Shown: positions 1-64,000 of the stretch, piece after piece
How positions within the stretch are numbered: position 1 is the first letter of the stretch
Layout of the letters: each line of letters starts with the position of its first letter
NCBI GenBank assembly: GCA_964561455.1
Contig: CAZLPS010000001.1
Location: 48,977 to 112,976 of the forward strand
Direction: 5' to 3'
From: an uncultured Opitutales bacterium
GTDB lineage: Bacteria; Verrucomicrobiota; Verrucomicrobiia; Opitutales; JABDGR01
DNA: 64,000 nucleotides
Notes under the pieces: model-generated
Databases searched by the model: none
What the model was told of the DNA's origin: nothing
The model's input: only the letters and a program-made list of their open reading frames with translations
Made by a program: the position numbers and the translations under genes

Positions 1-927
1 TTTTTACCCGGGAGCATCTACGTCAGCCCGACGGGTATCACCTTTGGCAAGGAGCAGGGCCATCCCCCGTTGTGGCCCGTCGCCGCGGATGATTACGCCC
101 GGCAGCAAAAAGATCCGGCGGTCCTCGCCACCTGTTTCGAGCCTCTGGTCCGGCAAATTCACTGGTTTGAAACCAACCGCAAGGCCGAAGGGGAAGGCGC
201 ATACTATGCCGATATCCTCACCGGCAAGTGGGAAAGTGGCGTGGACGAAGGCGTCCGCTTTACCGGCGTTACGGCCGGGAATCGCGCCTTTGTGGACGCC
301 ACCGCGCATTTATATCAGATGTATGCCCTGGCGGCGGCTTGGGCTAAAACGCTGGGCAAATCCGCCGAAACGCTGGACGCCCGCGCCACCACTTTGCGGG
401 ATTTCCTGCGCACCAAACTTTATGTCGAGACCACCGGACTTTTTCACGACCTCTGGGCCGTGGAGAATCCCGCCCAGCGCATCGTCACCTTTGAAGGCCT
501 CTGGCCGATGATTGTCGGCGCCGCCACCCCCCAGCAGGCGACCCGCATCGTGGAGGGCAGCCTGTTAAATCCCGACCGGTTTCTCTGCGCCCATCCCATC
601 GCCACCGTCGGCCTGAAGGAAAAGGCGTTCGAACTGCGCATGTGGCGCGGCCCCGCGTGGAATTCCATGACCTACTGGGCCGCCCGGGGAGCGTTGCGCT
701 ACGGCTTCAAGGCCGCCGCCAAGACCATACTCGAATGGGCGCTCGATGACACTGCGGCCCAATTCGCCCGCACGGGCACCATTTGGGAGTTTTACAGCCC
801 TTCCGGGGGCAAGCCCGAAGAACTCCGCCGGAAACTGGTCAATCAGCGGTGGACCAATCCCTGTCGGGACTACCTCGGCCACAATCCGCTTTTCGCCATG
901 GCGCGCCTTTGGCAGGATGCCGGTTAA
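1..927 (+). CDS. Glycoside hydrolase, GH63/MGH1-like (alpha/alpha)6 catalytic C-terminal part; 5'-truncated by window edge
   Basis: Frame is open from base 1; motifs MWRGPAWNSMTYW, ALRYGF, TGTIWEFYSP typical of trehalase/mannosylglycerate-hydrolase-like enzymes. Confidence 0.7.
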   Translation, partial: FLPGSIYVSPTGITFGKEQGHPPLWPVAADDYARQQKDPAVLATCFEPLVRQIHWFETNRKAEGEGAYYADILTGKWESGVDEGVRFTGVTAGNRAFVDATAHLYQMYALAAAWAKTLGKSAETLDARATTLRDFLRTKLYVETTGLFHDLWAVENPAQRIVTFEGLWPMIVGAATPQQATRIVEGSLLNPDRFLCAHPIATVGLKEKAFELRMWRGPAWNSMTYWAARGALRYGFKAAAKTILEWALDDTAAQFARTGTIWEFYSPSGGKPEELRRKLVNQRWTNPCRDYLGHNPLFAMARLWQDAG

Positions 928-991
928 GATGTAATACGGCCAAGCGGAAAATAGATCTCTCATTGCCGGTTACTCTGCTTTTGTCTTGGCG

Positions 992-1083
992 CACGCGAAG
1001 CCGGGAAGGCACGAAGCAATCTTGACCAATCCGGTGTCTGACGCGCATTAGTTCATCCCTTCGCGTTTTCGCGTCTTCGCGTG
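992..1083. repeat. Inverted pair of 8-nt-period triplet repeats (REP-like)
   Basis: 992-1016 CACGCGAAGCCGGGAAGGCACGAAG vs reverse complement of 1059-1083 CACGCGAAGACGCGAAAACGCGAAG (20/25), 42-nt spacer, between convergent genes. Confidence 0.75.
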
Positions 1084-1181
1084 AATAAGAATTGACGGAA
1101 TTTAACCTTGGGACGCGCTTCCGGTGCCCTTAAATCTCTCGCCCAATCCGGCGCCAGTGATTTAAAAAACTCATTCCCCTC

Positions 1182-2048
1182 TCAATCAAACACCATCGTC
1201 TTATTCCCATTCACAATAATGCGATTCTCCAAATGCCAGCGGACAGCTTGGGCGAGGACGACTTTTTCGAGGTCGCGGCCGAAGCGCTGGAGGTCGTCCA
1301 CGTCATGGCGGTGGGAGACATGGCTGACATCTTGCGCGATGATGGGGCCATCGTCGAGAATGGGCGTGACGTAGTGCGCCGTAGCCCCGATGATTTTCAC
1401 GCCGCGGGCATGGGCTTGGTGGTAGGGCTTGGCTCCGGCGAAGGCGGGCAAGAAGCTGTGGTGGATGTTAATGATGGGCACACCGCATTGGGCCAGGAAC
1501 TCGGGGCTCAAAATCTGCATGTAGCGGGCCAGTACTACCAGGCCGATGCCCTGCTCGCGCAAGATTTTCAATTGCCGCTTTTCAACTGCTGCTTTGTTTT
1601 TGGGGGAGACAGGAATGAGGAAGAACCGCAGGCCGTAGTGTTCAGCGCTCAAGGCCAAGTCGTCATGGTTGGCGATGACACAGGCCAGTTCACCCCGCAT
1701 TTCCCCGGAGCGGAAACGCAAAATCAGGTCATGGAAGCAATGGCCAGCCTTCGAGGCGAAGATGGCGACACGCGGGCGGGCCGTGGAAGCCATCACCCGG
1801 GCAGTCATGCCGAGTTTTTGGGCGGCGTAGTCTTGGAAGGCGGCGGCCTCGGCGGCGGGGTCGTGCTTGGCGGCCGGGACCCATTCGACGCGTTGAAAAA
1901 AAACATTGGCGTCGCCATCACGATGTTGGTCGGCGTGGAGAATGTTGCCGCCGCGTTCGAAAATCCAGTTGGCGGTGTGCGCGACGAGGCCGGGGCGGTC
2001 GGGGCCGGCGAGCAGGGCGGTGAGGCTGGCGGGGGGAGCGGAGGGCAT
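1182..2048 (-). CDS. purU: Formyltetrahydrofolate deformylase
   Basis: ACT-like N-terminus GPDRPGLVA, LVVLARYMQILS, INIHHSFLPAFAGAKPYHQAHARGVKIIGATAHYVT, LDDGPII; start set at ATG 2048 (MPSAPP). Confidence 0.95.
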   Translation of the reverse strand: MPSAPPASLTALLAGPDRPGLVAHTANWIFERGGNILHADQHRDGDANVFFQRVEWVPAAKHDPAAEAAAFQDYAAQKLGMTARVMASTARPRVAIFASKAGHCFHDLILRFRSGEMRGELACVIANHDDLALSAEHYGLRFFLIPVSPKNKAAVEKRQLKILREQGIGLVVLARYMQILSPEFLAQCGVPIINIHHSFLPAFAGAKPYHQAHARGVKIIGATAHYVTPILDDGPIIAQDVSHVSHRHDVDDLQRFGRDLEKVVLAQAVRWHLENRIIVNGNKTMVFD

Positions 2049-2051
2049 GTG

Positions 2052-2145
2052 GGAATTAAGAATTAAGAAATTGGGAGGCAGGAGGCGGGAGGCAGGATTT
2101 GAGATTTGAAATTTGTGATTTGAGATGGAGGGGAATTGAGATGGG
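2052..2145. repeat. Stack of three different heptamer tandem repeats directly upstream of the purU start
   Basis: GAATTAA x2-3, GGAGGC(A/G) x3, TTTG(A/T)(G/A)A x4, read directly. Confidence 0.75.
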
Positions 2146-2259
2146 AAAAGGGATGCGAAAAATAGGCTTTGGCGGGGGGATAGGCAAGCTTGCAACGACT
2201 GGAATGGGGGCCGGTATTTTTCATTTACCATTGGTTATTTTGCTGTATATTAACTCTTT

Positions 2260-4260
2260 ATGCCTGCGCCCGAAGACTTGGGGTTTCTGCGCGTGGCGGT
2301 TGCCGCGCCGGAATTGCGTGTGGCCGATGTGGCGTTTAACGCCCGGGCCACGGCTGCTGCCATGCGTGAGTTGGCCGCTCAGGGCGTGCGGATTGCCGTC
2401 TTTCCCGAATTGGGACTGACGGGTTACACCTGCGCGGATCTTTTTTACCAGCCCACCTTGCGCCACGCCGCAGGCCAGGCGGCCCGCGAACTGGCGGAGA
2501 CGGCGCACGCCCTGGGTCTGATTGCCTTTGTCGGCCTGCCAGTCGAGGCAGCGGGGCGGTTATATAACTGCGCGGCGGTGCTCGCCGAGGGGCGCGTATG
2601 GGGGCTGACGCCGAAGAGTTACCTTCCGACCTCGGGTGAGTATTACGAGCGGCGCTGGTTTTCCCCCGCCGCCACTTTGGAAACCGACCAAGCGGATGTC
2701 GCCGGGCAGTGGGCGTGGATTTCGACGCGCCACATCCTGGGCGTGCGCGGGCCGGTGCCGTTTGCGCTGGGCGTGGAAATTTGTGAAGATCTTTGGGCCG
2801 TCGAGCCTCCCAGCGGAAAGCTGGCGCTGGCGGGCGCGACGGTGCTGGTCAATTTGTCGGCGAGCAATGAATTGCTGGGCAAAGCGGAATACCGGCGTGA
2901 TTTGGTGAAACAGCAATCGGCGCGCTGCCTGGCGGCGTATCTCTACGCCGCCGCCGGCCCAGGCGAATCGAGCACGGATTTGGTGTTTTCGGGCCATGGG
3001 CTCATCGCCGAGAACGGCGTGGTGCTCGGCGAGACCGAGCGGTTTTCCTTCGAAACGCGGGCGGCCGTGGCGGATTTGGATCTTGAACGCCTGACTTTGG
3101 AACGCATCAAGAATAGCAGTTTCGCCTCGGTGCGGCCGGGTGCCGATCCGAAGATTGGTGAGGCGTGGATTGAATTACCCCCGGCGCCGGCCATCGGGCG
3201 CAAGTCCCCGGCAAAATTACGCCGGCCCAATCCGCCGCGTCCCTTTGTCCCGGATGGCGTCGAGCAACGCGCCGCGCGGTGTGAGGAAATTTTCCAGATC
3301 CAGTCTACCGGCCTTGCCACGCGCCTCCGTCACACGGGGTCGAAGACGGTGACCATCGGTGTCTCCGGCGGGCTGGATTCAACTCTGGCGTTGCTGGTGG
3401 TGGCGCGGGCGTTTGACAAACTGGGCCTCGACCGGCACGGCATTATTGGGGTGACCATGCCCGGGCCGGGGACGACGAAGCGGACTTATGCCAACGCGGA
3501 TAAACTGGTCACCTTGCTTGGCGCGACCTTGCGGGTGGTGCCGATTGCCAAAGCGGTAAAGCAGCATTTTGCGGACATCGGCCATGATGAGGCGACCCAC
3601 GATATCACCTTCGAAAACTCGCAAGCGCGCGAACGCACCCAGATTCTGATGGATTTGGCCAATGAGCACCGCGGTTTTGTCGTGGGCACGGGCGATTTGT
3701 CCGAGTTCGCCTTGGGTTGGTGCACGTTCGACGGCGATCATATGTCCATGTACCACGTGAATGCCGGCGTGCCAAAGACCCTCGTGCGGCATTTGATTAT
3801 TTGGTGCGCCGAAGCCTTGTACCAGGGCGACGCTTCGAAGTTGCTGTGGGATATTTCCGAAACTCCCGTGTCGCCGGAGTTGCTGCCGCCGCACAAAAAT
3901 GGTCATGTGCGCCAAAAGACCGAGGAAATCGTCGGGCCCTACGATCTGCACGATTTTTTCCTGTTTTACACCGTGCGGGTGCCCGCTCGGCCGGCGAAGG
4001 TGTTATTGCTGGCGGAGCAGGCCTGGAGCGGCGTGTATTCCCGCGCAACCATCGGGCGCTGGTTGGAAGTGTTTTACCGGCGCTTCTTTGCCCATCAGTT
4101 CAAGCGCTCCTCCATGCCCGACGGGCCGAAGGTGGGCTCGGTGGCGTTGTCGCCGCGCGGGGACTGGCGGATGCCGAGTGACGCGCGGCCGGATGTGTGG
4201 CTGGCGGAACTGGCGGCGGCGATGAAGAAGAAGTCGCTTAACCACAAAAAACGCAAGTAA
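2260..4260 (+). CDS. nadE: Glutamine-dependent NAD+ synthetase
   Basis: Nitrilase domain (VFPEL, PKSYLP, EICEDLW) fused to synthetase domain ([42 protein letters not shown]). Confidence 0.96.
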
Positions 4261-4299
4261 CGCAGAAGGTTGTTTTGAGTTTCATGCGTTTTTTGCGGT
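4241..4299. repeat. Inverted pair of 9-nt-period triplet repeats forming a hairpin that overlaps the nadE 3' end
   Basis: 4241-4267 ACCACAAAAAACGCAAGTAACGCAGAA vs reverse complement of 4273-4299 ACCGCAAAAAACGCATGAAACTCAAAA (22/27), 5-nt loop. Confidence 0.75.
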
Positions 4300-4311
4300 A
4301 GAAATTTCACT

Positions 4312-4857
4312 ATGTCACGAGCTGCTTTGTTTTTGGACCGGGATGGAACGCTAATCCGGCACGTGCATTATTTGCATAAGCCGGCAGAGGTGGAACTGTT
4401 GCCGGGAGTGACGGCGGCGCTGGCCAAGGCGAAACAATTGGGCTATCTCCTTTTCTTGCACACGAATCAATCCGGGGTGGGGCGGGGGATGTTTCCGTTC
4501 GAAGATGCGGTGGCCTGCAATAGCCGCATGATCGAGTTGATGGGCCTCGGCCCGGACTTGTTTGCGGACATTTGCGTTGCGCCCGAGTCGCCCACCCAGC
4601 CCGTGATTTACCGAAAGCCCTCGTCCCGGTTTGCGCGCGAAATGGCAGTGAAGCATGGGTTGGACCTGCCTCGCTGCTGGATGGTCGGCGATTACCCGGC
4701 CGACGTGGAAACGGCCTTTGCCGCCGGCATGCAGGCGGCGGCGCTGGTGGGCGGTCCGTTGGGCGATGAACAGATTTCAACCTGGCGCGCGGCGGGTCGG
4801 GATGTAAAACTTTTTCCTTCACTGGCGGCGGTGGTGAATATCCTGGAACCCGCGTGA
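4312..4857 (+). CDS. gmhB: HAD-IIIA phosphatase, D,D-heptose-1,7-bisphosphate phosphatase (GmhB)-like
   Basis: FLDRDGTLI, TNQSGVGRG, RKP, WMVGD motifs. Confidence 0.75.
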   Translation: MSRAALFLDRDGTLIRHVHYLHKPAEVELLPGVTAALAKAKQLGYLLFLHTNQSGVGRGMFPFEDAVACNSRMIELMGLGPDLFADICVAPESPTQPVIYRKPSSRFAREMAVKHGLDLPRCWMVGDYPADVETAFAAGMQAAALVGGPLGDEQISTWRAAGRDVKLFPSLAAVVNILEPA

Positions 4858-4882
4858 GCCCGCCGGGGTTAGTTTTATTGTC

Positions 4883-5731
4883 ATGAATCCCCGATTGCGC
4901 GAATTTCTGCGGGTGCCTCCCTTGCGCAAATGGGTGATCTTGGTTTTGCGAATGCTTTTGCTGGGTTACCTCGCCTTGGTTTTTGTCGGCGCGGTGCTGA
5001 TCAATCCACTGCTCTTTCATCCGCCCGGCCACCAGGCGGAATTGCGCGGGCAGGTGAAACTACACACCGCGGACGGCAATGACATCACCGGGTTGTATTT
5101 GCCCAATCCACAAGCGGCCTACGTGCTGTTGTTCAGCTACGGCAATGGTGAAGACATGGTCGCGGACCGTGATTTCTTGCAGGATTTCCTTTCCCACGGC
5201 TGGGCGGTGATGGCCTACGATTATCCGGGATACGGTACCAGTTCGGGCAAGCCCAGCGAGGCTGGTTGCGATGCCGCCATTGACGCCGCCTACGCCTACC
5301 TCACCGGTGAAAAACATATTCCGCCTGAACATATTGTGCTCTATGGCCGATCCCTGGGCAGCGGGCCGGCGGTGGACTTGGCCAGCCGGAAACCGGTTGG
5401 CGGGCTCATTCTCCAAAGCGCTTATACAAGCATTTTCCGGGTGGTGACGCATTACCGCATTTTGCCCTGGGAGGTTTTCAACAACATTGCGAAAATCTCC
5501 TCAATCCACGCGCCGCTGCTTTCCATCCATGGCACCGACGACCATGTGGTGCCCTTCTGGCATGGCCAGGCGCTTTTCGACGCCCACCCGGGGCCCAAGC
5601 AGTATCTCTGGGTGCCCGGCGCCGATCACAATAACCTCGTGGAAATGGCAGGGGGAACGCTGTGGACGGCGCTGGAGGCGTTTCGGCGGAGTTTGCCGTT
5701 GAGTAAGGGAGTAATTTCCATGGGTCAATAA
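4883..5731 (+). CDS. Alpha/beta hydrolase with N-terminal membrane anchor
   Basis: GNGED, YDYPGYG, nucleophile elbow GRSLG, IHGTDD..VP, GADHN. Confidence 0.88.
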   Translation: MNPRLREFLRVPPLRKWVILVLRMLLLGYLALVFVGAVLINPLLFHPPGHQAELRGQVKLHTADGNDITGLYLPNPQAAYVLLFSYGNGEDMVADRDFLQDFLSHGWAVMAYDYPGYGTSSGKPSEAGCDAAIDAAYAYLTGEKHIPPEHIVLYGRSLGSGPAVDLASRKPVGGLILQSAYTSIFRVVTHYRILPWEVFNNIAKISSIHAPLLSIHGTDDHVVPFWHGQALFDAHPGPKQYLWVPGADHNNLVEMAGGTLWTALEAFRRSLPLSKGVISMGQ

Positions 5732-5976
5732 CGTCGGACGTCCATTATTCGAACTTACTTGATCGCGTGGTCGGACCAATAAACGATGCGGAAGTGGTCG
5801 GTGAAGGTGACTTCGTTGCGTCGGCCAAGTTCATCGATTACGGTTTCTCCCTCGCTGCGTCCCGGATCGTGAGCGAGAGCGCCAAAAAAATCGAGCAGTT
5901 CCTAGCGATCGGAATCATCCAGCGGCAAAAGCGCCCTGGCTGCCCCTTCGTCTAAAATGTAGGCGTAACGCACCAT
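5725..5976 (-). pseudogene. Putative RelE/ParE-like toxin gene with two in-frame stops (absent from ORF track)
   Basis: Manual translation MVRYAYILDEGAARALLPLDDSDR*ELLDFFGALAHDPGRSEGETVIDELGRRNEVTFTDHFRIVYWSDHAIK*VRIMDVRRY; TAG at 5902-5904, TAA at 5755-5757; ATG overlaps the upstream TGA (TGATG). Confidence 0.65.
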
Positions 5977-6191
5977 CAGGAACGCGAGATGGAGGGCTTG
6001 GTCGCAAGAATCCGGGCCAACTCGGCTTCGGAGATCTCTCGCCCGGAATCCATGTCGCGATGCCGGGCCGCCAATTCCTGGCGGAATTCCGGCGAATGGG
6101 TGTTGTGCAGCGTGGCGAGAAACCTGGCCACATCCGCCTGCTCCGCAGGGGTCATTTTCACCAATTGCGTTTGGATTTCCTTAACGCTCAT
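5976..6191 (-). CDS. Small putative antitoxin (addiction-module component-like)
   Basis: 71 aa helical protein (MSVKEIQTQLVKMTPAEQADVARFL...DMDSGREIS) with a clear promoter, translationally coupled to a toxin-like frame. Confidence 0.6.
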   Translation of the reverse strand: MSVKEIQTQLVKMTPAEQADVARFLATLHNTHSPEFRQELAARHRDMDSGREISEAELARILATKPSISRS

Positions 6192-6197
6192 GGGTTC

Positions 6198-6226
6198 ATA
6201 TTAGACAACCCCAGGCGGCCGGTCAA
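6198..6226 (-). promoter_or_regulatory. Sigma70-type promoter of the antitoxin gene, probably leaderless
   Basis: Minus strand TTGACC-17nt-TAATAT, 6 nt before the ATG at 6191. Confidence 0.65.
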
Positions 6227-6239
6227 GGCGGCAAAATAG

Positions 6240-6282
6240 TTGTTCATTTTTTCTTGAACAAACCCTGAGCCCATGGCATTTT
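6240..6282 (+). promoter_or_regulatory. Palindromic operator overlapping the promoter of the GbsR/MarR-type regulator
   Basis: Perfect inverted repeat TTGTTCA-N8-TGAACAA (6240-6261) overlapping TTGAAC(6254)-17nt-CATTTT(6277). Confidence 0.55.
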
Positions 6283-6311
6283 GAGGGTGATTTAACCCCC
6301 ATTTCCCACCC

Positions 6312-6896
6312 ATGCGCCTTGCTCTTTTTTCAGGTCGCCGGAAGGCCCCCTCCGCCAATGGCCGGGCCGTGACGGGACATCTGCCGGCGCCGACGCCGCC
6401 GGAGGGGCCGATCAGCACCAAACCATTGAACGCCTCCGAGCGCGAGTTGGTGGAATGGTTTGTGGATTTTACCGCGCTGATGGGCGTGCCGGCATCCGTG
6501 GGCCAGATTTACGGGCTGCTGTATTTGTCGGGCCGGCCATTGCCGTTTGACAATTTTGTGGACCGGCTGGGCATCAGCAAGGGTTCATCCAGCCAGGGCC
6601 TGAAGTTTTTGCGTGATTTGGGGGCGGTGCGGGTCGTCAGCGTGGCCGGCGACCGGCGGGAATATTATGAGGCTGAAATCAGCCCGACCCGCCTCGTGGC
6701 CGGATTTTTGAAGGAGAAAGTCCAGCCGCGCTTGAAGGCCAGCGACGAACGCCTCGCGCGACTCAAAAAAACCCTCGCCCAGATGGAGTCCGTGGACCCG
6801 CTGCTGGAGGAACGCGTGCACCGCCTGCACGTATGGAACCAGCGCGCGCGGCAATTCCTGCCGGTCGTGGCTGGCCTGGTGAAAATCCGGACATGA
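6312..6896 (+). CDS. GbsR/MarR-like winged-helix transcriptional regulator
   Basis: MGVPASVGQIYGLLYLSGRPL, LGISKGSSSQGLKFL, GDRREYYEAE. Confidence 0.8.
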   Translation: MRLALFSGRRKAPSANGRAVTGHLPAPTPPEGPISTKPLNASERELVEWFVDFTALMGVPASVGQIYGLLYLSGRPLPFDNFVDRLGISKGSSSQGLKFLRDLGAVRVVSVAGDRREYYEAEISPTRLVAGFLKEKVQPRLKASDERLARLKKTLAQMESVDPLLEERVHRLHVWNQRARQFLPVVAGLVKIRT

Positions 6897-7163
6897 AAAT
6901 CTTTTCGAAGTTTGATTCTTTCCCCGCAACCCCGCCCGCTGGCGGTTGAGCGGACATTCGCGCGCCCATGAGGGGCCGCCTCACATCATCCCTGGCCGTT
7001 TCAGTTGGCTTCCGCAAAAGCGGTGCGGCCAAGGGCGGCAGCGTGGAGAATTACGTAGAGCTGATCCTGCTTTCGCGGGACAGCGCTCGGGGAAAATATT
7101 CCCAGTGGGCAGATTAATGTACAACGCTACCTGGAAAGAACCCAGACTGACAGCCAAACGCCG

Positions 7164-7191
7164 TTGACGCACGGCCAACTGCGGATAATCT
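7164..7191 (+). promoter_or_regulatory. Putative sigma70 promoter at the head of the glycan locus
   Basis: TTGACG-16nt-TAATCT upstream of ATG 7208. Confidence 0.45.
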
Positions 7192-7207
7192 TTAACCCAC
7201 TATTCCC

Positions 7208-8164
7208 ATGCGCATTCTTGTCACCGGCGGAGCCGGCTTTTTAGGCAGTCATTTGTGCGAACGGCTTCTGGCTGACGGCCATGAGGTCGCGTGCCTTGAC
7301 AACCTGTTCACCGGACGCAAGTCCAACGTCGCCCACTTGATGGCGAACCCGCGGTTCGAGTTCATTCGCCACGACGTGGTGGATCCGTTCAAGATTGAGG
7401 TGGAGCAGATTTACAACCTCGCCTGCCCGGCGTCGCCGGTGCACTACCAGCACAATCCCATCAAAACGGTGAAAACGTCGGTGATGGGTGCGATCAATGT
7501 TCTGGGGCTCGCGAAAAGGGTGGGGGCGCGGGTTTTCCAAGCCTCGACCTCGGAAGTTTACGGCGACCCGGAAATCCATCCCCAGCCGGAAACCTATTGG
7601 GGCCACGTCAATCCCATCGGCATCCGCTCCTGTTATGACGAGGGCAAGCGCTGCGCCGAAACACTCTTTTTCGATTATCACCGGCAAAACAAAGTGGACA
7701 TCCGCGTCGTACGCATCTTCAACACCTACGGCCCGCGCATGTTGCCGAATGATGGGCGGGTTGTGTCGAATTTCATCGTCCAAGCCCTCAAGGGCGAGCC
7801 GATTACCATTTATGGCGAAGGGAAACAGACGCGCGCTTTTTGCTACGTGGACGATTTGATTGAAGGTTTCATCCGTATGATGAATCAGGACAAGGTTATT
7901 GGACCCGTTAATTTGGGCAATCCCGGCGAATTTACCATGATTGCACTCGCGGAGAAAATTCTGCGGGAGACCAAGAGCAAGTCGAAACTGGCTTTCAAAC
8001 CCCTCCCCAGCGACGACCCCAAGCAGCGCCGGCCAGACATTACGCTGGCAAAGAAGGCGCTCGGGTGGGAGCCGAAGACTCAACTGGACGCCGGGCTCAA
8101 GAAAACGGTCGCCTATTTTCGCGAACTCCTGAACGAGAAGTCAGAGGCCAAGAAGTCCAGGTAA
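7208..8164 (+). CDS. uxs: UDP-glucuronate decarboxylase (UDP-xylose synthase)
   Basis: [52 protein letters not shown]. Confidence 0.92.
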
Positions 8165-8174
8165 GTATTGGAAG

Positions 8175-8210
8175 AACTAGGCACTAAAACACTAAGCACT
8201 AAAGCACTAC
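8175..8210. repeat. CACTAA(G/A) 7-8-nt tandem repeats directly upstream of the ugd start
   Basis: AACTAGG CACTAAAA CACTAAG CACTAAAG CACTAC then CCC ATG. Confidence 0.7.
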
Positions 8211-8213
8211 CCC

Positions 8214-9584
8214 ATGAACATTTGCTGCATCGGCGCAGGTTACGTTGGCGGGCCCACCATGGCCATGATTGCCCACAAATGCCCCAAGATCAAAGTGACC
8301 GTCGTGGACTTGGATGCCCGGCGCATTGCGGCATGGAACCACGGGCCCCTGCCGGTCTTCGAGCCCGGCCTCGAGGAGGTCGTGCACCAGGCGCGCGGGC
8401 GCAATTTGTTTTTCTCGACCGACATTGACGAGGCGATTCGCGGGGCGCAGATGATTTTCATTTGCGTTAATACACCGACCAAAATGTATGGGGTCGGCGC
8501 GGGGAAGGCGTCCGACTTGCAATATGTCGAGGCCTGCGCCCGCCGCATTGCCGAGGTCGCGCGCGACGACAAGATTGTCGTCGAAAAATCCACGCTGCCG
8601 GTGCGCACGGCCGAAAGCGTTCGCGCCATTTTGCTGGCGCAGAAGGACGGTCCCAAGTTTCAAGTATTGTCGAATCCCGAATTCCTGGCCGAAGGCACGG
8701 CGGTGCGCGACATGGAGCATCCCGACCGGGTGCTGATTGGCGGCGATTTGACGGTGGAAGGGCAGGCGGCGGTGAATGCGCTTGTGGACATCTACGCGCA
8801 CTGGGTGCCAAAGGCGAAGATCCTGACCACCAATTTGTGGAGTTCTGAATTGTCGAAGCTGACGGCCAACGCGTTTCTTGCCCAGCGCATCAGCAGCATC
8901 AACGCGATTTCTGAGTTGTGCGAGGCTACCGGCGCGGACGTGGATGAGGTCGCCCACGCCATCGGCACAGACTCGCGCATCGGGCCGAAATTTTTGAAAG
9001 CCTCGGTCGGCTTCGGTGGCTCCTGTTTCCAAAAAGACATTTTGAATCTGGTGTATCTCTGCGAGCACTTCGGCCTGGCTGCGGTGGCGCGCTACTGGGA
9101 GCAGGTCGTAACGATGAACGACCACCAGAAGCAGCGCTTCACCAAGCGCATCGTGCGCTCCCTGTATAACACCGTGGCCAACAAGCGCCTCGCAGTGCTG
9201 GGATTTGCCTTCAAGAAGGACACCAACGATACCCGCGAATCCCCGGCGATTTACGTTTGCAAGGACTTGCTATCCGAGCGGGCGAAAGTGGCGATTTACG
9301 ACCCGCAAGTGACGCCGGAGCGGGTCTCGCTGGATTTGGGCATCAAGGATCTCGCCGCCGGCGGGGTTGAAGTCTGCCCCGATCCCTACGCCGCCGCCAA
9401 AGGCGCCCACGCGCTCATTATCTGCACGGAATGGGACGAATTCAAGAGCCTCGACTACGACCGCATTTACGAGGAGATGAACCATCCCGCCTTTGTTTTC
9501 GACGGCCGCAATATTCTCGACCTTGGAGCGTTGCGCAAGATCGGGTTTACGGCGAGCGGGATTGGGAAGAGTAGCGGGGTGTGA
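8214..9584 (+). CDS. ugd: UDP-glucose 6-dehydrogenase
   Basis: [47 protein letters not shown]. Confidence 0.95.
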
Positions 9585-9691
9585 AGGCGTCTGGGTGACT
9601 GACCACCAGGATTTTTCCATCAGGGAGATTTCAGCGACGAGTTTTATGAACAAGTACTTGGAGATCCTTCGAACGTAGTGATGCTTTAGCC

Positions 9692-10165
9692 ATGATCCGG
9701 TTTTATCTTTTTTTGCTGGTGTGGGGACAATTTTGCGCTGGCTGCGCTTCTTACACAAATTCCACCCCACGGCAATATTTGGAGGGGGATGACGCCGGCA
9801 ATTACGAGCGGATATTGGGTGCCAAACCGCCGGAGAATGTGACGGTGGTTCATTCCGTGGTGGTGACTTATGCCTGGCGGCTGTTTGTGGTTACCACGGA
9901 TGATTTCGAGTTCGAGCTGCTGGTGCCGAAAGCGTGGATCGAAGCCCAAGTAAAATCCCATTACCTGTTTTCTCCCGGCCCGGGCCGGTCCGGAGACGAG
10001 TTTGACCGGCGGAAACAACATCCCATTCGCGATTGGTATGCGACAAAGAGCATTGATCATTATGTTTCCTATCGGGACCGAACCGATGTTGGATATGTGC
10101 ATCTGCTGGTCGAACAAACGCCCGAGGCGGACGGACGCTGGCGGGTGTTCATAAGCAAGCATTAG
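9692..10165 (+). CDS. Hypothetical lipoprotein
   Basis: Signal peptide with lipobox-like CAGC; no family recognised. Confidence 0.55.
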   Translation: MIRFYLFLLVWGQFCAGCASYTNSTPRQYLEGDDAGNYERILGAKPPENVTVVHSVVVTYAWRLFVVTTDDFEFELLVPKAWIEAQVKSHYLFSPGPGRSGDEFDRRKQHPIRDWYATKSIDHYVSYRDRTDVGYVHLLVEQTPEADGRWRVFISKH

Positions 10166-10273
10166 TCCATTGAATGACGTCAGGTTAGTGTCGGTTCCAA
10201 ACCAATACAATGAAGCCATGCAGATTTTGAAAAGCAGCATTTCGACTTGATTTTAGGGGCGATTCTCCATTAC

Positions 10274-10310
10274 TTGACATTTATTCAGGAACTGGACATT
10301 ATCCTGTCCA
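10274..10310 (+). promoter_or_regulatory. yefM-yoeB promoter with autoregulatory inverted repeat
   Basis: TTGACA(10274)-17nt-CATTAT(10297); inverted repeat TGGACA-N6-TGTCCA at 10293-10310 covers the -10. Confidence 0.7.
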
Positions 10311-10311
10311 T

Positions 10312-10575
10312 ATGAAGGCGATTACTTATACTGCAGCGCGTGAGGGTCTGGCATCGACCATGGATCGGGTGTGTGAGGACCATGATCCGGTAGTCATTAC
10401 GCGGAATCGCGACCAAGCGGTGGTCATGATGTCTTTGGAGGATTATGAGTCGCTCCAAGAGACAGCCTATCTGATGCGATCCCCCGCCAATGCGCGACGG
10501 CTGTTGAAGTCCATTCGCAACTCGAAAGAGGGAAAACTAATCATCAAGACCTTTGCGGATTTGGGGATTGAATGA
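10312..10575 (+). CDS. yefM: YefM/Phd family antitoxin
   Basis: MKAITYTAAREGLASTMDRVCEDHDPVVITR...VMMSLEDYESLQETAYLMRSPANARRL. Confidence 0.93.
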   Translation: MKAITYTAAREGLASTMDRVCEDHDPVVITRNRDQAVVMMSLEDYESLQETAYLMRSPANARRLLKSIRNSKEGKLIIKTFADLGIE

Positions 10576-10826
10576 ATACGTCGTTCACACCCGAGGCCTG
10601 GGAGGAGTACCTACATTGGCAACAAATGGACAAGAAGGTGCTGAAAAAGGTAAATGAATTATTGAAGGACATTGCCCGCCATCCCTTTGAAGGCATTGGC
10701 AAGCCGGAGCCACTAAAATTCGATTACGCTGGCCATTGGTCCAGACGAGTAACTGACAAGCATCGTTTAGTCTATCGAATTGAGGATGGTAATATCATTG
10801 TGGTGCAGCTTCGCTACCATTATTAA
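10572..10826 (+). CDS. yoeB: Txe/YoeB family toxin
   Basis: FTPEAWEEYLHWQ, PFEGIGKPEPLK, WSRRVTDKHRLVY, C-terminal RYHY; ATGA overlap with yefM. Confidence 0.95.
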   Translation: MNTSFTPEAWEEYLHWQQMDKKVLKKVNELLKDIARHPFEGIGKPEPLKFDYAGHWSRRVTDKHRLVYRIEDGNIIVVQLRYHY

Positions 10827-10848
10827 ACGTTAGCGAACGAATTTTTTC

Positions 10849-11817
10849 ATGAACATTGCCTTCATCACCGGAATCACAGGGCAGGACGGCTCGTATTTGT
10901 GCGAGCTACTGCTGGAGAAGGGCTATGAAGTGCATGGGCTGGTGCACCGGCCGGAGGGGCTGACCTCGGGCAATCTCGGCAAACTCGTCCAGGACGAGTC
11001 CATCAACAACAAGCGCATGTTTTTGCACACGGGGTCGTTTGAAGACACCACCCACCTGCGCCGCCTCATCATGCGGGCGAAGCCGACGGAATTTTACCAC
11101 CTCGCGGCGCAATCGAGCCCGCGACTCAGCCTCGAATTGCCCGAAACCACGATGGAGAGCGTCGGCATGGCGACCGTGCGTCTGCTGGAAATTTTGCGCG
11201 ATTTGGACAATCCGCCCAAATTCCTCTATGCGTCCTCGTCGGAGATTTTTGGCGAGCCGCTGGGGCTGCCGCAAGATGAGATGACGCCCATGCAGCCCTC
11301 GACCCCCTACGGCGTGGCCAAGGCGCTCTCGACGCAAATGGCGAAAATCTACCGCTCGGCCTACGGACTGAATACTTGCGCGGCCATCCTTTACAACCAC
11401 GAGTCGCCACGGCGCAGCGGACAGTTTGTGACCATGAAAGTGGCCCGCGCGGCCGCCCGCATCCGCCGGGGCCAGCAAAAGACCTTGCAACTGGGGAACC
11501 TGACCGGCCAGCGTGACTGGGGTTGGGCGCCGGATTATGTGCGCGGGTTCTGGATGATGCTCCAGCAAGATAAAGTGGATGATTTTGTGCTGGCGACGGG
11601 AAAATTGCACAGCGTGGAGCAGTTTGTGGCCCGGGCCTTTGCGGTGGTGGGCATGGATTGGCATGATTTTGTGGAGCTCGACCCCAAATTGAAAACTGCA
11701 GTCGAACCCGCCCGGCTGTGCGGCAATCCGGAAAAGGCCAAACGCCTGCTCGGCTGGGAAAACACGGTCCCCTTTGACACGATGGTCGAACGTCTGGTCG
11801 TGTCGCAGTTGAATTAA
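10849..11817 (+). CDS. Divergent GDP-mannose 4,6-dehydratase-family SDR (Gmd paralog or Rmd-like reductase)
   Basis: [34 protein letters not shown] kept; RRSS and QSHV motifs replaced by HRPE and QSSP. Confidence 0.8.
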   Translation: MNIAFITGITGQDGSYLCELLLEKGYEVHGLVHRPEGLTSGNLGKLVQDESINNKRMFLHTGSFEDTTHLRRLIMRAKPTEFYHLAAQSSPRLSLELPETTMESVGMATVRLLEILRDLDNPPKFLYASSSEIFGEPLGLPQDEMTPMQPSTPYGVAKALSTQMAKIYRSAYGLNTCAAILYNHESPRRSGQFVTMKVARAAARIRRGQQKTLQLGNLTGQRDWGWAPDYVRGFWMMLQQDKVDDFVLATGKLHSVEQFVARAFAVVGMDWHDFVELDPKLKTAVEPARLCGNPEKAKRLLGWENTVPFDTMVERLVVSQLN

Positions 11818-11829
11818 AGTCGGTATTGA

Positions 11830-11944
11830 AACACGGAGGGCGCGGAGAGCACGGAGGAAATTTATAATCCAAGCCCATTTTATAGCTCTTGCCGCTACCC
11901 GTTCAAAATATATCTTTCTCCGTGTCCTCCGTATTCTCCGTGGT
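11830..11944. repeat. Inverted pair of 9-nt-period triplet repeats between the two gmd genes
   Basis: 11830-11856 AACACGGAG GGCGCGGAG AGCACGGAG vs reverse complement of 11918-11944 ACCACGGAG AATACGGAG GACACGGAG (20/27), 61-nt AT-rich spacer. Confidence 0.8.
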
Positions 11945-11962
11945 TAACCTCTTCTTCTCCCT

Positions 11963-12970
11963 ATGAAACGTGCTCTGATTACCGGCATCACCGGTCAGGA
12001 TGGTTCCTATCTCGCCGAGCTCCTGCTCGAAAAAGGCTACGAGGTTCACGGCATCGTGCGCCGCAGTAGCAGTCTCAATCGCGGCCGCATTGACCACCTG
12101 CGCCCCTGGGAAACCGGCAAGAAGCAAAAGTTGTTTCTGCATTACGGGGATTTGGCGGACAGCGTGTCCCTCGTCAAGTTGCTCTACGAACTCAAGCCGG
12201 ATGAGATTTACAACCTCGCCGCACAGAGCCATGTCCGCGTGAGCTTCGACATTCCGGAATACACCCTCGACGTCACCGGGGCCGGCGCCGGGCGCATCAT
12301 GGAAGCCATTCGCGAGAGCGGCCTGGCGAAGAAAGTCCGCTTTTACCAGGCGTCTTCCTCGGAAATGTTCGGCAAGGTGCAGGAAGTACCGCAGACGGAA
12401 ACCACGCCGCTGTACCCACGCTCGCCGTATGCCTGTGCGAAGGTGATGGCCCACTACCTGACGATCAACTACCGCGAGTCGTACAATCTTTTTGCCTGCA
12501 GCGGCATTTTGTTCAACCACGAAAGCCCGCGACGTGGTGAATCCTTCGTCACCCGCAAAATCACGCTGGCGGCGGCGCGCATCAAGTTGGGCCTCCAGAA
12601 AAAGCTGGTCCTCGGCAATATTGATTCCAAACGCGACTGGGGTTTTGCCAAGGAATATGTCGAAGGTATGTGGCGGATGTTGCAACAGGATAAACCCGAC
12701 GATTACGTGCTCGCCACCAACGAAACGCACACGGTGAAGGATTTTCTCTCCGCCACGTTCGGCGCGCTCGACATGGATTGGAAGGAGCACGTGGCGTTCG
12801 ACCCCCGCTTCCTGCGCCCGGCCGAAGTGGACCTCCTCATCGGCGACTATCGCAAGGCGAAGAAAAAACTCGGGTGGGAACCAAAGACGCGCATGGCCGG
12901 TTTGGCGAAATTGATGGTGGAGCACGATTTCGAGCTGGCCAAGCACGAAGCCCGGGCCGCTCAGATTTAA
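11963..12970 (+). CDS. gmd: GDP-mannose 4,6-dehydratase
   Basis: [60 protein letters not shown]. Confidence 0.96.
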
Positions 12971-12972
12971 CC

Positions 12973-13734
12973 ATGTCCATGAACGTCTCGGTGGTGATTC
13001 CCGCGCGGCTGGCCTCGACCAGGCTGCCGCGCAAGGTGCTGGCTGATTTGGGCGGCAAACCCGTCCTGCGGCATGTTTGGGAGCGCGTGGCACGCATGAA
13101 GCGGGCGACCGAAATATTAGTCGCCACTGATAGCGAGGAAGTGGCGACCGTCGTCGCGGAGTGGGGTGGGCAGTTTGTCATGACTTCACCGGACTGCCGC
13201 AGCGGCACTGAGCGCATTGCCTCGATCCTCGACGGTTTGAAAGGCCAATTCATCTTGAACGTGCAGGGCGACGAGCCGTTTATTGATCCAGTTTTGCTCG
13301 ACGCGCTGGTGGAGCGCTTTGCCAATTTCGGTGGTGACGTCGTCACCCCGGTGTATCCCATCCGTGAATGGGCGACGCTGGTGAACCCGGCCGTGGTCAA
13401 AGTCGTTCGCGGCACCGACGGGCGCGCGTGGTATTTTTCCCGTTCACCCATTCCCCACCTGCGCGGCGTGCCCGTTGAACAATGGCCGGCGCGGGGATTG
13501 CACTGGGGCCATTTGGGCGTGTACGGCTACGCCCGTTCGAAACTGGCGGTGTACGCCAAACTGGTGGAAAGCCCGCTCGAAGGGATCGAGGCGCTCGAAC
13601 AACTGCGATTTCTGGAAGCCGGCTGGCGCATTCAGACGGTCGAAACCGATTATCATGCGGTCGCGATTGACACGCCGGAGGACTTGATTCGCGCCCGCTC
13701 CCTGCTCGCCCCTCCCGCCACCATTTGCCCATGA
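12973..13734 (+). CDS. kdsB: 3-deoxy-manno-octulosonate cytidylyltransferase (CMP-Kdo synthetase)
   Basis: VIPARLASTRLPRK, SGTERI, NVQGDEP, YFSRSPIP, EALEQLRFL. Confidence 0.93.
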   Translation: MSMNVSVVIPARLASTRLPRKVLADLGGKPVLRHVWERVARMKRATEILVATDSEEVATVVAEWGGQFVMTSPDCRSGTERIASILDGLKGQFILNVQGDEPFIDPVLLDALVERFANFGGDVVTPVYPIREWATLVNPAVVKVVRGTDGRAWYFSRSPIPHLRGVPVEQWPARGLHWGHLGVYGYARSKLAVYAKLVESPLEGIEALEQLRFLEAGWRIQTVETDYHAVAIDTPEDLIRARSLLAPPATICP

Positions 13735-14720
13735 ACAAGAAATCCACCCCTTCCGCCCGACTTTCCGCGCTGGTAACCGGGCGCAACGTCCTGGTTGCTG
13801 AGTCCAAGGCGCTGAAAATCGCCGCCGCCGGCCTCGACGAAAACTTCTCCCGTGTGGCTGCGTTGATCCGCGTGGCAACCGGCAAGGTTGTCGTCGCGGG
13901 CTTGGGCAAATCCGGCTTGGTGGCGCAATCCATCGCCGCCACCTTGTGCAGTCTCGGCACCCCGGCCGTTTTTATGCACGCGGGTGAGGCGGCGCACGGG
14001 GACATTGGAGTCGTGCAAAACGGCGACGTCGTCATTTTCGTATCCAAAAGCGGTGCCACGCCGGAATTGATTCGGCTTTGTGCCCCCGTGCGGGCGCTTG
14101 GCGCAAAATTGGTGGCCCTCACGGGCAATCTCCGTTCCCCGCTGGCCGGCGAAGCCGATGCGCTGCTGGCCGCAGTGGTGGATCGCGAAGCCGACCCCTT
14201 GGACTTGGCGCCGACCAGCAGCGCCGTGGTCGCGCTGGCCCTGGGCCACGCCCTGGCCGTCGCCCTCGCGCAGGCCCGCGGGTTTACCGAGGAGGATTTT
14301 GCGCGGACCCATCCGTCGGGCCAATTGGGCCGCAACCTTTCTCTGCGCGTGGCCGATGTCATGCATGCTTTGACGGAAATTTCCGTAATGGCACCGGGCG
14401 ACAAGATGCGCGATGTGGTGGTTGCCATGACTCGTCGGCCCCACGGCGCCGCCTGCGTGGTGGACAAACGCGGAATCCTCGCTGGCATCATCACGGACGG
14501 CGACATTCGCCGGGCCCTGCAAAAGCACGATGACATCCGCCCGATGACGGCCGCGGATGTGATGACCGCAAATCCGGTGCGCGTCACCCCGGAAACTTTG
14601 CTGGGTGACGCCCTGCGGCTGATGGAAGACCGTCCCTCCCAGATTTCAGTTTTGCCGGTGGCAGACACCGGCGGCCACTGCCTCGGCCTCTTGCGGCTGC
14701 ATGATATTTACCAGCACTAG
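13731..14720 (+). CDS. kdsD: Arabinose-5-phosphate isomerase (SIS + CBS)
   Basis: GLGKSG, EAAHGDIG, SKSG, APTSS, HPSGQLG, two CBS domains; ATGA overlap with kdsB. Confidence 0.92.
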   Translation: MNKKSTPSARLSALVTGRNVLVAESKALKIAAAGLDENFSRVAALIRVATGKVVVAGLGKSGLVAQSIAATLCSLGTPAVFMHAGEAAHGDIGVVQNGDVVIFVSKSGATPELIRLCAPVRALGAKLVALTGNLRSPLAGEADALLAAVVDREADPLDLAPTSSAVVALALGHALAVALAQARGFTEEDFARTHPSGQLGRNLSLRVADVMHALTEISVMAPGDKMRDVVVAMTRRPHGAACVVDKRGILAGIITDGDIRRALQKHDDIRPMTAADVMTANPVRVTPETLLGDALRLMEDRPSQISVLPVADTGGHCLGLLRLHDIYQH

Positions 14721-14724
14721 TTCG

Positions 14725-16290
14725 ATGCCCGCCGCGCGCGATTCAGCAGTCACACCCACTTTGCGGGGGCAATTCCCCACGCGACCGGCGGAAGTTACGC
14801 CGCCGAGTCGGCGCGAAAATATTGTCCTGGTGCTGGTGGGCGTGGCTGTGCTATTGCCACCCTGGTTGGTGGGCGCGTGGGAAAACTGGGCGCAATGGGC
14901 AACGGCAGTTTTCGCGTTGCTCGCATTTGCGGCGTTATTTGCGCCGACGTTTGATTTGCGCGGATGGCCGCCATCGCGGCCGGCGCAGGAAAATTTGCGG
15001 CGATTGGCAGGATTTCCAATTTTTTGGCTCGGTTTGGCGATCATGGCCTACGGAATGGTGGCCGCTTTGAATCCGGGGCGGGTTCTAATGGTCTCAAACG
15101 GACGGCAATGGTTGGAGGTGATTCCGCACCTGTCTTGGCTGCCCCAGAGCATCACCGCCCCCTTTTGGCCCATGAATGCCTGGCACGCCCTCCTGGTTAT
15201 TGTGCCGGCCTGGCTGGTCACGTGTGCGGCGTGGATCGGCCTCGAGACGGAGCGCGCCTGGCGCTGGCTGGTGGGGGCGGTGGCGGTCAACGGCCTGCTG
15301 CTGGCACTGTTGGGCATGGCCCAACGCTTGAGTGGAACCCATGGAATTTTCTGGATCTACAATCCACGGCCTGACTATGCGGAGGCGGTGTTTTTTGGCC
15401 CGTTCTTTTATCCGGGCCATGCTGCGGCGTGGATGGTGCTGGCATTTGGCGCGGCGGTGGCGATGCTGGATTTCCACTTGCGCCGGCGCGATCCTCTGCA
15501 ACCGCCCAGCCGGTGGGGGTGGCCGATGAAGCGGGCCTCGATCTGGCTGGCCGCGCTGGTGGCGATTATTTTTGCCCTAAGCCTGTTTGTAAAACCGGAT
15601 TTTTGGGTGTTCGCGGCGGGCGGCCTGATTATTATCGCGGCGGTTTTGTGGTTGGCGCGTTTGTGGCAGGCCGGGCAGAAGCGCCGGGCCGCCTTGTACG
15701 CCTTGCCCGCATTGGTGTTCTTGGCCGTGTTGCTCGTCGGAATCGGTGTGGCCACTTGGTGGTGGCGGCAGGGCGGGGGCGGCGCCTCGCTGGAGGTCAA
15801 TCCCCACGACCCCGGCCTGCCCGTGCGCTATGCCATTGCCCGAACTTCGGCAGCCATGATCAAAGATGAACCGGTGCTGGGTTGGGGACCAGGCAGTTTC
15901 CGTTACGTGTCCCCGTTTTATTTGCGGAAGAATCCGTTCTTCACCGACCCGGCCCATCCGGAAAATCTGCTTTACACCGCGCACTACGCATTGAGTGACT
16001 GGGTGCAAATCCCAGCCGAATGGGGTGCCGTGGGGGCCAGTTTGTTTGCCGCAATTCCCGCTTGGTGGGCGTGGCGGGCGTGGCGGCTGCGCCGGGTGCT
16101 GCCGGGTGAATCCTGGATAATTTTAGGCGCGGTTGCCCTGGTCTTTTTGGGCGCCATTGCCGATTATCCGCTCTACAATCCCGCCGTGCTGGTGGCGTTG
16201 GGCCTGTTACTCGCCGCCGCAGTTAAAGTGGGTGAATTTGCCGGGCGGCCCCGGCCAACCCTGAGTAACGTGTTTATCGCCTGCCCATGA
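14725..16290 (+). CDS. O-antigen ligase/Wzy-like membrane protein
   Basis: Many TM segments, GPFFYPGH, PVLGWGPGSF, late AH...SDWVQ...EWG motif typical of Wzy_C. Confidence 0.75.
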   Translation: MPAARDSAVTPTLRGQFPTRPAEVTPPSRRENIVLVLVGVAVLLPPWLVGAWENWAQWATAVFALLAFAALFAPTFDLRGWPPSRPAQENLRRLAGFPIFWLGLAIMAYGMVAALNPGRVLMVSNGRQWLEVIPHLSWLPQSITAPFWPMNAWHALLVIVPAWLVTCAAWIGLETERAWRWLVGAVAVNGLLLALLGMAQRLSGTHGIFWIYNPRPDYAEAVFFGPFFYPGHAAAWMVLAFGAAVAMLDFHLRRRDPLQPPSRWGWPMKRASIWLAALVAIIFALSLFVKPDFWVFAAGGLIIIAAVLWLARLWQAGQKRRAALYALPALVFLAVLLVGIGVATWWWRQGGGGASLEVNPHDPGLPVRYAIARTSAAMIKDEPVLGWGPGSFRYVSPFYLRKNPFFTDPAHPENLLYTAHYALSDWVQIPAEWGAVGASLFAAIPAWWAWRAWRLRRVLPGESWIILGAVALVFLGAIADYPLYNPAVLVALGLLLAAAVKVGEFAGRPRPTLSNVFIACP

Positions 16291-17546
16291 AAATCGCCAT
16301 TGTTGGCATGGGATATGTCGGACTGCCGCTGGCTTTGCGGTTTGTGCGCGCCGGTGCATCCGTTTTGGGTGTGGATGTGGACGCCGCCAAGTGCGCCGCG
16401 CTCAATTCCGGGCAAAGTTATATCAAGCACGTTTCTGCCGCCACGGTGGCCCAGGCGCGGGGCGCCGCCCTGCTTGAAGCCACGGCGGATTTCTCCCGAA
16501 TCCGCGAGGTCGAGGCGATTTTGCTCTGCGTCCCCACGCCACTCACGGCGCAGCGCGAGCCCGACATGACCTACGTTTTTGGCACCGGCGAAAGCGTCGC
16601 GCCGCATCTGCGCAAGGGCCAGCTCGTCGTTTTGGAATCCACCACTTATCCCGGCACCACCGATACAGACTTGCGCGCGATTTTGGAGCGCGGCTCGGGC
16701 CTCGTGGCCGGCCGCGATTTCCACCTGGCCTTTTCACCCGAACGCGAAGATCCGGGCAACGGCTTACTCGACGCCCAAAAGATTCCCAAAATCGTGGGCG
16801 GCCTGACCCCGGCCTGCCGGGACCGCGCGGTGGCTTGTTATTCCCTGGCCGTGGAGAGCATCGTTCCAGTCTCGTCGTGCCGGGTGGCGGAAGCGGCAAA
16901 ATTGCTGGAAAACATTTTCCGATCCGTGAATATCGCCCTGGTGAACGAGTTGAAAATGGTTTACACGGCCATGGGCATTGACATCTGGGAGGTCATTGCC
17001 GCAGCGAAAACGAAGCCGTTTGGTTTCATGCCCTTTTATCCGGGGCCGGGCTTGGGCGGGCATTGCATCCCCATTGACCCGTTTTATCTCACGTGGAAGG
17101 CGCGCGAATTCGGCCAGCACACCCGGTTTATCGAACTGGCGGGCGAAGTGAACTCCGCCATGCCCGCCTATGTGGTGGAACGCGCCGCCACCGTGCTGGG
17201 TCGGCCCTTGGCGGGCGCACGCATTTTGCTCCTTGGGCTGGCGTACAAGGCGGATGTGGATGACGATCGCGAATCGCCGGCATATGCGCTGATGGAGATG
17301 TTCGAGGCGCGCGGCGCCGACGTGGCGTACCACGATCCTCATGTACCGGTCATCCGCCCCACGCGGGAGCATCCGCAATTTGCCGGGCGCCAGTCCCAGT
17401 CCCTGGTCCCTACCGGGCGCGACCTGGCCGTGCTGGTGACGGCGCACCAGGAATATCGCACGTTTGATTTTTCCGCATGGCCGATTCCCTTCGTGGACAC
17501 GCGGAATTGCGCCACGCGCCGTCCGGTGCAATACTTCCAAGCCTGA
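16287..17546 (+). CDS. Nucleotide-sugar 6-dehydrogenase, WbpA/TviB-like (UDP-HexNAc)
   Basis: GMGYVGLP, CVPTP, FSPEREDPGN, KLLENIFRSVNIA, GGHCIPIDP, DDRESP. Confidence 0.88.
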   Translation: MKIAIVGMGYVGLPLALRFVRAGASVLGVDVDAAKCAALNSGQSYIKHVSAATVAQARGAALLEATADFSRIREVEAILLCVPTPLTAQREPDMTYVFGTGESVAPHLRKGQLVVLESTTYPGTTDTDLRAILERGSGLVAGRDFHLAFSPEREDPGNGLLDAQKIPKIVGGLTPACRDRAVACYSLAVESIVPVSSCRVAEAAKLLENIFRSVNIALVNELKMVYTAMGIDIWEVIAAAKTKPFGFMPFYPGPGLGGHCIPIDPFYLTWKAREFGQHTRFIELAGEVNSAMPAYVVERAATVLGRPLAGARILLLGLAYKADVDDDRESPAYALMEMFEARGADVAYHDPHVPVIRPTREHPQFAGRQSQSLVPTGRDLAVLVTAHQEYRTFDFSAWPIPFVDTRNCATRRPVQYFQA

Positions 17547-17557
17547 CCTGGATTTTT

Positions 17558-19030
17558 ATGGTGAATCAATTGCAGGCAGAGCCGACCGTCGCCACCCTCG
17601 AAAAGGGCACCGTGGGCCGGGCGGAACGCCAGGTGACGAACCTGATTTGCGTCTGGCTGGTCATTATGCCGTGGCTCGTTGGCGCACGCTTTTGGTGGGT
17701 GCAGGCGCTCACCGCCGTTATCGGATTGGCGGCCCTGGTGGTGGCGGTGCGTTCGCCCGAAGGCCGGCAAACTTTGCTCCGGTTTCCCGTATTCTGGATT
17801 GGCCTGTTGTTTGTCGGTTATGTGGCCTGCCAGGCGCTCAATCCCTGGGGCGTGGCCACCCAGCGCGTGCCGGGCATAAACGTGTGGGACGTGACCACCC
17901 GCGACCACGTCGCCTGGCTCCCGTCGGGAGTGATTGCAGTCTACGCCCAAATGGGCACCTGGCGGATGTTTACTTATTGGCTCGGGCCCTGGTTGCTGGT
18001 GTGCGCGTGGTGGGCGGCGGTCCGCCGACGGCGCAGTGGCCATCGTTTCGCGCTGATTGTCTTCATCAATGGCGTCGCCACCGCCGCCGTCGTGATTTTT
18101 GAATTCTTTCATCACCCCGCCAAGATCCTGGGCGTCTATGCCGACCCCGGTTTCGAGCCAGATATAATGGCCGGATTGACCTCGTCAGCGGGATTTGTGA
18201 ACCATAATGCGGCGGCGGCATATTTGTACTTGGCCTTGGCGGCTGGCTTGGGCGTCGCTTGCCGGCTGCAAGCCCGTGCGGCGGAGGAGGTCCGCGACAG
18301 CGGCGTGACCTGGATTCCCCTGCTGGGCTGCCTGGTCATTGTCGCGGGTTTGTTTGCCGTGGGCAGCCGGACCGGATTAGTTTTGGGCTGCGCCATTTTC
18401 TTGATCGGATTTGGTTTGATGCTGGCGTGGTCGCTGTTCGCGGTGAACCGGTCACCGGGTTTATGGGTGGGCGGCCTGATCTTGTTGGTGGCCGCCGGCG
18501 GCCTTGCCGCTTACGAATTTCACTCCGGAAATTCCGGCACACTGGAACGGTGGCGGTACCTGAATGCGCATCCGGAGGATCAGGATGTCCGCGCCATCTT
18601 GCGCCAGGAATCCTTGCACATGATGCAAGCGCATCCATGGCTGGGATGGGGCGCGGGCACCTTTCGCTACGTCTCGCCAAATTATTTCTATGCGGACCAA
18701 CGCTTCCTTAGTTCCTCTTCCATCGGCGGTTTGTCGCTGTGGACGGATTTCGCCCATTGCGACTGGCTGCAATTCCCATTGGAGTATGGTGCCATTGGCG
18801 GTGGGCTCGTGCTGGCCATGTTGATTTACGGTCTGGGCACCGCGTTGTGGCATATCCGGCGGCTGGGCCTTCCCGGGGTGATGGCCCTTCTCGGTGCCGG
18901 GGCGATGCTCGCCCATTCCGCGGTGGATTATCCCATGTTTAACGCCGCGGTCTTTGCGCTCTTTGCGCTATTGGTGACCACCACCCTGAAAACCGCAACG
19001 CTCGCGGTGCGGCGTTCCGGGCGATCGTAA
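17558..19030 (+). CDS. O-antigen ligase/Wzy-like membrane protein (second paralog)
   Basis: GFVNHN, GSRTG, PWLGWGAGTF, AHCDWLQFPLEYGAIG, HSAVDYP. Confidence 0.78.
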   Translation: MVNQLQAEPTVATLEKGTVGRAERQVTNLICVWLVIMPWLVGARFWWVQALTAVIGLAALVVAVRSPEGRQTLLRFPVFWIGLLFVGYVACQALNPWGVATQRVPGINVWDVTTRDHVAWLPSGVIAVYAQMGTWRMFTYWLGPWLLVCAWWAAVRRRRSGHRFALIVFINGVATAAVVIFEFFHHPAKILGVYADPGFEPDIMAGLTSSAGFVNHNAAAAYLYLALAAGLGVACRLQARAAEEVRDSGVTWIPLLGCLVIVAGLFAVGSRTGLVLGCAIFLIGFGLMLAWSLFAVNRSPGLWVGGLILLVAAGGLAAYEFHSGNSGTLERWRYLNAHPEDQDVRAILRQESLHMMQAHPWLGWGAGTFRYVSPNYFYADQRFLSSSSIGGLSLWTDFAHCDWLQFPLEYGAIGGGLVLAMLIYGLGTALWHIRRLGLPGVMALLGAGAMLAHSAVDYPMFNAAVFALFALLVTTTLKTATLAVRRSGRS

Positions 19031-19040
19031 TCCATCCGTC

Positions 19041-20003
19041 ATGGCTCCGGCCTTTATCATCACGCTCGACACCGAAGGCGACAACCTTTGGTCGCGACCC
19101 CGCACGGTTACCACGCGCAATGCCGCCTCGCTGCCGGCCTTTCAAGCCTTGGCCGAAAAGTTTGGCTTTCGCCCCACTTGGCTCGTGAATTGGGAAATGG
19201 CGCACGCGCCCGCCTGCCGGGAGTTCTTGCAGGATGTGCTCGCCCGCGGCACGGGCGAAGTTGGCCTGCACTTGCACGCGTGGGACACGCCGCCGCTCGA
19301 ATCCCTCACCGGCGATGATTCGCAACACCATCCGTTTCTTGGTGAGTATCCCGAGCCGCTGATGCGGGCGAAAATGGAACGCCTTGCGGGCGCGTTGGAG
19401 GATGCGTTTCAACAACCGTTGCGCAGCCACCGGGCGGGGCGGTGGGCGTTTGACGGCCGTATCGCCCGCTGGTTGCGGGAGCATGGTTTTACAGCCGACT
19501 GCTCCGTGTGTCCCGGGATTGATTGGCGTTCCACCAAGGGCGACCCCCAGGGCACGGGCGGGCCCGATTATCGCGGCGCGCCGTCTGAACCGTATTATTT
19601 GGATGAGCGCAACGTGATTAAGCCCGCCACCAGTCCGACGACCAGCGCCGTTCTCGAAGTGCCCATGACCATCGGCCAGCCCAGGGCAAACTTGACCGGG
19701 TTTGTGGTCGAAGCTTTTTCCAAACGGCACTATTGGCTTCGGCCGAATGGCCGCAACGGTGCGGCGCTGCGCGAACGGGTGGACGAAGCTGTCGCGGACG
19801 GCCGCGCGCACTTAATGGTTATGCTGCATTCGTCCGAATTGATGCCCGGTGGCAGCCCAACCTTTTCCGACGATTCCGCCATTGCGCGCCTGAACGAAGA
19901 CCTTGCGGCCTTGCTGGCCCACGCCCGCGCCCGCGGCTGCCGTGGCCGCACCCTGGGCGAATTCGCCGCCGAGTGGCGCGCCATGTCGGCCCTGGCCGTT
20001 TAA
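19041..20003 (+). CDS. Polysaccharide deacetylase, WalW-like
   Basis: ITLDTEGDNLW, GLHLHAWDTPP, HRAGRW, MLHSSELMPGGSP. Confidence 0.8.
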   Translation: MAPAFIITLDTEGDNLWSRPRTVTTRNAASLPAFQALAEKFGFRPTWLVNWEMAHAPACREFLQDVLARGTGEVGLHLHAWDTPPLESLTGDDSQHHPFLGEYPEPLMRAKMERLAGALEDAFQQPLRSHRAGRWAFDGRIARWLREHGFTADCSVCPGIDWRSTKGDPQGTGGPDYRGAPSEPYYLDERNVIKPATSPTTSAVLEVPMTIGQPRANLTGFVVEAFSKRHYWLRPNGRNGAALRERVDEAVADGRAHLMVMLHSSELMPGGSPTFSDDSAIARLNEDLAALLAHARARGCRGRTLGEFAAEWRAMSALAV

Positions 20004-20014
20004 TTGGATTTCTT

Positions 20015-21103
20015 ATGTCTCATAATTATGCCGTTATTTTAGCCGGAGGCCGGGGCGAGCGCTTCTGGCCGCAAAGCCGGATTGTTCGCCCCAAACACTT
20101 GTTGCCCATTGTGGGCGACCGCCCAATGGTCGCGCAGACGGTCACGCGAATGGCGGGCTTGGTGCCCCCGGATCACGTGTTCATTTTGACCAATGCCGAG
20201 CATGTCGCCGCCGTGCGCGCCGCCTGTCCGGAAATTCCCGCCGGGCAAATCATTGGCGAACCCGTGGGTCGCGACACCGCACCGGCCGTGGCTTTGGCCG
20301 CGCTCCTCGTCCGGCGCCGTGATCCCGACGGCGTATTGGCACTCTTGGCCGCCGATGCCGCCATTCACGATGACGCCAGTTTTCGCGCGGTCTTGGGCGC
20401 CGCCTTCGCCACGGCCGCCACGCAGGACTATATTTTTACCGTCGGCATTCCTCCGGCCTATCCCGCCATTGCCTATGGCTACCTGCATCGGGGCGAAAAA
20501 CTTGGCGAACATGAAGGCCGTCCATGGTACAAAGTCGAGCGGTTTGTGGAAAAGCCTGACCAAGCCACGGCCACGCGCTACTTGGCTGAGGGCGGTTATT
20601 GGTGGAACGCCTGCATGTTTATTGGACGGGCCACGGTTCTCGAAACGGCCTTCGGCCGGCAGGCCCCAGCCATCGCCGCTGGCATGGCGGAATTGAACAC
20701 GCGCTTGGACGCCGGCGCCGCCCTGCCAGTGGCGCTTGCCGCGGTGTATCCAACACTGACCAAAATTTCCGTGGACTATGCAGTCATGGAAAAGGCCCCG
20801 AATGTGGCGGTATTTGAAGCTTCTTTTGATTGGGACGATGTCGGCGAATGGCCCGCGCTCGTTCGGCACTCCCAACCGGACGCCGCCGGCAATGTCACCC
20901 GGGGTGACGTGGTTCTGCATGAAGCGCGCGGCAATATCGTCATTGGCGAATCCGGCCACCTCCTTGCCCTTTTGGGGGTGGACGACTTGGTGGTGGTGCA
21001 TACCCCGGACGCGACGTTGGTGTGTCCCAAGGCCCGGGCGCAAGAGCTGAAAAAATTGCTCAAAAATGTCGAAGCCAGACCCGGCGGCACGCATTGGTTG
21101 TAA
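20015..21103 (+). CDS. manC: Mannose-1-phosphate guanylyltransferase
   Basis: VILAGGRGERFWPQSR, EPVGRDTAPA, FVEKPD, SVDYAVMEK, WDDVGEW. Confidence 0.92.
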   Translation: MSHNYAVILAGGRGERFWPQSRIVRPKHLLPIVGDRPMVAQTVTRMAGLVPPDHVFILTNAEHVAAVRAACPEIPAGQIIGEPVGRDTAPAVALAALLVRRRDPDGVLALLAADAAIHDDASFRAVLGAAFATAATQDYIFTVGIPPAYPAIAYGYLHRGEKLGEHEGRPWYKVERFVEKPDQATATRYLAEGGYWWNACMFIGRATVLETAFGRQAPAIAAGMAELNTRLDAGAALPVALAAVYPTLTKISVDYAVMEKAPNVAVFEASFDWDDVGEWPALVRHSQPDAAGNVTRGDVVLHEARGNIVIGESGHLLALLGVDDLVVVHTPDATLVCPKARAQELKKLLKNVEARPGGTHWL

Positions 21104-21121
21104 TTTCTGTTTCCCTCGATC

Positions 21122-22165
21122 ATGGCCCTTTACCTGGTTACCGGCGTTGCCGGATTCATTGCGTCGCGCGTGGCGGCGCTCTTGCTGGCTGACGGCCATG
21201 CCGTTGTCGGCCTGGATAATCTGAATGATTATTACGACGTGCGGTTAAAGGACTACCGGCTGGCGCAGTTGCTGGGCGAAACCCCCTGGCTGCCCGGCGG
21301 GGACGCCCGTCAATCGCAATTCGGCGGGCCCGGCCGACGCATCGCGGAAGACGGGCGGTTCGTCTTCGAGGCTGTGGACGTCGAAAATTTGGCCGCGTTG
21401 GATGCCCTTTTTCGTGATTTCCACTTTGATGCGGTGTTCAATCTGGCGGCGCGTGCCGGGGTGGGGTACAGCGTGGAAAATCCGCATGTGTACCTCACGA
21501 CGAACACGCATGGAACCCTGAATTTGCTGGAATGCATGCGCCGGCACGGTGTGAAAAAGCTCGTGCTGGCCTCCACTTCATCGCTTTACGCCGGTTGTGC
21601 GATGCCGTTTACGGAGGATTTGCCCGTGAATACACCGCTGTCGCCGTACGCAGCAACCAAAAAGGCGGCGGAGTTGATGGCCCACAGCTACCATCAATTG
21701 CACGGCCTCGACATTTCCGTGGTGCGTTATTTTACCGTCTTTGGCCCGGCGGGCCGGCCCGACATGAGCATCTTTCGCTTCATTCAATGGATCGAAAACG
21801 GCCAGCCGCTCCAACTCTTCGGCGATGGCCGGCAATCCCGTGATTTCACCTTCGTGGACGACGCCGCCCGTGGCACCATTCTGGCGGCAAAACCAGCCGG
21901 CTATGAAATCATCAACCTCGGTGGCGGGCGCTCTCCAACGTCGCTGGCGGAAGTCATCGCCCGCATCGAAATCGCCTTGGGCAAAAAAGCCGTTGTCCAG
22001 GGGCATCCGCCCATGGCAGCCGACATTGTGGCCACCCGGGCCGATATTTCCAAGGCCGCCAAATTGTTTGGCTGGCAGCCGCAGGTCTTGTTTGACGACG
22101 GCCTCGCCGCCACCGTCATTTGGCATCGCCGCCATGCCGCCTGGCTGGGACTGATCCCTTTGTAG
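21122..22165 (+). CDS. NAD-dependent epimerase, UDP-glucuronate 4-epimerase-like
   Basis: TGVAGFI, NLAARAGV, ASTSSLY, YAATKK, RYFTVFGPAGRPDM. Confidence 0.85.
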   Translation: MALYLVTGVAGFIASRVAALLLADGHAVVGLDNLNDYYDVRLKDYRLAQLLGETPWLPGGDARQSQFGGPGRRIAEDGRFVFEAVDVENLAALDALFRDFHFDAVFNLAARAGVGYSVENPHVYLTTNTHGTLNLLECMRRHGVKKLVLASTSSLYAGCAMPFTEDLPVNTPLSPYAATKKAAELMAHSYHQLHGLDISVVRYFTVFGPAGRPDMSIFRFIQWIENGQPLQLFGDGRQSRDFTFVDDAARGTILAAKPAGYEIINLGGGRSPTSLAEVIARIEIALGKKAVVQGHPPMAADIVATRADISKAAKLFGWQPQVLFDDGLAATVIWHRRHAAWLGLIPL

Positions 22166-22175
22166 ATAATTGAAA

Positions 22176-23228
22176 ATGCTTGCAGAAACCCAAAGGACCA
22201 AGGTGAAAGTTCTCGCCCTTATCCCCGCCCGCTCCGGCTCCAAGGGCATTCCCCATAAGAATGTGCAATGGGTTGCGGGCAAGCCGCTCCTTGCGCATTC
22301 CATTGTGCAGGCGCGCGCCAGTGCCGTCGTGGACCGGGTGATTGTCAGCACCGACAGCGAGGCCTACGCCGCCATTGCGCGGCAATACGGGGCCGAAACA
22401 CCGTTCCTGCGGCCGGCGGATATCTCCGGTGATTCCGCCACGGACTGGCAGGTTTTTCACCACGCCCTGGCCTGGTTGCGTGAACACGAAGGTCTCTGTC
22501 CGGAAATCGTGGTGCACTTGCGGCCAACCCACCCCCGGCGTGATCCCGAGGACATTACGGCTGCGGTCGAATTGCTGCTGGCCCATCCGGAGTGGGACAG
22601 CGTGCGCTCCGTTGTGTCGGCACCGCATACGCCCTATAAAATGTGGCTCAAGAATGACGATGGCACCCTGCGGCCCGTGGCCACTTGCGCCCACCCCGAG
22701 GCGTACAATGAGCCTCGCCAGGTCTTGCCGCCCACCTACCTTCAGAACGCCGCCATTGATGTCACCCGCGCCGCAACGGTTTTGGCAAAACACTCCATGA
22801 CTGGGAACAAAATCGGCGCTTTTTTAATGACGGAATTTCAGGACATTGACACGCCGGAGGAACTGGAACAGGCCGCCCGCGCCTGGCACCAGCCCGGCCG
22901 CACCCCTGCGGGCAAGACTTTTGTCTTCGATATTGATGGTGTGATTGCCCGCCTCACCCCGGACAATGACTACCGGCGCTCCGAGCCGCACGAGGAAGTC
23001 ATCGCCATCGTGCGCCAGTTGCACCGCTGCGGCAATCGCATCATTTTGTACACGGCTCGCGGATTTGTCACCGGGATTGACTGGCGGGAACTCACCTCCC
23101 GGCAATTGGCCGCTTGGAATGTTCCCTACCACGAATTGCATTTTGGCAAGCCGGCCGGGGATTTCTATGTGGATGACCGGATGGTTCCCCTCAGTGAGAT
23201 TCTCCGCATTTCCGCTGGCGACGCTTAA
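22176..23228 (+). CDS. Acylneuraminate cytidylyltransferase (NeuA-like) fused to a C-terminal HAD phosphatase
   Basis: IPARSGSKGIPHKN, STDS, FLRPADISGD, HLRPTHP, DIDT; then FVFDIDGVI, YTARG, GKPAGDFYVDDR. Confidence 0.85.
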   Translation: MLAETQRTKVKVLALIPARSGSKGIPHKNVQWVAGKPLLAHSIVQARASAVVDRVIVSTDSEAYAAIARQYGAETPFLRPADISGDSATDWQVFHHALAWLREHEGLCPEIVVHLRPTHPRRDPEDITAAVELLLAHPEWDSVRSVVSAPHTPYKMWLKNDDGTLRPVATCAHPEAYNEPRQVLPPTYLQNAAIDVTRAATVLAKHSMTGNKIGAFLMTEFQDIDTPEELEQAARAWHQPGRTPAGKTFVFDIDGVIARLTPDNDYRRSEPHEEVIAIVRQLHRCGNRIILYTARGFVTGIDWRELTSRQLAAWNVPYHELHFGKPAGDFYVDDRMVPLSEILRISAGDA

Positions 23229-23274
23229 TTTTGCGCGTCTTTGCCTGCCGGCATTCTTTCCTAATCCCACCGCC

Positions 23275-24765
23275 ATGAATATACCAAACTCACCTCTGTT
23301 CATCTTTGAAATGGCCAACAACCATCAAGGCAGCCTTGATCATGGCCTGCGCATCATCCAGGAAATGTCGGCGATCGTGCGCCGCTACGGCATCCGCGGC
23401 GCGGTCAAGCTGCAGTATCGCGATTTGGCCTCTTTCATTCACCCCCGGCACCGGCACGGTGAGCACAAACACATTAAGCGCTTCTTGCAAACAGAGCTGA
23501 GCCGGGAGAATTACCACACGCTGGCCCAAGCCATTCGCGACCAGGGCATGATCTCCATTTGCACTCCGTTTGATGAACCCTCAGTCGAGGACCTGGTGAA
23601 CCATGGCATTGAAATTATCAAGGTTGCATCCTGCAGTGCCAACGATTGGCCACTCCTTGAGCGCATGGTGCAGGCGCAAAAGCCCATCATTTGCTCCACC
23701 GGCGGTTTGCGCATTGAGGAAATTGATCAGGTGGTCAATTTCTTTGAGCACCGGCACGTGGCGCGTCTGTCGCTTTTGCATTGTGTCGGCCGCTACCCAA
23801 CCCCCGACGACGGCATCCAGCTCAATTTCATGGAACGCATGATGCGCCGCTATCACCAGCACGAGGTGGGATACTCCGGCCATGAAGCGCCGGATAACAT
23901 TCACGTGGCTCTGTGCGCGGTGGCCAAGGGCGCCAGGATCCTTGAGCGTCATGTGGGTGTGGCCACTGAATCCATTAAGCTCAACGCCTACTCCATGAAT
24001 CCGGCGCAGACCGCCCTTTGGGTGGAAGCCGCGCTCAAGGCCCTCGTCATCGGTGGGGACCCGGCAGGCGAGAAGCATGTCACGGAAGATGAAAGTGAGT
24101 CACTGCTTTCGCTGCGCCGTGGTGCGTTTGCCGCCCAACCGGTCGCCCAGGGCGAGTTGCTGACCCGGGAGAAGGTCTTTTTTGCGATGCCCTGCCAGCC
24201 GGGTCAATCCACGGCCACTGAATGGCAGCCCACCATGGTCGCTTCCCGCGATTATGCCGTCGGCGACGCCCTGGGGGAACGCCGCAAGACCGGACTGACC
24301 AACCAGTTACGCGCCATCATCCACCAGGCCAAGGGGCTGCTGCGTGAGGCCCGCATTGAAATTGGACCGAATTTCACCATCGAAATGTCCCATCATTATG
24401 GCGCGGAAAAGTTTCGCTCCTGGGGTGCCCTGATCGTGAATCTGATCAACCGGGAGTATTGCAAAAAGTTGATCATCATGCTCCCGGCCCAGCGCCATCC
24501 CAACCATCGCCATTTAAAAAAGGAGGAAACTTTTCAATTGTTGTGGGGTGACTTGGAAGCCGTCCTCGATGGCGTGACCCACCGTTTGCTGCCGGGCGAC
24601 ATGCTGCTCATCAATCGCGGCCAATGGCACCAGTTCACCACCGTGGGTGGATGCATCTTTGAAGAGGTTTCCACCACCCACATTATCGGCGACAGTTATT
24701 ACGAAGACCCCGCCATTGCCGTTCTGGACCCCATCCGCCGCAAAACGGTGCTGGATATGTGGTAA
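23275..24765 (+). CDS. Nonulosonate synthase (NeuB family) with SAF domain and C-terminal D-lyxose-isomerase-like cupin
   Basis: FEMANNHQG, KLQY, TPFDE, KVAS, STGG, LHCVGRYPT, GYSGHE, LERH; C-terminal YCKKLIIMLPAQRHPNHRHLKKEETF...WHQF. Confidence 0.87.
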   Translation: MNIPNSPLFIFEMANNHQGSLDHGLRIIQEMSAIVRRYGIRGAVKLQYRDLASFIHPRHRHGEHKHIKRFLQTELSRENYHTLAQAIRDQGMISICTPFDEPSVEDLVNHGIEIIKVASCSANDWPLLERMVQAQKPIICSTGGLRIEEIDQVVNFFEHRHVARLSLLHCVGRYPTPDDGIQLNFMERMMRRYHQHEVGYSGHEAPDNIHVALCAVAKGARILERHVGVATESIKLNAYSMNPAQTALWVEAALKALVIGGDPAGEKHVTEDESESLLSLRRGAFAAQPVAQGELLTREKVFFAMPCQPGQSTATEWQPTMVASRDYAVGDALGERRKTGLTNQLRAIIHQAKGLLREARIEIGPNFTIEMSHHYGAEKFRSWGALIVNLINREYCKKLIIMLPAQRHPNHRHLKKEETFQLLWGDLEAVLDGVTHRLLPGDMLLINRGQWHQFTTVGGCIFEEVSTTHIIGDSYYEDPAIAVLDPIRRKTVLDMW

Positions 24766-24807
24766 CCGCCAGCGGCCCGGATTTGCGCGGCGACCGTGGA
24801 CAACCTC

Positions 24808-26103
24808 ATGAAGATCGGCATATGCATCGCGGATTACGATATCCGCAACGACTTGGCCGACTTGCTGCGCGGCCTCGCGCGGCGGCACGAGGTGGTGGTG
24901 CTGGCCACCCCGATTGAACTGCCGCGAGTCGGCGAGGGGCCCTGGGAGAAGCGTCCGGTCCGGATAAAAATCAGCTGGTGGAACCGGATGTGGCTGGCGC
25001 TATTCGGTTATTTGGGCCGGGTGCCGGCCAGCAAGGACAACTTTTTGCAAAATTCGTTTTTCCTTTTGCAAAAACTTCCGCCCGCCCGCCGGGGCCGCGC
25101 CGCGGCCTGGCTGCGGCTGCGGGCAAAATTGCCGCCGCTGTTTACGTTTGACCGGTTGTTGAAGCTCTTGCGCGGGTCCGTCGCCAGCATGGATGATCTC
25201 GACGCGATTCTCTTCATTACCAATGTCGCCAGCCCCGAGTTATTGGCGCAAGCTCTGCGGATGGGCCGCCCCTGTGCGGCGTACGTTTACAGTTGGGATC
25301 ATGCGCCGAAATTTGACCGCTTCTCCCGGCGGGTGGCCTGCTATTTCACCTGGAATCAAGGGATCGCCGACGATTTGGCCCGGTTGCAGGATATCCCCTT
25401 GTCGCACACCCGGCCTGTCGGCGCCACCCAGTTGGTTTTTATTCGCGACTACTTGAATTCTCCAGCAGCGCGCCGCCGGAAGATTCCATTCCGTTATGCC
25501 TATTACGGCTGCGCCATCGCCGTGCCGGGCCTCGTCGAGCAGGAAGTCCGTTTGGTCGAATGGCTGGCGGACGAACTGGCGCTTGAAGACCCCGGACTGA
25601 AACTCATTGTCCGCCCCTATCCCATGTTGCGTGACACGACTTCTTTTCGCCGCCTCCGCCAGCGGCCCAACGTGGTTTTCGACGATGAATACCGCGAGGA
25701 AGTGCAGGAGCGGGTGATTCCCCGCGTGGACGTGTTTTCCAAGTTCAACCTGCAGGAGCATGCTGAGTTATTCTTTCATTGCGGCACCACCATGGGACTC
25801 GAGGGCGCCTATTTCGACGCCCCGATATTCTTTCTCGCCCCTGAGGATGTGGATTTTGGCGTGCTGCCCGGCGGTGACCTGCATGTCAGCCGGTTCTTTC
25901 GCACCTTTCATAATGAAAAGTACCTGATGTTGTCCCGCTTTCCCAACGTCGTGGTGCGGGCGGCGGATTTGCGCCCGCGGATCCGCGCCGCCCTCGCCGG
26001 CCGCGAATCCTATTTGCCCTACAATCGGGCCGTGCGTGCCGAAACGCCCTTGCGATCCATGGATGAAATTGCCGGGGACATTGCCTCCGGCCTCCAGCCA
26101 TGA
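24808..26103 (+). CDS. Hypothetical GT-B-like protein, candidate nonulosonate transferase
   Basis: YSWD, LIVRPYP, GTTMGLEGAYFDAP resemble GT-B/glycerophosphotransferase-like folds; position directly after the synthase. Confidence 0.5.
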   Translation: MKIGICIADYDIRNDLADLLRGLARRHEVVVLATPIELPRVGEGPWEKRPVRIKISWWNRMWLALFGYLGRVPASKDNFLQNSFFLLQKLPPARRGRAAAWLRLRAKLPPLFTFDRLLKLLRGSVASMDDLDAILFITNVASPELLAQALRMGRPCAAYVYSWDHAPKFDRFSRRVACYFTWNQGIADDLARLQDIPLSHTRPVGATQLVFIRDYLNSPAARRRKIPFRYAYYGCAIAVPGLVEQEVRLVEWLADELALEDPGLKLIVRPYPMLRDTTSFRRLRQRPNVVFDDEYREEVQERVIPRVDVFSKFNLQEHAELFFHCGTTMGLEGAYFDAPIFFLAPEDVDFGVLPGGDLHVSRFFRTFHNEKYLMLSRFPNVVVRAADLRPRIRAALAGRESYLPYNRAVRAETPLRSMDEIAGDIASGLQP

Positions 26104-27263
26104 ACCGGCCCGATAAGATTGGGGTGGTTTGCGAGAAATTTCCGCTGGTGTCCCAGACTTTTGTACTGCGACACGCGGAAGTCCTCGATGCCGAAATATT
26201 TGCCTTGGAACTCACCGCGACAATCGAGGATCCGGCCTGGGCCGGCCGGGTGCATGCGGCGGGCATCACTCCGGGCCGCAATCGCAGGCGCGTGCTGGCA
26301 GAGCGGATCTACCGGCGCTTGTTCCACCCGCCCTGGCGGATATGGCTGCCCGGCGAACAGCGCAAATTATGCGACCAATTGCGGGAACGGAATATCGCCG
26401 CCGTCATCGTGGAGTTCGGCCAATGTCTGGTGGGTTGCGGCGAACGGATCTTCGATGCGGGGGCTCGCGTGGTGCCTTATTTTCACGGAGTGGACCTGTC
26501 GGCCCATTTGCGCGATGCGCGCTATGTCCGCAAATTGCGCCCGCTGTTGCATCGCTGCGCCGACGCCATTGTCGTGAATGAGCTAATGATTGGCCGCCTG
26601 CGAAACATCTTTGGCTTCCGCGGCCGGATTCACTTCGTTCCCTGTGCGGCGGATGATGCCTTGTTTGCCCATCAATCCCGCGCACCACATCCCGGTTTCA
26701 AGTTTCTGTTCGTTGGCCGTCTGGTCGAGAAAAAGGGCGTGGTCGAATTGGTCCGCGCCTTCGCCCGCTATGTCGAACTGGGCGGGCAGGGTGATTTGGT
26801 TATTGCGGGCGATGGCCCCGAGCGGGCCAGCGCCGAGGAGGCCGTCCTCAAAGCTGCCTTGGCTTCCCGGGTGGATTTCAAGGGTCCCGTGACCCATGAA
26901 CACGCGGCCACATTGATGCATGCGGCGGACATTTATGTTCAGCATTCCAAAGTGGGCGCTGACGGCGACGAGGAAGGCTGGCCCGTGGCAATTGCGGAAG
27001 CTTGCCTGGCCGGTTTACCGGTGGTGGCCACTTGCCACGCAGGCATTCCCCAGCAAGTCATTTCCGGTCAGACCGGCTGGTTGGTTCAGGAAGGCGATAT
27101 CGAAGGCATGGCGCGCGCCATGCTTGCCTTGGCGCAATCGGCGGCCTTGCGCGAGACCTATGGTCGGGCCGCCCAGCAGCATATCCGGAAATTTTGCGAC
27201 TCTGCGGCCTATCGCATCCGTTTACGTGAAATCCTGCATAACCCGGAGTCCGCCACGTCGTGA
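26100..27263 (+). CDS. GT4 glycosyltransferase (WcaL-like)
   Basis: FPLVSQTF, FHGVD, VGRLVEKKG, EEGWPVAIAEA, HAGIP. Confidence 0.88.
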   Translation: MNRPDKIGVVCEKFPLVSQTFVLRHAEVLDAEIFALELTATIEDPAWAGRVHAAGITPGRNRRRVLAERIYRRLFHPPWRIWLPGEQRKLCDQLRERNIAAVIVEFGQCLVGCGERIFDAGARVVPYFHGVDLSAHLRDARYVRKLRPLLHRCADAIVVNELMIGRLRNIFGFRGRIHFVPCAADDALFAHQSRAPHPGFKFLFVGRLVEKKGVVELVRAFARYVELGGQGDLVIAGDGPERASAEEAVLKAALASRVDFKGPVTHEHAATLMHAADIYVQHSKVGADGDEEGWPVAIAEACLAGLPVVATCHAGIPQQVISGQTGWLVQEGDIEGMARAMLALAQSAALRETYGRAAQQHIRKFCDSAAYRIRLREILHNPESATS

Positions 27264-28387
27264 AGCCGGCGCTCTTTCTCAGCCTGGGCATTTTTCCAAG
27301 TCCGCAGGCGCGCACCGCCACGGAGGTGCGAGCCGGGCAAAACCTCGCTGCCTTGCGCGCCCTGGGCTATGACGTCACAGTGCTTACGACCCCTGATCCA
27401 CTCGGGCGGCCCGGTCCGGATTTTCCCACCCTTTTTACCCGGCCACTTCCCGTGACAAACTTTGTTGAATTTCATGCGCAATGGCGTTACCGGCGCGAAG
27501 TGGGCCGGCTGATAAACCAGAATCTGGCTGGTGGCCAGTCCCTTCTGTTTTGTGAGCACTGGGCCGCCCTCGCCTGCAGTCCCCGGGGGGCGCGAATAAT
27601 ATACTCCATGCACGATTTTGAATCGAAATTGGTGCCGGCGCGGCGCTTGCGGAAGGGTGCGCCCGTCACGTTTAAGACCCGTGCTTATTGGCGGCTGGCT
27701 CGCTGCCTCGAGCTTCGGCTGGTCAACAAGGCCCGCAAAGTCATTGCCGTTTCTGCCACCGAGGCCGACGAGGCCGCGCGCGTCTGGCGGGTACCCGCTG
27801 TGTACATCCCAACCGTGTCGGTGGCCATGGAAAAACCCGTGCGGGATTTCCTCGATGGCGCGGTGCGGTGTTGGTTTTATGGCAGCTCGAGTGCAACTTC
27901 GAATAAGATCGTTCTCGACCATCTTGCCGATGGCTGTTTTGCCGCACTCAAAGCCGCCATGCCGAATGCCGAGTTTCACCAAGCCGGTTCCTTTGAACAT
28001 TATGACCCGGGTAAAATCGCCTGGCTCAAGGAGCATTTCACCGTGCACGGCTTTGTGGAGGACCCGGCGCAATTCTTCTGCCGCGGAGATTTTTGCCTGA
28101 TTCCCTATCAGCAGGACACCGGCTTTCGCACCAAAATCCCCGAAGTATGTGGTTATGGAATGATCGCCGCTGGTTACCCGGCCTCCTTCGCCTGTTGCCC
28201 GGAAATGCGTGATGGCTACAATTGTGTCATCGCGGACTCGCCCACCCAATTGGCGGGCAAGCTGGCGCAAGTGGCCGCAGACCCGGCTTGGCGTCGGCGT
28301 CTCTCGGAGGGTGCCTTCGCCACCCGGTGCCATGAATTATCCTTTTCCGCGCTCCTCGACCGCTACCGCCAGGCCCTGGATTTTTGA
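27260..28387 (+). CDS. Glycosyltransferase (GT4-like)
   Basis: VIAVSATEA, HGFVED, LIPY..DTGFRTKIPE. Confidence 0.7.
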   Translation: MKPALFLSLGIFPSPQARTATEVRAGQNLAALRALGYDVTVLTTPDPLGRPGPDFPTLFTRPLPVTNFVEFHAQWRYRREVGRLINQNLAGGQSLLFCEHWAALACSPRGARIIYSMHDFESKLVPARRLRKGAPVTFKTRAYWRLARCLELRLVNKARKVIAVSATEADEAARVWRVPAVYIPTVSVAMEKPVRDFLDGAVRCWFYGSSSATSNKIVLDHLADGCFAALKAAMPNAEFHQAGSFEHYDPGKIAWLKEHFTVHGFVEDPAQFFCRGDFCLIPYQQDTGFRTKIPEVCGYGMIAAGYPASFACCPEMRDGYNCVIADSPTQLAGKLAQVAADPAWRRRLSEGAFATRCHELSFSALLDRYRQALDF

Positions 28388-28390
28388 ACC

Positions 28391-29536
28391 ATGGAACCCG
28401 TTCCCGCCGATCTGATCATCCATACGGACTGTGCCCATTACCGGGGTGCGGCCCCGTGCCTCTTTCACAAACGCGATGGTCGTCCCTGTCCCGGGTGTCC
28501 CGATTACGCACCCTTGGGCGCCAAAATCCTTGTCGTAAAACTTGACGCGATGGGTGATGTATTGCGCACCACGGCCATTTTGCCGGCTTTGCTCCAGCGT
28601 TTTCCGGCCGCGCAGATAACCTGGGTGACGCGCGAACGTTCCCGCGCCCTTTTGGAGGGCAATCCCCAAGTCCACCGGGTCCTCACCGTCGAGGGCAACT
28701 ATTTAGAGTCCCTCACTGCGGAGAAGTTTGATTTGGGCATCGGTCTCGACGCCGATGCGCTTTCCGCCCAGATTTTGACCTTGGCCAAATGCGGAGAAAA
28801 GTTGGGCTTCACCGTCGGCCGTTTTGGCGCGGGTGAACCCGCCAGCCCGGAGGCCAGAACCTGGTGGATGATGGGTGTCAATGACCGTCTCAAGAAAGCC
28901 AACCGGCAATCCTATCAGGCAATAATGTATGAAATATGCCGCTTGGCTGGACCAATTGCGCGCCCGCAGCTGCCCGCAAGATTATTCCGGGAGTCCTGGC
29001 TTGCCCGCCGCCGCACGGAACTGGGCCTCCAGCCCGCAAGCCGGGTCATTGGTTTGAACACCGGCGGCGGTGGCCGTTGGCAGTGCAAAAAGTGGACCGT
29101 GTCGGGTTATGTGGAACTCATTCGCTGGCTGCGCCAACGCGCGCCTGCCGCAGCTTTGCTCCTTTACGGGGGTCCCGAGGAGCTGGATTTTAACGCGGCT
29201 ATCCTCCGGCAATGCGCGTCGGACGTGCGGGATTTGGGCTGCGGGAATTCTGTCGCCGAATTCGTTTCTCTAATCAGTCTGGCCGATGTTTTTTTCACGC
29301 CGGACAGTCTTGGCTTCCATATCGCCGTCGCCATGTCCAAGCGGACGGTGGTGCTGGTGGGGCCCACTTCTCCATGGGAATTGGATGTTTATGGCTTGGG
29401 TGAAGTGCTCACTGCGGATAATTCCTGTGCTGCCTGCTACCGCAGCCAGTGCGACCGCCGGCCCACCTGCATGGAAGTGCTCGACCCCGGTATCGTGGCT
29501 GCCGCAATTATGCGCCAGTGGGATCTCATTCAGTAA
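28391..29536 (+). CDS. GT9 (heptosyltransferase-like) glycosyltransferase with Cys-rich termini
   Basis: KLDAMGDVLRTT, GLNTGGG..W..KKW, DSLGFHIA, GPT. Confidence 0.85.
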   Translation: MEPVPADLIIHTDCAHYRGAAPCLFHKRDGRPCPGCPDYAPLGAKILVVKLDAMGDVLRTTAILPALLQRFPAAQITWVTRERSRALLEGNPQVHRVLTVEGNYLESLTAEKFDLGIGLDADALSAQILTLAKCGEKLGFTVGRFGAGEPASPEARTWWMMGVNDRLKKANRQSYQAIMYEICRLAGPIARPQLPARLFRESWLARRRTELGLQPASRVIGLNTGGGGRWQCKKWTVSGYVELIRWLRQRAPAAALLLYGGPEELDFNAAILRQCASDVRDLGCGNSVAEFVSLISLADVFFTPDSLGFHIAVAMSKRTVVLVGPTSPWELDVYGLGEVLTADNSCAACYRSQCDRRPTCMEVLDPGIVAAAIMRQWDLIQ

Positions 29537-29537
29537 A

Positions 29538-31112
29538 ATGTCGCAATTGCGCTCCATCAGTCGGCTGACGAGCCTCAATATCGGCAATGCCTTTATCGGC
29601 ATGGCCAACAGCGTCGCGATGGCGTGGCTTTTCGGCACTTCGGACCGGATGCAATCCTATTTCGCGGCGGCGACCCTGCTGACCATCGTGCAGCGGGTGT
29701 TCTTTGTCGGCCAATTTTCCGAAATGTTTCTCCCTGAATACGTGCAGCGCCGCGAGGTGGACGGCCAGTTGAAGGCCGATCGCTGTTTTTCCGCGCTCTA
29801 CAATCATTTGATTCTTATGCTCATCCTGACCATGGCCGCGGCCTTTGTTGTCATGCCATGGGTCGGTGGAATTATTGCGCCCGGTTTCACCCGGGACGAA
29901 CAGCATCAGGTGGTGCGGTTGGCGCAGGCGTTGATGGTGGTGATGTTGCTGGTGGTGGCGAACGGCCATTTGCAGATCATTGGCAATGCCCGGGGCTGGT
30001 ATGGCCGGTTTGAATTCTACGGTTTGGTCGGTTCGGCAGTGGGCTTCGGCCTCTTGCTAATTACCGGAAGGACGCTGGGCATTTGGGCGCTGGTCGTTTC
30101 GCAAGGCGTGACCCAGGTGGTCTTGCTCTGGGGAAGTTGGCGGTATTTATACCGTCAGGGCTATCGGCACGCGTGGATTTGGAATGAACCCGGTTTCAGC
30201 GTTTGGCGGGTCGTGGGCCGGGTCGGTTTGACGGCGATTTATGTTCTGGCCACGCAGTTTTATGTCGTGGCTTTTAACGCCTCCCTGACCTTTCTGCCAC
30301 CGGGTACCCTGGCTGTTTACAAGTATGCGGAAAATCTCTACTCCCGGGTTGGCACCCTGTTTATGCGCCCCGTTGGTGTGGTGTTTTTTACCGATGCCGC
30401 CCTGCTTGCGCACCGCAATCCCAGCCAGTTGCGGGAACGAATGTCGAACGCTTTGTACCATTATGCCTTGATGTATCTGGGTGTGCTCGTGGTGCTTTTC
30501 CCCGCGCTGCCCAATGTGCTGGGCGTGCTTTGGGGCAGCCCGCGATACCATCTGGCGGAAATTCAGCTGACCACGGTTTTCGCCTGGTTTTTCTTCGGCA
30601 TGTTGATCGTCGAGGGTGGCGGGCTGCTCTATCGCCGTCTCAACGTGATCATGGGCGATATGCGTTTGCATTATGCCCTGATGACCGTGGTGCAGGCGGC
30701 CATGGCGGTCGTTGCCCCCATGATGGTGCGGCACTGGGGCGTGCTCGGCGCGGCTTTGGTTTTGATTGTCAATATTACCTGTCTCGCCCTTGCCGGCTTT
30801 CTCATCATCCTCTGGCGGCGCCCGCAGTATCTGGCCTTCTTTCCCGCGGCCACCTGGAAGCTTGCTGCGACGGCGCTGCCGGCTCTGGGTGTTGCGTGGC
30901 TGATGCGTCATGCGTGGCCGATTTTGAACTATCAGGGTGACTATTCCCTGATGGGGAAGTTCGGGGAATTGGCCTGCGCGGCATTGTTTGCGGGCACTGG
31001 GCTGATCACCGCAGCCGCCGTGGCCTGGATCCTGGGCGTCGAAGAAGCACGCGTGGCTTGGCACAAAATGCGCGGCTGGCGGATCACCCTCCGGGTGTCC
31101 CATCCAGTTTGA
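29538..31112 (+). CDS. MviN/MurJ-type lipid-linked oligosaccharide flippase
   Basis: About 14 TM segments; AWLFGTSDRMQSYFAA, APGF, LPPGTLAVYKYAE. Confidence 0.75.
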   Translation: MSQLRSISRLTSLNIGNAFIGMANSVAMAWLFGTSDRMQSYFAAATLLTIVQRVFFVGQFSEMFLPEYVQRREVDGQLKADRCFSALYNHLILMLILTMAAAFVVMPWVGGIIAPGFTRDEQHQVVRLAQALMVVMLLVVANGHLQIIGNARGWYGRFEFYGLVGSAVGFGLLLITGRTLGIWALVVSQGVTQVVLLWGSWRYLYRQGYRHAWIWNEPGFSVWRVVGRVGLTAIYVLATQFYVVAFNASLTFLPPGTLAVYKYAENLYSRVGTLFMRPVGVVFFTDAALLAHRNPSQLRERMSNALYHYALMYLGVLVVLFPALPNVLGVLWGSPRYHLAEIQLTTVFAWFFFGMLIVEGGGLLYRRLNVIMGDMRLHYALMTVVQAAMAVVAPMMVRHWGVLGAALVLIVNITCLALAGFLIILWRRPQYLAFFPAATWKLAATALPALGVAWLMRHAWPILNYQGDYSLMGKFGELACAALFAGTGLITAAAVAWILGVEEARVAWHKMRGWRITLRVSHPV

Positions 31113-31131
31113 AGTTAGACCCCTCTGGACT

Positions 31132-32283
31132 ATGGACCTTTCGCGGAAAGTGGTTTTTGTCACCCCCGTCTTTGACCGCAATGACACCGGACCGGCCACC
31201 TTTGCCCATTATCTTTGGGATGCGTTCCGAAATCATTCGCAGATTGAGTTTCACCTCGTCGCGCCGGAGTTTTCCAGCGCTCATCCCCGGTGTCACGCCT
31301 CGGGCCCGGGCACCGGGTCGTTGGATTTGTACCAGCGCCTCGCCCGCGCAGGTTTGACCCTCGCCCGCCGCCTCGGCGGCGCCTCCGGGAACATCCTGAT
31401 CCATGTGAACAACTCCAATCTCCATTCTTCGTTGCTTGCCTATGACGGACCGCTGTGGGGCCAGGTCAATGACTACGAGAACGCCGATTGGTGGCGCCGC
31501 GCCGGGGAAACCATTCGTCGTGCCGGCTGGCGGAGATTCCTGGCCTTGGGTCGGCGGAGGTGGCTCGAGCGGCGTTTCCTTGCCCGCCAGGATTTGTCCC
31601 TTTGCAATTCCCAGTTTACCCGTCAAAAAATTCTCACCGAATACCATCCCGAGCATCCACACAAGGTTATCACCCTGCTCAAAGCCGTGGAGCTTGGATT
31701 CTTTCAACGTCCTCCTTCCTTGCCCGCGGATCCGCTGGGCCGGTCGGATTCCGCGCGCCGGTTGGTGTTTGTCGGCCGGGATATCCACCGCAAAGGGCTC
31801 GACACGCTGTTGCAGGCGTTCGCTTTGCTTCCGGCGGGGCCTGATTGGCGCCTTGCCGTCGTCGGTGTGGAGCGCGGGGAAGTCTTGGAAGCCTTTCCCG
31901 ATTTGCCCTTGGCGGAATTCGGCGAAAAAGTTCAATTTACGGGCCTGCTGGACAAGGAAACCCTCCGTCGTGTTTTGTGGCGGTCGGACCTGTTGGTCTT
32001 GCCTTCGCGCGCCGAGGCGTTGGGCGTGGGTTTGCTGGAGGCGCTCGCTGCCGGTCTGCCGGTGGTCGCGGCCAACGTGGGTGGCATTCCGGAAATTGTC
32101 AGTGACCCGGCGGCCGGCACCCTGGTTCCCCCCAGTGAACCCGCCGCTTTGGCCCGGGCCCTTGCAGAGGCGCGCCTCCGGCCCGATGGGGTGCAACCGC
32201 CCGCGGTGCAAAAAATACTCGCGGAATATTCCACCCAGTCCATGATTAGCCGGTTGCTCGAACTTTATCTCCATCACGCTTGA
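31132..32283 (+). CDS. GT4 glycosyltransferase
   Basis: FVGRDIHRKG, VLPSRAEALGVGLLEALAAGLPVV..VGGIPE. Confidence 0.88.
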   Translation: MDLSRKVVFVTPVFDRNDTGPATFAHYLWDAFRNHSQIEFHLVAPEFSSAHPRCHASGPGTGSLDLYQRLARAGLTLARRLGGASGNILIHVNNSNLHSSLLAYDGPLWGQVNDYENADWWRRAGETIRRAGWRRFLALGRRRWLERRFLARQDLSLCNSQFTRQKILTEYHPEHPHKVITLLKAVELGFFQRPPSLPADPLGRSDSARRLVFVGRDIHRKGLDTLLQAFALLPAGPDWRLAVVGVERGEVLEAFPDLPLAEFGEKVQFTGLLDKETLRRVLWRSDLLVLPSRAEALGVGLLEALAAGLPVVAANVGGIPEIVSDPAAGTLVPPSEPAALARALAEARLRPDGVQPPAVQKILAEYSTQSMISRLLELYLHHA

Positions 32284-32312
32284 TAATTTGCCGCTCTCGC
32301 GGCCACGGCATT

Positions 32313-33404
32313 ATGCTTTCCATTATCGTTCCAACCTATCACGAAGCCGAAAACATTGGACCATTGGTGTCCCGGATTGAGGCGGCGCTACGGGAGCAGG
32401 GCGCCCACGAAATCGTTTTTGTCGACGACAACAGCCAGGATGGAAGCGAGGAAAAAGTTCGGGAATTGCAGAGCCAGGGTGTTCCCGCACGGATGATTGT
32501 CCGCCGCGACGAACGGGGACTGAGCACCGCCATCCTGCGCGGTTTTCGCGAGGCCCGGGGCGATTTGCTCCTGTGTATGGATGCCGATATGAGCCACCCC
32601 CCCGAGGCCATTCCGGGCATGCTCGAAACGCTCCGGCGGGAAAAGGCGGACCTGGTCGTCGGCAGCCGGTATGTGCGGGGTGGTAGCATCGAGCAGGGCT
32701 GGGGTTTTTACCGTTGGCTGAACAGCCAGGTGGCGCTCTGGCTCGCCCGTCCCCTCAGCAGTTTGCGTGACTCCGGCGCCGGTTTTTTCCTGTTGCCCAA
32801 GCACATTTTTGCCCAGGCCACGGATTTGAATCCCATCGGTTACAAAATGCTCCTCGAAGTCAGCGTCAAATGCCATTGCCGCAAAGTTGTCGAGGTGCCG
32901 ATTCAATTTGCCGATCGCAAATTCGGTCAGAGCAAACTTACCTTCCGCGAACAGATGCTTTACCTGCTGCATCTCAAGCGCCTCTATGATTATCGTTTTG
33001 GCCGGGCCTCCCGCATGGTGCAGTTTTGTTTAATTGGGGTCACCGGCGTCGTGGTCAATTTTTTGGCCCTGGCCGCCTTGCAAAGAGCCGGCCTGCCTTT
33101 TGCCTGGGCGGATGCTCTGGCCATTTGGCTCGCCATGACCTGGAATTTTTGGCCCAACCGGTGGCTGACTTTTGACCTGACGGCGCACCATCCGGTCTGG
33201 CCCCAATACCTGCGGTTTGTGGTTTCCTGTTTGGTCGGCGCGCTGGTGAACTGGCTCGTGGCCGTGGGCCTGACTCGGGAGATGGCCTGGTTTGGTTACC
33301 ACACCTTTGGCGCCGCGCTGGCCGGAATTCTCGCTGGAACCGGATTTAACTTTTTCTTGTCCTGTCATTGGGCCTTCTCCGCCACCCCTGCGGTGGAAGA
33401 TTGA
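32313..33404 (+). CDS. GT2 polyprenol-phosphate glycosyltransferase (Dpm1-like) fused to a GtrA domain
   Basis: IVPTYHEAEN, VDDNSQDGS, CMDADMSHPP, GSRY, GQSKL; C-terminal 4-TM GtrA-like region. Confidence 0.88.
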   Translation: MLSIIVPTYHEAENIGPLVSRIEAALREQGAHEIVFVDDNSQDGSEEKVRELQSQGVPARMIVRRDERGLSTAILRGFREARGDLLLCMDADMSHPPEAIPGMLETLRREKADLVVGSRYVRGGSIEQGWGFYRWLNSQVALWLARPLSSLRDSGAGFFLLPKHIFAQATDLNPIGYKMLLEVSVKCHCRKVVEVPIQFADRKFGQSKLTFREQMLYLLHLKRLYDYRFGRASRMVQFCLIGVTGVVVNFLALAALQRAGLPFAWADALAIWLAMTWNFWPNRWLTFDLTAHHPVWPQYLRFVVSCLVGALVNWLVAVGLTREMAWFGYHTFGAALAGILAGTGFNFFLSCHWAFSATPAVED

Positions 33405-33462
33405 GATTGTCTTAACCCGGTGACTTCCCATAATTATCCAGTCCGCCACCACGTCTTAGTAC

Positions 33463-34803
33463 ATGTCCCTCTTCCCAGGTAGTTCAAGTTCCACCCGGCA
33501 CAGCAAGACTGACCGTTGGATTGTCAATTACATGACGATGGCGGCCGGGCTTTTTGCTTTTTCCTATTTGGTCGCTTATGTTTGGAACTCCGACAATGGC
33601 ACGCGCGGCGCCACCGCCACCCTCGCTTTGCTGGCCGGCGTGAAGGCCATTATGTCGCCGACGGCCCATGGGGTGTTGCGGGGTCGGGCGATGGTGTTTC
33701 TCTCCCTGATGTTTTGCGTCGCCTTGTTAAATATCGTCGTATCCGCCGACTTGGTGCAGACCTCTTTGCGCTGGCTGCTTTGGTTCGGGATGGTGATCTG
33801 CTTTTCCCGGATCGTCGGCGCCAGCGACGGCAGTTGGATGGATGCCCTGCCCCAGCGCTTGCCGTTTCTGTTCACCGTAATTTATGTGACCATTATCGTC
33901 GAAGCCCGGTTTAATGCCAATCCCACCAATGTGGCTTTCGCCTATCACCTTTCCGGGTTGTACGGCAATTTAATTCTCGCCTGCGGGCTATTCGCCGCCA
34001 AATTTTGGCAGCGAAGCGTTTGGGTGATCGTCGGCTTGGTCGCCATTTTCGGCTCCGGTGCCGGTGGGGCCTTGTTTACGATCCCCATTATGTTTGTGCC
34101 CTACATTCTTTATAGCGCCAGCAGCATGCCGGTGAAGGGTATCGCCGTCGCTGGCCTCCTCATGGCGGGCGCCACTTTCTTCCTGGAATCGCAATTGTTC
34201 AGCCAGTTTCTCAACATTAAGCTTAATGTTTCGGCAACCAATAGCTACTCCGGCCTCGAACGGCTGGAGCGATCAAAGGAAATGCGATTGCAGTTGGTGC
34301 AGTACGGATTGGCCTTGGCGCAAAAAAATCCCCTCGGCACCGGGTTGGGCCACACCTACAGTGATTCCATTTCGCATGACATGGGTGTGTCCCACGTCCA
34401 CAATGGCACTGTCACCATGCTGATTGAATTGGGCTTTCCCGGTTTCGCCGTCGCCATTTCCATGCTTTTGTGGATTTTTTGGACCATTCTGCGCAGCCGT
34501 TTGATTAAGAACCAGGTCAAGGGTTTCTATTTCACCTATTTCTTCACCATCTTTGGCCGGTCACTGTCCGAAAATTACACTCCGTTTGACCTCGGTAATT
34601 ATTTCAATTTCGTCTTCTTGATCATGACCGCGTACTTTTTCCTCTATGATCGTTCGGCCCGGTTTACTCCGGGCTCAAGCCCGCGTCCCGCGGTCCCTCC
34701 AGGCAGGATGGGGCCGCCCCGCCCGGGTAATTTCCCGCCGCGTCCGTGGCCCCCGCCGGGCGTCCGCCCGCCGCCGCGCCGGCCCATGGCCTTCCCTGGG
34801 TGA
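33463..34803 (+). CDS. O-antigen polymerase (Wzy)/ligase-like membrane protein with Pro/Arg-rich tail
   Basis: Multi-TM; NPLGTGLG, HVHNG...LIELG. Confidence 0.72.
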   Translation: MSLFPGSSSSTRHSKTDRWIVNYMTMAAGLFAFSYLVAYVWNSDNGTRGATATLALLAGVKAIMSPTAHGVLRGRAMVFLSLMFCVALLNIVVSADLVQTSLRWLLWFGMVICFSRIVGASDGSWMDALPQRLPFLFTVIYVTIIVEARFNANPTNVAFAYHLSGLYGNLILACGLFAAKFWQRSVWVIVGLVAIFGSGAGGALFTIPIMFVPYILYSASSMPVKGIAVAGLLMAGATFFLESQLFSQFLNIKLNVSATNSYSGLERLERSKEMRLQLVQYGLALAQKNPLGTGLGHTYSDSISHDMGVSHVHNGTVTMLIELGFPGFAVAISMLLWIFWTILRSRLIKNQVKGFYFTYFFTIFGRSLSENYTPFDLGNYFNFVFLIMTAYFFLYDRSARFTPGSSPRPAVPPGRMGPPRPGNFPPRPWPPPGVRPPPRRPMAFPG

Positions 34804-34880
34804 AGATATGTTCGCCTGCATTGCCGGCTCCGGGCCTGCTTTGCTGATTTTTGTTTCGGTCGATTTTTGGTCGCATGCAG

Positions 34881-35939
34881 ATGAGTTCCGCGTCCGCCGC
34901 CCCACGCCGTTGCCTGTTGTACCTGTCCATCAGTGACGGACTGGATGCACGGACCAACAAAGAGGTGACGACCCTTAGTCGGTCGTTTGTCGTTGATTTT
35001 GTCGGGGTCTCCAATGGGGGTGCCGCTCCTTTTTTTTCCGCTCACGCGCGCCGCGTGGAGGTCATTCAAGGCCGCAGCCGCTCGCCGTGGACCCTGGCGA
35101 AATTATGGTGGCGGGTTTTATCCCTCCGCTGGCATAATCGCTACGATTCCGTCCACGTGATTAATGAGGATCTCTACTTGGTGTTGCTGCCTTTGCTCCT
35201 GGGCCAGCATGTCGTGTTGGATGTGTTTGATTCGTCATTTTTGAAATGGCGCGTGCCGGGTTGGGTCGTATGGCTTGGCCGGCGCATCTGCTATTGCCTG
35301 CCCGCTAAAATCCTTGTCACGGACGACGAGCGCGCGGGCCTAATGCCGCACTTTGTCCGCCCCAAACTGCTGGTGGTGCCCAACTATCCCTTCCGGTATG
35401 ATGGACCGGTGCGCCCGCGCGACCCGGCTGTGGTGCGTATACTTTACGCCGGATCGTTGGTGGCCCGCCGGGGCACCGCTTTTCTTGAGCAATTGCTGGC
35501 TGTTGCCGGAGACGTGCGCGTGGTCATGGCCGGTTGGATTCGGGATGAGCCGACGCGTGCGCTGTCGCAACATCCGCGGGTCGAATGGCTGGGATTGCTG
35601 CCCCAGCGGGAAACCATTGAGCAGGCAACGCGGTGTGATTTTATTCTTTGCCATTACGAGCCGAACAATTTGAACAATATTTACGCCAGCCCCAATAAGA
35701 TTTATGACGCCATTCAGGCGAATTGTGGCATCATCATCAATCCCGAGGCGCGTATTTCCCGTTTTGTCCGCGAACATGGGCTCGGTGTCGTGTTGGATGC
35801 GTTTGCGCCTGCAGATCTGGCGGTCGTGGCGCAGTCCTTGCGCGCGTTTAAGCTGGCCCACCGACCGGACCCCGGCCTGCGCGAGCAATTCTTGTGGGAG
35901 AAGGTTGAAGGTCTTCTATTGTCAGCCCATGGATCCTGA
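34881..35939 (+). CDS. Glycosyltransferase (GT4-like)
   Basis: VVPNYP, YAGSL...RG, SPNKIYDAI. Confidence 0.75.
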   Translation: MSSASAAPRRCLLYLSISDGLDARTNKEVTTLSRSFVVDFVGVSNGGAAPFFSAHARRVEVIQGRSRSPWTLAKLWWRVLSLRWHNRYDSVHVINEDLYLVLLPLLLGQHVVLDVFDSSFLKWRVPGWVVWLGRRICYCLPAKILVTDDERAGLMPHFVRPKLLVVPNYPFRYDGPVRPRDPAVVRILYAGSLVARRGTAFLEQLLAVAGDVRVVMAGWIRDEPTRALSQHPRVEWLGLLPQRETIEQATRCDFILCHYEPNNLNNIYASPNKIYDAIQANCGIIINPEARISRFVREHGLGVVLDAFAPADLAVVAQSLRAFKLAHRPDPGLREQFLWEKVEGLLLSAHGS

Positions 35940-35968
35940 CGTGTTTTGTCCCCGCGTGAATCCCCTTC

Positions 35969-37129
35969 ATGTCCAAGCCTAAAATTGTTCTGGTCGCCGG
36001 TACCCGGCCCGAAGTCATCAAGCTCGCTCCCGTCTATTTCGCTTTGCGCGAAAGTCGGTTGCTCGAGCCAGTGCTGCTGTCCTCGGGCCAGCACCGCCAA
36101 ATGATTGACCAGGCTTTTGCGGTTTTTGGTTTAAAGCCTGATCTCGACCTGAATTTGATGCAGCCCGGCCAGACTTTGCCGGATTTGACCGCCCGGGTTG
36201 TCACCGGCATCTCAGCGGCCTTGCGCAATCTGCAGCCCGCCGCCATCCTCGCCCAAGGTGACACCACGACGGTTCTTGGAGCGGCCTTGGCGGCGTTTTA
36301 TGAGCGTGTGCCGCTCGGTCACGTTGAAGCCGGCTTGCGTACCTACGATTTCGACGCGCCGTGGCCGGAGGAAATGAATCGCCGCCTGACCGACCCCATC
36401 GCCCGCTGGTGCTTTGCGCCCACCGGCTGGAGCGCCGCCAATTTGCGGGCGGAACGCATCCCGGACGATCGCATTCACACCACCGGCAACACGGTGGTGG
36501 ACGCGTTGTTTTGGGTGCGCGCCAAGCTCCACCATTCCCCGCTTGCCCCGGCGGAAATCGCCGCGCGCTGCGGCATTCCCACCGAGTTTTCGCAACGCTA
36601 TCTGGCGGCCAATGGCGGGCGATTTGTGCTCATCACCGGGCACCGGCGCGAATCGTTCGGCCAGGGATTTGAGAATATTTGCCGGGCCATCGCCGAGCTG
36701 GCCCGGCGGCATCCGGATGTCGGCCTTCTTTATCCAGTGCATCTCAATCCCAACGTGCAGGAGCCCGTCCATCGCCTGTTGGGCCGGAACCCCCGGGTTG
36801 CCCTAATTCCGCCGGTGGATTACGAAGATTTTATCTGGCTGATGGATCGCTGCCATTTTGTGCTCAGTGATTCCGGCGGTGTTCAGGAAGAGGCGCCCAG
36901 CTTGGGCAAGCCGGTCCTCGTTATGCGCGATACCACGGAACGGCCCGAGGGCGTTGAGGCCGGGACGTGCCGGTTGGTCGGCACCGATCCCGCCCGCATC
37001 TTGGCGGAGTCCGCCATCCTCTTGGACGATGGCGCGGCCCATGCCGCGCGTGCGCGCCTGCAAAATCCCTACGGCGATGGTACGGCCAGTCAGCGCATTC
37101 GCGCCATTTTGGAAGAATCGCTGGCCTGA
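35969..37129 (+). CDS. wecB: UDP-N-acetylglucosamine 2-epimerase (non-hydrolysing)
   Basis: GTRPEVIKLAP, GQHRQM, QGDTTT, HVEAGLRT, PEEMNR, HRRES, DSGGVQEEAP, TERPEG, NPYGDG. Confidence 0.95.
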   Translation: MSKPKIVLVAGTRPEVIKLAPVYFALRESRLLEPVLLSSGQHRQMIDQAFAVFGLKPDLDLNLMQPGQTLPDLTARVVTGISAALRNLQPAAILAQGDTTTVLGAALAAFYERVPLGHVEAGLRTYDFDAPWPEEMNRRLTDPIARWCFAPTGWSAANLRAERIPDDRIHTTGNTVVDALFWVRAKLHHSPLAPAEIAARCGIPTEFSQRYLAANGGRFVLITGHRRESFGQGFENICRAIAELARRHPDVGLLYPVHLNPNVQEPVHRLLGRNPRVALIPPVDYEDFIWLMDRCHFVLSDSGGVQEEAPSLGKPVLVMRDTTERPEGVEAGTCRLVGTDPARILAESAILLDDGAAHAARARLQNPYGDGTASQRIRAILEESLA

Positions 37130-37137
37130 TTAAACCC

Positions 37138-38391
37138 ATGAACTACGACATTTGCGTCCTCGGTCTCGGATACATCGGCCTGCCGACGGCCTCCATCTTC
37201 GCCACCAACGGGAAAAAAGTCCTCGGCGTGGATGTCGTGTCGGCGGTGGTCGAAACCATCAACGCCGGAAGAATTCACATCGAGGAGCCCGATCTCGACG
37301 TGCTCGTGTGCACTGCAGTGCAAAGCGGCAATTTGCGCGCCGGCTCCCGGCCCGAGCCGGCGGCGACCTATATTATTGCTGTGCCCACGCCCTTTCACCA
37401 GGACAGTGCCCGCCTCAAGTCCCCTGATTTGTCTTTTGTCGAACAGGCCACCCGTTCGCTGGCCCCGGTGGTTCCGTTTGGAGCCTTGGTGATCCTGGAG
37501 TCCACCAGCCCAGTCGGTACCACCGCGAAGGTCCGCGATTGGCTGGCCGCAGAACTCTGCCGGGTTCGCCCCGACGAAGCCTCCGCGTTGGAAAACTCAT
37601 TGCGTTTTGCGCATTGCCCGGAACGGATTTTGCCCGGCAAGATGTTGAAGGAATTGGTGGCGAATGACCGCATTGCCGGCGGGCTCACCCCCGACGCCGC
37701 CCAGGCGGCAAAGTCCCTCTACCAGGCGTTTTGCACCGGCGAGATTTTTCTGACCGACGCCCGTACCGCCGAAATGGCGAAGCTCACCGAGAATTCCTTT
37801 CGCGACGTCAACATTGCCTTTGCCAATGAACTTTCCCTGATTTGCGAACAACTCAAAATTGACGTATGGGAATTGATTCGACTGGCCAACCGGCACCCGC
37901 GCGTAAAAATACTTCAACCCGGTCCGGGCGTCGGCGGCCATTGTATTGCGGTGGACCCGTGGTTCATTGTTGACGCGGCGCCGGGGTTGGCTCGGCTGAT
38001 CCGGACCGCGCGCGAGGTCAACGACAGCAAGCCCGAGTATGTCATCGCTTCGATCATGCAGGCGGCGGCAAAATTCCCCCGGCCCGTCATTGCCTGTTTG
38101 GGTTTGGCGTTTAAGGCGGACGTGGATGACCTGCGCGAAAGCCCGGCGGTGGATATTGTCGGGCAACTGGCTTTGGAAGGGGTGGGAGAGGTTTTGGCGG
38201 TGGAACCACACATTAAAGCCCTGCCAGTCGCGTTGGCGGAGCAGGGCAAAGTAACGTTGACGGATGCCACCACCGCCTTGGCCCGCGCGAATGTGGTGGT
38301 TTTGCTCGTGAGCCACCGGGCGTTTGATGACATTGACCGGCGGAAGCTGGAAGGAAAAACAGTCATCGATACCCGCGGCTTTTGGCGATGA
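37138..38391 (+). CDS. wecC: UDP-N-acetyl-D-mannosamine dehydrogenase
   Basis: GLGYIGLPTA, VPTP, HCPERILPG, ENSFRDVNIAFANE, GGHCIAVDPWF, DDLRESPA. Confidence 0.93.
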   Translation: MNYDICVLGLGYIGLPTASIFATNGKKVLGVDVVSAVVETINAGRIHIEEPDLDVLVCTAVQSGNLRAGSRPEPAATYIIAVPTPFHQDSARLKSPDLSFVEQATRSLAPVVPFGALVILESTSPVGTTAKVRDWLAAELCRVRPDEASALENSLRFAHCPERILPGKMLKELVANDRIAGGLTPDAAQAAKSLYQAFCTGEIFLTDARTAEMAKLTENSFRDVNIAFANELSLICEQLKIDVWELIRLANRHPRVKILQPGPGVGGHCIAVDPWFIVDAAPGLARLIRTAREVNDSKPEYVIASIMQAAAKFPRPVIACLGLAFKADVDDLRESPAVDIVGQLALEGVGEVLAVEPHIKALPVALAEQGKVTLTDATTALARANVVVLLVSHRAFDDIDRRKLEGKTVIDTRGFWR

Positions 38392-40322
38392 ATGTGTTCC
38401 GTAAATCGTGGTTGATTTTTAAATTTCTCGGGCCCGGCTGGGTGGCCTTCCGCGTGGGGTATGCCTTGCGCCGCCGCCTCGGCGCGTTGCGCCGGAATTC
38501 GCCCTGCCAACCGTGGAGCATGATTCCGGCAGTAGCCCGGCTGCCGGATTGGCTCCGCACCCCGGCCTGGCCAGCCCGGGGAAAAGAGTGGGGGAGTCGG
38601 TGTATTGCTGAAGCGGATGGATTGTCCCTGGGCGAATTTGTGCTTTTTTCCCTTCATGCCCGCCATCTGGGACTTCCGCCGGACTGGCACCGCAACCCTT
38701 TTTCCGGCCAATCGGCGCCCCGTGGTCGCCATTGGTCGGCGTTGGGTGACTTTGCGTTCGGTGATATCAAGACCATCTGGGAGCAGAGCCGGTTCGGTTG
38801 GGCCTTTACCCTCGTGCGCGCCCATGCGCGCACGGGTGAAGCCCGGTTCGCGGACCTATTTTGGCGGCTGTTTGAAGATTGGTGCGCCCAGAACCCGCCG
38901 AATGAAGGAGTGAATTGGAAATGCGGCCAAGAGGCTACCTTTCGCCTCATGGCCGTCACTTTTGCTTTATCGCATTTCGGCCGGTTGCCGTCGGCGACGG
39001 ATGAAAGATTGCAGCTTTGGGCGCGTTTCGTCACGGCCACGGGGCAGCGCATTGAGGCCAATTTAAGCTATGCTCTCAGCCAGTCCAATAACCATGGGAT
39101 TAGTGAATGCGTCGGTTTGGTCACCGCAAGTTTGCTCGCGGAAGATTCCGTTGCTGCCCGCCGGTGGCGTGAACTGGGTTCCCGAAAATTGGCGGAGCAA
39201 CTGCACGATTTGATTTATGCCGATGGCGGCTTTTCGCAACATTCTCTCATTTACCATCGGGTGGTATTGCACGATCTTTTGTGGCTGGTGGCGCTGTGGC
39301 ACCAGGCCGGTTTGCCCCCACTGGACTGGCTGGTGCAGAAAGCTCGGATGGCGTTGGTCTTTTTGACCCGGTTGGTGGATGCAAATACAGGACTGGGCCC
39401 TCTGTACGGCTCGAATGACGGGGCCAATGTGCTCCCACTCGACGACGGTGTTTTCCTCGATATGCGCGGGGTCCTGGCCGCCGGCCACGCTTTGCTCAAC
39501 GGTGCGCGAATTTATCCGTCCGGTCCGTGGGACGAGGCGGCCTTTTGGCTGACGGGACGAGATCCCCGGCTTTTGCCGTTGCAGACCAGCGATAACCTTT
39601 CCCCACGCTGGCACGGTTTGGAGTCCGGCGTCTTTCTTTGGTCTTCGCAGGAGACACGCTTATTTCTGCGTTGTCCCGTTTTCTTCCGCCATCGGCCGGA
39701 CCATGCTGACATGCTGCATGCGGACATTACCTGGCGCGGCCGGCCGGTGGCGCATGATACCGGTTCGTATGGCTACAATACCACGGGCGTCTTTGATGGC
39801 GCGTTGGAAAAAGCCGAAGCCCATAACTTGCTCATGATCGAGGGTCGCGAAACGCTCGAGAAGGCCGGTCGTTTTCTTTGTTTGCCTTGGCCCACCGGCA
39901 CGACGCAGTGGTCGGAGGCGGACCAAAGTTTTCGGGCCACCCATGACGGCTACCGCGCCGCCGCCCGGGTGGAACGGAGAGTATTTTCCCCTCGCGCCGG
40001 CGTATTCCGCCTCACCGACCGGGTGGAATTGCGCCACGCCGGCCGGGTCCGTTTGCACTGGCTCCTGGCGGATGCAGACTGGAAACTCGATACTGTGGCC
40101 CGGACGCTCACGGCCACGCTGGCCGGCGAAAGGTTCACCCTCTCGTGGGAGTCGGATTTGCCGGTTGGTGCAGCCACGCTGGTGCGCGCCGATCCCGCTT
40201 CGGCGCGCGGCTGGTGGTCCCGCCATTACTTGGCGGCCGATCCGGCTGTTTCCTTTGCCCTCGTGTTTGACGTGCCCAAAGCCTTGACGGTGTCCACCCA
40301 GTTTGCGCCCGGGGGCGCGTGA
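38388..40322 (+). CDS. Heparinase II/III family protein
   Basis: DIKTIWEQSRF, NW...QE...R, SNNHGISE, DGG..QHS..YHR, HADMLH, DTGSY.Y, HN. Confidence 0.82.
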   Translation: MNVFRKSWLIFKFLGPGWVAFRVGYALRRRLGALRRNSPCQPWSMIPAVARLPDWLRTPAWPARGKEWGSRCIAEADGLSLGEFVLFSLHARHLGLPPDWHRNPFSGQSAPRGRHWSALGDFAFGDIKTIWEQSRFGWAFTLVRAHARTGEARFADLFWRLFEDWCAQNPPNEGVNWKCGQEATFRLMAVTFALSHFGRLPSATDERLQLWARFVTATGQRIEANLSYALSQSNNHGISECVGLVTASLLAEDSVAARRWRELGSRKLAEQLHDLIYADGGFSQHSLIYHRVVLHDLLWLVALWHQAGLPPLDWLVQKARMALVFLTRLVDANTGLGPLYGSNDGANVLPLDDGVFLDMRGVLAAGHALLNGARIYPSGPWDEAAFWLTGRDPRLLPLQTSDNLSPRWHGLESGVFLWSSQETRLFLRCPVFFRHRPDHADMLHADITWRGRPVAHDTGSYGYNTTGVFDGALEKAEAHNLLMIEGRETLEKAGRFLCLPWPTGTTQWSEADQSFRATHDGYRAAARVERRVFSPRAGVFRLTDRVELRHAGRVRLHWLLADADWKLDTVARTLTATLAGERFTLSWESDLPVGAATLVRADPASARGWWSRHYLAADPAVSFALVFDVPKALTVSTQFAPGGA

Positions 40323-40325
40323 GCC

Positions 40326-41579
40326 ATGCACGTTCTTTACTTCCACCAATACTTCAACACCCCCCGGGGGGGCAGTGGCATTCGCTCCTACGAGTTTGCG
40401 CGGGCGCTGCTCGCTCGCGGCCATCGCGTCACCATGGTTTGTGTCAACGAGGTGACTGACCCGCTCGATCTTCCAGGCCCCCGCTCCGGGCCGATGAGGC
40501 GAGGCGTCATTGACGGAATTGACGTAATCCAGTTCAATTTGAATTACTCCAACCACCAAAGCCTCCCCCAAAGGGCCGGGGTCTTTCTGCGGTTCGCGGC
40601 GCGCGGTATCGGCCTGGCCTTGACCCTCGATTACGATTTGATTTTTGCCACTAGCACCCCGCTGACCGCCGGAATTCCGGGAATTTTTGCGCGGGTGCTA
40701 CGCCGCAAGCCGTTTGTGTTTGAGGTCCGCGATTTGTGGCCCGAATTGCCCAAGGCCATGGGCGTGGTAAAAAATCCCCTGGTCCTGGTTGGTCTCAGTG
40801 CGTTGGAATGGTTGAGTTACCGGGCGGCGTCGGCATGCATCGGTTTGTCCGCTGGCATCGGCCGGGGCATCGCCGCCCGCGCCCGCAGAAATTTGCCCAT
40901 CGCGATCATCCCCAATGCCGCTGACTTAGATATTTTTAATCCCGGTCGGCGCGAGGACTTGCGCCTCGACGGCGTGGGGCCGCGGGATTTTGTGGCGGTC
41001 TTCACCGGTGCGCACGGTCAGGCCAACGGGTTGGACGCCGTGCTGGATGCGGCGGCCGAACTGCAGCGTCGGGGCCGGCGGGACATTGTATTTGCTTTTA
41101 TCGGCGAAGGCAAAATGAAGCCGAAACTGGTTGGCCGGGCGCAACGCGAGGGACTGAATAACTGCCGCTTTTTCGACCTGATGCCCAAAACCCGGTTGAA
41201 TAGTGTCATCAGTTGCGCTGATGCCGGATTGATGATTCTCGCAAATGTGCCGGCCTTTTATTATGGCACGTCGCCCAATAAATTTTTTGACTATATCGCC
41301 GCCGGCTTGCCGGTGATTAATAATTACCCTGGCTGGTTGGCTGAAATGATTCAGGAACATCGCTGCGGCCTTGCGGTGCCACCTGGCCAGGCCAGCGCCC
41401 TCGCCGACGCCCTTTGCTCATTGGCGGACCAGCCCGAATTGCGCCGGGAATTTGGGCGTAATGCCCGGCATCTCGCTGTCACCAAGTTTGCCCGCGCCGC
41501 CATGGCGAAAAAGTTTGTTGATTGGCTGGAGGCGGTCCGGCAAAACCGTGCCCCTGCCGGCTTGCAGCAGTTTGCCTAA
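40326..41579 (+). CDS. GT4 glycosyltransferase (WbuB-like)
   Basis: QYFNTP, TSTPL, EVRDLWPE, GAHGQANGL, SPNKFFDYIAAG. Confidence 0.9.
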   Translation: MHVLYFHQYFNTPRGGSGIRSYEFARALLARGHRVTMVCVNEVTDPLDLPGPRSGPMRRGVIDGIDVIQFNLNYSNHQSLPQRAGVFLRFAARGIGLALTLDYDLIFATSTPLTAGIPGIFARVLRRKPFVFEVRDLWPELPKAMGVVKNPLVLVGLSALEWLSYRAASACIGLSAGIGRGIAARARRNLPIAIIPNAADLDIFNPGRREDLRLDGVGPRDFVAVFTGAHGQANGLDAVLDAAAELQRRGRRDIVFAFIGEGKMKPKLVGRAQREGLNNCRFFDLMPKTRLNSVISCADAGLMILANVPAFYYGTSPNKFFDYIAAGLPVINNYPGWLAEMIQEHRCGLAVPPGQASALADALCSLADQPELRREFGRNARHLAVTKFARAAMAKKFVDWLEAVRQNRAPAGLQQFA

Positions 41580-41605
41580 GTTTCTTCAAAAACTTTTCAG
41601 TTTCC

Positions 41606-42469
41606 ATGAGCCAGCCGCCCGCACTCGTTTTGCCCGACACCGGCGAGGTTTGCCTCCTGACGCCGGAGGCCATGGCTGAATGGTGGCGTGCACAAGGCCG
41701 CAAGGTTTGCCAATTTCGCGGCCGCTTATGGGAGGAGGTGCGCCCGGGCGGCTACTTTCAGCCCATTCATCCCCTCGCCCGCTTGCGCAAAGACGAAATT
41801 GCCCGCCCCCGTTGGTGGGCTTGGGGTTTTCGTGCCGCCGTCGCCGATACCGACCGTGATTTCGCCAATGCGACCCTGCCCACCCAGCTGCTGGCCAACT
41901 TGGCGGACTATGACCTCGGTCAATTGCCCCCGAGGCGCCGGACCTATTTGCGCGGCTGCCTCAAGGCGGTGCGCTTGGTGCGCCTTGACCGCACCCTTAT
42001 GGAAGAGCAGGGCTTCGCGGTGGCGTGTTCTTCCATCCGGCGCACCGGCTATCTCAAAGTGCCGTCACCCGCTGAATATCGGCAATCCCTGTCTGCGGAT
42101 TTTTTGCGGCCGGAAGTTGTGCTCCTCGGCGGACTGGTGGACGGCCGTCTGGGCGGCTATATTGTCGCCTATGCCATCGAGGGCACGGCTTATATTGAGC
42201 GCGTGCTGATTGCTTCGGAATTTCTCGATTACAACATTACCACGGGCGTGGTCTACCAATTCGCCCAAATGTGCCGCCGTCATGGCGGTATTCGCGAAAT
42301 GGTTTATGGATTGCACTCGCGGGAAGACGACAAGCTTTGCCAGTTTAAGGAGCACATGCGTTTTTCCGTTGTCCCGGTGCCGTCGCGGATCTACCTTAAT
42401 CCCCTGATGAGCCATTACGTCAAGTGGCGGCAACCCCATGTTCATTACCGGATGACTGGCCTGCCCTGA
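41606..42469 (+). CDS. Putative GNAT/FemAB-like acyltransferase
   Basis: RRRTYLR, LGGYIVAY...AYIE, YG......LCQFKE resemble the FemAB/Acetyltransf_6 fold. Confidence 0.55.
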   Translation: MSQPPALVLPDTGEVCLLTPEAMAEWWRAQGRKVCQFRGRLWEEVRPGGYFQPIHPLARLRKDEIARPRWWAWGFRAAVADTDRDFANATLPTQLLANLADYDLGQLPPRRRTYLRGCLKAVRLVRLDRTLMEEQGFAVACSSIRRTGYLKVPSPAEYRQSLSADFLRPEVVLLGGLVDGRLGGYIVAYAIEGTAYIERVLIASEFLDYNITTGVVYQFAQMCRRHGGIREMVYGLHSREDDKLCQFKEHMRFSVVPVPSRIYLNPLMSHYVKWRQPHVHYRMTGLP

Positions 42470-43185
42470 TCGCCCTCCGCCACTGCTCCGCTGGGTCCAT
42501 AAACTTTCCATTCACAGAGGGTTTGCGTTAGCCAGCTGCGGCGCCGCGGTCGGCCCGCCAGCGGGCGCAAAAACTGCAAATCGTCAAACAAATGTTGGCA
42601 TTTCGAACAATTGTAAAGCATCACATACCATTGGCGCGGATGGGCGGCTTGGCTCCGGCGCAGATTCTGCACGACGGGTGCCATGACCTTTTCGTTGAAG
42701 GGATTATAAAAAAACAGCACGCAGTTGCCGGTGGGTGGCTCAAATTCCATGGCGTCCGCAGCCAATACTTCCATCCGTGCCCCCGGTACGCGGGGTTGGA
42801 ATATTGCAATGTTTCGCCGGGCGATTTCGACCATGTCCGGCGCATAATCCAGCCCGGTAATTCGGCGAAATCCAGCCTGCGCCGCCAGCAGGAGCGTCCG
42901 GCCCTTGCCGCAACCGTAGTCCAGAAAGTGGAGCGAATCCAGTGGCGGCGGAACCTCCCGCAGCATCCGCCGAAATTCGCCCGTCGGCGTGGGCTGATAC
43001 TCAATTCCAAACGGCTTGTTGGCGCTGCTCGTGCGCAGGACGGCGTTGGCCACGAAGTTGCTGGTTTCGGTGCCGTAGCGCCAGTCAAAGGCGGCTTTGT
43101 CCGCCATGCGCAATACGGCGCTCCGGATGCGCATGAGGGTGGCGGAGGGCATGGATGAAAAACCGGTGGAGCCGGGCGTGCTCAT
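42445..43185 (-). CDS. Class I SAM-dependent methyltransferase
   Basis: FLDYGCGKGR, GLDYAP, LAADA, FFYNPF; start uncertain (43191, 43185 or 43152). Confidence 0.8.
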   Translation of the reverse strand: MSTPGSTGFSSMPSATLMRIRSAVLRMADKAAFDWRYGTETSNFVANAVLRTSSANKPFGIEYQPTPTGEFRRMLREVPPPLDSLHFLDYGCGKGRTLLLAAQAGFRRITGLDYAPDMVEIARRNIAIFQPRVPGARMEVLAADAMEFEPPTGNCVLFFYNPFNEKVMAPVVQNLRRSQAAHPRQWYVMLYNCSKCQHLFDDLQFLRPLAGRPRRRSWLTQTLCEWKVYGPSGAVAEGDQGRPVIR

Positions 43186-43219
43186 TGCCATCCCGGCCTG
43201 ACGATTCCTGATTTCAAAA

Positions 43220-43870
43220 ATGAGCTTATATCGCCATGGCGGCAAGCGAGCATTCGACCTTGTGCTGGTCCTGCTGATGGCGCCGGTTTGGCTGCCATTG
43301 CTGGCGGTCGTGGCGGTATTGGTCCGCGCCAAGCTCGGTTCTCCGGTGCTCTTTCGCCAACCCCGTCCTGGTCGCTATGCCACGACGTTTGCAATTATAA
43401 AATTTCGCTCCATGACGGAGGCCCGCGACACCTTGGGCAACCTTTTGCCGGACCCCGCCCGCCAGACCTCATTTGGCCGCTGGCTGCGGCGCACGTCGCT
43501 GGATGAATTACCCGAATTAATCAACGTGGTCCGCGGGGACATGAGCCTCGTGGGCCCCCGCCCCCTCCTCATTCGCTACTTGCCGCGCTATTCTCCGACC
43601 CAAGCCCGCCGCCACGACGTGCTGCCGGGCATTACCGGTCTGGCCCAAGTCAAAGGCCGCAACAACATCTCTTGGGAGGAAAAATTTCGCCTCGATGTCT
43701 GGTACGCGGAGAATTTGTCCTGGGGGCTTGATATTAAGATTTTGTTGCTGACTGTCGGAAAGGTGCTGGCGCACGAAGGTGTCGTTGAGCCTGCCACTGG
43801 CGTTCACCAGGAATTTCTGGGCAGCCCACCCCCCGTCGGCCCACCTGACCCCCAAAATTTGCCAAAATAG
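43220..43870 (+). CDS. Priming phosphoglycosyltransferase, PglC-like sugar transferase
   Basis: KRAFDL, FRQPRPG, KFRSM, RRTSLDELP, GDMSLVGPRP, PGITGLAQV.GRN. Confidence 0.92.
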   Translation: MSLYRHGGKRAFDLVLVLLMAPVWLPLLAVVAVLVRAKLGSPVLFRQPRPGRYATTFAIIKFRSMTEARDTLGNLLPDPARQTSFGRWLRRTSLDELPELINVVRGDMSLVGPRPLLIRYLPRYSPTQARRHDVLPGITGLAQVKGRNNISWEEKFRLDVWYAENLSWGLDIKILLLTVGKVLAHEGVVEPATGVHQEFLGSPPPVGPPDPQNLPK

Positions 43871-43940
43871 TGGCGAAAGTTCCCCCAAATTGAGCCGATA
43901 CGGGAAATGGCACCGCCACTCTGACCGCAATTACCCCCCG

Positions 43941-45056
43941 ATGTTTTTTGACGGAATCATCAGCGCCGATGATCCCCGGTGGACGGAAGTCCTCGGGCGC
44001 TTTCCCGCGTACGATTTCCACCACCTCCCGGCCTATGTTGCGCTTGAGGCCGAGCGCCGGGGAGCCAAGGCCGGTGCCTATGTCCTGCAATGCGACCAGG
44101 GATCTTTTCTGTTGCCCTTGCTCGAATCGCAAGTGCCGCTGACGTTGCAACCCGAGGGTATTTCCCCGGAAGATGCGCTCGCGCCCTACGGCTATGCGGG
44201 GCCTTTGATCGCCGCCGATGGCGACATGATGCAACGCGAGAAATTTGTCGCGCTGGTGCTGGCCCGGTTGGTGGAACATCTGCGCTGCCGGAATATTTGT
44301 TCCCTCCTGTTGCGCTTTCATCCGTTGTTGCCGATTCCACTCAAGCCTTTTCAAGCCCTCGGGCATCTGGTGTTTCACGGCGAGACGGTGGACGTGGATT
44401 TGCGCCAGACGCCCGCGCAACTCTGGTCCGACACTCGCCGTGATTTCCGCAACCCGATCAATCGCATGGAGCGCCAGGGTTTCCGGTTTGAGCTGGATTT
44501 TGCCGCGCAGCGCTTGGGCGACTTTGTGAAAATCTATCATGAAACCATGCTTCGCGTGCGGGCCGATCCCCAGTATTTCTTCTCCCAGGATTATTTCCGC
44601 GGCTTGAAGACCGCTTTGGGGCCCGGCTTCGTTCTGGCCCACGTCTTCAACCCGGCGGGTGAAATGGTTTCGAGTGGCATCTTCACCGTTTGTTCGGGCA
44701 TCGTGCAATACCACTTGTCGGGCAATTCATTTGGTGGCCAGGGTTCGGATGGTTCAAAATTGCTGCTGCACGGTGTCCGCCAGTGGGCGCGGGAACACGG
44801 CTCTACCCATTTTCATCTGGGTGGTGGAGTCGGGGCCCGCAACGATTCCCTGTTCTTGTTCAAAAGCGGGTTTTCCTCGGGCCGGGCGCAATTTCATACC
44901 TGGCGGCTGATTGTGGACGCCGCCGCCTATCAGCGCCTCTGCCAACGGTGGGAGTTGCTCAACCGCCAGCCCGCCGACGCTCCGGAAGGCTTTTTCCCAG
45001 CTTACCGGAAAATGCTTCCCGCACCGGCGGCGCTGGGCGAGCGCCAATGCGCTTGA
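43941..45056 (+). CDS. GNAT/FemAB-like acyltransferase
   Basis: PYGYAGP, RFHPL, YFFSQDYF, YHLSG, HLGGG, LFLFKSGF. Confidence 0.78.
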   Translation: MFFDGIISADDPRWTEVLGRFPAYDFHHLPAYVALEAERRGAKAGAYVLQCDQGSFLLPLLESQVPLTLQPEGISPEDALAPYGYAGPLIAADGDMMQREKFVALVLARLVEHLRCRNICSLLLRFHPLLPIPLKPFQALGHLVFHGETVDVDLRQTPAQLWSDTRRDFRNPINRMERQGFRFELDFAAQRLGDFVKIYHETMLRVRADPQYFFSQDYFRGLKTALGPGFVLAHVFNPAGEMVSSGIFTVCSGIVQYHLSGNSFGGQGSDGSKLLLHGVRQWAREHGSTHFHLGGGVGARNDSLFLFKSGFSSGRAQFHTWRLIVDAAAYQRLCQRWELLNRQPADAPEGFFPAYRKMLPAPAALGERQCA

Positions 45057-45123
45057 GACCAACTCTTTAGTTTGTTTATTCCTGACCACCCAGCAGGAAA
45101 ACACATTAAGATTCCATAAACGC

Positions 45124-45152
45124 TTGATTTCGAGTAACCGATTTGAGATTAT
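45124..45152 (+). promoter_or_regulatory. Possible internal promoter in an AT-rich gap before the acylation cassette
   Basis: TTGATT-17nt-GATTAT with TG at the extended -10 position. Confidence 0.35.
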
Positions 45153-45194
45153 GTTGGCCTTGTCGCGGCGTTTCCGCGGAAGAGCCGTTTCCCA

Positions 45195-45953
45195 ATGCTC
45201 GAGCCTTTATCCTCAAGTGATTCCCCGCGCCCACTAGTCATTGTAGGCGCTGGGGGCCATGGCCTCGAGGTCCTGTGGGTCGCCGCCCGGATGTCGCTCG
45301 ATCCCGTGTTCGGCAGTTGGAACGTCTTGGGCTTTGTCGACGACCGTCAGAGCTTGCGGGGTCGTTTGGTCGAGGGTCTGCCTGTACTTGGTTCGGTGCT
45401 TGAGTTCTTGGAATCGCACCGGGGCCGGCCAATTTATTTCCACTGCGCTGTCGGCAGCAATTTGCAGCGGCAACGCTTGGGGGATTTGTTTGAACGGGAG
45501 GGCTTTCAACCGGCCACCATCATGGACCCGTTGACCGTCGTCTCCCCGCGGGCTAAAATTGGGCCCGGGTGCTATGTCGCCCCGCGCTGTTATATTGGGC
45601 CCTATGCCGAATTGGGAAAGTATGTTCTCGTCAATGTCGGGTCCAGCGTTGGGCATCATGCCATCATGGGCGATTACTCCCAGGCTTGCCCCGGTGTGCG
45701 CGTCAACGGCCATTCCATTGTGGATAAACTGGTTTTTTTGGGCTCCAATTCCGTTGTCCATCCGGGTAAACGCGTCGGCGAGAATTCCACCGTGGCCGCG
45801 GGCTCCTTTGTGGTGCGGGACGTTCCTCCCAATACGCTCGTGGTGGGTGTGCCCGCCGTCGCGGTCCACCACACGCCGGTGTTTGAGGGCGAAGGCACCA
45901 ACCAGGAGGCCCTTCCCCGGCCGCCCACCCAGGCTATTCCACCGGTTGTATGA
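45195..45953 (+). CDS. NeuD/PglD-family sugar acyltransferase (left-handed beta-helix)
   Basis: IVGAGGHG, GFVDD, AVGSN...R, hexapeptide repeats, VGHH, VGVPA. Confidence 0.88.
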   Translation: MLEPLSSSDSPRPLVIVGAGGHGLEVLWVAARMSLDPVFGSWNVLGFVDDRQSLRGRLVEGLPVLGSVLEFLESHRGRPIYFHCAVGSNLQRQRLGDLFEREGFQPATIMDPLTVVSPRAKIGPGCYVAPRCYIGPYAELGKYVLVNVGSSVGHHAIMGDYSQACPGVRVNGHSIVDKLVFLGSNSVVHPGKRVGENSTVAAGSFVVRDVPPNTLVVGVPAVAVHHTPVFEGEGTNQEALPRPPTQAIPPVV

Positions 45954-46171
45954 TTTCCGACGAGTCAATTCGGCAGGCTGTGGCGCGGGAACTTAAGGTT
46001 CCGCCCAGTTTGTTGCTGCCCGAAACCGTCTTGCACTCCCTGCCGGGCTTTGATTCGGTGCAATTATTGATGCTCATGGTTGCCTTGGAGGAAATTGGCG
46101 TCAAAATCCCCACCACCGAGGCCGCCAATTTGCGCACGTTCGGGGAACTTCTCGTCTTCGAGCGCAAGTAG
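45950..46171 (+). CDS. Acyl carrier protein
   Basis: 73 aa; GFDSVQLL phosphopantetheine motif. Confidence 0.78.
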   Translation: MISDESIRQAVARELKVPPSLLLPETVLHSLPGFDSVQLLMLMVALEEIGVKIPTTEAANLRTFGELLVFERK

Positions 46172-46198
46172 ATTCTTTCCCGGCCCCGATTCCGGTCC

Positions 46199-47281
46199 AT
46201 GCTGCACGCCGCCCTCACTGCGATTCATCACGTCGTGCCCGCTCGCCGTTTGACGGCGGCCGAGTTGGAGGCGCGATTCGGGGCGAAGAGTGTTCAGTCC
46301 ATTACCTCGTTGTCTGGCATTCGTGAGCGCCGTATCGTTGAGCCAGGGATGACCGCTTCGGATTTGGCCTTTGCCGCGGCCGACCGGTTGCTCGAAGCCC
46401 GGGGCATCCCGCGGCCGTCGCTGGACGTGCTCGTGGTCACCACCCAAACAGGTGATTATCAGATTCCCGGCACGGCCTACGTGTTGCATGAACGCCTCGG
46501 ATTGTCCCCACATTGTGCCGCCTTTGACCTCGCCCAGGGTTGTTCGGCTTTTCCCTACTCGCTGGCTGTCGCCCAGGGATTGTTCGCGGCTGGTCTGGCC
46601 CGGCGCGCGCTCGTCCTCAACGCGGATGCAGTTTCCTCCATTCTTCATCCGCAGGACCGTACCCTGGTCACCCTGCACGGCGATGGCGCCACCGCAACCT
46701 TGTTGGAGACCGCCACCGCCAATGAAGGTTTGCTCGGTTTTCATTTGGGTACCGACAGTTCCGGCTGGCGGTACCTGTGCATGCCGGCTTCCGGTGCGCG
46801 CCAGCCGCGCGATGAATCCACCCGCCGGGAAATTACTGACGAATTCGGCAATGTTCGGACGGCGGAGCATTTCCAGATGAACGGGCAGGCCGTGTTTCAT
46901 TTTGCGATCCACAAGATTCCCGAGGTGGTCGGCGAAGCACTGGGCAAATTTGGCGTGTCGCTGGCGGATTTGGATCTGGTCATTCTCCACCAGGCCAACC
47001 GGTTTATGATTCAGCAGATATATAAAAAACTCGGTGTGCCGGCTGAAAAACAGTTCTTTTACCTCGAGGACGTCGGCAACCTCAGTGGCGCGGCCACTCC
47101 GGCGGCATTGTCGGAAGCCGTGCGCCAGGGCCGTGTCCGCCCCGGCGCCTTGATTTTACTGGTCAGTTTTGGCGTGGGCCTCTCCTGGGGCATTGCCCTT
47201 GTGCGCGTCGGCCCACATGGCTTGGTGCCCATTTCGGCCTCCACCGAATTGACGCTGGTGAATCCAAATTCCCAGTCATGA
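46199..47281 (+). CDS. 3-oxoacyl-ACP synthase III (FabH-like)
   Basis: SGIRERR, AQGCSAF (Cys), HQAN (His), GNLSGA (Asn), SFGVGLSWG. Confidence 0.9.
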   Translation: MLHAALTAIHHVVPARRLTAAELEARFGAKSVQSITSLSGIRERRIVEPGMTASDLAFAAADRLLEARGIPRPSLDVLVVTTQTGDYQIPGTAYVLHERLGLSPHCAAFDLAQGCSAFPYSLAVAQGLFAAGLARRALVLNADAVSSILHPQDRTLVTLHGDGATATLLETATANEGLLGFHLGTDSSGWRYLCMPASGARQPRDESTRREITDEFGNVRTAEHFQMNGQAVFHFAIHKIPEVVGEALGKFGVSLADLDLVILHQANRFMIQQIYKKLGVPAEKQFFYLEDVGNLSGAATPAALSEAVRQGRVRPGALILLVSFGVGLSWGIALVRVGPHGLVPISASTELTLVNPNSQS

Positions 47282-47508
47282 CCCGCGCCCAAAAGTTGGA
47301 CCGTCTGCAGGAAATTTTTCGCGACGTGCTCGACCAGCCCGCCTTGCATATTACCGAAAGTTTTTCGCCCGCGGACTGCCCGGAATGGGACTCCGTGGCG
47401 ACGGTGCAGATCGTCCTCGCGGCGGAGGCGGAGTTCGCCATGCGGGTGCCCACCGCCACAGTCGCCCACCTGCATTGTGTCCGGGAATTGCTCGATTTGG
47501 TGCCATGA
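47278..47508 (+). CDS. Acyl carrier protein (FkbH-associated type)
   Basis: 76 aa; EWDSVATVQIVLAAEAEF. Confidence 0.82.
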   Translation: MTRAQKLDRLQEIFRDVLDQPALHITESFSPADCPEWDSVATVQIVLAAEAEFAMRVPTATVAHLHCVRELLDLVP

Positions 47509-49340
47509 GTACTTCTGCCGGCCAACTTTTTTTTGCGGCTGCTTTGGCCCGCGCCCGCGCCCAACGCTCCGCTGGCGACCTGGCCGGCTCATTGCGCGAG
47601 TTGCAGTTTGGGCTCGACGCCCCGGCCGAATTCCCCTCTGCAACGTCAGCCGCGAAGTTTTTGGAAAAATCCGCTGCCGGTGGCATTCCTCCGGGGCTGC
47701 CCGTGCGTCGCGTGGCTTTGCTCGGAGCCGAAACCCTGGCCTTTATTCAACCTCTTGTTCGCGCCCTGGCCTTTCGCGACGGCTGGTGGCCGGTGTTTTA
47801 TGACGCCCCTTTCGGCGCCTGGCAGCAGGAAATTCTCGCACCGCATTCAGCGCTTCGCAAGTTCCAGCCAGCAGTCACGTTAATCTTGCGCGGTTGGCCC
47901 TCTCTTGGGCCGGGTGAAGTGGACGCCGGTCAATTGGCCGATGCAGAACTGGCGGTGGCCCGTCGGGCGGCAGAAGGCCTCGGTTTGGTTCTCTGGCCGG
48001 GATACGACTGCCCTTCGTTGGACCCTGCATTGTGCGCCGCCTTGGTGGAGGTCAACCGGCGGCTGCAGACCAGCTTGCCGCTGGAAATGCTCTGGGTGAA
48101 TCTGGCGGAATTGCAGGTTGCTTTTGGCGATGGTTGGGAGGATCGGCACTTGTGGGACGCTGCCCGCCAGCATCCCTCCGCCGCCGCCTGCATCGCGGTG
48201 GTGGAATTGTGGCTCTCCCTTTTGCGCGCCCGCTGGGGGCAGGTGCGCAAGGTTCTCGTCACGGACCTCGATAATGTTTTATGGGGCGGCATCGCGGGCG
48301 AGGACGGCATCGAGGAACTGCGCTTGGGTCCGGGTTCTCCCACCGGTGAAGCGCATGCGCAATTTCAACAGTATTTGCTCGAACTTAAGCACCAGGGCGT
48401 GTTGCTGGCGGTTTGCTCAAAGAATAATGACGCCGACGCCCGCGAAGTCTTTGCCCGCCGGACGATGCCGCTCAAACTCGGGGACTTTTCCGGTTGGATG
48501 GTCAATTGGCGCGATAAAGCGGATAATTTGCGCACCCTCGCCGCAAAAATGCGTCTCGGCCTCGACAGTTTTGTGTTTGTGGATGACCAGCCGGCCGAAC
48601 GCGCCCGCATCCGCCAGGCGCTGCCGGAAGTCGCCGTGCCCGAGATTCCGCCCGATCCCGCCGGCTATGTCGCTGTTTTACAGGCGCGCAGGTTTTTTCC
48701 GGCTGGCGCCGTATCCGCCGAAGACCGCGGCCGCACCGCTGCTTATCTGGCCGACGAAAAGCGGAACGAATCCTGCGCCAGCGCCGCCACCCTGGACGAT
48801 TTTTTGCGTGGATTGGAAATGGTGTGTGACCACGGCCCCATTTCGGATCTTGAGCTCGACCGGGCCGCACAATTGCTCGCCCGCACCAATCAGTGGAATC
48901 TGACCACCCGGCGCCATTCTCGCGCGGAAATGACCCGATTAATTTGCCAGCCGGGCGTGCTCACGCGCTGGTTTCGTTTGCGCGACCGGTTTGGGGACAA
49001 TGGCATTGTCGGACTGTGGATTTTAATGCCTGGCGCGGCTGGCGAATGGGAAATTGACAGTTGGGTCATCAGTTGCCGTGTCATCGGCCGTGGCTTGGAG
49101 GACTTAATGTTCAACGAACTGGTGGACCTTGCCCGCTCCGCCGGCGCCACCCGCTTGCGCGGTGTTTATATTCCCACGGCTAAGAACAAACTTGTTGCCG
49201 GTCTGCTTCCCGGGTTTGGTTTTTCGGCGGTGGGCGGTGAAATGGAATCTGGCAGCCGGGCTTATGCCATCGAGCTCGATCAAGCATCTCGGCGTACCCA
49301 CGTTATTCGTTTTCCAGCAGGGAATGGCGCGGTTCTTTAG
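47505..49340 (+). CDS. FkbH-like HAD-IIIC glyceryl-ACP loading enzyme
   Basis: DLDNVLWGG, CSKNN, NWRDK, FVDDQPAER, RTNQWNLTTRR, DRFGDNG, SCRVIGRG. Confidence 0.9.
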   Translation: MSTSAGQLFFAAALARARAQRSAGDLAGSLRELQFGLDAPAEFPSATSAAKFLEKSAAGGIPPGLPVRRVALLGAETLAFIQPLVRALAFRDGWWPVFYDAPFGAWQQEILAPHSALRKFQPAVTLILRGWPSLGPGEVDAGQLADAELAVARRAAEGLGLVLWPGYDCPSLDPALCAALVEVNRRLQTSLPLEMLWVNLAELQVAFGDGWEDRHLWDAARQHPSAAACIAVVELWLSLLRARWGQVRKVLVTDLDNVLWGGIAGEDGIEELRLGPGSPTGEAHAQFQQYLLELKHQGVLLAVCSKNNDADAREVFARRTMPLKLGDFSGWMVNWRDKADNLRTLAAKMRLGLDSFVFVDDQPAERARIRQALPEVAVPEIPPDPAGYVAVLQARRFFPAGAVSAEDRGRTAAYLADEKRNESCASAATLDDFLRGLEMVCDHGPISDLELDRAAQLLARTNQWNLTTRRHSRAEMTRLICQPGVLTRWFRLRDRFGDNGIVGLWILMPGAAGEWEIDSWVISCRVIGRGLEDLMFNELVDLARSAGATRLRGVYIPTAKNKLVAGLLPGFGFSAVGGEMESGSRAYAIELDQASRRTHVIRFPAGNGAVL

Positions 49341-49413
49341 ATCATTCAGATACCGCAGGCTCCCGGCCACCAAATTTGCGAACACCGGCCTGGGCGCCCT
49401 TTGGACCCGGTTT

Positions 49414-50172
49414 TTATTGGATGGCCGCCAAAGCTCTTGCTTCCACCGGGGGCAGCTTGGCGTATAGGTCGAACGTGCGGCTGAATTGGTTCATGAATTT
49501 AATGAACCCGGGTTCGGACCACAATTGTTCAAAAGACTCGACGGATGAAAGGCGGATTACGAGTTGTTCCTTCCGCTGGTCCAGACCAAAGCGCTTGAAA
49601 TCCTCCACCAGTACTGGCAGCCGCTCAATGCGCCCGGCGAGTCCGTTTTCCCATCCAACCAGATCGTAGGACATCGGCACGCCCCCCACCAGATGCCAGA
49701 AGATTACGTGCACCGACTGGCCGTCCTTCTTGTACGTGCCAGTTTCCATCGGCTTGAGTGTGCCGCCGGCGAGGTTCTTTTCGACGTCCTGGCTCCGCTC
49801 GAATTGTTCCCAGCCATTGTGCACCCAGCAGGTGTCTGGTGAGTGCGAGCCAACTTTAGCCGGGCTGAATCTCCCCGGCAGCCAGTGCGCGACGTATACC
49901 TGCACCTGGGTTTGCCCGTTCGAGTAAATTCGGCAGACCGCATCGTCATAATGCAGGACTGATTCAACTTGGGCCTGCTCCTCCGGCGTGGAGGCGATGT
50001 CCTGATCCGTGGTGGCCCAGCCATCTGGCGGCAACGGCAGCAGCTGCGCCAGCGGCTGGTCAATCGCGGCCTTCGGCGCAGGCTTAAGCGCAATGTACAC
50101 GTTCAACCCCAGCAGTGCGACGACAATCACGCAGCCAAGACCCAACAAGGCACGCAGCCAGCGGGGGGACAT
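49414..50172 (-). CDS. EpsI-family (exosortase-associated) periplasmic protein
   Basis: N-terminal TM anchor; GW...D, YDD...R.Y, YVAHW, HSPDTCW..NGW, VIFWH. Confidence 0.75.
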   Translation of the reverse strand: MSPRWLRALLGLGCVIVVALLGLNVYIALKPAPKAAIDQPLAQLLPLPPDGWATTDQDIASTPEEQAQVESVLHYDDAVCRIYSNGQTQVQVYVAHWLPGRFSPAKVGSHSPDTCWVHNGWEQFERSQDVEKNLAGGTLKPMETGTYKKDGQSVHVIFWHLVGGVPMSYDLVGWENGLAGRIERLPVLVEDFKRFGLDQRKEQLVIRLSSVESFEQLWSEPGFIKFMNQFSRTFDLYAKLPPVEARALAAIQ

Positions 50173-50398
50173 GGCATCATCCTAATCCAAGACCTTGAAA
50201 ATTGGAAGGTTGAAGTTGTCACCGGCGCGTCCATCACCGGAGCCACGAGTGGGGCGACCGCCGTTGCCGATTGGTTATTTTGCGATAAACTCCCAATGCC
50301 CATCCACCAAGATGGCACGTTCGCCGATTGCTGTTCAGAGAGTTTCCGGTTGCTTGCCAACTTGGAAAATTTAAGCTTGGACGTTCGTCCTTCCACCC

Positions 50399-51529
50399 AT
50401 GCCACCACGCATTTACCTTTCACCGCCCGACATCGGCTCCGACGAGCAGGCCCTGGTGGCCGAGGCCTTTGCCTCGAATTGGATCGCTCCGCTCGGCCCG
50501 CAGGTGGATGCTTTTGAAAGGGAGTTTGCCCATTGTGTCGGCGCCGAGCATGCCGTCGCGCTCAGTTCCGGCACGGCCGCCCTCCATTTGGCGCTGCGCC
50601 TGCTTGGCATCGGCCCAGGTGATGAAGTCTTGTGCTCGACGCTGACCTTTGTCGCGTCAGCCAATCCGATTGTCTATGAACGCGGCACGCCCGTGTTCCT
50701 CGATTGCGAGCGCGAATCCTGGAACCTCGACCCAAACATTTTGGCGGACGCGTTGCGCGCCCGTTCCGGGAGGTTGCCCAAAGCCCTCGTGCTGGCGCAC
50801 CTTTACGGCCAAAGTGCCAATCTCGACCCCATTGTAAATTTATGTGCTGAGCACGGCGTGGCATTGGTTGAAGACGCCGCCGAGGCCCTCGGTGCGACCT
50901 ACCATGGCCGGCCGGTTGGCACGCGGGGTTTTGCCGGAGTATTTTCTTTCAACGGTAACAAAATCATCACCACCTCTGGCGGCGGCATGCTGGTGACGGG
51001 CGACGGCGATTTGGCCCGGCGAGTGCGCTTCCTTGCCACTCAGGCCCGCGACTCCGCGCCGCATTACGAGCACTCGCAGCTCGGTTTCAATTACCGTTTG
51101 AGCAACGTGCTCGCGGCCATTGGCCGCGGCCAGTTGCGCCACCTCGCGGAAAAAATTGACCGCCGCCGCGCCAATTTTGATTTCTACCTTAAAACGCTGG
51201 GCGATTTGCCCGGCGTCCAATTCATGCCCGAGGCCACTTGGGGCCGGGCCAATCGCTGGCTGACCTGCCTGACCATTGACCCCGTCGTTGCCGGTACCGA
51301 CCGCGAATCTGTCCGGCTGGCGTTGGAAAGGGAGAATATCGAAGCCCGCCCAGTCTGGAAACCCCTGCATTTGCAGCCCCTTTATTCCCGGTCGCCGCGG
51401 TTTGGCGGCGCGGTGGCGGAGGATTTGTTTGCTAACGGTCTCTGCCTGCCGTCTGGTTCAAATTTGTCGGAGGGGGAACGCGCCCGGGTGGCGTCCGTGG
51501 TGCGGACCCGCTTTCCCGAAGCTCATTAA
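50399..51529 (+). CDS. DegT/DnrJ/EryC1/StrS aminotransferase (PglE-like)
   Basis: SNWIAPLGP, SSGTAALHL, EDAAEALG, SFNGNKIITTSGGG, GFNYRLSN. Confidence 0.92.
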   Translation: MPPRIYLSPPDIGSDEQALVAEAFASNWIAPLGPQVDAFEREFAHCVGAEHAVALSSGTAALHLALRLLGIGPGDEVLCSTLTFVASANPIVYERGTPVFLDCERESWNLDPNILADALRARSGRLPKALVLAHLYGQSANLDPIVNLCAEHGVALVEDAAEALGATYHGRPVGTRGFAGVFSFNGNKIITTSGGGMLVTGDGDLARRVRFLATQARDSAPHYEHSQLGFNYRLSNVLAAIGRGQLRHLAEKIDRRRANFDFYLKTLGDLPGVQFMPEATWGRANRWLTCLTIDPVVAGTDRESVRLALERENIEARPVWKPLHLQPLYSRSPRFGGAVAEDLFANGLCLPSGSNLSEGERARVASVVRTRFPEAH

Positions 51530-51555
51530 AAAGTTGGAAAAACAGGAGCGATTTC

Positions 51556-51584
51556 TTGCCAGTTGCCGCCCGAACGCGTAAGCT
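51556..51584 (+). promoter_or_regulatory. Putative sigma70 promoter of the dehydratase gene
   Basis: TTGCCA-17nt-TAAGCT upstream of ATG 51604. Confidence 0.45.
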
Positions 51585-51603
51585 GGTCTTTTTTCGGCTC
51601 TTC

Positions 51604-53496
51604 ATGGCTAATCGAACCACTTTTAGTATTTGGGCGCGGCATCTCGCCGTGCTGATTTGTTACAGCGGCCTGCTGACGTTTAGCTTTTATCTCGCTTACG
51701 AGCTCCGGTTTAATTTCGCCGTGGATGAAGACGCGCATTTTTTGCGCCGCCACCAGTTCGTTTGGGTCATCCCGGGCGAGTTGCTGTTGCTCTATGCCTT
51801 TGCGCAATTTCGCGGATTTTTGTCGTATTTTCGCATGCCGGATTTGGCCCGCCTGGTCGCGGCGCTGGGCTGTGGCATGGGCTTGTTATTACTAATCTAT
51901 CTCGGGTTGAATATTTTGTTGGAGCGCACCATTGCTCCGCCATTGGCCGTCATCGTTGGTAATTTCATCATTGCCACCCTGGTCTTGTCCGGATTCCGCC
52001 TCTGGCTGCGTTCCCACCGTGAGGGCAAACCCTCCGGCCCCAAACCGAAAAATGGCGCGAAACAGCGCCGCGTTGCCATTGTTGGCGCTGGCGAAGTCGG
52101 CTCGGCCGTCGTCGCTGACTTGCTGGCCAAACGCGGCCTCGGCCTCAAACCTGTGATCTTTTTTGACGACAATTCCGCCAAGCACGGCCATGACATTCAC
52201 GGCGTCCCCGTCGTCGGCTCGCCCGATCAAATGTCCGTCGCCCGCGAGGCTTATGATTTCGACCAAATCATTATCGCGCTGCCGGCTGGCGCGCACCGTC
52301 GGATGCTCGAGGTTGTCAGCCAGGCCAAGGCGCTGGGCTTGGAGACTGAAGTCATGCCCTCCATGTGGGAACTGGCCTCTGGCCGGGTGCAGGCGTCACA
52401 AATTCGCCCCGTGGAACTGGAGGACTTGTTGGGGCGCGATCCGGTCAGCCTCGATTCCGATTTGATTACGGAAATGTTGCACGGACGGGTGGTCATGGTG
52501 ACGGGCGCCGGCGGCAGCATCGGGGCGGAATTATGCCGTCAAATCGCCAATCGCGCGCCCAAGCAATTGATCATCGTTGACCAATCGGAGGTGCAGTTGT
52601 TTCAAATTGAGCAGGAACTTATCGGCCTGGGCCACGGCCCGCTGCTGGTATCGGTGGTCGCCTCCATTCTCGATGAAGCGCGTATGGCCTGGCTCCTGCA
52701 CTCCCACCAGCCGAATCTGCTTTTTCACGCCGCCGCCCACAAGCATGTGCCGATGATGGAGCACCAGCCGGTCGAGGCGCTAAAGAACAACACTGTCGGC
52801 ACCCATCAACTTGCCAAACTGGCGTCCGCGCACAAGGTCGGCAAATTCGTGCTCATTTCCACCGACAAGGCCGTCAACCCCACCAGCGTGATGGGCTGCT
52901 CCAAGCGTCTCGCCGAAATCGCCGTCCAAGCCCATCAGCAATCGCCCGGCAACGTGACTAAATTCTGTGCCGTCCGCTTTGGCAACGTGCTTGGCTCTTC
53001 CGGTAGCGTCATCCCCACCTTCAAGCGCCAAATCGCCGAGGGCGGCCCGGTCACAGTCACCCATCCGGACGTCTTGCGCTATTTCATGACCATTCCAGAA
53101 TCGGTGGGCTTGGTGCTGCAAGCCGCCTCGCAGGCCGGCGGCGGCGAGATCTTTGTCCTGGATATGGGCCTGCCCATTAAAATCATTGATGTCGCCCGCC
53201 AGTTGATCGAACTGAGCGGCTTTCGCCCCGACGTGGACATCGAAATCAAATTTGTCGGCCTGCGCCCCGGCGAGAAACTCTTCGAGGAAGTCCAGCACAA
53301 GGGCGAGCAGTTCCAGGACACCTCGCATAAGCGCATCTATCGCTTCGTCTGCCATCCGGCCACCCCGTCTGAAGTTGAAGAATGGATGCGCCAGTTGTCC
53401 GCCCAACTCCATCCTGGCGAACGCGACGAAATCAAAAGATTTCTCACCAAGTTGGTGCCGGAATACACACCCTATTTGACCAGGGATGGCGGCTAA
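51604..53496 (+). CDS. Membrane-anchored UDP-GlcNAc 4,6-dehydratase (PglF/WbpM/CapD family)
   Basis: 4 TM + IVGAGEVG, EDLLGRDP, VTGAGGSIG, HAAAHKHVP, STDKAVNP, RFGNVLGSSGSV, RYFMTIPE, RPGEKL. Confidence 0.94.
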   Translation: MANRTTFSIWARHLAVLICYSGLLTFSFYLAYELRFNFAVDEDAHFLRRHQFVWVIPGELLLLYAFAQFRGFLSYFRMPDLARLVAALGCGMGLLLLIYLGLNILLERTIAPPLAVIVGNFIIATLVLSGFRLWLRSHREGKPSGPKPKNGAKQRRVAIVGAGEVGSAVVADLLAKRGLGLKPVIFFDDNSAKHGHDIHGVPVVGSPDQMSVAREAYDFDQIIIALPAGAHRRMLEVVSQAKALGLETEVMPSMWELASGRVQASQIRPVELEDLLGRDPVSLDSDLITEMLHGRVVMVTGAGGSIGAELCRQIANRAPKQLIIVDQSEVQLFQIEQELIGLGHGPLLVSVVASILDEARMAWLLHSHQPNLLFHAAAHKHVPMMEHQPVEALKNNTVGTHQLAKLASAHKVGKFVLISTDKAVNPTSVMGCSKRLAEIAVQAHQQSPGNVTKFCAVRFGNVLGSSGSVIPTFKRQIAEGGPVTVTHPDVLRYFMTIPESVGLVLQAASQAGGGEIFVLDMGLPIKIIDVARQLIELSGFRPDVDIEIKFVGLRPGEKLFEEVQHKGEQFQDTSHKRIYRFVCHPATPSEVEEWMRQLSAQLHPGERDEIKRFLTKLVPEYTPYLTRDGG

Positions 53497-53744
53497 ACCC
53501 AACTGGCAACAACGCACTTTTTATGCCTTATCATTCAAAGCAGCGATGGCGCGCTTGCGTGCCCATCGGATTTTTTTAAAGGGCGGGCCCTACCCGGCGC
53601 GCTTCATGAATTTGAAATTTGGCACACCTTCGAGCTGGGCGCCAGTTTGTTCAAACCTTGCGGGGAATTCACAAGAGCAATTGAGCACCTTTGATGTGCA
53701 ATTCATTGGAACCATCGCCATTGACCGGGGGCATAGGAAAGCGT

Positions 53745-55049
53745 CTATGGATTTGCCATCGCCACCGGCTTGGGTGTTAGTACGAATCCAACATCGTTGC
53801 CGTTATTGTCTTTGGCCGTGCCCACAATTTGGCCGCGTTCGTTAATGCCGTTGGCCCGGGTCAGGGCGCTTAATCGGGCATTCGTGAGCATGGCTTTGCC
53901 GACCAGGTCATTGAGGTCCTTCATTTTACCGTCAGCATATAGGAACGCATGGAATGTTCCGTCGGCAATGCTTGCCATTCCCACGATCTGCCCCGCCGCA
54001 TTGATGCCATTAGCTTGGCTGACTGTTCCCCCATTGAGGGTGCCCAAATCCTGCATCTTCCCGGTTTGATAAAGGAAAGCATGGGGATTACCCACGCTCC
54101 CCGTCATCCCGGCAGTGCCCCCGGTCTCCGCCCATCCCACCACGAGACCGTGGTTGTTGAGGCCGAGGGCCACACTGTTGTCGCCGCCCAGCGCGCCGAG
54201 ACTTTGCACTTCTTTGCCATCGAAGAAATAGGCGTGCGCCACATGCGATGCCTGCGGCGCGTTGGCATCCAGGGCCGCCGCGCCAACCACCTGGCCCAAG
54301 TCATTCAGCGCACACGCAACGCTACCCCAGGAATCGGACCGAACCTTGCCATAACATATATTTCTGCCACCGTGCCCGACAAAGACCATGGCGGAGCCCG
54401 CCACATGTTTGGACAGGTCCGGAATTCCCGCCCACGGCTGGCTGACATCAAACCCAACGCTTGCAATTGTTCCAACCGTCTCGGTAAACGTGCCAGAACT
54501 GTTGATGCCGGTCGCCGCGCCCAAGTTCCATTGTGGCCCACCGGAAGCGCCAAAGCCGACCATCGCATTGTCCTTCAGTTCCCCGCCGTTATAAATAAAT
54601 CCATGGTAAATTGTCCCGATCGGGGGCGCTCCCCGGGGTGAGGTGAGTGACGGAATGGACGACGACATATTCGCCCTCAGGCCGGACCAGCCCACGACCT
54701 GCCCACTGGAATTAATTGCTTCAGCGGAGCTCGTGTCGCCAGATAATGCGCCGAGATCCGTCATCTTTTCGCCGCTGTACATAAACGCGTGAATGTGCCC
54801 GTTTGCCACCTCTGCCCAACCAACGACCTGGCCAGCGTCGTTAATGGCTCTGGCCTCGCTGGCCTTTCCGTCCAGCGAGAGAATGGAGAGGGTGTTGTAT
54901 GCCGCTACCGAATTGGATGATGCGTTCGTGGCCGCGGGAGCTGATGCCGCCGGTCCGATGGTCCCAGCCAAACCCGTTTCAACCGGCAACGTTTCGGCGC
55001 CGCCGACCGCCATGTTGATGACCATTACTGAATAGATACAGGATTTCAT
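53745..55049 (-). CDS. Secreted HAF-repeat (beta-propeller-like) protein
   Basis: Repeated HAF(L/M)Y..GKM.DLG.L.G..S.A..IN..GQ(V/I)VG units. Confidence 0.85.
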   Translation of the reverse strand: MKSCIYSVMVINMAVGGAETLPVETGLAGTIGPAASAPAATNASSNSVAAYNTLSILSLDGKASEARAINDAGQVVGWAEVANGHIHAFMYSGEKMTDLGALSGDTSSAEAINSSGQVVGWSGLRANMSSSIPSLTSPRGAPPIGTIYHGFIYNGGELKDNAMVGFGASGGPQWNLGAATGINSSGTFTETVGTIASVGFDVSQPWAGIPDLSKHVAGSAMVFVGHGGRNICYGKVRSDSWGSVACALNDLGQVVGAAALDANAPQASHVAHAYFFDGKEVQSLGALGGDNSVALGLNNHGLVVGWAETGGTAGMTGSVGNPHAFLYQTGKMQDLGTLNGGTVSQANGINAAGQIVGMASIADGTFHAFLYADGKMKDLNDLVGKAMLTNARLSALTRANGINERGQIVGTAKDNNGNDVGFVLTPKPVAMANP

Positions 55050-55187
55050 GGAGCTTGCTGTTTAAAGCCTGCCGCCGCCAATTAGTTGCATTAAAACTGG
55101 GGCGAACATTGTTGGATTTGGCGGATGATTTAAGGAGTGAGGTTCGACTTGTAGATTGGTGAGCCGTTCGTAATGCTGATTGCACTC

Positions 55188-55451
55188 ATGAAATCCAAAA
55201 AAGCCGGAGGCCGCAACCTCGCCATTCCCTGCGGGGTCTACCGCCATTACAAAGGCCAGGACTATCTGGTGCTGGGCGTGGCGCGCCACTCGGAGACGGA
55301 GGAGCCGTTTGTCGTTTACGTCCGCCTTTATGCACGCGAGGGCTGTCCATTTTGGATTCGACCGTATAAAGATTTTATCGGCTTGGTGGCTGGGCCGAAG
55401 GGAAAGAAGGTGAAACGGTTTAGATTTGTGGGCACGGAGCAAGCGCCTTGA
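55188..55451 (+). CDS. DUF1653 family protein
   Basis: GVYRHYKGQDYLVLGVARHSETEEPFVVY..LY, WIRPY..F, KRF. Confidence 0.88.
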   Translation: MKSKKAGGRNLAIPCGVYRHYKGQDYLVLGVARHSETEEPFVVYVRLYAREGCPFWIRPYKDFIGLVAGPKGKKVKRFRFVGTEQAP

Positions 55452-55560
55452 GAATAGGGTAATTAGGGATGCTTTTTTTGGGGTTTTCGGCTTAGCTTCA
55501 ATTTGCTAGGGTGGGGCTTCAATCGCCCCTGCGGTCACCCCATCGCCAATTGGTGAAGCC

Positions 55561-55992
55561 ATGAATTCCTCCCACCAGCTTACTCCGGCCGCCGTGTTGC
55601 GCCACGCCGCGTTTGCCGGTGATTTGCGGTGTGTGCGGCATTTGGTGGCCGAGGGCGTCGACGTTAATATTTGGGAGCACGATGGCTGTTCGGCGCTCAC
55701 TTATGCATCCCGGGCGGGCCATTTGGAAGTGGTGCTTTTTTTGTTGGCCAATGGCGCGTGGGCCGAGCCCCACGAAGACTATGACACCTATTGCACGCCG
55801 CTGATGGAGGCGGTGTGCTACGGACATTTGGAAATCGTCAAGGCCCTGGTTGAGGCCGGAGCCCAGCCGGAATGGCATGTGGGCGTGGCCCAAATGACGG
55901 CAGAATGTTATGCGCGGCACTATTCCCAGCCTGAGATTCTTGCCTATTTGGTCGACGTGATCGCCCAACGCGAAAAGGGAGCGAATAGCTGA
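55561..55992 (+). CDS. Ankyrin-repeat protein
   Basis: ALTYASRAGHLEVVLFLLANGA, TPLMEAVCYGHLEIVKALVEAGA. Confidence 0.88.
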   Translation: MNSSHQLTPAAVLRHAAFAGDLRCVRHLVAEGVDVNIWEHDGCSALTYASRAGHLEVVLFLLANGAWAEPHEDYDTYCTPLMEAVCYGHLEIVKALVEAGAQPEWHVGVAQMTAECYARHYSQPEILAYLVDVIAQREKGANS

Positions 55993-55999
55993 TTTGCGA

Positions 56000-57913
56000 A
56001 TGTTCAAATTCATCCGCATCGCCATTTTTGCCATGCTGGCTGCAGCCTCCGCTCACTTGGCGGGCGCGGATCTGCCGCCGCCACCCAACCAGGTGGTCCT
56101 GCAACTGAAATGGAAGCACCAGTTCCAATTCGCCGGCTATTATGCGGCCATCGCCCAGGGCTTTTACAAGGACGCCGGCCTCGACGTGGTTTTGCATGAG
56201 GCCGAGCCCGGCCAGGATGCCGTGCGCGAGGTCTTGAGCGGACGCGCCAATTTTGGCGTGGGCACCTCGGATCTCCTCCTCAAGCGTCAACATGGCGACC
56301 CGGTGGTCGTCCTGGCGGCGATTTTCCAGCATTCGCCGCTCGTGTTGCTCACGCGCGAAGGCAGCGGCATCAAGGACATCCAGGACGTGCTTAACCAGCC
56401 CATCATGATCGAGCCGGAATCCGCCGAGTTGTATGCTTATTTCAAATATGAAGGCGTGGACCCCGCCAAACTCAAGGTTGTGCCGCACACCTTTGACATC
56501 GCCGACCTGCTGTCGGGCAAAGTCGCCGCGATGTCCGCCTATTCCACGGATGAGCCTTACCGCCTGACGCAGGCCGGGGTCAAGCCGCTGGTGTTCACGC
56601 CGCGCGCCGGGGGTATTGATTTTTATGGCGACAACCTTTTCACCACGGAAGCGGAGCTGCGCGACCATCCTGACCGCGTGCGTGCTTTCCGCGAGGCCAG
56701 CCTTAAAGGCTGGCAATTTGCGATGGACCATCCGGAGCAAATCGTGGACCTCATCCTTAAGACTTATAACACTCAGGGCAAAACCCGCGAGCAACTGTTG
56801 TTTGAAGCCCGGCAGACTGCCGATTTGATGCATCCCGAATTAATTGAGGTTGGCCACATGAATCCCGGCCGGTGGCAGCGCATGGCTGAAACCTACGCCG
56901 AATTCAACATGCTGCCGCGCGATTTCCCCCTTGTCGGCTTCCTGTATGACCCCAATCCCACGCCCAATTTTGTTCCGTTGTATTGGACTCTCGCCATTGT
57001 TTCGGTCATGGCGCTGGTCGCCTGGGCTTGGATTTTGCCGCTGCACCGGCTAAATTCGCGCCTGCGCGAAAACCTCGCTCGCGAACATGCCCTGTCCGTG
57101 GAATTGGGCCATGCCAAGAACGCCGCTGAATCCTTGTTGGTGGAATTGCGCCAGGCCAAGGACGCCGCCGAGTCCGCCGACGACGCCAAGGGCCGCTATC
57201 TCGCCGTGATGTCCCACGAGGTGCGCACGCCCCTGAGCGGGCTCATCAGTCTCACTGAGCTTTTGCAGGAGGAAATGCCGGCGCCCGAACGCCAGCAGAC
57301 CCTCGCCATCATGCGCACCACCGGCGAGGAAATGCTCAAACTTATCAATGATATCCTGGAGTATTCCAAAATTGAATCCGGCCGCCTCGAACTCGATCAA
57401 CAGCAAATGGAAGTCTCGGCGCTGGTGGACGACCTCTGCCGTCTCTATTCGGCCTCGGCCAGGGAGAAATCCCTCGAATTCAAGGTCGAGGTGGCGCCCG
57501 GAACTCCCGCCGTCATTAACACCGACGTGCAGCGCGTGCGGCAAATTCTCAGCAATTTGCTGGTCAACGCGCTCAAATTTACGGAATCCGGCCAGGTCTC
57601 CCTTGCGCTAAGTGCCCGCCGCGAGCCCGCCGCCACCCTGCCCGGCGCCCCGCCGTTGTGGCGTTGGCACTTCGTGGTGCAGGACACCGGCTTGGGGATT
57701 TCTCCGGTGCAGGCTTCCGGGTTATTTAATCCTTATGCCCAAGCCCATCCCGGCATTGCCCGGCGATTTGGCGGCACTGGTTTGGGCTTGGCCATTTCCC
57801 GGCAGTTGGCGCGGCTCCTCGGTGGTGATCTGGTCCTGGCCGAAAGCGCACCCGGTCGCGGTGCAACTTTCGTCTTGGAAATCGTCGCTCAGGATGGCGC
57901 AATGCCCGCGTAA
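56000..57913 (+). CDS. Sensor histidine kinase with periplasmic NMT1/THI5-type binding domain
   Basis: LKWKHQFQFAGYYAA, DFYGD.LFT, one TM, MSHEVRTPL, NALKFT, DTGLG, GGTGLGL; no receiver domain. Confidence 0.88.
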   Translation: MFKFIRIAIFAMLAAASAHLAGADLPPPPNQVVLQLKWKHQFQFAGYYAAIAQGFYKDAGLDVVLHEAEPGQDAVREVLSGRANFGVGTSDLLLKRQHGDPVVVLAAIFQHSPLVLLTREGSGIKDIQDVLNQPIMIEPESAELYAYFKYEGVDPAKLKVVPHTFDIADLLSGKVAAMSAYSTDEPYRLTQAGVKPLVFTPRAGGIDFYGDNLFTTEAELRDHPDRVRAFREASLKGWQFAMDHPEQIVDLILKTYNTQGKTREQLLFEARQTADLMHPELIEVGHMNPGRWQRMAETYAEFNMLPRDFPLVGFLYDPNPTPNFVPLYWTLAIVSVMALVAWAWILPLHRLNSRLRENLAREHALSVELGHAKNAAESLLVELRQAKDAAESADDAKGRYLAVMSHEVRTPLSGLISLTELLQEEMPAPERQQTLAIMRTTGEEMLKLINDILEYSKIESGRLELDQQQMEVSALVDDLCRLYSASAREKSLEFKVEVAPGTPAVINTDVQRVRQILSNLLVNALKFTESGQVSLALSARREPAATLPGAPPLWRWHFVVQDTGLGISPVQASGLFNPYAQAHPGIARRFGGTGLGLAISRQLARLLGGDLVLAESAPGRGATFVLEIVAQDGAMPA

Positions 57914-57986
57914 ACCTCAAAGACCTGTTTGAACTCATGGGCCGCATTATTCTAGATTTCGGCCATCCCAACGGTGGGCTGTTTGC

Positions 57987-58047
57987 CCAAATGTCCAAAT
58001 TCAATTTCAGCTCGGATTTTGGAATTTGAGATTTGTAATCTGAATTT
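57987..58047. repeat. Degenerate heptamer repeats in inverted arrangement between the two kinase genes
   Basis: CCAAATG TCCAAAT TCAATTT followed by GGATTTT GGAATTT GAGATTT GTAATCT GAATTT. Confidence 0.55.
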
Positions 58048-58182
58048 CTTGGTTAAGGGCTGCCCTAAGGTAATCACCCCAATCCATTTACATTCCCTTC
58101 CCTTGTCGCTTCCGCTTGAACACCCGTTTGATTTTCAATATTGAATCTAATGGATTTCGGGCCTCGCCATTCTACCTGCCGC

Positions 58183-60048
58183 ATGAGTTTTCTGGGCATT
58201 TTCCTGGCCGCATGCTTCGCGCTTTTGCGTATTCCTGTTTTGGCGGCCGACACCCCGCCAACGGGTGCCCAGATCAAACTCCAGCTGAAGTGGTTGTACC
58301 AGGGCCAGTTTGCCGGTTACATTGTCGCCGTGGAGAAAGGCTACTACCGTGATGCCGGCCTTGACGTCACCCTCCTCGAAGGCCGGCCGGATTTTGATCC
58401 GACGCAGGCGGTCCTCGATGGCCACGCCAATTATGGCGTCGGCAACTCCGACCTCTTGCTGTTTCGCGCCAAAGGCCAGCCGGTCGTGGTCTTGGCCGAC
58501 ATCTTTCAGCACTCGCCGCTGGTACTCGTGTCCCGCGCCGCCAGCGGGGCGACCGACTTGCAGGCGCTGTACAACAAAAAGATCATGTGGATTCCCTCCG
58601 AGGCGGCGGAGATTATTGCTTATTTCAAACATGAGGGCGTGGACCCGTCCAAGCTCCACGCCCAGCCCCACTCGTTTAACCTCGAGGATTTTATCTCGGG
58701 GAAGGTGGATGCCATGTCCGCCTACAGCACCGACGAACCCTATAAACTCAAATTGCGCGGTTTCGATTTTTACACCTTTGTCCCGCGCTCGGGCGGCATT
58801 GATTTTTACGGCGACTGCCTCTTCACTACCGAAAGGGAAATTCGCGACCATCCCGATCGCGTGCGCGCCTTCCGCGAGGCCAGTCTCAAGGGTTGGAAAT
58901 ACGCCATGGATCACCCGGACGAGATCATTGACCTCATCCTCCGGAAATACAACGGCCAGGCCAACACCCGCGAATACCTGCAATACGAGGCGCAGCAGAT
59001 CGCAGAGTTGATGCACCCCGAATTGATCGAAGTCGGCCATATCAACCCGGGGCGGTGGGAGCATATTGCGGACACTTATGCCGATCTGGGCATGATGCCG
59101 CGCGATTTTCCGCTCACGGGATTTCTCTACGACCCGAATCCCAAGCCCAATTATGGGCCGTTATATTGGACGCTCGCGATCGTTTCGCTCATCGCTCTCG
59201 CGGCGCTCCTGTGGGCCTTTCCGCTCTACCGCCTGAATTTGCGCCTGCGCGAAAATTTGGCCCGCGAACACGCGCTGCTGCTGGAGCTGGGCAAAGCCAA
59301 AGATGCCGCCGAAGCCGCGGATCAGGCCAAGAGCCGCTACCTTGCGGTGATGTCTCACGAGGTTCGCACCCCCCTGAGCGGGCTCATCAGCCTGACGGAA
59401 CTCTTGCAGACGGAAAAGCAGCCGGAGGAACGGGAGCAAATGCTGGCCGTCATGCATACCACGGGCGAGGAAATGCTGAAGTTGATCAATGACATTCTCG
59501 AATTCTCGAAAATCGAGTCAGGCAGCCTTGAGTTGGAGAAAAATCCAATGGAGTTGTCCGCGTTGGTGGAGGACTTGCACCGGCTCTATTCCGCGTCCGC
59601 GATGGAGAAATCCCTGGATTTCAAGCTGGTGGTCGCCCCGGGAACCCCGGAGGTGATTCATACGGACGTGCGTCGCCTGCGGCAGATTCTGAGCAACCTG
59701 CTCGGCAATGCGCTCAAGTTCACCGACGCCGGTTCGGTTTCCCTCGAGGTCAGCGCCCGTCCTGAAACCACCGCTCCCCACGCCCCACCGCTCTGGCGGT
59801 GGCGGTTTGCTGTCAGGGACACGGGCCTGGGCCTCACTGCGGAACAAGCGATCGGACTTTTCAACCCTTACACGCAGGCCCACGCGGGCATCGCGCGCCG
59901 GTTTGGCGGCACGGGCCTCGGTTTGGCCATTTCCCGCCAGTTGGCGCGGCTCCTGGGCGGCGATTTGACCCTGGCCGACAGCGCGCCGGGTAAAGGCGCA
60001 ACCTTTGTGCTGGAAATTGTTGCATTGGACGGGGGCGAGCCAAAGTGA
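58183..60048 (+). CDS. Sensor histidine kinase with periplasmic NMT1/THI5-type domain (tandem paralog)
   Basis: Colinear with 56000-57913 over its whole length; same H-box and ATPase motifs; no receiver domain. Confidence 0.88.
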   Translation: MSFLGIFLAACFALLRIPVLAADTPPTGAQIKLQLKWLYQGQFAGYIVAVEKGYYRDAGLDVTLLEGRPDFDPTQAVLDGHANYGVGNSDLLLFRAKGQPVVVLADIFQHSPLVLVSRAASGATDLQALYNKKIMWIPSEAAEIIAYFKHEGVDPSKLHAQPHSFNLEDFISGKVDAMSAYSTDEPYKLKLRGFDFYTFVPRSGGIDFYGDCLFTTEREIRDHPDRVRAFREASLKGWKYAMDHPDEIIDLILRKYNGQANTREYLQYEAQQIAELMHPELIEVGHINPGRWEHIADTYADLGMMPRDFPLTGFLYDPNPKPNYGPLYWTLAIVSLIALAALLWAFPLYRLNLRLRENLAREHALLLELGKAKDAAEAADQAKSRYLAVMSHEVRTPLSGLISLTELLQTEKQPEEREQMLAVMHTTGEEMLKLINDILEFSKIESGSLELEKNPMELSALVEDLHRLYSASAMEKSLDFKLVVAPGTPEVIHTDVRRLRQILSNLLGNALKFTDAGSVSLEVSARPETTAPHAPPLWRWRFAVRDTGLGLTAEQAIGLFNPYTQAHAGIARRFGGTGLGLAISRQLARLLGGDLTLADSAPGKGATFVLEIVALDGGEPK

Positions 60049-60082
60049 TAGAACCGCCCCGCACCCTCACGGGAATTCCAAC

Positions 60083-61270
60083 ATGACCCGCGAGCCTACG
60101 CAAACACCGGACGACCCCGTCGAATACCCCGCCGGCACGGCCCCGCCCATGCTGCCGGGCGGCTACCAATGGTTGCGCACCGGGGCGCGTGCCCTGGCCA
60201 AGATGTTGGAGGCGATTGATCAGGCCCAAACCAGTATTCGCCTGGAAATGTATACCATCCAGCCCGGACAGCTCGGCGAGAAATTCCGCGATGCGCTCAT
60301 TGCGGCGGCCCAACGCGGGGTGCAGGTGCGGGTGCTGATGGATGGTGTGGGTTCGATGCATTTGAGCCATGAGTTTTGGCAGCCATTGACGGCCGCTGGC
60401 GGCGAATACCGTTTTTTTAACCTCCCCGGGCGCATTCGCTTCGGCCTCCGCGACCATCGCAAGCTCATGGTCTGTGATGACCATTTGGCGTTTGTGGGCG
60501 GGGTCAACATCGGCCCGGAGTACCTTGGCGACGGCGTGACGTCGGGCTGGCGGGATTTGGCGGTGCAATTTCAGGGCGCGCTGGCGCGGGCTTTGGGCGG
60601 CGCCTTCGATGAGATGTTTGCCCACGCCAAATTCAAGCACCCGAGCTTCGCCTGGCTCCGCCACGCCATCCGCCAGCGTCGGCTGATAGTGGGCCATTCC
60701 ACGGTGTTGCTCATTGCGCCCGGCTGGCGGCACAATCCCATGATTCGCCTGCTCGCGCGCGATTTTCAACACGCGGAGTCCATCCGCATCATGGCCGCCT
60801 ATTTCCTGCCGACCGGCCGGGTCCTGCATGCCTTGCGACGCGCGGCCCGCCGCGGTGCCAAAGTGCAGCTGATTCTCGCCGGAATTTCCGATGTGCCGCA
60901 CATGCGCATGGCCGCGCGCAGCCTTTATCACCGGCTGCTGAAGAGCGGCGTGGAGATTTATGAATACCAGCCGCAGATCCTCCACGCCAAAATGATCATT
61001 GTGGATGAAAATATTGTTTACGCGGGCTCGGCCAATTTCGACGTGCGCAGTCTGCATTTGAACTACGAATTGCTCTTGCGCGTTGAGCACCAGCGCCTGG
61101 CCCACGAAGCCGGTGAAATCTTCACCGCCGACCTCGCGCACTGCCATCGCGTGGAAATCGACGCCTGGCTCAAAACCCGCCATTGGTGGCGCCGCTGGTT
61201 GGACAATTGCGCCTATTTCTTGGCCGCCCGCATTGACCCCTTTCTCAGCAGCTTTTCCTGGCGCCGGTGA
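60083..61270 (+). CDS. cls: Cardiolipin synthase / phospholipase D family (ClsB-like, no N-terminal TM)
   Basis: Two HKD motifs HRKLMVCD and HAKMIIVD; GGVNIG, WRD, GSANFD.RS. Confidence 0.88.
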   Translation: MTREPTQTPDDPVEYPAGTAPPMLPGGYQWLRTGARALAKMLEAIDQAQTSIRLEMYTIQPGQLGEKFRDALIAAAQRGVQVRVLMDGVGSMHLSHEFWQPLTAAGGEYRFFNLPGRIRFGLRDHRKLMVCDDHLAFVGGVNIGPEYLGDGVTSGWRDLAVQFQGALARALGGAFDEMFAHAKFKHPSFAWLRHAIRQRRLIVGHSTVLLIAPGWRHNPMIRLLARDFQHAESIRIMAAYFLPTGRVLHALRRAARRGAKVQLILAGISDVPHMRMAARSLYHRLLKSGVEIYEYQPQILHAKMIIVDENIVYAGSANFDVRSLHLNYELLLRVEHQRLAHEAGEIFTADLAHCHRVEIDAWLKTRHWWRRWLDNCAYFLAARIDPFLSSFSWRR

Positions 61271-61334
61271 GGATTTCGCGAATATTTTGCAGGCTCTTGC
61301 GGCGGACGCGGGGCTAATTCCTTTGCCGGAATCA

Positions 61335-62978
61335 TCAAGGCGTCGGCCCTGGACTCGGTGTCGCATATACTGGACCTGTCATAATGAAGGTGGCTTTCAA
61401 AGATCGCGTCCACAGCGTCTGGCGCGGGCCGTTGACGAGTTGGAGGGGCGGAATGTCATTTATAGGATTGCCGTTGAGGATGACGCCGCTGAATCGCGGC
61501 TCATTTTCGGCGGGGTTGGGCGAGTCCGGAACCTCGAAAATAGTCTGCACCACTTCCACGACATATTTGATGCCGTCTTTCAAAGGGTAAACCATGTTCG
61601 GATAAGTCGATACTGGCGTGGAACTGGCTGTTCCCATGCGAACCTGCGCCTCGAACCCGCCGCGAATCTGAAAAAAGGAACGGCCAATGGGTGCCCGATT
61701 ATTGGCCACAGCGGCAGAGATGAGAGTTCCCGGGCGGATGGGCGTTGCGGGCCGCGTTGTTCCCTCCGGATAAATGAACATCTCTTCGGTCAGGCCCGCT
61801 TGATGCTTATCGTCCACCAGTACTTCCACTGGCTCCAAGCCGGATTGCGAAATGAAGGGCGTTAAGTCGTCCAACCCTGATGCTCCGGGTTGGCCCGCCC
61901 GGGCGAATCGCGTGAGTTCGCTCGGACTGGAATTGTGGCGCTGCGTGGACATTTCCGCCTCCAGCACCGCTTGCACCTGAATTTTTATGGGGTGGCGGTC
62001 TGTGGCATCGGCAGTTGCAGGGGTTGGAGATAAATTGGGCACCGGCGACAGAGAGGTGACGACGCCTTTTTCAGTTACAAGAAAACGATAGGGTGGATAC
62101 GGGCCCAGAAAGCGCGTGAGCGTAACTTCATAGCCTGCGCCGGTTAATTTTGCGGTGGCCCCTTCAAAGCCCCGTTCGGCGGGATTTGTGCAAAAGCGAA
62201 ATTCCGTGCCGCTGGTTTGGGTGCGAATTTCAGCCGGCAGATTTCTCCAAGCCAGGGACCTCGCCCAATCCTTGTTGCCCACCGGCGCGTCCACAAATTG
62301 CCAGCTTCCAAGTAAGGCCGTTACCCTATCCCAATCTTCCCGGCTGACGGGCTCGCGTACGTAAACGTTGAGGCCAAACTTGTTTCCATTCCGGAAAAAA
62401 TACAGACGGAGGGTCGAAACGCCTGGATCTGCCCCGGGCTCGAACGCGTTTTTGGCGATCAGGGCGTGGAGATCTTTGACAGTTGGGTCTGCCTCCACCG
62501 CCAGCGGCGTTGATGCCAGGTCGGCCAAACCCATGGCAATATATATTTCCCCCGGCAGTAGCTGCTGGGCAACGGAAACCGGTTGGGTTTGCCCTCCCAG
62601 CGAAGCCATTTCCTTCGCCACGCTGGCGGAAAACAATTCCGCCGGCAGTTGGGTTTGCCCTCCCAGCCAAGCCATTTCCTTCAGGTTCAAATCCGGCCGC
62701 CGATTGTCAATGGTGAGGAACCAGATGGCCCCGCCGTCGGGCAGGGGAGTGGCAAACGGTTTTTGACCAATTCGCCAATCCTTCGGTACTTCGACGCTAA
62801 ATCCATATTCCTTGTTTTCGTATACTTGGATTGAAGGATTGGGGGCGGCAGGCGTTACGCTTGCCGGCGCAATATCGGAGACTGAATGCGTGGCGTTCGG
62901 CGGGACAGTGCTATCCGCGCCGTCCAAGGGGATTGCGCCTTTCAGCAGGCAGAGAAGTGCCAGCAGGTAATTTTTCAT
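61335..62978 (-). CDS. Hypothetical secreted protein with PsbP-like N-terminal segment and internal 22-aa duplication
   Basis: Signal-peptide-like N-terminus; YENKEYGFSVEVPKDW; long uninterrupted ORF. Confidence 0.65.
   Translation of the reverse strand: MKNYLLALLCLLKGAIPLDGADSTVPPNATHSVSDIAPASVTPAAPNPSIQVYENKEYGFSVEVPKDWRIGQKPFATPLPDGGAIWFLTIDNRRPDLNLKEMAWLGGQTQLPAELFSASVAKEMASLGGQTQPVSVAQQLLPGEIYIAMGLADLASTPLAVEADPTVKDLHALIAKNAFEPGADPGVSTLRLYFFRNGNKFGLNVYVREPVSREDWDRVTALLGSWQFVDAPVGNKDWARSLAWRNLPAEIRTQTSGTEFRFCTNPAERGFEGATAKLTGAGYEVTLTRFLGPYPPYRFLVTEKGVVTSLSPVPNLSPTPATADATDRHPIKIQVQAVLEAEMSTQRHNSSPSELTRFARAGQPGASGLDDLTPFISQSGLEPVEVLVDDKHQAGLTEEMFIYPEGTTRPATPIRPGTLISAAVANNRAPIGRSFFQIRGGFEAQVRMGTASSTPVSTYPNMVYPLKDGIKYVVEVVQTIFEVPDSPNPAENEPRFSGVILNGNPINDIPPLQLVNGPRQTLWTRSLKATFIMTGPVYATPSPGPTP
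62582..62682. repeat. 35-nt direct repeat with 66-nt period inside the CDS
   Basis: 62582-62616 vs 62648-62682 match at 34/35 nt. Confidence 0.9.
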
Positions 62979-63000
62979 CGGACGGTTCGAATGAGAGAGT

Positions 63001-64000
63001 TTAAGGAAGTGCTGAGCTCGGCGCTGGCGGATGGAACTTCGCCTTGCTGCCCACTATTTCATCAACCACTTTTTGATCCGCTCCCGGATTCTTGAGCAGC
63101 CGGGCGACGCACGCGTCGGCGAGCTGGGCCAGGGTGGCGTCGATTGCCGCCGGTTCTGTGGCGTCGCGCAATGCCAGGGCGCGGCGAAACAAATCCACGC
63201 AGGCGGCATCGAGCGCCGGATCGGCAATATTTTCCAGGGCCTTGATGATTGTAATTTGTTCGCCAAGGCTTACCGGCTGATGGCCTTTGAATGATGCCAC
63301 CCAGCCCTGGGCGTCCACGGTTTTGAGCATCTCGGTGGCGCGATCCCATTGGGGATGCGGGTAAATCTGGGTCGTGCTGGAGGAGTTGACTCCGCCGACG
63401 CTGGTCGTGGTGCGGTGCAACAAAATAGCCCCCCTTAAGTTCCAGTCCGGCGGCAACGTGCCAGCCGCATCAATGGGGACGGGGGGAGTTTCGGCCGTCT
63501 GAGTTCTCATCGGGTCCGTTACGGCGAGGATAAAAGTATTGCCCCACTGTTTTTGGGCGGTGGTTAGCAGCGTGGCGCGGGTGGCGGCGTCAGGCTCGGC
63601 GAGGTATTTGGTGGTAAAATCGGTCACGCGCTGGCGGTGCCATTCGGCGATGGGGAGGGCGAGATATTTGAGGGCCGCGGATTTGGCGGCATCGGGGTAG
63701 TAAAACGCCAGCCGTTCAAAGGCATCTTGGTGCTGGGTGCGGAAATTGACAAATTGAAGGCGGTGAAAGGCCTCGCCGGTGGCGTCTTGGACAAGCGAGT
63801 CGCGATGTTGCTCCGGGGTGAGGTTGGCCCAGTCCCGGCGGGCGGCCTCGGCGAGGGCGGGGGTGTGGAGCGGCGAATCAATGACGGCGTTGCTGGTGCC
63901 CTGATAGCGGGCCACGATCAGGGTGCGATCCACAATTTGGCCGAGTAACACATAGCACAAATCGCCCACGCGAACCGTATAACTGTCGCCGGGGCCGGAA
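63001..64000 (-). CDS. Hypothetical protein, 5'-truncated by window edge
   Basis: Frame stays open to the window end (SGPGDSYTVRVGDLCYVLLGQIVDR...); 22 bp from the next same-strand gene. Confidence 0.65.
   Translation of the reverse strand, partial: SGPGDSYTVRVGDLCYVLLGQIVDRTLIVARYQGTSNAVIDSPLHTPALAEAARRDWANLTPEQHRDSLVQDATGEAFHRLQFVNFRTQHQDAFERLAFYYPDAAKSAALKYLALPIAEWHRQRVTDFTTKYLAEPDAATRATLLTTAQKQWGNTFILAVTDPMRTQTAETPPVPIDAAGTLPPDWNLRGAILLHRTTTSVGGVNSSSTTQIYPHPQWDRATEMLKTVDAQGWVASFKGHQPVSLGEQITIIKALENIADPALDAACVDLFRRALALRDATEPAAIDATLAQLADACVARLLKNPGADQKVVDEIVGSKAKFHPPAPSSALP

Follow-up and report, generated by a model that had tools for sequence, protein, structure and literature searches.

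In the DNA analyzed here, a 64,000-nucleotide stretch from an uncultured Opitutales bacterium (the window), a single gene encodes a 350-residue protein, P0001, in which an N-terminal CMP-nonulosonate synthetase is followed by a short linker and then by a cap-less HAD phosphatase domain of about 100 residues. As judged from the sequence, both domains are present with complete catalytic motifs. The best-supported reading is that a HAD other than KdsC was recruited as a ulosonate-phosphate phosphatase that would hand its product to CMP activation. More specifically, we propose with moderate confidence that the HAD domain dephosphorylates a product resembling Kdn-9-phosphate (Kdn-9-P) and that the fused domain then activates the free acid with CMP. 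Together with the next gene, which encodes a NeuB fused to a cupin (NeuB-cupin), the fusion probably provides a compact and widespread, though putative, pathway by which a sugar phosphate of central metabolism would become an activated surface sugar of the Kdn type. The features of the locus are listed in Table 1.

Table 1. Features of the fusion gene and its neighbors (window positions; residue numbers refer to P0001)
Feature	Position	Strand	Details
CMP-nonulosonate synthetase-HAD phosphatase fusion gene	22176..23228	+	350 aa, P0001; reading frame open
Cytidylyltransferase domain, NeuA/CMP-NulO synthetase type	22212..22880	+	Residues 13-235; PF02348, PDB, and Foldseek matches
Interdomain linker	22881..22913	+	Residues 236-246; pLDDT blocks 73-74; variable and gapped in alignment A1
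Cap-less (C0) HAD phosphatase domain	22914..23210	+	Residues 247-345; TIGR01689, structure matches, invariant motifs
HAD motif I	22929-22943	+	DIDGV; from sequence
HAD motif II	23046-23060	+	T293 in LYTAR; LYTAR(G) at 23046-23063; from sequence
HAD motif III	23145-23153	+	K325 in GKP; from sequence
HAD motif IV	23163-23180	+	DD in FYVDDR; from sequence
NeuB (TIM barrel and SAF-like region) fused to D-lyxose/mannose-isomerase-type cupin	23275..24765	+	46 nt downstream of the fusion
Extended SDR (GalE/dehydratase-like)	21122..22165	+	Possible operon member; ends 4-10 nt upstream of the fusion start
Downstream protein	24796..26103	+	No Pfam or NCBIfam match

A preliminary description of this DNA had proposed the fusion of a cytidylyltransferase to a HAD phosphatase and had quoted the motifs DIDGV and YTARG for the latter. 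A domain HMM search with Pfam and NCBIfam placed both domains in one open reading frame, which bears out the fusion, and both motifs were located in the HAD domain. The candidate start codons are TTG at 22170, ATG at 22176, and a GTG about nine codons downstream (as in the database entry P0002), and the choice among them leaves both domains unaffected. The two-domain model of P0001, obtained with AlphaFold2 on an alignment of 31 homologues, had a mean pLDDT of 89 and a pTM of 0.69, with lower confidence in the linker.

The N-terminal domain is a CMP-nonulosonate synthetase of the NeuA type. PF02348 (CTP_transf_3) matched residues 14 to 146 with an E value of 4.4e-20 and 72.9 bits against a gathering score of 22.6 (Pfam), and the CTP, sugar, and Mg residues (P-loop R and K, PRQ, and DxD) are in place. 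The ARSGSKG, KN, PRQ, and DID motifs line up with 1eyr, and the residues aligned with that structure, R19, K28, R181, Q182, D223, and D225, are invariant in the 31 homologues. The PDB sequence matches of the domain were 9ftb, 6ifd, and 1eyr (E values of 1e-30 to 1e-23), and the modelled domain superposed on CMP-Pse5Ac7Ac, CMP-Neu5Ac, and CMP-Kdn synthetases (Foldseek E values of 1e-23 to 1e-19; TM to target of 0.82 to 0.91). KdsB was a far weaker match both in structure (Foldseek) and in sequence, where its matches to P0001 had E values of 1e-7 or worse. The PseF model TIGR03584 matched residues 13 to 235 (E value of 2.5e-37; NCBIfam), but its 128.7 bits lie under the equivalog cutoff of 205.7, so this model does not assign the sugar specificity. 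Residue D195 (22758-22760) does not vary within the fused family, while the Neisseria, Vibrio, and Prymnesium CMP-sugar synthetases have the Tyr of a "GAIY" motif at this position. This Y179-type pocket residue was considered as a signal of Kdn specificity and was rejected, since the CMP-Kdn synthetase retains the Tyr.

HAD superfamily phosphatases are recognized by four motifs, DxDx(T/V), T/S, K, and an acidic pair of the DD or (G/S)DxxxD form, set on a Rossmann-like core. The C-terminal domain has the HAD core fold in the model, and D252 and D254 (in D252-I-D254-G-V), T293, K325, and D333-D334 are invariant both in alignment A1 (31 homologues with 52 to 80% identity) and in alignment A2 (15 homologues). 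Modelled by itself (pLDDT of 84), the domain is a minimal cap-less HAD, as are 9IQW and 1XPJ. Its closest characterized relative is AfhF of phage HY126 (PDB 9IQW), with a VIA Z score of 11.3 (rmsd of 2.9 over 102 aligned residues), a Foldseek E value of 1e-5, and a phmmer E value of 2.8e-7. Further VIA matches were BT_0820 (2OBB; Z score of 11.2) and Vibrio cholerae 1XPJ (Z score of 10.3; phmmer E value of about 3e-7), and the T4 Pnkp phosphatase, GmhB, and HisB-N ranked next with Z scores of 9 to 10. In contrast, KdsC-type structures were weak matches (Foldseek E values of 1.8e-2 to 1k1e and 5.6e-2 to 4hgr, which is BT1713), and the KdsC/Kdn-9-P phosphatase model TIGR01670 was absent from the NCBIfam matches of P0001 with E values up to 0.01. 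The HAD-like C-domain of murine CMP-sialic acid synthetase (3EWI) reached a VIA Z score of 7.5. The earlier suggestion of a HAD lineage other than KdsC was thus upheld, and the Foldseek and VIA ranking of the model places the domain in the AfhF/EcbF lineage.

The more specific label of an EcbF/BcbF-type phosphatase was right as to the nearest named family. TIGR01689 (EcbF-BcbF) matched residues 247 to 344 with an E value of 2.7e-9 (NCBIfam), but the score of 37 bits is well under the curated cutoff of 162. The gene context also differs, in that canonical members are encoded between a protein of about 500 aa and a small nucleotidyltransferase. Canonical EcbF/BcbF proteins are stand-alone, have about 132 aa, and carry an extra "RNMNT...GNIG" insertion, whereas the window's domain lacks this insertion and is fused to a NeuA-type cytidylyltransferase. 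On the basis of the missing insertion and the score under the cutoff, we treat the domain as a sister subfamily of EcbF/BcbF and not as a member.

AfhF nevertheless offers the nearest functional comparison. It is a Mg-dependent phosphatase that removes the terminal (C5) phosphate from arabinofuranose-1,5-bisphosphate, and the resulting 1-phosphate is converted to UDP-arabinose by AfhE, a bifunctional kinase/pyrophosphorylase (PMC13326640). By analogy, the role proposed for the HAD domain of P0001 would be similar, i.e., removal of a terminal sugar phosphate right before nucleotide activation. AfhF, V. cholerae 1XPJ, and EcbF/BcbF share the minimal cap-less fold and the motifs with this domain at 26 to 32% identity. 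The gene order around canonical EcbF/BcbF (alignment A3) was strongly conserved in 80 metagenome loci, with a protein of about 500 aa, the 132-aa HAD, and an IspD/NTP_transf_3-like nucleotidyltransferase of about 243 aa. The nucleotidyltransferase cluster was found in 57 of these loci, nearly always directly after the HAD and within polysaccharide loci. A single good match to canonical EcbF/BcbF was obtained in 400 Gammaproteobacteria genomes. In one gammaproteobacterial genome (L113), the gene before the canonical HAD codes for a protein with an APH-like kinase region, and the gene after it codes for an NTP_transferase. The chemistry of AfhF and the conserved HAD-nucleotidyltransferase gene order indicate that the wider EcbF/BcbF family is a consistent partner of a nucleotidyl-activation step. 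The canonical trio, whose protein of about 500 aa has no Pfam match, was seen at L116:4347-7153 and about 57 further loci (L116-L195) from gut and environmental metagenomes, and it resembles a cellular version of the AfhE/AfhF module for arabinose activation in the phage.

The cytidylyltransferase-HAD fusion is ancient and broadly distributed. When one genome per species was scanned, relatives with the fusion appeared in at least 584 species genomes, among them Verrucomicrobiota, Bacteroidota, many Lachnospiraceae, Planctomycetota, Proteobacteria, Myxococcota, Chloroflexota, Ignavibacteria, and a Woesearchaeote. This shared architecture and the invariance of the motifs in the 31 homologues argue that the fusion is not due to chance. 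Hundreds of fused forms (90%-identity clusters) in the protein database are named plainly "acylneuraminate cytidylyltransferase" or "CMP-legionaminic acid synthase," and the HAD is hardly ever annotated; public annotation therefore mostly misses the phosphatase domain.

Genetic linkage joins the fusion to NeuB-cupin and, among Clostridia, also to the Maf glycosyltransferases of flagellin. The NeuB-cupin partner in the window matched PF03102, Cupin_2, and Lyx_isomer (PF07385; E value of 1.7e-5), as well as PDB 3g8r (E value of 1.5e-88), and the best matches of its cupin were D-lyxose/D-mannose isomerases (PF07385; 7nzo with an E value of 1.9e-5). Partners were counted in the best 80 loci, of which 72 carry the fusion. 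NeuB-cupin was encoded within 500 nt downstream in 40 of the 72 fused loci and within 8 kb in 10 more, and it was cut by the contig end in 1, for a total of 51. The other 21 had no NeuB-cupin in reach, and in 4 of them less than 1.3 kb of sequence lies downstream. Some carriers of the fusion have no NeuB-cupin at all; of five checked genomes in which NeuB is absent near the fusion, three had only canonical-type NeuB matches elsewhere. No NeuC-, PseB-, or PseC-type genes were present among the recurrent neighbor clusters annotated with Pfam, so the route should start from a central metabolite or sugar phosphate. The SDR encoded upstream of the fusion was considered as a constant partner and was rejected, as a window-like SDR occurred within 8 kb in only 9 of the 80 loci. 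Farther upstream, positions 20018 to 21103 encode a ManC-like mannose-1-phosphate guanylyltransferase of about 361 aa, without the C-terminal phosphomannose-isomerase cupin of the bifunctional forms, and two genes downstream of it a cupin isomerase is fused to NeuB.

The link to Maf was found in Lachnospiraceae flagellar loci (L010:1-16990; also L011, L014, L019, L025, L035, and L037), which encode, in this order, FliD, flagellin, Maf (PF01973), the fusion, and NeuB-cupin, followed by a CDP-glycerol-type glycerophosphotransferase (PF04464) and an IspD-like cytidylyltransferase. Maf enzymes move CMP-nonulosonates onto flagellin, and the product of the cassette beside them should therefore be a CMP-nonulosonate. 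The composition of these loci suggests that the flagellin glycan of these Lachnospiraceae is a Kdn-like acid bearing a polyol phosphate.

In the proposed pathway, the cupin would convert fructose-6-P to mannose-6-P, and NeuB would combine mannose-6-P with PEP to give Kdn-9-P. The Mg-dependent C-terminal HAD domain would then remove the terminal phosphate from a 3-deoxy-ulosonate phosphate, most likely converting Kdn-9-P to Kdn, and the N-terminal domain would use the free sugar acid and CTP to form the CMP-sugar (CMP-Kdn) for downstream transferases. What the HAD domain acts on, in which order the steps follow, and whether the sugar is Kdn or a similar acid are inferences in this scheme. A recruited phosphatase is favored by four lines of evidence, namely, the invariant motifs, the tight linkage to NeuB-cupin, the unrelated HADs that occur elsewhere (see below), and the chemistry of AfhF.

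The scheme has the same chemistry as the Kdn routes of Bacteroides thetaiotaomicron and Prymnesium parvum, in which a sugar-6-P and PEP yield a ulosonate-9-P, the free acid, and then the CMP-sugar; these routes start from mannose-6-P and include a Kdn-9-P phosphatase (PMC6200933). In B. thetaiotaomicron, the enzymes are the Kdn-9-P synthase BT1714, the Kdn-9-P phosphatase BT1713, and a CMP-Kdn synthetase (PMC6200933). However, BT1713 is a separately encoded KdsC-type HAD, whereas the HAD of the window is of the AfhF/EcbF lineage and fused to the cytidylyltransferase. In addition, the window synthase has its own isomerase domain, unlike the Kdn synthases of B. thetaiotaomicron and P. parvum. 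The scheme also parallels a neuA-neuB pair without neuC that is genetically required for capsular Kdn in the Serratia marcescens KL1/KL2 capsule (PMC9000132). There, NeuB also has an extra isomerase-like domain, but of the COG1082 type and not a cupin, and NeuA is described only as cd02513 (PMC9000132).

A survey of Verrucomicrobiota showed that the HAD next to NeuB-cupin varies. Full-length NeuB-cupin was found in 22 of 400 sampled genomes, and 20 neighborhoods were read. The cytidylyltransferase-HAD fusion was present in 3 of the 20, a stand-alone capped HAD-IA (PF00702/PF13419) between NeuB-cupin and a HAD-less cytidylyltransferase in 2, and an NT5C-like HAD (motif WDVDDV) directly after NeuB-cupin in 8. 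These three unrelated HAD types look like non-orthologous displacement, and their occurrence in the same position by NeuB-cupin argues for an obligatory phosphatase step. The NT5C-like HAD sits in a larger cassette (L098:700-10800; also L100-L112) with the order NTP_transferase, SDR, DegT aminotransferase, NeuB-cupin, NT5C-like HAD, TPP enzyme, C-methyltransferase, NUDIX, and radical SAM/SPASM, which probably leads to a ulosonic acid with heavy modifications that has not been described to date.

Other observations stand against the recruited-phosphatase reading. Eight close relatives of the cytidylyltransferase (233 to 265 aa) have no HAD, and five of them still adjoin NeuB-cupin; conversely, NeuB-cupin is missing from the 21 of 72 fused loci noted above. 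Searches with a single protein and with the A2 profile found no stand-alone HAD of the fusion type in five HAD-less genomes, four of which have an adjoining NeuB-cupin, and a split gene was therefore rejected as the explanation for these genomes. These HAD-less relatives indicate that the HAD is helpful but dispensable in cis.

The order of the steps could also be reversed. The HAD would then act first and free the hexose from fructose-6-P or mannose-6-P for the cupin and a non-phosphate NeuB, and the free Kdn would subsequently be activated. The D-lyxose/D-mannose isomerases nearest to the cupin act on free sugars, so the cupin fits a non-phosphorylated synthase equally well, and the recurrent linkage of HADs to NeuB-cupin is compatible with this order too. 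The bacterial Neu5Ac synthase NeuB takes non-phosphorylated ManNAc (PMC8208679), which likewise suits a HAD that acts first. However, the fused HAD and cytidylyltransferase would then perform the first and last steps of the route. Only in the phosphorylated route would both fusions join consecutive steps. A phosphatase for a central glycolytic intermediate would moreover be wasteful, and AfhF and the related or analogous enzymes GmhB, KdsC, and BT1713 act on committed pathway intermediates. The proposed scheme, with dephosphorylation of a committed intermediate right before activation, fits the rule set by AfhF, GmhB, and KdsC. Known Kdn synthases, in addition, take mannose-6-P (PMC6200933). 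Overall, we consider it unlikely that the HAD acts first.

The HAD subtype of the fusion is not confined to cytidylyltransferases. It is occasionally joined to the C terminus of extended SDRs similar to dTDP-glucose dehydratase and GalE (P0259, P0300, P0318, and P0325), and the step order and the final sugar may therefore be more complex than in the scheme above, with a modified Kdn as a possible end product or with another sequence of steps. These SDR fusions, the SDR gene that closely precedes the fusion in the window, and the lyxose/xylulose type substrate of the cupin family are consistent with a HAD that acts on another intermediate, such as a CMP-ulosonate-9-P, an SDR-modified compound, or an eight-carbon acid phosphate derived from lyxose-5-P or xylulose-5-P, in which case the product would not be plain Kdn. 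However, a window-like SDR is rare near the fusion, as shown by the count given above, we know of no CMP-ulosonate phosphate, and the cytidylyltransferase is much nearer to nine-carbon NeuA-type enzymes than to KdsB. Such a substrate is thus improbable, to about the same degree as the reversed order, and dephosphorylation of a Kdn-9-P-like product remains the preferred reading.

Vertebrate CMP-sialic acid synthetase (CMAS/CSS) raises the question of whether the HAD is catalytic at all, as its N-terminal cytidylyltransferase is likewise followed by a HAD-like module at the C terminus. The vertebrate C-domain is KdsC-like; it is reported to have shown no phosphatase activity and to serve in oligomerization as an assembly platform (PMC8636478, citing Oschlies 2009). 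The HAD of P0001, in contrast, is of another lineage (note the low score of 3EWI above) and retains all catalytic residues. None of its four catalytic motifs varies from phylum to phylum. In one Lachnospiraceae genome (L196:3887-9751), moreover, the domain is encoded by a separate gene of 128 aa, which has two Maf genes on one side and a pyruvyl-transferase-like gene and a short NeuB (292 aa) on the other; the 10 kb available contain no cytidylyltransferase. A purely noncatalytic oligomerization module is therefore very unlikely.

It is just as hard to credit that the fusion is a Kdo enzyme, i.e., a CMP-Kdo synthetase with a Kdo-8-P phosphatase that compensates for a missing KdsC, since the window's genome (87.6% complete) does have KdsA, KdsB, and KdsD but no KdsC match, yet a separate KdsB is encoded in the window, the partner of the fusion is NeuB and not KdsA, KdsB matches to P0001 are weak, and 41 of 81 genomes of the same order likewise have no KdsC match, which removes any specific link between the fusion and the missing phosphatase. 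KdsB and KdsD are encoded at positions 12778 to 14720 of the window and KdsA on another contig of this genome, in which no KdsC-type phosphatase was detected. Many of the 41 genomes of the order without a KdsC match are more than 95% complete, and some other enzyme presumably dephosphorylates Kdo-8-P in this order.

No publication on a cytidylyltransferase-HAD fusion was found in literature searches on EcbF/BcbF, 9IQW, and a bifunctional CMP-Kdn enzyme. The present analysis adds AfhF as a characterized relative, the partnership of HAD and nucleotidyltransferase, the displacement by unrelated HADs, and the HAD-less and SDR-fused variants. In its broadest form, our proposal is possible but more tentative than the assignment of the HAD substrate: the cytidylyltransferase-HAD and NeuB-cupin proteins may constitute a complete route with four activities from fructose-6-P, PEP, and CTP to CMP-Kdn, spread over bacteria and some archaea and decorating Lachnospiraceae flagellins via Maf, and the AfhF/EcbF mini-HADs may be a dedicated class of pre-activation phosphatases that was recruited independently for NDP-pentoses and CMP-ulosonates.

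If the recruited-phosphatase reading is correct, the fusion accounts for the phosphatase of Kdn-type pathways, a step to which often no enzyme is assigned; in P. parvum, for instance, a homologue of the Kdn-9-P phosphatase was not found. The protein would also represent a bacterial version of the vertebrate CMP-sialic acid synthetase architecture with an active HAD, whereas no activity is known for the HAD-like C-domain of the vertebrate enzyme. The two-gene cassette could be used as a compact tool for the enzymatic synthesis of CMP-Kdn, and as a simple marker in genomes it could help to predict Kdn-like glycans on the surface or flagella of hundreds of species from the environment and the gut.

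Follow-up and report, generated by a model that had tools for sequence, protein, structure and literature searches.

The stretch of DNA analysed here (the window, 64 kb in length) carries on its forward strand a gene at 23275-24765 that encodes a 496-aa protein of three parts: a NeuB-type TIM barrel, an SAF-like domain and a C-terminal cupin. The reading frame opens with an ATG at 23275 and ends with the stop at 24765; a longer, TTG-initiated frame from 22945 was rejected as the start because it overlaps the upstream gene and because homologues (495-499 aa) align from residue 1. A gene predicted to encode a CMP-nonulosonate synthetase fused to a small capless HAD phosphatase (22170-23228, forward strand) ends 46 bp upstream, and is itself preceded by an SDR epimerase/dehydratase gene (21122-22165, forward strand) and a ManC gene. 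A conserved ORF of 435 aa (24796-26103, forward strand) follows downstream.

Current annotation by similarity places the fusion protein in the 'N-acetylneuraminate synthase family'. Its Pfam matches are NeuB (2e-44), Cupin_2 (8e-8) and Lyx_isomer (1.6e-5), and an AF2 model of the protein has a pLDDT of 93.1 and a pTM of 0.82. Pfam, AF2 and Foldseek bear out the first-pass annotation, which had read the protein as NeuB and SAF domains joined to a D-lyxose/mannose isomerase-like cupin and had expected the same architecture in other genomes. A protein search returned 7478 homologues, the best 120 of which are all ~496 aa long with identical architecture; the fusion is common to many genomes and is no peculiarity of the window. 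No description of a NeuB-cupin fusion was found in the searchable literature, outside which most subscription journals lie.

Domains and active sites of the fusion protein

The barrel (approximately residues 5-255; 23287-24039, forward strand) belongs to the NeuB superfamily, with a PF03102 score of 152 bits against a gathering score of 22.1, and is predicted to catalyse a PEP-dependent aldol-type condensation. Foldseek aligns the NeuB part with 1XUU and 8H2C at E-values of 1e-27 to 1e-24, and when PDB entries are ranked by sequence 3G8R comes first (5e-88), followed by NeuB, PseI and SpsE. As in Neisseria meningitidis NeuB (NmNeuB; 1XUZ), PseI and LegI, a TIM barrel is combined with an SAF domain and the PEP and metal ligands are conserved. 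Residues E25, K53/Q55, K129, S132, S154, Y186, S213/H215 and E234/H236 of NmNeuB correspond to E12, K45/Q47, K116, S119, S141, Y174, S201/H203 and E224/H226 here, and all 11 equivalents of its PEP and metal ligands are invariant across the family alignment. In contrast, E134, N184, D247 and R314 of the meningococcal enzyme are replaced by S121, G172, N237 and M305, and the replacements of E134 and R314 hold across the fusion family. Arg314 is reported to be the only conserved catalytic residue of the NeuB SAF domain, and Glu134 to be potentially catalytic (PMC8208679). With the motifs FEMANNH (residues 11-17) and GYSGHE (199-204) also present, the active site is a variant one, as had been noted from the sequence at first pass. 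The window protein further differs from NeuB, PseI and LegI in carrying an extra C-terminal isomerase domain and in having no NeuC, PseG or LegG partner.

The SAF, or antifreeze-like, domain (approximately residues 270-335; 24082-24279, forward strand) receives no Pfam call on the fusion protein itself. Its assignment comes from the alignment with NmNeuB, from a TIGR03569 match reaching residue 331, from the AF2 model and from Foldseek, which aligns 331-340 columns with 3G8R and NmNeuB; many homologues carry a precomputed PF08666 match. At the Arg314 site, 'WVKRP' of NmNeuB stands against 'FFAMP' here. The homologues form two sister clades, A and B, with Met305 at least 90% conserved in clade A and replaced by Phe in clade B.

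The NeuB and PseI models are the best NCBIfam matches of the fusion protein, though below cut-off. The N-acetylneuraminate synthase equivalog TIGR03569 gives 153.2 bits against a cut-off of 399.65, and the PseI equivalog TIGR03586 gives 120.2 bits against 340.25, with no PseB, PseC, PseH or PseG partner in the module. The Kdn-9-P synthase of P. parvum (EC 2.5.1.132) shares the metal-ligand S-G-H (GFSGHH there, GYSGHE here), but it is devoid of the SAF domain that the window synthase keeps, and the two are only 25% identical (59 bits). The NeuB domain scores 87 bits against Leptospira NeuB and 76 bits against Neisseria NeuB; no closer kinship to Kdn-9-P synthase than to NeuB or PseI was found in this comparison, which covered one characterised synthase, that of P. 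parvum. A protein search started from the P. parvum synthase returned only algal homologues.

The C-terminal part, a helix followed by a cupin (approximately residues 340-496; 24292-24762, forward strand), contains the stretch YCKKLIIMLPAQRHPNHRHLKKEETF...GQWHQF at residues 395-454 and is, judged by sequence and predicted fold, a D-lyxose/D-mannose isomerase domain. A phmmer search with the cupin finds 7NZO (2e-5) and 2Y0O (5e-4), and Lyx_isomer (PF07385) scores 24.6 bits on the whole protein against a cut-off of 20.8, with only a short stretch aligned. For a model of the domain (pLDDT 91.8), the ten PDB entries closest in fold are without exception D-lyxose isomerases (TMq 0.63-0.75), and the model superposes on YdaE with an rmsd of 1.8 A over 163 columns. 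Residues K62, H75, H77, K86, E88, H143 and E156 of the Thermofilum D-lyxose isomerase (TsLI) correspond to K398, H411, H413, K416, E418, H452 and E464, so that the H-x-H...E...H Mn site and the catalytic Lys/Glu of PF07385 are in place; the counterpart of TsLI D163 is probably D473, the alignment being uncertain at that position. Mutation of K86, E156 or D163 in TsLI abolishes activity (PMC8378251). Seven of the eight Mn- and sugar-binding residues of TsLI are invariant in 66 to ~236 homologues of the fusion, and because of this invariance the cupin looks like an active isomerase. Members of the family interconvert D-mannose and D-fructose (PMC8378251; PMC10165151).

Fold, N-terminal helix, Mn site and catalytic Lys/Glu are thus shared with the D-lyxose/D-mannose isomerases YdaE (2Y0O), TsLI (7NZO-7NZQ) and E. 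coli Z5688 (3KMH). The window domain differs from these in its 22-25% identity, in loop deletions that shorten it, in being fused where they are free homodimers and in a substrate that may be phosphorylated. Further invariant cupin residues (K397, H408, E417, R448, H469, R489 and K490) have no known counterpart in D-lyxose isomerases. The conserved basic residues of the cupin were considered as a phosphate site, and this was rejected: clade B, which is without the HAD partner, shares them, and since most of the conserved cupin residues are common to both clades they are not readable as phosphate-binding.

The partner gene and the conserved cassette

In the upstream protein, the cytidylyltransferase (approximately residues 15-237) matches PF02348 with 72.9 bits (4e-20; cut-off 22.6) and remains below the PseF equivalog (129 bits against a cut-off of 206). 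It matches NeuA structures in the PDB at 1e-30 to 1e-23 and KdsB at 1e-7, and its CTP-binding P-loop (P19-A-R-x-G-S-K) and K30/N31 are conserved, mostly invariantly, among 65 aligned fusions. On sequence grounds, it is of the NeuA type and not of the KdsB type. The HAD part (approximately residues 249-346) matches TIGR01689 ('capsule biosynthesis phosphatase', EcbF/BcbF) at 2.7e-9, its 37 bits falling short of the curated cut-off of 162, and the nearest PDB structures are 1XPJ and 9IQW; no KdsC-type family match was obtained in NCBIfam. HAD motifs I-IV are intact (D254xD256, T295, K327, D335D336) and conserved in 65 fusions, and therefore imply a phosphorylated intermediate.

To follow the cassette across genomes, 80 species-level GTDB loci were surveyed. 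The NeuA-HAD gene lies directly upstream of the NeuB-cupin gene in 63 of these, and elsewhere in the locus in three more. Exceptions are three loci whose NeuA is without HAD, three whose only NeuA is distant (~5 kb) and which lack the HAD, and four Runella-group (Spirosomataceae) loci with neither NeuA nor HAD within 8 kb; the HAD is kept in at least 66 of ~76 informative loci. The cassette is found in Verrucomicrobiota, Planctomycetota, Proteobacteria, Chloroflexota, Bacteroidota, Firmicutes and Acidobacteriota, and also in CPR bacteria and one archaeon. Among its cultured carriers are Rhodocyclus tenuis, Xanthocytophaga agilis and flavus, Rhodocytophaga aerolata, Nitrosomonas halophila Nm1, Panacagrimonas perspica DSM 26377, Rosistilla oblonga and Anaerosacchariphilus polymeriproducens. 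It is independent of amino-sugar genes: no WecB/NeuC-, DegT- or PglF/PseB-like gene occurs in the flanks of 47 of the 51 loci of at least 15 kb, and in Xanthocytophaga no further sugar-precursor gene adjoins the pair, only a single GT2 gene lying ~4 kb away. Conservation of the cassette, its independence from amino-sugar genes and the conserved catalytic residues in four domains support the earlier view of the two fusion proteins as a self-contained unit of four activities. In 14 of the 80 loci the cassette is followed by KpsC/KpsS-like (PF05159) genes, and a polysialyltransferase-family gene is present in a Rosistilla locus; such neighbours fit a CMP-ulosonic acid donor.

Within the window, hydrolysing NeuC is absent. 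A single PF02350 protein (35969-37129) is encoded; the model for non-hydrolysing WecB gives it 439 bits and the NeuC model 53 bits, and WecC comes after it. DegT, PglF-like and PglD-like genes are located 20-28 kb downstream (45-53 kb), outside the module. The first-pass statements that the module has neither a hydrolysing NeuC nor a complete Pse/Leg gene set are therefore upheld. For Kdo, a separate KdsB/KpsF pair is encoded in the locus.

The flanking genes are less constant. The SDR protein (PF01370, 9e-57) stays below every NCBIfam equivalog cut-off, and homologues immediately precede the cassette in only ~5 of the 80 loci (L008, L009, L015, L065 and L078), plus L001. The SDR gene is accessory and no conserved part of the cassette, and here and in the few other loci it could alter the sugar. 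The 435-aa ORF also comes immediately after the cassette in the closest relatives (L001, L002), in Opitutae loci (L010, L011) and in a Spirosoma locus (L030). It has no Pfam, NCBIfam or PDB profile match, and hhalign against a PF05159 neighbour gives a probability of 0.9%; speculatively, its product could be a transferase for the activated sugar.

Clade B shows the identical fusion architecture at 43-47% identity to clade A, with STH in place of SGH, Gln at the first metal His and Phe at the position of Met305. Its genes lie in a cluster of NDP-sugar (CDP-sugar), TPP-enzyme and radical-SAM functions, and no NeuA-HAD occurs in the clade B clusters examined. Since clade B works in a nucleotide-sugar context, the NeuB-cupin unit is not intrinsically bound to central-metabolite substrates. 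The closest solved structure, 3G8R ('probable spore coat polysaccharide biosynthesis protein E' of Chromobacterium violaceum; TM-score 0.93 by target length), shares the motif FIFEMANNH with the window fusion. We considered 3G8R as a cupin-less relative and rejected this, as the construct is truncated and its 495-aa parent is a NeuB-SAF-cupin fusion of clade B. 3G8R is thus newly recognised as a truncated member of the sister clade, with clade B residues and a quite different genomic context.

A candidate route to CMP-Kdn and its alternatives

We propose, at a probability of roughly 55%, that the cassette starts from a central ketose phosphate and yields a non-aminated 3-deoxy-nonulosonic acid in CMP-activated form, most probably Kdn. 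The C-terminal cupin, as a trimmed metal enzyme of the D-lyxose/D-mannose isomerase type, would convert Fru-6-P to Man-6-P, a manno-configured aldose, and the NeuB-type barrel, with the SAF domain as its cap, would condense Man-6-P with PEP to Kdn-9-P. The HAD domain of the upstream protein would remove the 9-phosphate and the cytidylyltransferase domain would form CMP-Kdn, which would then be spent by transferases of the surrounding polysaccharide locus. In this scheme, the substrate, its phosphorylation state, the order of the steps and the product are what we infer. The two fusions would pair consecutive steps, the first and second in one protein and the third and fourth in the other. This four-step route is the most economical reading because the cassette is conserved, amino-sugar genes are absent, R314 and E134 are replaced, there is no NeuC and the locus has its own KdsB and KpsF. 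Of the first-pass reading, the domain calls, the variant site, a module that has neither NeuC nor a Pse/Leg set, and the idea of a two-fusion unit are supported, and its four-step model holds as the most economical interpretation.

A route from Man-6-P through Kdn-9-P and Kdn to CMP-Kdn is known from B. thetaiotaomicron (BT1713-BT1715) and P. parvum (PMC6200933). The proposed second to fourth steps resemble it in the PEP-using NeuB-family synthase, the HAD phosphatase, the NeuA-type cytidylyltransferase and the absence of amino-sugar genes. The window system, as predicted from sequence, is unlike it in that it joins its activities two by two and includes an isomerase domain, and in that its phosphatase is of the TIGR01689/1XPJ type with no KdsC-type match. 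There are counterpoints to a Kdn route: the NeuB domain is no closer to the Kdn-9-P synthase tested than to NeuB or PseI, the HAD is without a KdsC-type match, and the cited literature concerns families other than the fusion. Kdn formation in Serratia marcescens KL1 and KL2 requires a neuA and neuB pair in which NeuB has a further domain, a sugar-phosphate isomerase (PMC9000132). The likeness, drawn by description only, lies in a two-gene unit that heads a capsule locus and in the genetic dependence of Kdn on neuB, whereas the extra domain there is reported as COG1082 (a xylose-isomerase-like TIM barrel) and not as a cupin.

Other readings of the cassette differ in the sugar that they place in it. 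A Kdo-type product was rejected, given the KdsB and KpsF of the locus and the NeuA type of the cytidylyltransferase. An N-acylated nonulosonate (Neu5Ac, Leg or Pse) could arise from a hexosamine supplied elsewhere, for example by the PglF-, DegT- and PglD-like genes of the window, with the cupin performing the C2 inversion in place of NeuC or LegG; the similarity annotation and the leading NCBIfam models, NeuB and PseI, point in this direction. The scores, however, are far under the equivalog cut-offs (153 against 400; 120 against 340), Arg314, conserved in SAF-bearing NeuB (PMC8208679), is Met or Phe here, Glu134 is replaced, no hydrolysing epimerase occurs in the 64-kb window, the long loci mostly have no amino-sugar gene nearby, and a HAD phosphatase would have no role in Neu5Ac, Leg or Pse pathways. 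Such a product was accordingly rejected as very improbable. Equally low odds are given to a non-catalytic cupin that would serve the NeuB-like synthase as a sugar-binding regulatory or oligomerisation domain: cupins are frequently ligand-binding or dimerisation modules and this one has ~157 aa against 171-225 aa in free-standing D-lyxose isomerases, yet its 3-His/1-Glu metal site and essential Lys/Glu are invariant in ~119 clade A sequences, as expected for catalysis.

The phosphorylation state of the substrate marks another alternative, in which a phosphatase (the fused HAD or another) acts first, the cupin isomerises free fructose and NeuB condenses free mannose with PEP to give Kdn. To our knowledge, the characterised D-lyxose isomerases all act on unphosphorylated sugars, and the sugar-binding residues are kept here; the HAD is also missing from some cassettes. 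Bacterial NeuB, PseI and LegI use free sugars (PMC6200933); for NeuB, the sugar is ManNAc. Nevertheless, a HAD-NeuA fusion would then couple the first and last steps, which are not neighbours, dephosphorylating Fru-6-P or Man-6-P would be a drain on central metabolism, most informative loci keep the HAD, and both characterised Kdn routes pass via Kdn-9-P (PMC6200933), so that we give free sugars little credence. Somewhat less unlikely, though still improbable, is a different sugar, with the cupin acting on xylulose-5-P, sedoheptulose-7-P or the like, or with an epimerised product; the outcome would be a Kdn epimer or an ulosonic acid of 8 or 10 carbons that has yet to be described. The type substrate of the isomerase family is the pentose pair D-lyxose/D-xylulose (PMC8378251), the sequence sets no particular chain length, an SDR gene lies directly upstream here and in a few other loci, rare higher-carbon ulosonic acids appear in bacterial mass-spectrometry surveys (PMC8157484; bioRxiv 10.64898/2026.04.20.719630), and clade B shows that the fusion is able to serve unusual sugars. 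Against this, the cytidylyltransferase is nearest to the nine-carbon enzymes NeuA and PseF, the SDR is no conserved partner, and Kdn is the only non-aminated nonulosonic acid known as common in bacteria (PMC9000132; PMC8157484).

In mass-spectrometry surveys, Kdn/Neu-type acids are about as frequent in prokaryotes as Pse/Leg types (PMC8157484). The NeuB homologues responsible for Kdn/Neu-type acids cannot be told apart by genome annotation, which labels the fusion family 'N-acetylneuraminate synthase'. It is conceivable, at slightly less than even odds, that environmental bacteria owe their Kdn-type (non-aminated) nonulosonic acids mainly to this cassette, a genetic basis that has gone unrecognised, and that the cupin is the first D-lyxose isomerase to act on a sugar phosphate, feeding the fused synthase directly. 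In a bolder version, the product would be not Kdn but an ulosonic acid that is undescribed, either epimeric or of 8 or 10 carbons, and clade B would build a branched sugar of higher carbon number for surface glycans or flagellin. If the route from Fru-6-P and PEP to CMP-Kdn is true, the two genes would be a marker that predicts Kdn-bearing surface polymers across many phyla and would correct a widespread mis-annotation. It would also offer a compact enzymatic supply of CMP-Kdn for glycoengineering, extend the D-lyxose isomerase family to another class of substrate and to a fused architecture that may allow channelling, and provide a functional context for the orphan structure 3G8R.

Architecture of the NeuB-cupin fusion

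NeuB-cupin, the protein encoded at 23275-24765 (+), comprises 496 residues between an ATG at 23275 and a stop at 24765. A TTG start at 22945 would extend the ORF into the upstream gene; because homologues of 495-499 aa match the protein from residue 1, the real start is 23275. All motifs quoted in the first-pass annotation were recovered (FEMANNH at residues 11-17, GYSGHE at 199-204, and YCKKLIIMLPAQRHPNHRHLKKEETF...GQWHQF at 395-454), and its reading of the architecture as NeuB plus SAF plus a lyxose-isomerase-like cupin was borne out by Pfam (NeuB, 2e-44; Cupin_2, 8e-8; D-lyxose isomerase model, 1.6e-5 over a short stretch) and by Foldseek for both halves. The AlphaFold2 model, with 66 homologues as input, is confident throughout (pLDDT 93.1, pTM 0.82). 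Its residues 1 to 330-340, SAF (antifreeze-like) domain included, align to PDB 3G8R, Neisseria meningitidis sialic acid synthase (NmNeuB) and PseI, and its last 160-180 residues align to D-lyxose isomerases. Judging from the NCBIfam equivalogs (NeuB, 153 bits vs a cut-off of 400; PseI, 120 vs 340), the protein is a superfamily member orthologous to neither.

NmNeuB residues E25, K53/Q55, K129, S132, S154, Y186, S213/H215 and E234/H236 have invariant counterparts in NeuB-cupin (E12, K45/Q47, K116, S119, S141, Y174, S201/H203 and E224/H226). The alignment also upheld the suspicion of a variant active site, with changes from NmNeuB at four positions: E134 to Ser121, N184 to Gly172, D247 to Asn237 and, in the SAF domain, Arg314 ('WVKRP') to Met305 ('FFAMP'). 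According to a large phylogenetic survey, E25, E134 and E234 are potentially catalytic and R314 is the sole conserved catalytic SAF-domain residue (PMC8208679); R314A and R314K mutants are present in the PDB (4IPI, 4IPJ).

When residues 335-496 were searched alone, the closest sugar isomerases were the Thermofilum D-lyxose isomerase TsLI (7NZO, 2e-5) and Bacillus subtilis YdaE (2Y0O, 5e-4), with alignments spanning both barrel halves. For a separate model of the cupin (pLDDT 91.8), the top ten PDB matches are D-lyxose isomerases (TMq 0.63-0.75; YdaE, rmsd 1.8 A over 163 columns), followed by other sugar-isomerase cupins. TsLI binds Mn and mannose/fructose through K62, H75, H77, K86, E88, H143, E156 and D163 (PMC8378251). 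After correction for the 24-residue tag offset of the PDB chain, the first seven correspond to K398, H411, H413, K416, E418, H452 and E464, each invariant in the family alignment, and the counterpart of D163 is probably the invariant D473. The domain is a D-lyxose/D-mannose-isomerase-type cupin that is apparently catalytically intact. This cupin type is narrow: across 1.84 billion cluster representatives there are 714 matches at E <= 1e-3 and 323 at E <= 1e-10, most of them forming the C-terminus of ~500 aa proteins.

A two-gene cassette across genomes

The upstream gene at 22170-23228 (+), ending 46 bp before the NeuB-cupin gene, encodes a cytidylyltransferase-HAD fusion (NeuA-HAD). Its first part is a NeuA-type cytidylyltransferase (PF02348), matching NeuA structures at 1e-30 to 1e-23 and KdsB at 1e-7 in the PDB and scoring 129 bits, under the cut-off, on the PseF model. 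The second part is a capless HAD domain of ~100 residues akin to TIGR01689 ('capsule biosynthesis phosphatase'), 1XPJ and 9IQW. Such fusions (n=65) conserve HAD motifs I-IV (D254xD256, T295, K327, D335D336) as well as the P-loop that binds CTP.

As the first-pass annotation had expected, the NeuB-cupin architecture recurs in other genomes: among 7478 homologues in a protein database (E < 1e-10), the best 120 all combine NeuB and cupin in about 496 aa. Scanning one genome per GTDB species gave 275 relatives, and the best 80 are spread over Verrucomicrobiota, Planctomycetota, Alpha-, Beta-, Gamma- and Deltaproteobacteria, Chloroflexota, Bacteroidota, Firmicutes, Acidobacteriota, Gemmatimonadota, one CPR bacterium and one Woesearchaeote, the closest being Opitutae (64-69%), the group to which the window therefore probably belongs. 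The proposed check on co-occurrence of the two fusions came out clearly, with NeuA-HAD directly upstream in 63 of these 80 loci. The cytidylyltransferase-HAD lies elsewhere in the locus in 3/80, and 4/80 are cut by contig ends; NeuA at the cassette is HAD-less in three (L013, L029, L072), and in another 3/80 the only NeuA, also without HAD, is ~5 kb away. Four Runella-group (Spirosomataceae) loci (L045, L048, L067, L071) have neither NeuA nor HAD within 8 kb. Such variants could serve as natural tests of the need for a phosphatase.

In Xanthocytophaga and Rosistilla no further sugar-precursor gene adjoins the pair, and homologues of UDP-GlcNAc 2-epimerase, DegT aminotransferase and PglF/PseB dehydratase are absent from 47 of the 51 loci for which at least 15 kb was available. 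These linkage figures agree with the original description of a candidate self-contained unit. The cassette is widespread and not specific to the window, and what is inherited together, independently of amino-sugar genes, is a set of four catalytic domains predicted to be intact. Neither ManC nor KdsB is a cassette neighbour in any of the 80 loci. The commonest neighbour (14/80; including L008, L009, L012, L014, L017, L022, L026, L065, L074 and L078) is a ~500 aa PF05159 (KpsC/KpsS-like capsule synthesis) protein, often immediately downstream, and a polysialyltransferase-family gene occurs in one locus. Annotation describes both families as users of CMP-activated ulosonic acids, and the PF05159 protein is a candidate Kdn transferase family.

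A possible route to CMP-Kdn and its alternatives

The most economical pathway, to which we assign a probability of roughly 55%, would begin with conversion of Fru-6-P to Man-6-P by the cupin; the NeuB domain would condense Man-6-P with PEP to Kdn-9-P, the HAD domain would release Kdn, and the cytidylyltransferase would form CMP-Kdn. It is favoured because each fusion then joins consecutive steps, and because the co-inherited domains include a phosphatase and an isomerase of the D-lyxose isomerase family, which interconverts fructose and mannose (PMC8378251). Biochemical work on B. thetaiotaomicron and Prymnesium parvum provides a precedent for the last three steps, Man-6-P to CMP-Kdn (PMC6200933). 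In Serratia marcescens, capsule Kdn requires a neuA and neuB pair whose NeuB has an extra 'sugar phosphate isomerase/epimerase' domain (PMC9000132). Weaker hints also point toward the Kdn-9-P route: NeuB-cupin and the P. parvum Kdn-9-P synthase (GFSGHH) both carry S-G-H as their metal motif, in contrast to S-D-H in free-sugar enzymes, and the loop after strand 2 of NeuB-cupin (residues 48-75), rich in basic residues, can be aligned to its P. parvum counterpart. The alpha2-beta2 loop of the human enzyme reportedly favours the phosphorylated substrate (PMC8208679).

The Kdn model is weakened because characterised D-lyxose isomerases take free sugars, because the HAD domain has no KdsC-type family match in NCBIfam and because a few cassettes lack it. 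It is weakened further because the synthase resembles the P. parvum enzyme (59 bits) no more than it does ordinary NeuB (76-87 bits). A free-sugar route to the same product is rather improbable, and a product of different chain length or an epimer is an unlikely alternative. Since E134, R314 and the other residues are replaced, the aldose would be bound otherwise than in Neu5Ac synthase. Condensation machinery is kept and ManNAc-specific residues are lost, and an N-acylated nonulosonate is very improbable. Candidate amino-sugar genes do occur 20-28 kb from the cassette, where a PglD-like acetyltransferase (45195-45953, +), a FabH-like ketoacyl synthase III (46199-47281, +), a DegT aminotransferase (50399-51529, +) and a PglF-like membrane 4,6-dehydratase (51556-53496, +) together resemble a bacillosamine-type pathway that may be N-acylated. 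WecB matches the non-hydrolysing model at 439 bits and NeuC at 53, and the window is therefore without NeuC, as first reported for the module. A non-catalytic cupin is hardly credible: free-standing D-lyxose isomerases are longer and this domain is shortened by loop deletions, but mutating equivalents of TsLI K86, E156 or D163 abolishes activity (PMC8378251), and these positions appear to be retained.

The most important complication for the Kdn model is clade B, sister to the clade of fusions akin to the window protein (clade A; identity to NeuB-cupin 41-47% in clade B, 55-89% in clade A). Its members include Chromobacterium, Azoarcus KH32C and a second Rhodocyclus paralogue, and PDB 3G8R represents residues 1-350 of the 495-aa Chromobacterium protein. 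Conserved clusters in C. violaceum (L088, 6846-18234), Azoarcus sp. KH32C (L089, 6751-19966; adjoining flagellin genes) and Rhodocyclus tenuis (L090, 3778-15030) encode, in this order, an NTP-transferase, 4,6-dehydratase, DegT (435-469 aa), NeuB-cupin, TPP enzyme, C-methyltransferase, NUDIX, radical SAM and SDR, and lack NeuA-HAD; they may make a branched or higher-carbon sugar. This context is absent from all of the 80 loci closest to the window protein. Relative to the window protein, clade B shows G202T, H411Q and M305F, the remaining conserved cupin residues being common to both. This rules out reading those residues as a phosphate site and makes NeuB-cupin, evidently, an adaptable unit.

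Polysaccharide locus and novelty

The cassette sits within a long polysaccharide locus that carries, in order along the window, Gmd (11963-12970), KdsB (CMP-Kdo synthetase; about 12985-13734, +) and KpsF/KdsD (arabinose-5-P isomerase; about 13725-14720, +), followed by nucleotide-sugar dehydrogenases, ManC and an SDR epimerase/dehydratase (21122-22165, +; under all equivalog cut-offs) directly upstream of the cassette. An SDR occupies this place in about 5/80 loci (L008, L009, L015, L065, L078) and may modify either the nonulosonate or a nucleotide sugar unrelated to it. Directly downstream, a 435-aa ORF (24796-26103, +) has no relative in Pfam, NCBIfam or PDB; it recurs there in the closest relatives (L001/L002), in Opitutae L010/L011 and in Spirosoma (L030), carries the invariant motif H328-x-G-x-T-x-G-x-E336, and could be the transferase that uses the activated sugar. 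Beyond it lie GT4, GT9 and GT2 transferases with a MurJ-like flippase (29286-31112), then WecB/WecC (35969-38391) and a heparinase II/III-like protein (38382-40322, +), with the PglD-, FabH-, DegT- and PglF-like genes farther along. Three separate Wzy_C/O-antigen-ligase-like membrane proteins (14701-16290, 17477-19030 and 33463-34803, all +) together with the flippase suggest more than one polymer or repeat unit. The window also encodes tandem paralogous sensor kinases (55994-57913 and 58141-60048, +), each with an N-terminal NMT1/THI5-like periplasmic binding domain, HisKA and HATPase.

Since CMP-Kdo is already supplied from within the locus, the cassette would serve a second acidic sugar; Kdo and another ulosonic acid may occur together in the polymer or polymers. 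In databases the family goes by no more than 'N-acetylneuraminate synthase family protein' or 'SpsE/cupin', a dedicated NCBIfam model does not exist, and the searchable literature contains no description of the fusion. What appears to be new, as read from these sequences, is Kdn/nonulosonate biosynthesis in which the isomerase is built in and the activating enzyme is fused to a phosphatase.

Follow-up and report, generated by a model that had tools for sequence, protein, structure and literature searches.

The question raised by this locus is which of its proteins transfers the sugar acid that two of its genes appear to activate. The window, that is, the whole 64,000-nucleotide stretch of DNA analysed here, carries a long surface-polysaccharide locus of an Opitutales genome, with its genes on one strand. 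A CMP-ulosonate synthetase fused to a HAD phosphatase and a NeuB-like synthase with a C-terminal cupin are encoded next to each other (Table 1), and would together make a CMP-activated 3-deoxy-2-ulosonic acid, probably CMP-Kdn or a close relative. Of all the steps in such pathways, the transfer of nonulosonic acids and of other ulosonic acids is the least known (PMC5420450). An initial annotation, made from the DNA letters, had proposed that the 431-aa protein encoded right behind the synthase is the missing CMP-nonulosonate transferase of this module.

Table 1 Coordinates of the features discussed, in positions of the window
Feature	Position	Strand	Evidence
320-aa ORF	19041-20003		Neighbours polysaccharide-deacetylase-like
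CMP-ulosonate synthetase (CTP_transf_3) fused to HAD phosphatase	22170..23228	+	PF02348 4e-20; PseF-like 2.5e-37; EcbF-BcbF phosphatase 2.7e-9
NeuB-like synthase with C-terminal cupin (lyxose/mannose-isomerase-like)	23275..24765	+	PF03102 3e-44; Cupin_2 3.5e-8; NeuB_NnaB 1.6e-44
Target ORF	24796-26103	+	ORF call
Target gene, GT-B protein (predicted) of an unannotated family, 431 aa	24808..26103	+	ATG at 24808
GT4 glycosyltransferase	26100..27263	+	Pfam; 68% identity to its counterpart in locus L006; conserved backbone
Divergent GT4-family protein, 362 aa	34851-35939		11 of 16 family members match Glyco_trans_1_4
UDP-GlcNAc 2-epimerase and UDP-ManNAc/UDP-glucose dehydrogenase-family gene	35969..38391	+	Annotation

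On the 5' side of the target gene lie genes for Wzy_C-type membrane proteins, a dehydrogenase of the UDP-glucose/GDP-mannose family and a deacetylase-like ORF, followed towards the target by a GDP-mannose pyrophosphorylase, an NDP-sugar epimerase/dehydratase and the two fusion genes. The 3' side comprises, in order, two GT4 genes, a GT9, a MurJ-like flippase, a GT4, a GT2-GtrA, a Wzy_C protein and the divergent GT4, and further on a WecB-type 2-epimerase with a dehydrogenase of the UDP-glucose/GDP-mannose family, a heparinase II/III-like protein and another GT4. Beyond these come the gene for a PglD-like acetyltransferase, then an acyl cassette and genes of the aminotransferase/dehydratase kind. 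As all remaining glycosyltransferases of the locus are GT4, GT2-GtrA or GT9, the target is the only GT-like protein outside the NDP-sugar/ADP-heptose families. Two other ORFs were considered as alternative transferases and rejected, the 362-aa ORF as a divergent GT4 and the 320-aa ORF for its deacetylase-like neighbours (Table 1).

The ATG chosen as the start of the target gene gives a protein beginning MKIG, as in the N-termini of its homologues. A gap of 42 bp separates it from the stop codon of the NeuB-cupin gene, and its own stop overlaps the ATG of the downstream GT4 gene. A Kyte-Doolittle scan found no transmembrane-like segment, in agreement with the initial description of a soluble protein immediately following the synthase. 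A word-indexed search of 5.8 billion proteins recovered 53 homologues with identities down to 28%, all of them unnamed or 'hypothetical' and none with a Pfam domain, and phmmer, run exhaustively on 1.84 billion cluster representatives (E ≤ 0.001), recovered 223 clusters at 50% identity. Because of these relatives and the 35 invariant columns in an alignment of 30 sequences, the target is a genuine gene and a chance ORF is rejected; the family is conserved but rare. Cytophagales and Chitinophagales (Runella, Persicitalea, Dyadobacter, Telluribacter, Neolewinella and others) account for most of its occurrences among one-genome-per-species contigs, the rest being in some Opitutales, other Verrucomicrobiota and a few Gammaproteobacteria.

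The residues invariant in the 30 sequences include D11-x-R13-x-D15, S162-W-D-H165-x-x-K168, E246, R269-P-Y-P272, D292, H324-x-G-T-T328 and E332. Over 110 diverse members the invariant core comprises S162, W163, D164, E246, Y271, P272, T328 and E332, with R269, K168, G326 and Q208 nearly invariant. The SWDH motif, which reads SWDHP in many homologues, is located in the N-domain and not in the C-domain.

Searches against named families gave little. Pfam returned no match to the target at E ≤ 0.01 and none that was credible at E ≤ 10, NCBIfam returned nothing usable at E ≤ 1, and PDB sequences were not matched by the single sequence or by two family profiles. A profile built from alignment A2 and searched against the 5.8 billion proteins retrieved the family itself plus one weak match lacking a Pfam domain, and thus no bridge to any named family. 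The 110 members matched Pfam only in a scattered manner, at chance level. Profile-profile comparisons with hhalign, using alignments A1 and A2, were non-significant against ten verrucomicrobial PF04464 proteins (probability <7%), against two GT4 neighbour families and the Epimerase_2 neighbours, and against two proteins (from loci L086 and L087) that hold the corresponding position elsewhere; the printed alignments were not meaningful. The best of these scores, still weak, was to a GT4 neighbour family.

Individual families fared as follows. For GT4, the target reached only E 0.17 to Glyco_transf_4, weak GT4 N-domain matches occurred in 5 of the 110 members and Glycos_transf_1 matched none; the conserved E-x7-E is missing from the nucleotide-binding region, the sole E-x7-E of the protein being at 412-420, outside that region. 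The absence of the GT4 and GT2 signatures of its neighbours, noted in the initial annotation, is borne out by these results. So is the lack of a sialyltransferase motif, in that a motif scan found no HP dipeptide, D/E-D/E-G or QxxxKD, and the sialyltransferase profiles of GT38, GT52 and GT80 (PF07388, PF07922 and PF11477) gave no match. KpsC/KpsS (PF05159, GT107) matched none of the 110 members, and Epimerase_2 (PF02350, UDP-GlcNAc 2-epimerase/NeuC) matched none even weakly. The TagF-like family PF04464 did not match the target and matched a single member of the 110 (E 0.008). BFO_1060 (NF046086) and TIGR04396 matched neither the target nor a distant homologue from locus L097 at E ≤ 0.1, in a search that did recognise a protein from locus L089 (TIGR04396 4e-109, BFO_1060_trans 2e-22). 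As judged from these profiles, what is new here is an unannotated sequence family that no named-family profile recognises.

An AlphaFold2 model based on the 30-sequence alignment (mean pLDDT 90.0, pTM 0.89) shows a pair of Rossmann-like domains separated by a cleft, and its C-terminal helices cross back to the N-domain. This confident model places the target in the GT-B fold superfamily, in line with the GT-B-like character first ascribed to it. Foldseek and VIA-align comparisons to solved structures gave generic GT-B matches only, with approximately 300-325 of the 431 residues aligned; the scores were 19.4 and 19.1 for UDP-GlcNAc 2-epimerases, 19.2 for the GT4 enzyme HepE, 18.8 for NeuC, 17.1 for WaaA, 16.4 and 16.3 for TarL and TagF, and 14.8 for a polysialyltransferase. 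Solved structures fail to separate GT-B families or donor classes, so that the structural check suggested with the initial annotation confirmed the fold but did not tell the donor classes apart.

Predicted structures and language-model features were more specific. The best predicted-structure match (TM 0.81/0.77 over 412 of 431 residues) belongs to a cluster in which 70% carry PF04464 Glyphos_transf (TagF-like). Of the 30 clusters closest by language model, 13 belong to a group whose listed cluster has PF04464 on 45% of the members, and one contains a mixture of Capsule_synth, Epimerase_2 and Glyphos_transf. The PF04464 and Capsule_synth families both use cytidine-nucleotide donors. By visual comparison, which carries no statistic, the loops SWDH..K, YYGC, RPYP and GTT of the target family follow the same order as tWHG...K, PTxR, HP and DYSS in the PF04464 consensus, with 37 residues between the second and third loop in both. 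As profile-profile comparison was non-significant in every direction, this kinship with TagF-like enzymes is drawn from predicted structure and language-model features. Placement in a family using UDP or CDP donors, which the initial annotation had named as evidence against its proposal, was not obtained: the target family falls into no UDP- or GDP-sugar family, and the structural neighbours closest to it among those with an annotation are TagF-like enzymes, which use cytidine nucleotides.

Gene neighbourhoods were compared by calling and clustering ORFs in 83 loci, comprising 80 genome loci, extra metagenome loci and the window. Two GT4 genes and a hexapeptide acetyltransferase are the neighbours found most often (37-38 loci), with or without a cassette nearby. 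Second in frequency (17-27 loci) are SDR, GFO/IDH/MocA, CTP_transf_3, NeuB and HAD genes, which form a block that in almost every case lies upstream on the same strand; an Epimerase_2 neighbour was found in 22 family loci. Both NeuB and CTP_transf_3 lie within 10 kb in 23 of the 57 loci with at least 8 kb of upstream sequence, and several more such modules are cut off at a flank edge. Among the 47 evaluable non-Runella loci, 31 have a NeuB/CMP-synthetase module nearby, in most cases on the same strand and upstream, so that homologues are indeed linked to neuB/neuA-type genes, as the initial reading had required of them. On a quick maximum-likelihood tree (31 cassette-linked loci, 16 cassette-less, 16 too short to judge) the linked loci are spread over the major sampled clades of Verrucomicrobiota, Pseudomonadota and Bacteroidota. 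Only one large group departs from this pattern, a Runella clade of approximately 20 rows, in which the gene lies between enolase-superfamily and beta-lactamase-family genes. A cassette within 10 kb is absent from about a third of the evaluable loci, and ten cassette-less loci checked genome-wide all had a NeuB gene elsewhere in the genome.

Three types of cassette are linked to the family. Type A consists of the CTP3-HAD and NeuB-cupin fusions (window, L045, L077 and L078), and in the window would make the presumed donor sugar of the target. Type B, the commonest, comprises NeuB, CTP3, GFO/IDH/MocA, SDR and HAD, and a classical NeuB-NeuC-like-NeuA set accompanies the family in L028/L143 and the distant 458-aa homologue in L097. 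A CMP-ulosonate product is the common denominator of the three types, and CTP_transf_3 is the only recurrent cytidylyltransferase neighbour of the family.

Two comparisons capture an exchange of cassettes next to a constant family gene. Two Opitutales loci, L020 and L045, share 91.0% DNA identity up to positions 6023 and 7443, respectively, and 91.8% from positions 9976 and 9975 onwards, which puts the right breakpoint no more than about 20 bp away from where the family gene begins. The interval between the two breakpoints is filled by a type B cassette of 3.95 kb in L020 and by a type A cassette of 2.5 kb in L045, and these resemble each other in their HAD segments alone (70%). Similarly, the target is 71% identical to its counterpart in a type B locus (L006) and the flanking genes are 59-79% identical, compared with 48% for CTP3 and 28% for NeuB. 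Since the swaps leave the target in place, it belongs to the glycan backbone of the locus and not to the biosynthetic cassette. A constant transferase with an exchanged cassette suggests either that both cassettes yield an equivalent donor, which two unrelated gene sets would then supply, or that the protein tolerates both donors.

Co-occurrence was assessed in 201 genomes from the order of Runella, in which short and cupin-fused NeuB loci were retrieved and typed. NeuB was present in 115 genomes and the family in 15; all 15 carriers had NeuB, compared with 100 of the other 186 genomes, a difference whose significance is overstated because related genomes are not independent. The family occurred in 14 of 22 genomes with a type A or B1 NeuB and in one of the 179 others (0 of 10 with a different short-NeuB cassette and 1 of the remaining 169, this single carrier having, 6 kb upstream, a neuBCA set of the classical kind). 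Several carriers have the two gene sets unlinked or on separate contigs, and for these cases co-transfer on one island is no explanation.

In the reverse direction, the full NeuB-cupin fusion was found in 22 of 401 Verrucomicrobiota genomes besides that of the window. One of the 22 has a family member, distant and on another contig, and none was detected in the other 21; the family is therefore not a universal partner of the type A cassette. Four loci without a detected family member were inspected for the protein occupying the equivalent slot. In L086, which shares 65-69% identity with the window in its epimerase, CTP3-HAD and NeuB-cupin, this protein has 524 aa and matches Capsule_synth weakly (E 0.003); in L087 it is a 371-aa protein (DUF6716 7e-6, BFO_1060_trans 5e-7); in L089 the 462-aa protein that matched TIGR04396 and BFO_1060_trans above; and in L137, after NeuB-CTP3, a 417-aa polysialyltransferase-like protein (PF07388 2e-11). 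KpsC/KpsS beta-Kdo transferases (PF05159) and the GT38, GT52 and GT80 sialyltransferases are GT-B enzymes that use CMP-activated 3-deoxy-2-ulosonic acids. The four occupants, among them a weakly KpsC/S-like and a GT38-like protein beside related cassettes, resemble known or proposed CMP-ulosonate transferase families, which indicates that the target fills a slot that other genomes give to such transferases.

With moderate confidence, we consider that the target is a soluble GT-B enzyme that transfers the CMP-3-deoxy-2-ulosonic acid made by the upstream genes, probably CMP-Kdn or a close relative, to the lipid-linked O-antigen or exopolysaccharide oligosaccharide of the locus, releasing CMP. 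The proposal of a CMP-nonulosonate transferase is thus supported by the cassette linkage and by the NeuB genes of all 15 carriers, and is narrowed by the reverse search, which makes the family one of several serving such cassettes rather than the dedicated one. The protein would act as a soluble, membrane-peripheral enzyme, in which R-P-Y-P, G-T-T and E332 of the C-domain may hold the phosphate and ribose of CMP. The D-x-R-x-D and S-W-D-H...K loops of the N-domain may hold the acceptor and supply the base, with S-W-D-H as the putative catalytic base region. The ulosonic acid would be placed on an undecaprenyl-linked oligosaccharide and CMP released. The acceptor is possibly a ManNAc or ManNAcA residue, as ManNAc(A) genes are present in the locus and beside many family members, and the 2-epimerase and dehydrogenase of the window may supply such a residue. 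More speculatively, the adjacent hexapeptide acetyltransferase of many loci might O-acetylate the sugar.

This kind of system, a TagB-like GT-B transferase behind a CMP-nonulosonate cassette, is already known from Tannerella forsythia, whose Tanf_01245 and TFUB4_00887 are genetically validated transferases of pseudaminic and legionaminic acid derivatives (PMC5420450). These proteins are TagB-like GT-B enzymes of 442-445 aa, are encoded just downstream of the CMP-NulO genes, belong to the BFO_1060 family (NCBIfam NF046086) and use ManNAcA as acceptor (PMC5420450); the ManNAc(A) acceptor suggested above follows from this analogy. The target resembles them in being a soluble GT-B protein of similar length (~440 aa) directly downstream of CMP-nonulosonate genes, in a locus with ManNAc(A) genes. 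In contrast to them, it has no NF046086 or TIGR04396 match and lacks the HP and D/E-D/E-G motifs described for the T. forsythia proteins, and the sugar that it presumably transfers is of the amino-free Kdn type, in place of Pse or Leg.

The main alternative, which we consider unlikely, is a glycosyltransferase of the same pathway that uses another donor (a UDP- or GDP-sugar), the ulosonic acid being its acceptor or a neighbouring residue. The top solved-structure matches to GT4 enzymes and UDP-GlcNAc 2-epimerases, the hhalign score to a GT4 neighbour family and the prevalence of GT4 and acetyltransferase neighbours regardless of cassette are all compatible with this, and co-occurrence with NeuB suits an acceptor role equally, as it cannot separate donating from glycosylating the ulosonic acid. 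However, GT4 N-domain similarity is confined to few members and weak, the E-x7-E signature is missing, the locus of the window would be left without a CMP-sugar transferase given that its other glycosyltransferases are GT4, GT2 or GT9, and the equivalent slot elsewhere holds KpsC/S-, BFO_1060- or polysialyltransferase-like proteins. We regard it as highly improbable that the protein instead takes part in ulosonic-acid biosynthesis, as a nucleotide-sugar hydrolase or 2-epimerase of the NeuC/LegG/PseG kind that frees the hexose for NeuB. The type A cassette occurs without a detected family member in most genomes that have it, and of the three enzymatically different cassettes linked to the family one has its own NeuC-like gene (L143, L097), which both argue against such a role, as do the complete absence of Epimerase_2 matches and a cassette phosphatase domain that points to a sugar-phosphate route needing no hydrolase. 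Least probable of all is a TagF/TagB-type phosphotransferase adding glycerol- or ribitol-phosphate from a CDP-alditol: the PF04464-bearing structural and language-model neighbours and the similar motif order (W-H near the end of the N-domain, the C-beta1 loop, a P-containing loop 37 residues on and an S/T-rich loop) favour it, but similarity to TagF, TagB or TarL is not significant by sequence or profile (one weak PF04464 match in the family and negligible hhalign probabilities), SWDH stands for WHG, RPYP for HP and GTT for DYSS, and the context is CMP-ulosonate rather than CDP-alditol, as neither the window nor two cassette-less loci with full annotation showed a gene for CDP-glycerol or CDP-ribitol synthesis.

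Extending the preferred reading of a CMP-ulosonate transferase to the family as a whole, we tentatively suggest, at somewhat less than even chances, that its members are new glycosyltransferases dedicated to Kdn and other ulosonic acids that lack an amino group, and the first bacterial Kdn-type transferase family, with cassettes of type A (two genes) and type B (five genes) as alternative routes to the same CMP-sugar. To our knowledge, no bacterial Kdn transferase has been characterised, and a literature search found no paper describing one. From the literature on the teichulosonic acid of Streptomyces, only the name of the gene cluster, SCO4873-SCO4882, was obtained. If the transferase function is confirmed, a few hundred genes could be annotated, mainly in Bacteroidota and Verrucomicrobiota, and a tool for chemoenzymatic Kdn-type glycosylation would become available. 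The hypothesis is directly testable, since the invariant motifs can be mutated and the family is carried by non-pathogenic bacteria that can be cultivated, in the genera Persicitalea, Telluribacter, Rhabdobacter, Dyadobacter, Neolewinella and Runella; among these are Persicitalea jodogahamensis KCTC 12866, Telluribacter humicola KCTC 42819 and Neolewinella antarctica DSM 105096.

Upstream of the gene for the 431-aa GT-B protein (here the target), two types of cassette substitute for one another. In a pair of Opitutales loci, the five-gene and two-gene cassettes occupy the exchanged segments (L020:6023-9976 versus L045:7443-9975) with clean boundaries, and the DNA outside them is ~91% identical. 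The same exchange is seen between the window (22170-24765) and a syntenic locus (L006:4649-9971). This interchangeability between near-identical loci suggests that an equivalent CMP-sugar is reached by two routes.

Features and cassette compositions
Feature	Window position	Composition or assignment
Five-gene cassette		NeuB, CTP_transf_3, GFO/IDH/MocA, SDR, HAD
Two-gene cassette		CTP3-HAD, NeuB-cupin
Distinct short-NeuB cassette (L111-L120)		CTP3, three unknown ORFs (~285/317/444 aa), SDR, HAD, NeuB, ORFs of ~300 and ~120 aa
320-aa ORF	19041-20003	Polysaccharide-deacetylase-like by language-model neighbours
362-aa ORF	34851-35939	Divergent GT4, via its neighbour family
Heparinase II/III-like protein	38382-40322	Within biosynthetic locus

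The target family, comprising unannotated homologues of this protein, lies outside any polysaccharide locus in one Runella/Spirosomataceae clade (L002, L022, L026, L029, L051 and others). There the family gene has an enolase-superfamily (MR_MLE) gene on one side and a beta-lactamase-family gene on the other, and its neighbours also include a class II aldolase-SDR fusion and a gene for a TIM-barrel protein resembling xylose isomerase; the Runella aurantiaca genome carries a five-gene (type B) cassette at another site. Within the sampled order, ten genomes (G521, G446, G520, G551, G442, G489, G428, G602, G459 and G558) share the distinct short-NeuB cassette, and none of them carries the target family. 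The family domain also occurs in longer ORFs (L098:8529-10595, 688 aa; L096:10441-12219, 592 aa), which could be fusion genes or ORFs called too long.

Among other ORFs of the window, the 362-aa ORF (AF2 model pLDDT 89.9) has no Pfam match by itself; its family recurs as a neighbour in 20 loci and is assigned to GT4 as a divergent member, with weak GT4 matches in 11 of 16 sequences. The 320-aa ORF, also lacking a Pfam match, has clusters of polysaccharide-deacetylase-like proteins as its language-model neighbours and no counterpart in the syntenic locus L006. In another locus, L001, a gene similar to the heparinase II/III-like one is found close to the family gene.

Follow-up and report, generated by a model that had tools for sequence, protein, structure and literature searches.

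The genes analysed here close a polysaccharide locus of the Wzx/Wzy type at its 3′ end. They come from an uncultured soil bacterium of the Opitutales (Verrucomicrobiota) and lie within a 64-kb stretch of DNA that is referred to below as the window (Table 1). The original prediction had placed four Pgl-like genes, starting at 43220, 45195, 50399 and 51604, around an acyl cassette, and their coordinates were found to be right, with all four on the plus strand. The genes it had named stood, but two genes of the interval, the FemX-like gene and the EpsI/DUF3485-like gene on the minus strand, had been left out. The polysaccharide locus ends with the dehydratase gene, and the genes downstream of it were unrelated.

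Table 1. Genes at the 3′ end of the polysaccharide locus, with positions in the window
Product	Position	Strand	Length (aa)	Family match
PglC-type small monotopic phosphoglycosyl transferase (PGT)	43220..43870	+	216	Pfam Bac_transf, 199.5 bits
FemX-like tandem-GNAT transferase	43941..45056	+	371	Pfam Acetyltransf_6, 23.7 bits (cutoff 22)
PglD/NeuD/VioB-family left-handed beta-helix N-acyltransferase	45195..45953	+	252	TIGR03570, PglD_N
ACP1	45950..46171	+	73	PP-binding, 32.8 bits
KASIII, FabH-type ketosynthase	46199..47281	+	360	NF006829, 274.6 bits (cutoff 249)
ACP2	47278..47508	+	76	PP-binding, 22.1 bits; NF009104, 36.2 bits
FkbH-like HAD-IIIC enzyme	47505..49340	+	611	TIGR01686
EpsI/DUF3485-family protein	49414..50172	-	252	Pfam PF11984, 44.6 bits
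PglE-type PLP aminotransferase	50399..51529	+	376	DegT family, 332.7 bits
PglF-type membrane-anchored UDP-GlcNAc 4,6-dehydratase	51604..53496	+	630	Polysacc_synt_2, 378.6 bits; CoA_binding_3

The stop codon of the PglD-like gene overlaps the start codon of the ACP1 gene in a 4-base ATGA, which bore out the earlier claim that the acyltransferase is translationally coupled to the first ACP. The same 4-base overlap was observed at the KASIII/ACP2 and ACP2/FkbH junctions, and the gap between the ACP1 and KASIII genes is 27 nt. The order PGT–FemAB-like–PglD-like–ACP1–KASIII–ACP2–FkbH–(EpsI, minus strand)–aminotransferase–dehydratase is conserved in relatives. Because it recurs as a whole at 60–90% protein identity, the arrangement is not due to chance.

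The best solved relative of the PglC-like transferase was C. concisus PglC (8G1N), which it matched over its full length (204 bits, 49.7% identity). It contains the Asp95-Glu96 dyad, PRP and GNLLP (corresponding to the GLLLP motif); its aromatic box is complete (5/5: Y120, Y124, W152, F156 and F199), and R119/E198 stand in place of the E117/K196 salt bridge, with the charges swapped. A sequence fingerprint of UDP-diNAcBac-type transferases has been defined (PMC10186338), and it was found complete in the PglC-like transferase. No second Bac_transf gene was found in the 64-kb window. These two observations supported the earlier claim that the Pgl-like genes make the sugar of the initiating transferase, which is predicted from its sequence to place the completed UDP-sugar on undecaprenyl phosphate. 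Because the fingerprint came from enzymes of 4-N-acetyl sugars, it does not follow that the PGT accommodates a bulkier 4-N-acyl group.

The open reading frame of the dehydratase opens with a TTG at 51556; the public gene call has it begin at the ATG at 51604. Its best PDB match was C. jejuni PglF/WlaL (5BJU, 292 bits, compared with 145 bits for CapD and 127 bits for PseB), and a GxGGxxG motif, Thr420-Asp421-Lys422 and hydrophobic N-terminal segments were observed. The aminotransferase, the sole DegT gene product in the window, was closest to C. jejuni PglE (1O61, 305 bits; 4ZTC, 303 bits) and has Lys188 within an NGNK motif. Together, the two enzymes would convert UDP-GlcNAc to UDP-2-acetamido-4-amino-2,4,6-trideoxyglucose. 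It is very improbable that they and the acyltransferase instead feed a nonulosonic acid of the legionaminic or pseudaminic type, with the acyl group there and not on the reducing-end sugar. Such a pathway would agree with the best NCBIfam model of the aminotransferase, the LegC family (370.9 bits), with a NeuB-like gene at 22945–24765 in the locus, and with the C. jejuni cassette discussed below, which decorates pseudaminic acid. Nevertheless, the LegC score is under the cutoff of 420, the NeuB-like protein, a fusion with a cupin, reaches 152 bits where the cutoff is 400, and neither a CMP-sugar synthetase nor a hydrolysing 2-epimerase was found in any ORF scanned. The PglF-type rather than PseB-type dehydratase, and the position of the genes beside a PGT bearing the diNAcBac fingerprint, also argue against it.

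The acyltransferase scored 175.5 bits with TIGR03570 (NeuD/PglB/VioB; cutoff 160.8) and contains a PglD_N domain. Its PDB relatives were VioB (7TXP), WeeI (4M9C), the acetyltransferase domain of Neisseria PglB (4M98), PerB and PglD (3BSS). With PglF, PglE and PglC of C. jejuni or C. concisus as the closest solved structures of the other three proteins, the genes flanking the acyl cassette are of the Pgl type, as proposed. The PglD-like protein has diverged, being closer to VioB (92 bits) than to PglD itself (58 bits), and its catalytic His is kept (H154, invariant in alignments A2 and A3). By the DSV motif, the phosphopantetheine serine was placed at Ser36 in ACP1 and Ser39 in ACP2; the two ACP types are distinct, with cross-scores of only ~17 bits. 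ACP1-type orthologues come after PglD-like genes in the relatives' loci L085–L106. An ACP gene was located directly 3′ of the PglD-like gene in 15 of 16 close relatives (≥60% identity) and beside it in five of six mid-distance relatives (44–48%), but in only one of 46 distant relatives (≤41%), which sit in plain PGT-PglD-AT-DH (PglC-D-E-F) sets; that is, in 20/22 above 44% identity versus 1/46 below. From this gene order we infer that an ACP rather than CoA is the acyl donor, and the PglD-like enzyme is predicted to acylate the 4-amino group from acyl-ACP1. The ACP route to N-acylation in the original prediction was thus well founded, but the plain glyceroyl group named with it was not established.

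The FemX-like gene, located between the PglC-like and PglD-like genes, is present in 12/12 close relatives, and remoter homologues adjoin PglC/D/E-type genes in L165, L166, L168 and L169. The homologue profile of the protein matched W. viridescens FemX (E = 4.9e-10). Foldseek with its AF2 model (pLDDT 90.3) returned FemX first (TM 0.68/0.75), followed by Sbb17/Sba18, FemA and MprF; Sbb17/Sba18 are aa-tRNA-dependent peptide synthases. The FemX-like transferase is probably aminoacyl-tRNA-dependent and may attach an amino acid to the sugar that the PglD-like enzyme would acylate; in the pathway proposed below, this decoration would probably be carried by that sugar or its acyl arm. The enzyme requires a free amine or hydroxyl, which bears on the order of steps and was counted against that pathway.

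The presence of this tandem GNAT beside the cassette in all close relatives would also be expected if the PglD-like enzyme were an ordinary acetyl-CoA-dependent acetyltransferase giving plain UDP-diNAcBac, while the ACP/KASIII/FkbH cassette served, by way of the FemX-like GNAT or of some unseen transferase, to decorate something else such as another polymer residue or a lipid. The complete di-N-acetyl-sugar fingerprint of the PGT, weak FemAB-like matches directly after FkbH in L057 and L067, and the occurrence of most FkbH/ACP pairs without any PglD-like gene are consistent with this explanation. It is nevertheless considered unlikely in view of the overlap of the PglD-like and ACP1 genes and the steep drop in ACP adjacency at lower identity. 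Moreover, the PglD-ACP pair persists without the FemX-like gene and FkbH (L098, L100, L106), FemX-like homologues lie beside PglC/D/E genes without the ACP cassette (L166), and known FemX-fold enzymes use aminoacyl-tRNA, not acyl-ACP.

KASIII matched B. pseudomallei KASIII best (3GWA, 215 bits; E. coli FabH, 176 bits), and its Cys-His-Asn triad is intact (Cys115, His264, Asn294). The FkbH-like protein scored 278.7 bits with the TIGR01686 FkbH domain (cutoff 146.65) and 56 bits with HAD-IIIC, and contains DLDNV (Asp254/Asp256), SKN and an invariant S523-C524-R525. FkbH/OzmB-type enzymes form glyceryl-ACP in polyketide and tetronate pathways, and in the latter a FabH-like enzyme acts on glyceryl-ACP. 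The window protein shares with them the HAD aspartates, the conserved Cys and an adjoining dedicated ACP, but it has an extra ~240-residue N-terminal domain like that of B. fragilis BF1531 (3SLR), which its N-terminal and HAD part matched with E = 1e-47. Unlike those systems, the window contains no FkbG/I/K-type methoxymalonyl-ACP enzymes and no PKS, and the acceptor of the proposed product is a sugar amine. In 52/80 genome loci, FkbH-like genes are found together with an ACP2-type gene. The order KASIII-(VOC)-ACP-FkbH recurs in several phyla (L007, L011, L017, L020, L026, L050), but 73 of the 80 loci have no KASIII near the FkbH-like gene, which counts against the pathway proposed here.

As a whole, the locus is best explained by an ACP-fed 4-N-acyl bacillosamine-type starter sugar for the polysaccharide, which we consider reasonably probable. 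In this pathway, the PglD-family transferase would draw its acyl group from the dedicated ACP1 instead of acetyl-CoA. Three tightly coupled genes would supply this group: the FkbH-like enzyme is predicted to charge ACP2 with a glyceryl unit from glycolytic phosphoglycerate, and KASIII to link this unit to ACP1. The likeliest KASIII step would be decarboxylative condensation with malonyl-ACP1 to a 4,5-dihydroxy-3-oxopentanoyl (C5) group; alternatively, the glyceryl group might be handed on unchanged. The PglC-like transferase would then attach the acylated sugar-phosphate to undecaprenyl phosphate, thereby making it the first sugar, at the reducing end. What we infer from these assignments is that glyceryl is the starter, what KASIII does and in which order the steps follow: a glycerate-derived acyl group is plausible, and KASIII together with the second ACP suggests a C5 β-ketoacyl group primed with glycerate. 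A malonyl-CoA:ACP transacylase, a phosphopantetheinyl transferase and a ketoreductase were all absent from the 64-kb window, so the C5 route needs housekeeping enzymes or leaves a reactive β-keto group. The usual acetylation step is apparently replaced by an ACP-fed enzyme, a scheme already proposed in two other bacteria.

Several modules are exchanged among relatives. An SDR follows ACP1 in L095, L099 and L101, and a methylmalonyl-CoA-epimerase-like VOC precedes ACP2 in L092 and L095, all close relatives. In L100 and L106, PglD-ACP-SDR and KASIII are kept and FkbH is replaced by an ACP, AMP-ligase, Fe-ADH and LuxE/LuxC, while L114, L115 and L118 show PGT-KASIII-ACP-SDR-PglD-AT without a starter module. 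KASIII is present in every complete locus having the SDR. Because of the intact KASIII, the second ACP and these SDR, epimerase-like and AMP-ligase swaps, a glycerate-primed, KASIII-extended acyl group fits at least as well as plain glyceroyl.

In C. jejuni NCTC 11168, the locus for flagellin glycosylation includes cj1302 (fkbH-domain), fabH2 (cj1303), acpP3 (cj1304) and the "epimerase" cj1301, and dimethylglyceroyl-Pse is absent from strains that lack cj1302 or cj1301 (PMC7099621). By annotation, these are the same kinds of parts as in the window, cj1301 matching the VOC of its relatives. There too, an amide bond joins a glycerate-derived acyl group to an amino sugar, but the acceptor is a nonulosonic acid on flagellin, whereas a lipid-linked starter sugar is proposed here; methyltransferases lie inside that cassette, which is the putative source of the acyl group. 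Its neighbours are presumably cj1298 (NeuD-like), cj1299 (acpP2) and cj1300 (methyltransferase). Although this cassette has FabH2 and at least two ACPs, its known product is the C3 2,3-di-O-methylglyceroyl amide, which argues against chain extension by KASIII. It is accordingly possible, but in our view doubtful, that FkbH forms glyceryl-ACP and that the PglD-like enzyme passes the glyceroyl group on without extension. The product would then be a 2-acetamido-4-glyceramido-2,4,6-trideoxyhexose (GATDH-like), with KASIII only shuttling glyceryl from ACP2 to ACP1 or having another purpose. The FkbH-domain assignment with its intact residues also speaks for this, and KASIII-like ACP-to-ACP acyl shuttles are known, such as ChlB3 of chlorothricin biosynthesis. 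In contrast, the window KASIII has the full decarboxylating triad and is about as near to true FabH enzymes as those are to each other, the SDR lies between ACP1 and KASIII in relatives, as expected for β-keto reduction, and two distinct, separately conserved ACP lineages would be unnecessary for direct transfer.

In F. psychrophilum (pglE, pglF, wfpC-G), the PglD homologue WfpG is the predicted transferase of a 3,5-dihydroxyhexanoyl group, with the ACP WfpD as donor and UDP-Qui2NAc4NH2 as acceptor; KAS enzymes WfpC/E and ketoreductase WfpF build this group in a type-II-FAS-like manner, and the structure of the acylated sugar of the O-polysaccharide was chemically proven (PMC6519341). By this published description, the window likewise combines a PglD homologue with a locus-specific ACP, and the simple wfp layout resembles L114, L115 and L118. 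However, F. psychrophilum has two ketosynthases, a ketoreductase, one ACP and no FkbH, whereas the window combines a single KASIII and two ACPs with a glycerate loader and lacks a reductase.

Compared with PglF-PglE-PglD-PglC of C. jejuni and C. concisus, which give Und-PP-diNAcBac, the window acyltransferase is a member of the same family and keeps the catalytic His, but its gene is coupled to an ACP and followed by KASIII, a second ACP and FkbH. A further difference is the FemX-like gene that separates the PglC-like gene from the PglD-like one, and the product is part of a Wzx/Wzy polysaccharide rather than an N-glycan. In V. cholerae O1, rfbKLMNO is associated with the tetronate on perosamine, with proposed N-acylation of a 4-amino-4,6-dideoxy sugar, and comprises a dedicated ACP, an AMP-ligase-like protein, an Fe-alcohol dehydrogenase, a LuxE/LuxC-like protein and a hexapeptide acyltransferase. 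The same enzyme types stand beside PglD-ACP in L100 and L106; the window has FkbH and KASIII in place of those starter enzymes.

The Neisseria PglB2 product GATDH is reportedly the 4-N-glyceroyl variant of the same trideoxyhexose, also at the reducing end. PglB2 has an ATP-grasp domain and works without any ACP, FkbH or KASIII; should the product of the window be a glyceramido sugar, its route would be unrelated to that of PglB2. The original description as convergent with PglB2 was fair, but it passed over the closer precedents wfpC-G (PMC6519341) and cj1301-cj1304 (PMC7099621).

The EpsI-like gene keeps its position in L003, L085–L095, L099, L100 and L106. NCBIfam EpsI models gave ~30 bits with its product, far under their cutoffs, and the protein probably lies outside the sugar pathway.

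The window has a G+C content of ~60%; among its named relatives, Opitutales MAGs (Verrucomicrobiota) are closest. One large polysaccharide locus spans ~7-53.5 kb. Besides the gene set in its last 10 kb, it encodes nucleotide-sugar dehydrogenases/dehydratases, several GT2/GT4 glycosyltransferases, two Wzy-like proteins, a MurJ/Wzx-like flippase, a heparinase II/III-like protein and a divergent NeuB-like/cupin fusion. The genes of the original prediction, in which a PglF/E/D/C-like set surrounds an acyl cassette, were found where it had placed them. ATGA stop/start overlaps were observed at three junctions (PglD-like acyltransferase/ACP1, KASIII/ACP2 and ACP2/FkbH-like), the first of which confirmed the predicted translational coupling of the acyltransferase with the first ACP. 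The FemX-like gene between the PglC-like and PglD-like genes had been left out of that prediction. The position of the EpsI/DUF3485-like gene, between the FkbH-like and aminotransferase genes, is kept in every relative, even in the loci L100 and L106 with a different acyl cassette; among the ORFs scanned, none for an exosortase was seen.

Genes of the polysaccharide locus and its downstream flank discussed here (positions in the window)
Feature	Position	Strand	Length (aa)
NeuB-like protein fused to a cupin domain	22945-24765	+	606
Long ORF without family match	31084-32277	-	
GT4 glycosyltransferase	31132-32283	+	
Heparinase II/III-like protein	38382-40322	+	
ORF without Pfam match	41606-42469	+	287
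Class-I SAM methyltransferase	42445-43185	-	
Bac_transf phosphoglycosyl transferase (PGT, PglC-like)	43220-43870	+	216
FemAB-like (FemX-like tandem-GNAT) protein	43941-45056	+	371
PglD/NeuD/VioB-family acyltransferase (PglD-like)	45195-45953	+	
ACP1	45950-46171	+	
KASIII (FabH-type)	46199-47281	+	
ACP2	47278-47508	+	
FkbH-like HAD-IIIC protein	47505-49340	+	
EpsI/DUF3485-like gene	49414-50172	-	
DegT aminotransferase	50399-51529	+	
Membrane-anchored Polysacc_synt_2 dehydratase	51604-53496	+	
DUF3466 gene	53745-55049	-	
Sensor histidine kinase, NMT1/THI5-like periplasmic domain	55994-57913	+	
Sensor histidine kinase, NMT1/THI5-like periplasmic domain	58141-60048	+	

It was found that the closest solved structures of the PGT, the aminotransferase and the dehydratase were PglC, PglE and PglF, and that the acyltransferase scored above the NeuD/PglB/VioB cutoff, in agreement with the Pgl-like assignment originally made for these flanking genes. 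Inspection of the sequences revealed the expected catalytic residues in all enzymes of the set. Compared with all solved structures, the PGT (PF02397, Bac_transf, 199.5 bits) was closest to Campylobacter concisus PglC (204 bits, full length, 49.7% identity), and its Asp-Glu dyad D95-E96 and P113-R-P115 match D93-E94 and P111-R-P113 of that enzyme. Small PGTs of the UDP-diNAcBac type are marked by a five-residue aromatic box (Y118, Y122, W150, F154, F197), a GLLLP loop motif and a C-terminal extension of ~14 residues, with a score of at least 200 against the authors' cluster HMM and UMP release with UDP-diNAcBac as further criteria (Anderson et al. 2023, PMC10186338). In the window PGT the aromatic box is complete (Y120, Y124, W152, F156, F199, all identical to PglC), the loop motif is G73-N-L-L-P77 (GNLLP), and the alignment reaches the end of PglC and is followed by 15 extra residues, so that the C-terminal extension is present. 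The salt bridge holding the C-terminus, E117-K196, is charge-swapped to R119-E198.

The dehydratase (PF02719, Polysacc_synt_2, 378.6 bits) gave its best PDB match with C. jejuni PglF (5BJU, 292 bits, versus 145 for CapD and 127 for PseB). It contains GAGGSIG at residue 301, T420-D421-K422, and hydrophobic segments within the N-terminal 130 residues; the roles of the Thr-Asp-Lys residues in PglF-type dehydratases were reportedly described by Riegert et al. in 2017. The aminotransferase (PF01041, 332.7 bits), in which the PLP lysine K188 is present, was closer to C. jejuni PglE (1O61, 305 bits) than to PseC (2FN6, 105 bits), WbpE or ArnB and scored below the cutoff of the LegC family TIGR04181 (370.9 bits, curated cutoff 420). 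The PglD-like protein exceeded the cutoff of TIGR03570 (NeuD/PglB/VioB, 175.5 bits versus 160.8) and matched PF17836 (PglD_N, 43.2 bits) and Hexapep. Its catalytic His, H154, is the same in all 16 relatives and corresponds in the alignment to that of VioB, PerB and PglD. Every solved relative (VioB, WeeI, the acetyltransferase domain of Neisseria PglB, PerB and PglD) is an N-acetyltransferase of 4-amino-4,6-dideoxy sugars. The PGT and the aminotransferase are the sole Bac_transf and DegT genes in the 64-kb window. Together with the PglC/E/F-like matches and the diNAcBac fingerprint, this suggests that the gene set very likely makes a 2-acetamido-4-(acyl)amino-2,4,6-trideoxyhexose that starts the repeat unit. 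A nonulosonic acid as the destination of the acylated sugar route was rejected as highly improbable, because the NeuB-like/cupin protein scored far under the cutoffs of the NeuB and PseI models (152 and 119 bits, cutoffs 400 and 340) and no CMP-sugar synthetase turned up among the ORFs scanned. The aminotransferase score below the LegC cutoff and the clearly PglF-type dehydratase also speak against it.

To examine gene context, 80 metagenome loci with PglD-like relatives were retrieved by a scan seeded with a narrow alignment of such relatives and annotated using the window proteins as queries; the adjacency denominators are restricted to contigs that extend far enough beyond the PglD-like gene on the side in question. 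An ACP gene directly followed the PglD-like gene in 15/16 loci at identities of at least 60% and in 5/6 loci at 44-48%, versus 1/46 at 41% or less. For the same three classes, an FkbH gene was nearby in 8/8, 0/2 and 0/19 loci, and a FemAB-like gene in 12/12, 0/3 and 0/25. Most loci of the lowest class were plain PGT-PglD-aminotransferase(-dehydratase) sets, namely ordinary diNAcBac-type operons. By its ACP adjacency, the window PglD-like protein belongs to a PglD branch marked by a dedicated, co-translated ACP, and this gene context argues for acyl-ACP over acetyl-CoA as its donor. That plain diNAcBac is made, with the ACP/KASIII/FkbH cassette serving another acceptor, is unlikely in view of the PglD-like/ACP1 overlap and the adjacency statistics. 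We favour, with moderate confidence, a PglD-like enzyme that would be fed by acyl-ACP1 and whose product would be loaded by the PglC-like transferase as the reducing-end sugar. A C-terminal ACP-docking extension on the PglD-like protein was also considered and rejected, as the 30-residue Pro-rich tail varies even among close relatives.

The FkbH-like protein has a complete FkbH domain (TIGR01686, 278.7 bits, cutoff 146.65), in which the HAD aspartates D254xD256 and S523-C524-R525 are shared without change by 15 relatives. It carries a BF1531-like N-terminal domain, and the ACP2 reading frame overlaps its start. FkbH/OzmB is known to load a glyceryl unit onto ACP; by analogy, ACP2 should receive such a unit. 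Loaders of the FkbH type are defined by a cognate ACP, 1,3-bisphosphoglycerate as substrate and glyceryl-S-ACP as product. In the open literature searched, neither characterised members of the polysaccharide-locus FkbH branch with the BF1531-like domain nor a glycan-synthesis function for this branch was found. KASIII scored like true FabH (NF006829, 274.6 bits, cutoff 249; 3GWA, 215 bits), and its triad C115-H264-N294 is intact.

Two modules can be distinguished in the acyl cassette. One, the PglD-ACP1 pair, is constant, and an SDR, where present, lies after ACP1 (L007, L095, L099, L101, L100 and L106); KASIII is present in every complete locus with an SDR. A KASIII-(epimerase-like VOC)-ACP2-FkbH unit was found by itself in Planctomycetota, Acidobacteriota, Brocadiia and a Syntrophobacteraceae MAG. 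In L100 and L106, an ACP, an AMP-ligase, an Fe-alcohol dehydrogenase and LuxE/LuxC stand in place of FkbH, with PglD-ACP-SDR and KASIII retained. The gene order in these two loci (L106 9749-17375 and L100 4492-12178, 44-48% identity) is PglD-like-ACP-SDR-ACP-AMP-ligase-Fe-alcohol dehydrogenase-LuxE/LuxC fusion-KASIII, an enzyme set reminiscent of the V. cholerae O1 tetronate genes rfbKLMN. A PGT-KASIII-ACP-SDR-PglD-aminotransferase layout was observed in L114, L115 and L118. No ketoreductase, epimerase-like VOC, second PGT or second aminotransferase was found elsewhere in the 64-kb window.

The simplest scheme that uses every part would start with the starter unit on ACP2, which KASIII would condense with malonyl-ACP1, followed by optional ketoreduction and transfer by the PglD-like enzyme. 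Because the window is without a reductase or VOC, its predicted product would be a 4,5-dihydroxy-3-oxopentanoyl group (+130 Da), unless housekeeping FabG reduces it. As one part of the favoured reading, such a KASIII-extended form is tentatively proposed as the acyl group. The plain glyceroyl group of the original prediction is possible within the same reading and is retained as a strong sub-alternative, because C. jejuni NCTC 11168 with like genes makes a C3 2,3-di-O-methylglyceroyl amide on pseudaminic acid. The flagellin locus of that strain contains the fkbH-domain gene cj1302, fabH2 (cj1303), acpP3 (cj1304) and an "epimerase" (cj1301), and the dimethylglyceroyl product is missing from strains without cj1302 or cj1301 (PMC7099621). 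Against plain glyceroyl stand the intact KASIII triad, the true-FabH-like score and the two-module cassette, which imply that it may not be the end of the route. The predicted glyceryl-ACP route is plausible in view of the complete FkbH domain with ACP2, but KASIII and the modules suggest that its glyceroyl product may be extended.

A related set is known from F. psychrophilum, in which WfpG, a PglD homologue, is predicted to transfer 3,5-dihydroxyhexanoyl from the ACP WfpD to UDP-Qui2NAc4NH2; two ketosynthases and a ketoreductase assemble this group, and the sugar is chemically proven (PMC6519341). A set of that type comprises a dedicated ACP, one or more ketosynthases, a ketoreductase and a PglD homologue beside pglE/pglF. 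The window contains ACP, KASIII, PglD-like, PglE-like and PglF-like genes, and no ketoreductase was found in it, although its close relatives L095, L099 and L101 carry one; the simple F. psychrophilum-like layout is that of L114, L115 and L118. ACP-dependent N-acylation of a 4-amino-4,6-dideoxy sugar has reportedly been proposed for V. cholerae O1 rfbKLMNO as well. Such N-acylation by hexapeptide transferases is an existing concept, proposed and biochemically unproven, and FkbH/FabH/ACP sets in glycan loci are already known from the C. jejuni annotation. New here are the joining of the acyl cassette to an unequivocal PglF/E/C set for a lipid-linked starter sugar, the view of the cassette as modules with interchangeable starter units, and the associated FemX-like enzyme.

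The FemX-like protein matched Pfam Acetyltransf_6 just over the cutoff (23.7 bits, cutoff 22) and failed the PEP-CTERM-associated FemAB family TIGR03019 (24.5 bits, curated cutoff 260). A profile of its homologues matched FemX of Weissella viridescens (E=4.9e-10). The AlphaFold (AF2) model (pLDDT 90.3) superposed best on FemX in Foldseek (TM 0.68/0.75), followed by peptide synthases that depend on aminoacyl-tRNA and whose structures were determined with an amino-sugar substrate, and after these by FemA and MprF; the top 21 structural matches were all aminoacyl-tRNA-dependent transferases. The gene probably encodes an enzyme of this kind; FemABX transferases are defined by an aminoacyl-tRNA donor and an amine acceptor on a UDP-linked or lipid-linked substrate. 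It was kept in 12/12 close relatives that could be checked, and homologues at ~40% identity adjoin PglC/D/E-type genes in 4/5 contexts sampled (L165, L166, L168 and L169; not L167). Fused proteins were observed in three of these loci: weak PglD_N with FemAB-like GNAT (L165 3271-4698), PglD-like with DegT aminotransferase (L169 4082-6022), and GT4, Bac_transf and DegT in a single 1022-aa protein (L168 2440-5508).

FemX of W. viridescens acts on a UDP-linked substrate. Decoration of the starter sugar with an amino acid by the FemX-like enzyme would be an attractive possibility. Because a single free sugar amine is produced by the locus, the amino acid might be put on N-4 and then capped by the ACP-borne acyl group; alternatively, it might be attached through an ester bond to the diol of this acyl group, by the type of linkage known from aminoacyl-phosphatidylglycerol. 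In L098, L100 and L106, PglD-ACP pairs occur without a FemX-like gene, which indicates that this gene is an add-on and not a requirement. A purely speculative role for the SAM methyltransferase would be O-methylation of the acyl arm, as in C. jejuni. The methyltransferase gene and the 287-aa ORF lie between a GT4 gene and the PGT; both are missing from the same spot in the syntenic relative L003 and are variably present in L086, L088 and L097.

FkbH-like genes with the BF1531-type N-terminal domain (genome loci L005-L084) are very widespread. Relatives were found in at least 592 matching stretches of GTDB species-representative genomes from many phyla, with Acidobacteriota, Alphaproteobacteria, Gluconobacter, Stutzerimonas, Methylorubrum and Mycobacterium among the groups represented. 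In genome loci these genes are usually accompanied by an adjacent or fused ACP alone, and several of the loci examined contain glycan-locus genes.

Bacterial surface glycans commonly carry unusual N-acyl groups on 2,4-diamino-2,4,6-trideoxyhexoses and related sugars, and these groups shape antigenicity, phage recognition and immune recognition. To our knowledge, few of the enzymes responsible for their synthesis and attachment have been identified. More speculatively, the gene set may be one example of a modular "mini-assembly line" that provides amino sugars with N-acyl caps. Its constant core of PglD-like transferase, ACP1, KASIII and in some cases a ketoreductase would be fed by swappable starter modules: FkbH and ACP2 for glycerate, AMP-ligase, ACP, Fe-alcohol dehydrogenase and LuxE/C for another acid, or none for acetyl-CoA. 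Here it would yield an undescribed C5 acyl sugar, 4-N-(4,5-dihydroxy-3-oxopentanoyl) bacillosamine. An amino acid might join through the FemX-like aminoacyl-tRNA-dependent enzyme acting on the nucleotide sugar, either at N-4 under the acyl cap or as a diol ester. The cassette, whose five closely coupled genes are flanked by clear orthologues of PglC, PglE and PglF, offers a compact and clean test system for a very widespread FkbH-like glycan-locus family. It could show whether PglD-family enzymes use acyl-ACP donors, how KASIII handles glyceryl-ACP and whether FemX-like enzymes aminoacylate nucleotide sugars, and the answers would also account for the genes cj1301-cj1304 behind the dimethylglyceroyl flagellin glycan of C. 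jejuni.

Several further features of the window were observed. The heparinase II/III-like gene lies inside the biosynthetic locus directly after a UDP-sugar dehydrogenase gene, and the pair is kept in L003. The long ORF without family match is a shadow ORF, the GT4 glycosyltransferase gene opposite it being the real gene. The two sensor histidine kinases are adjacent paralogues located ~2.5 kb past the end of the polysaccharide locus, from which they are separated by the DUF3466 gene and small ORFs.
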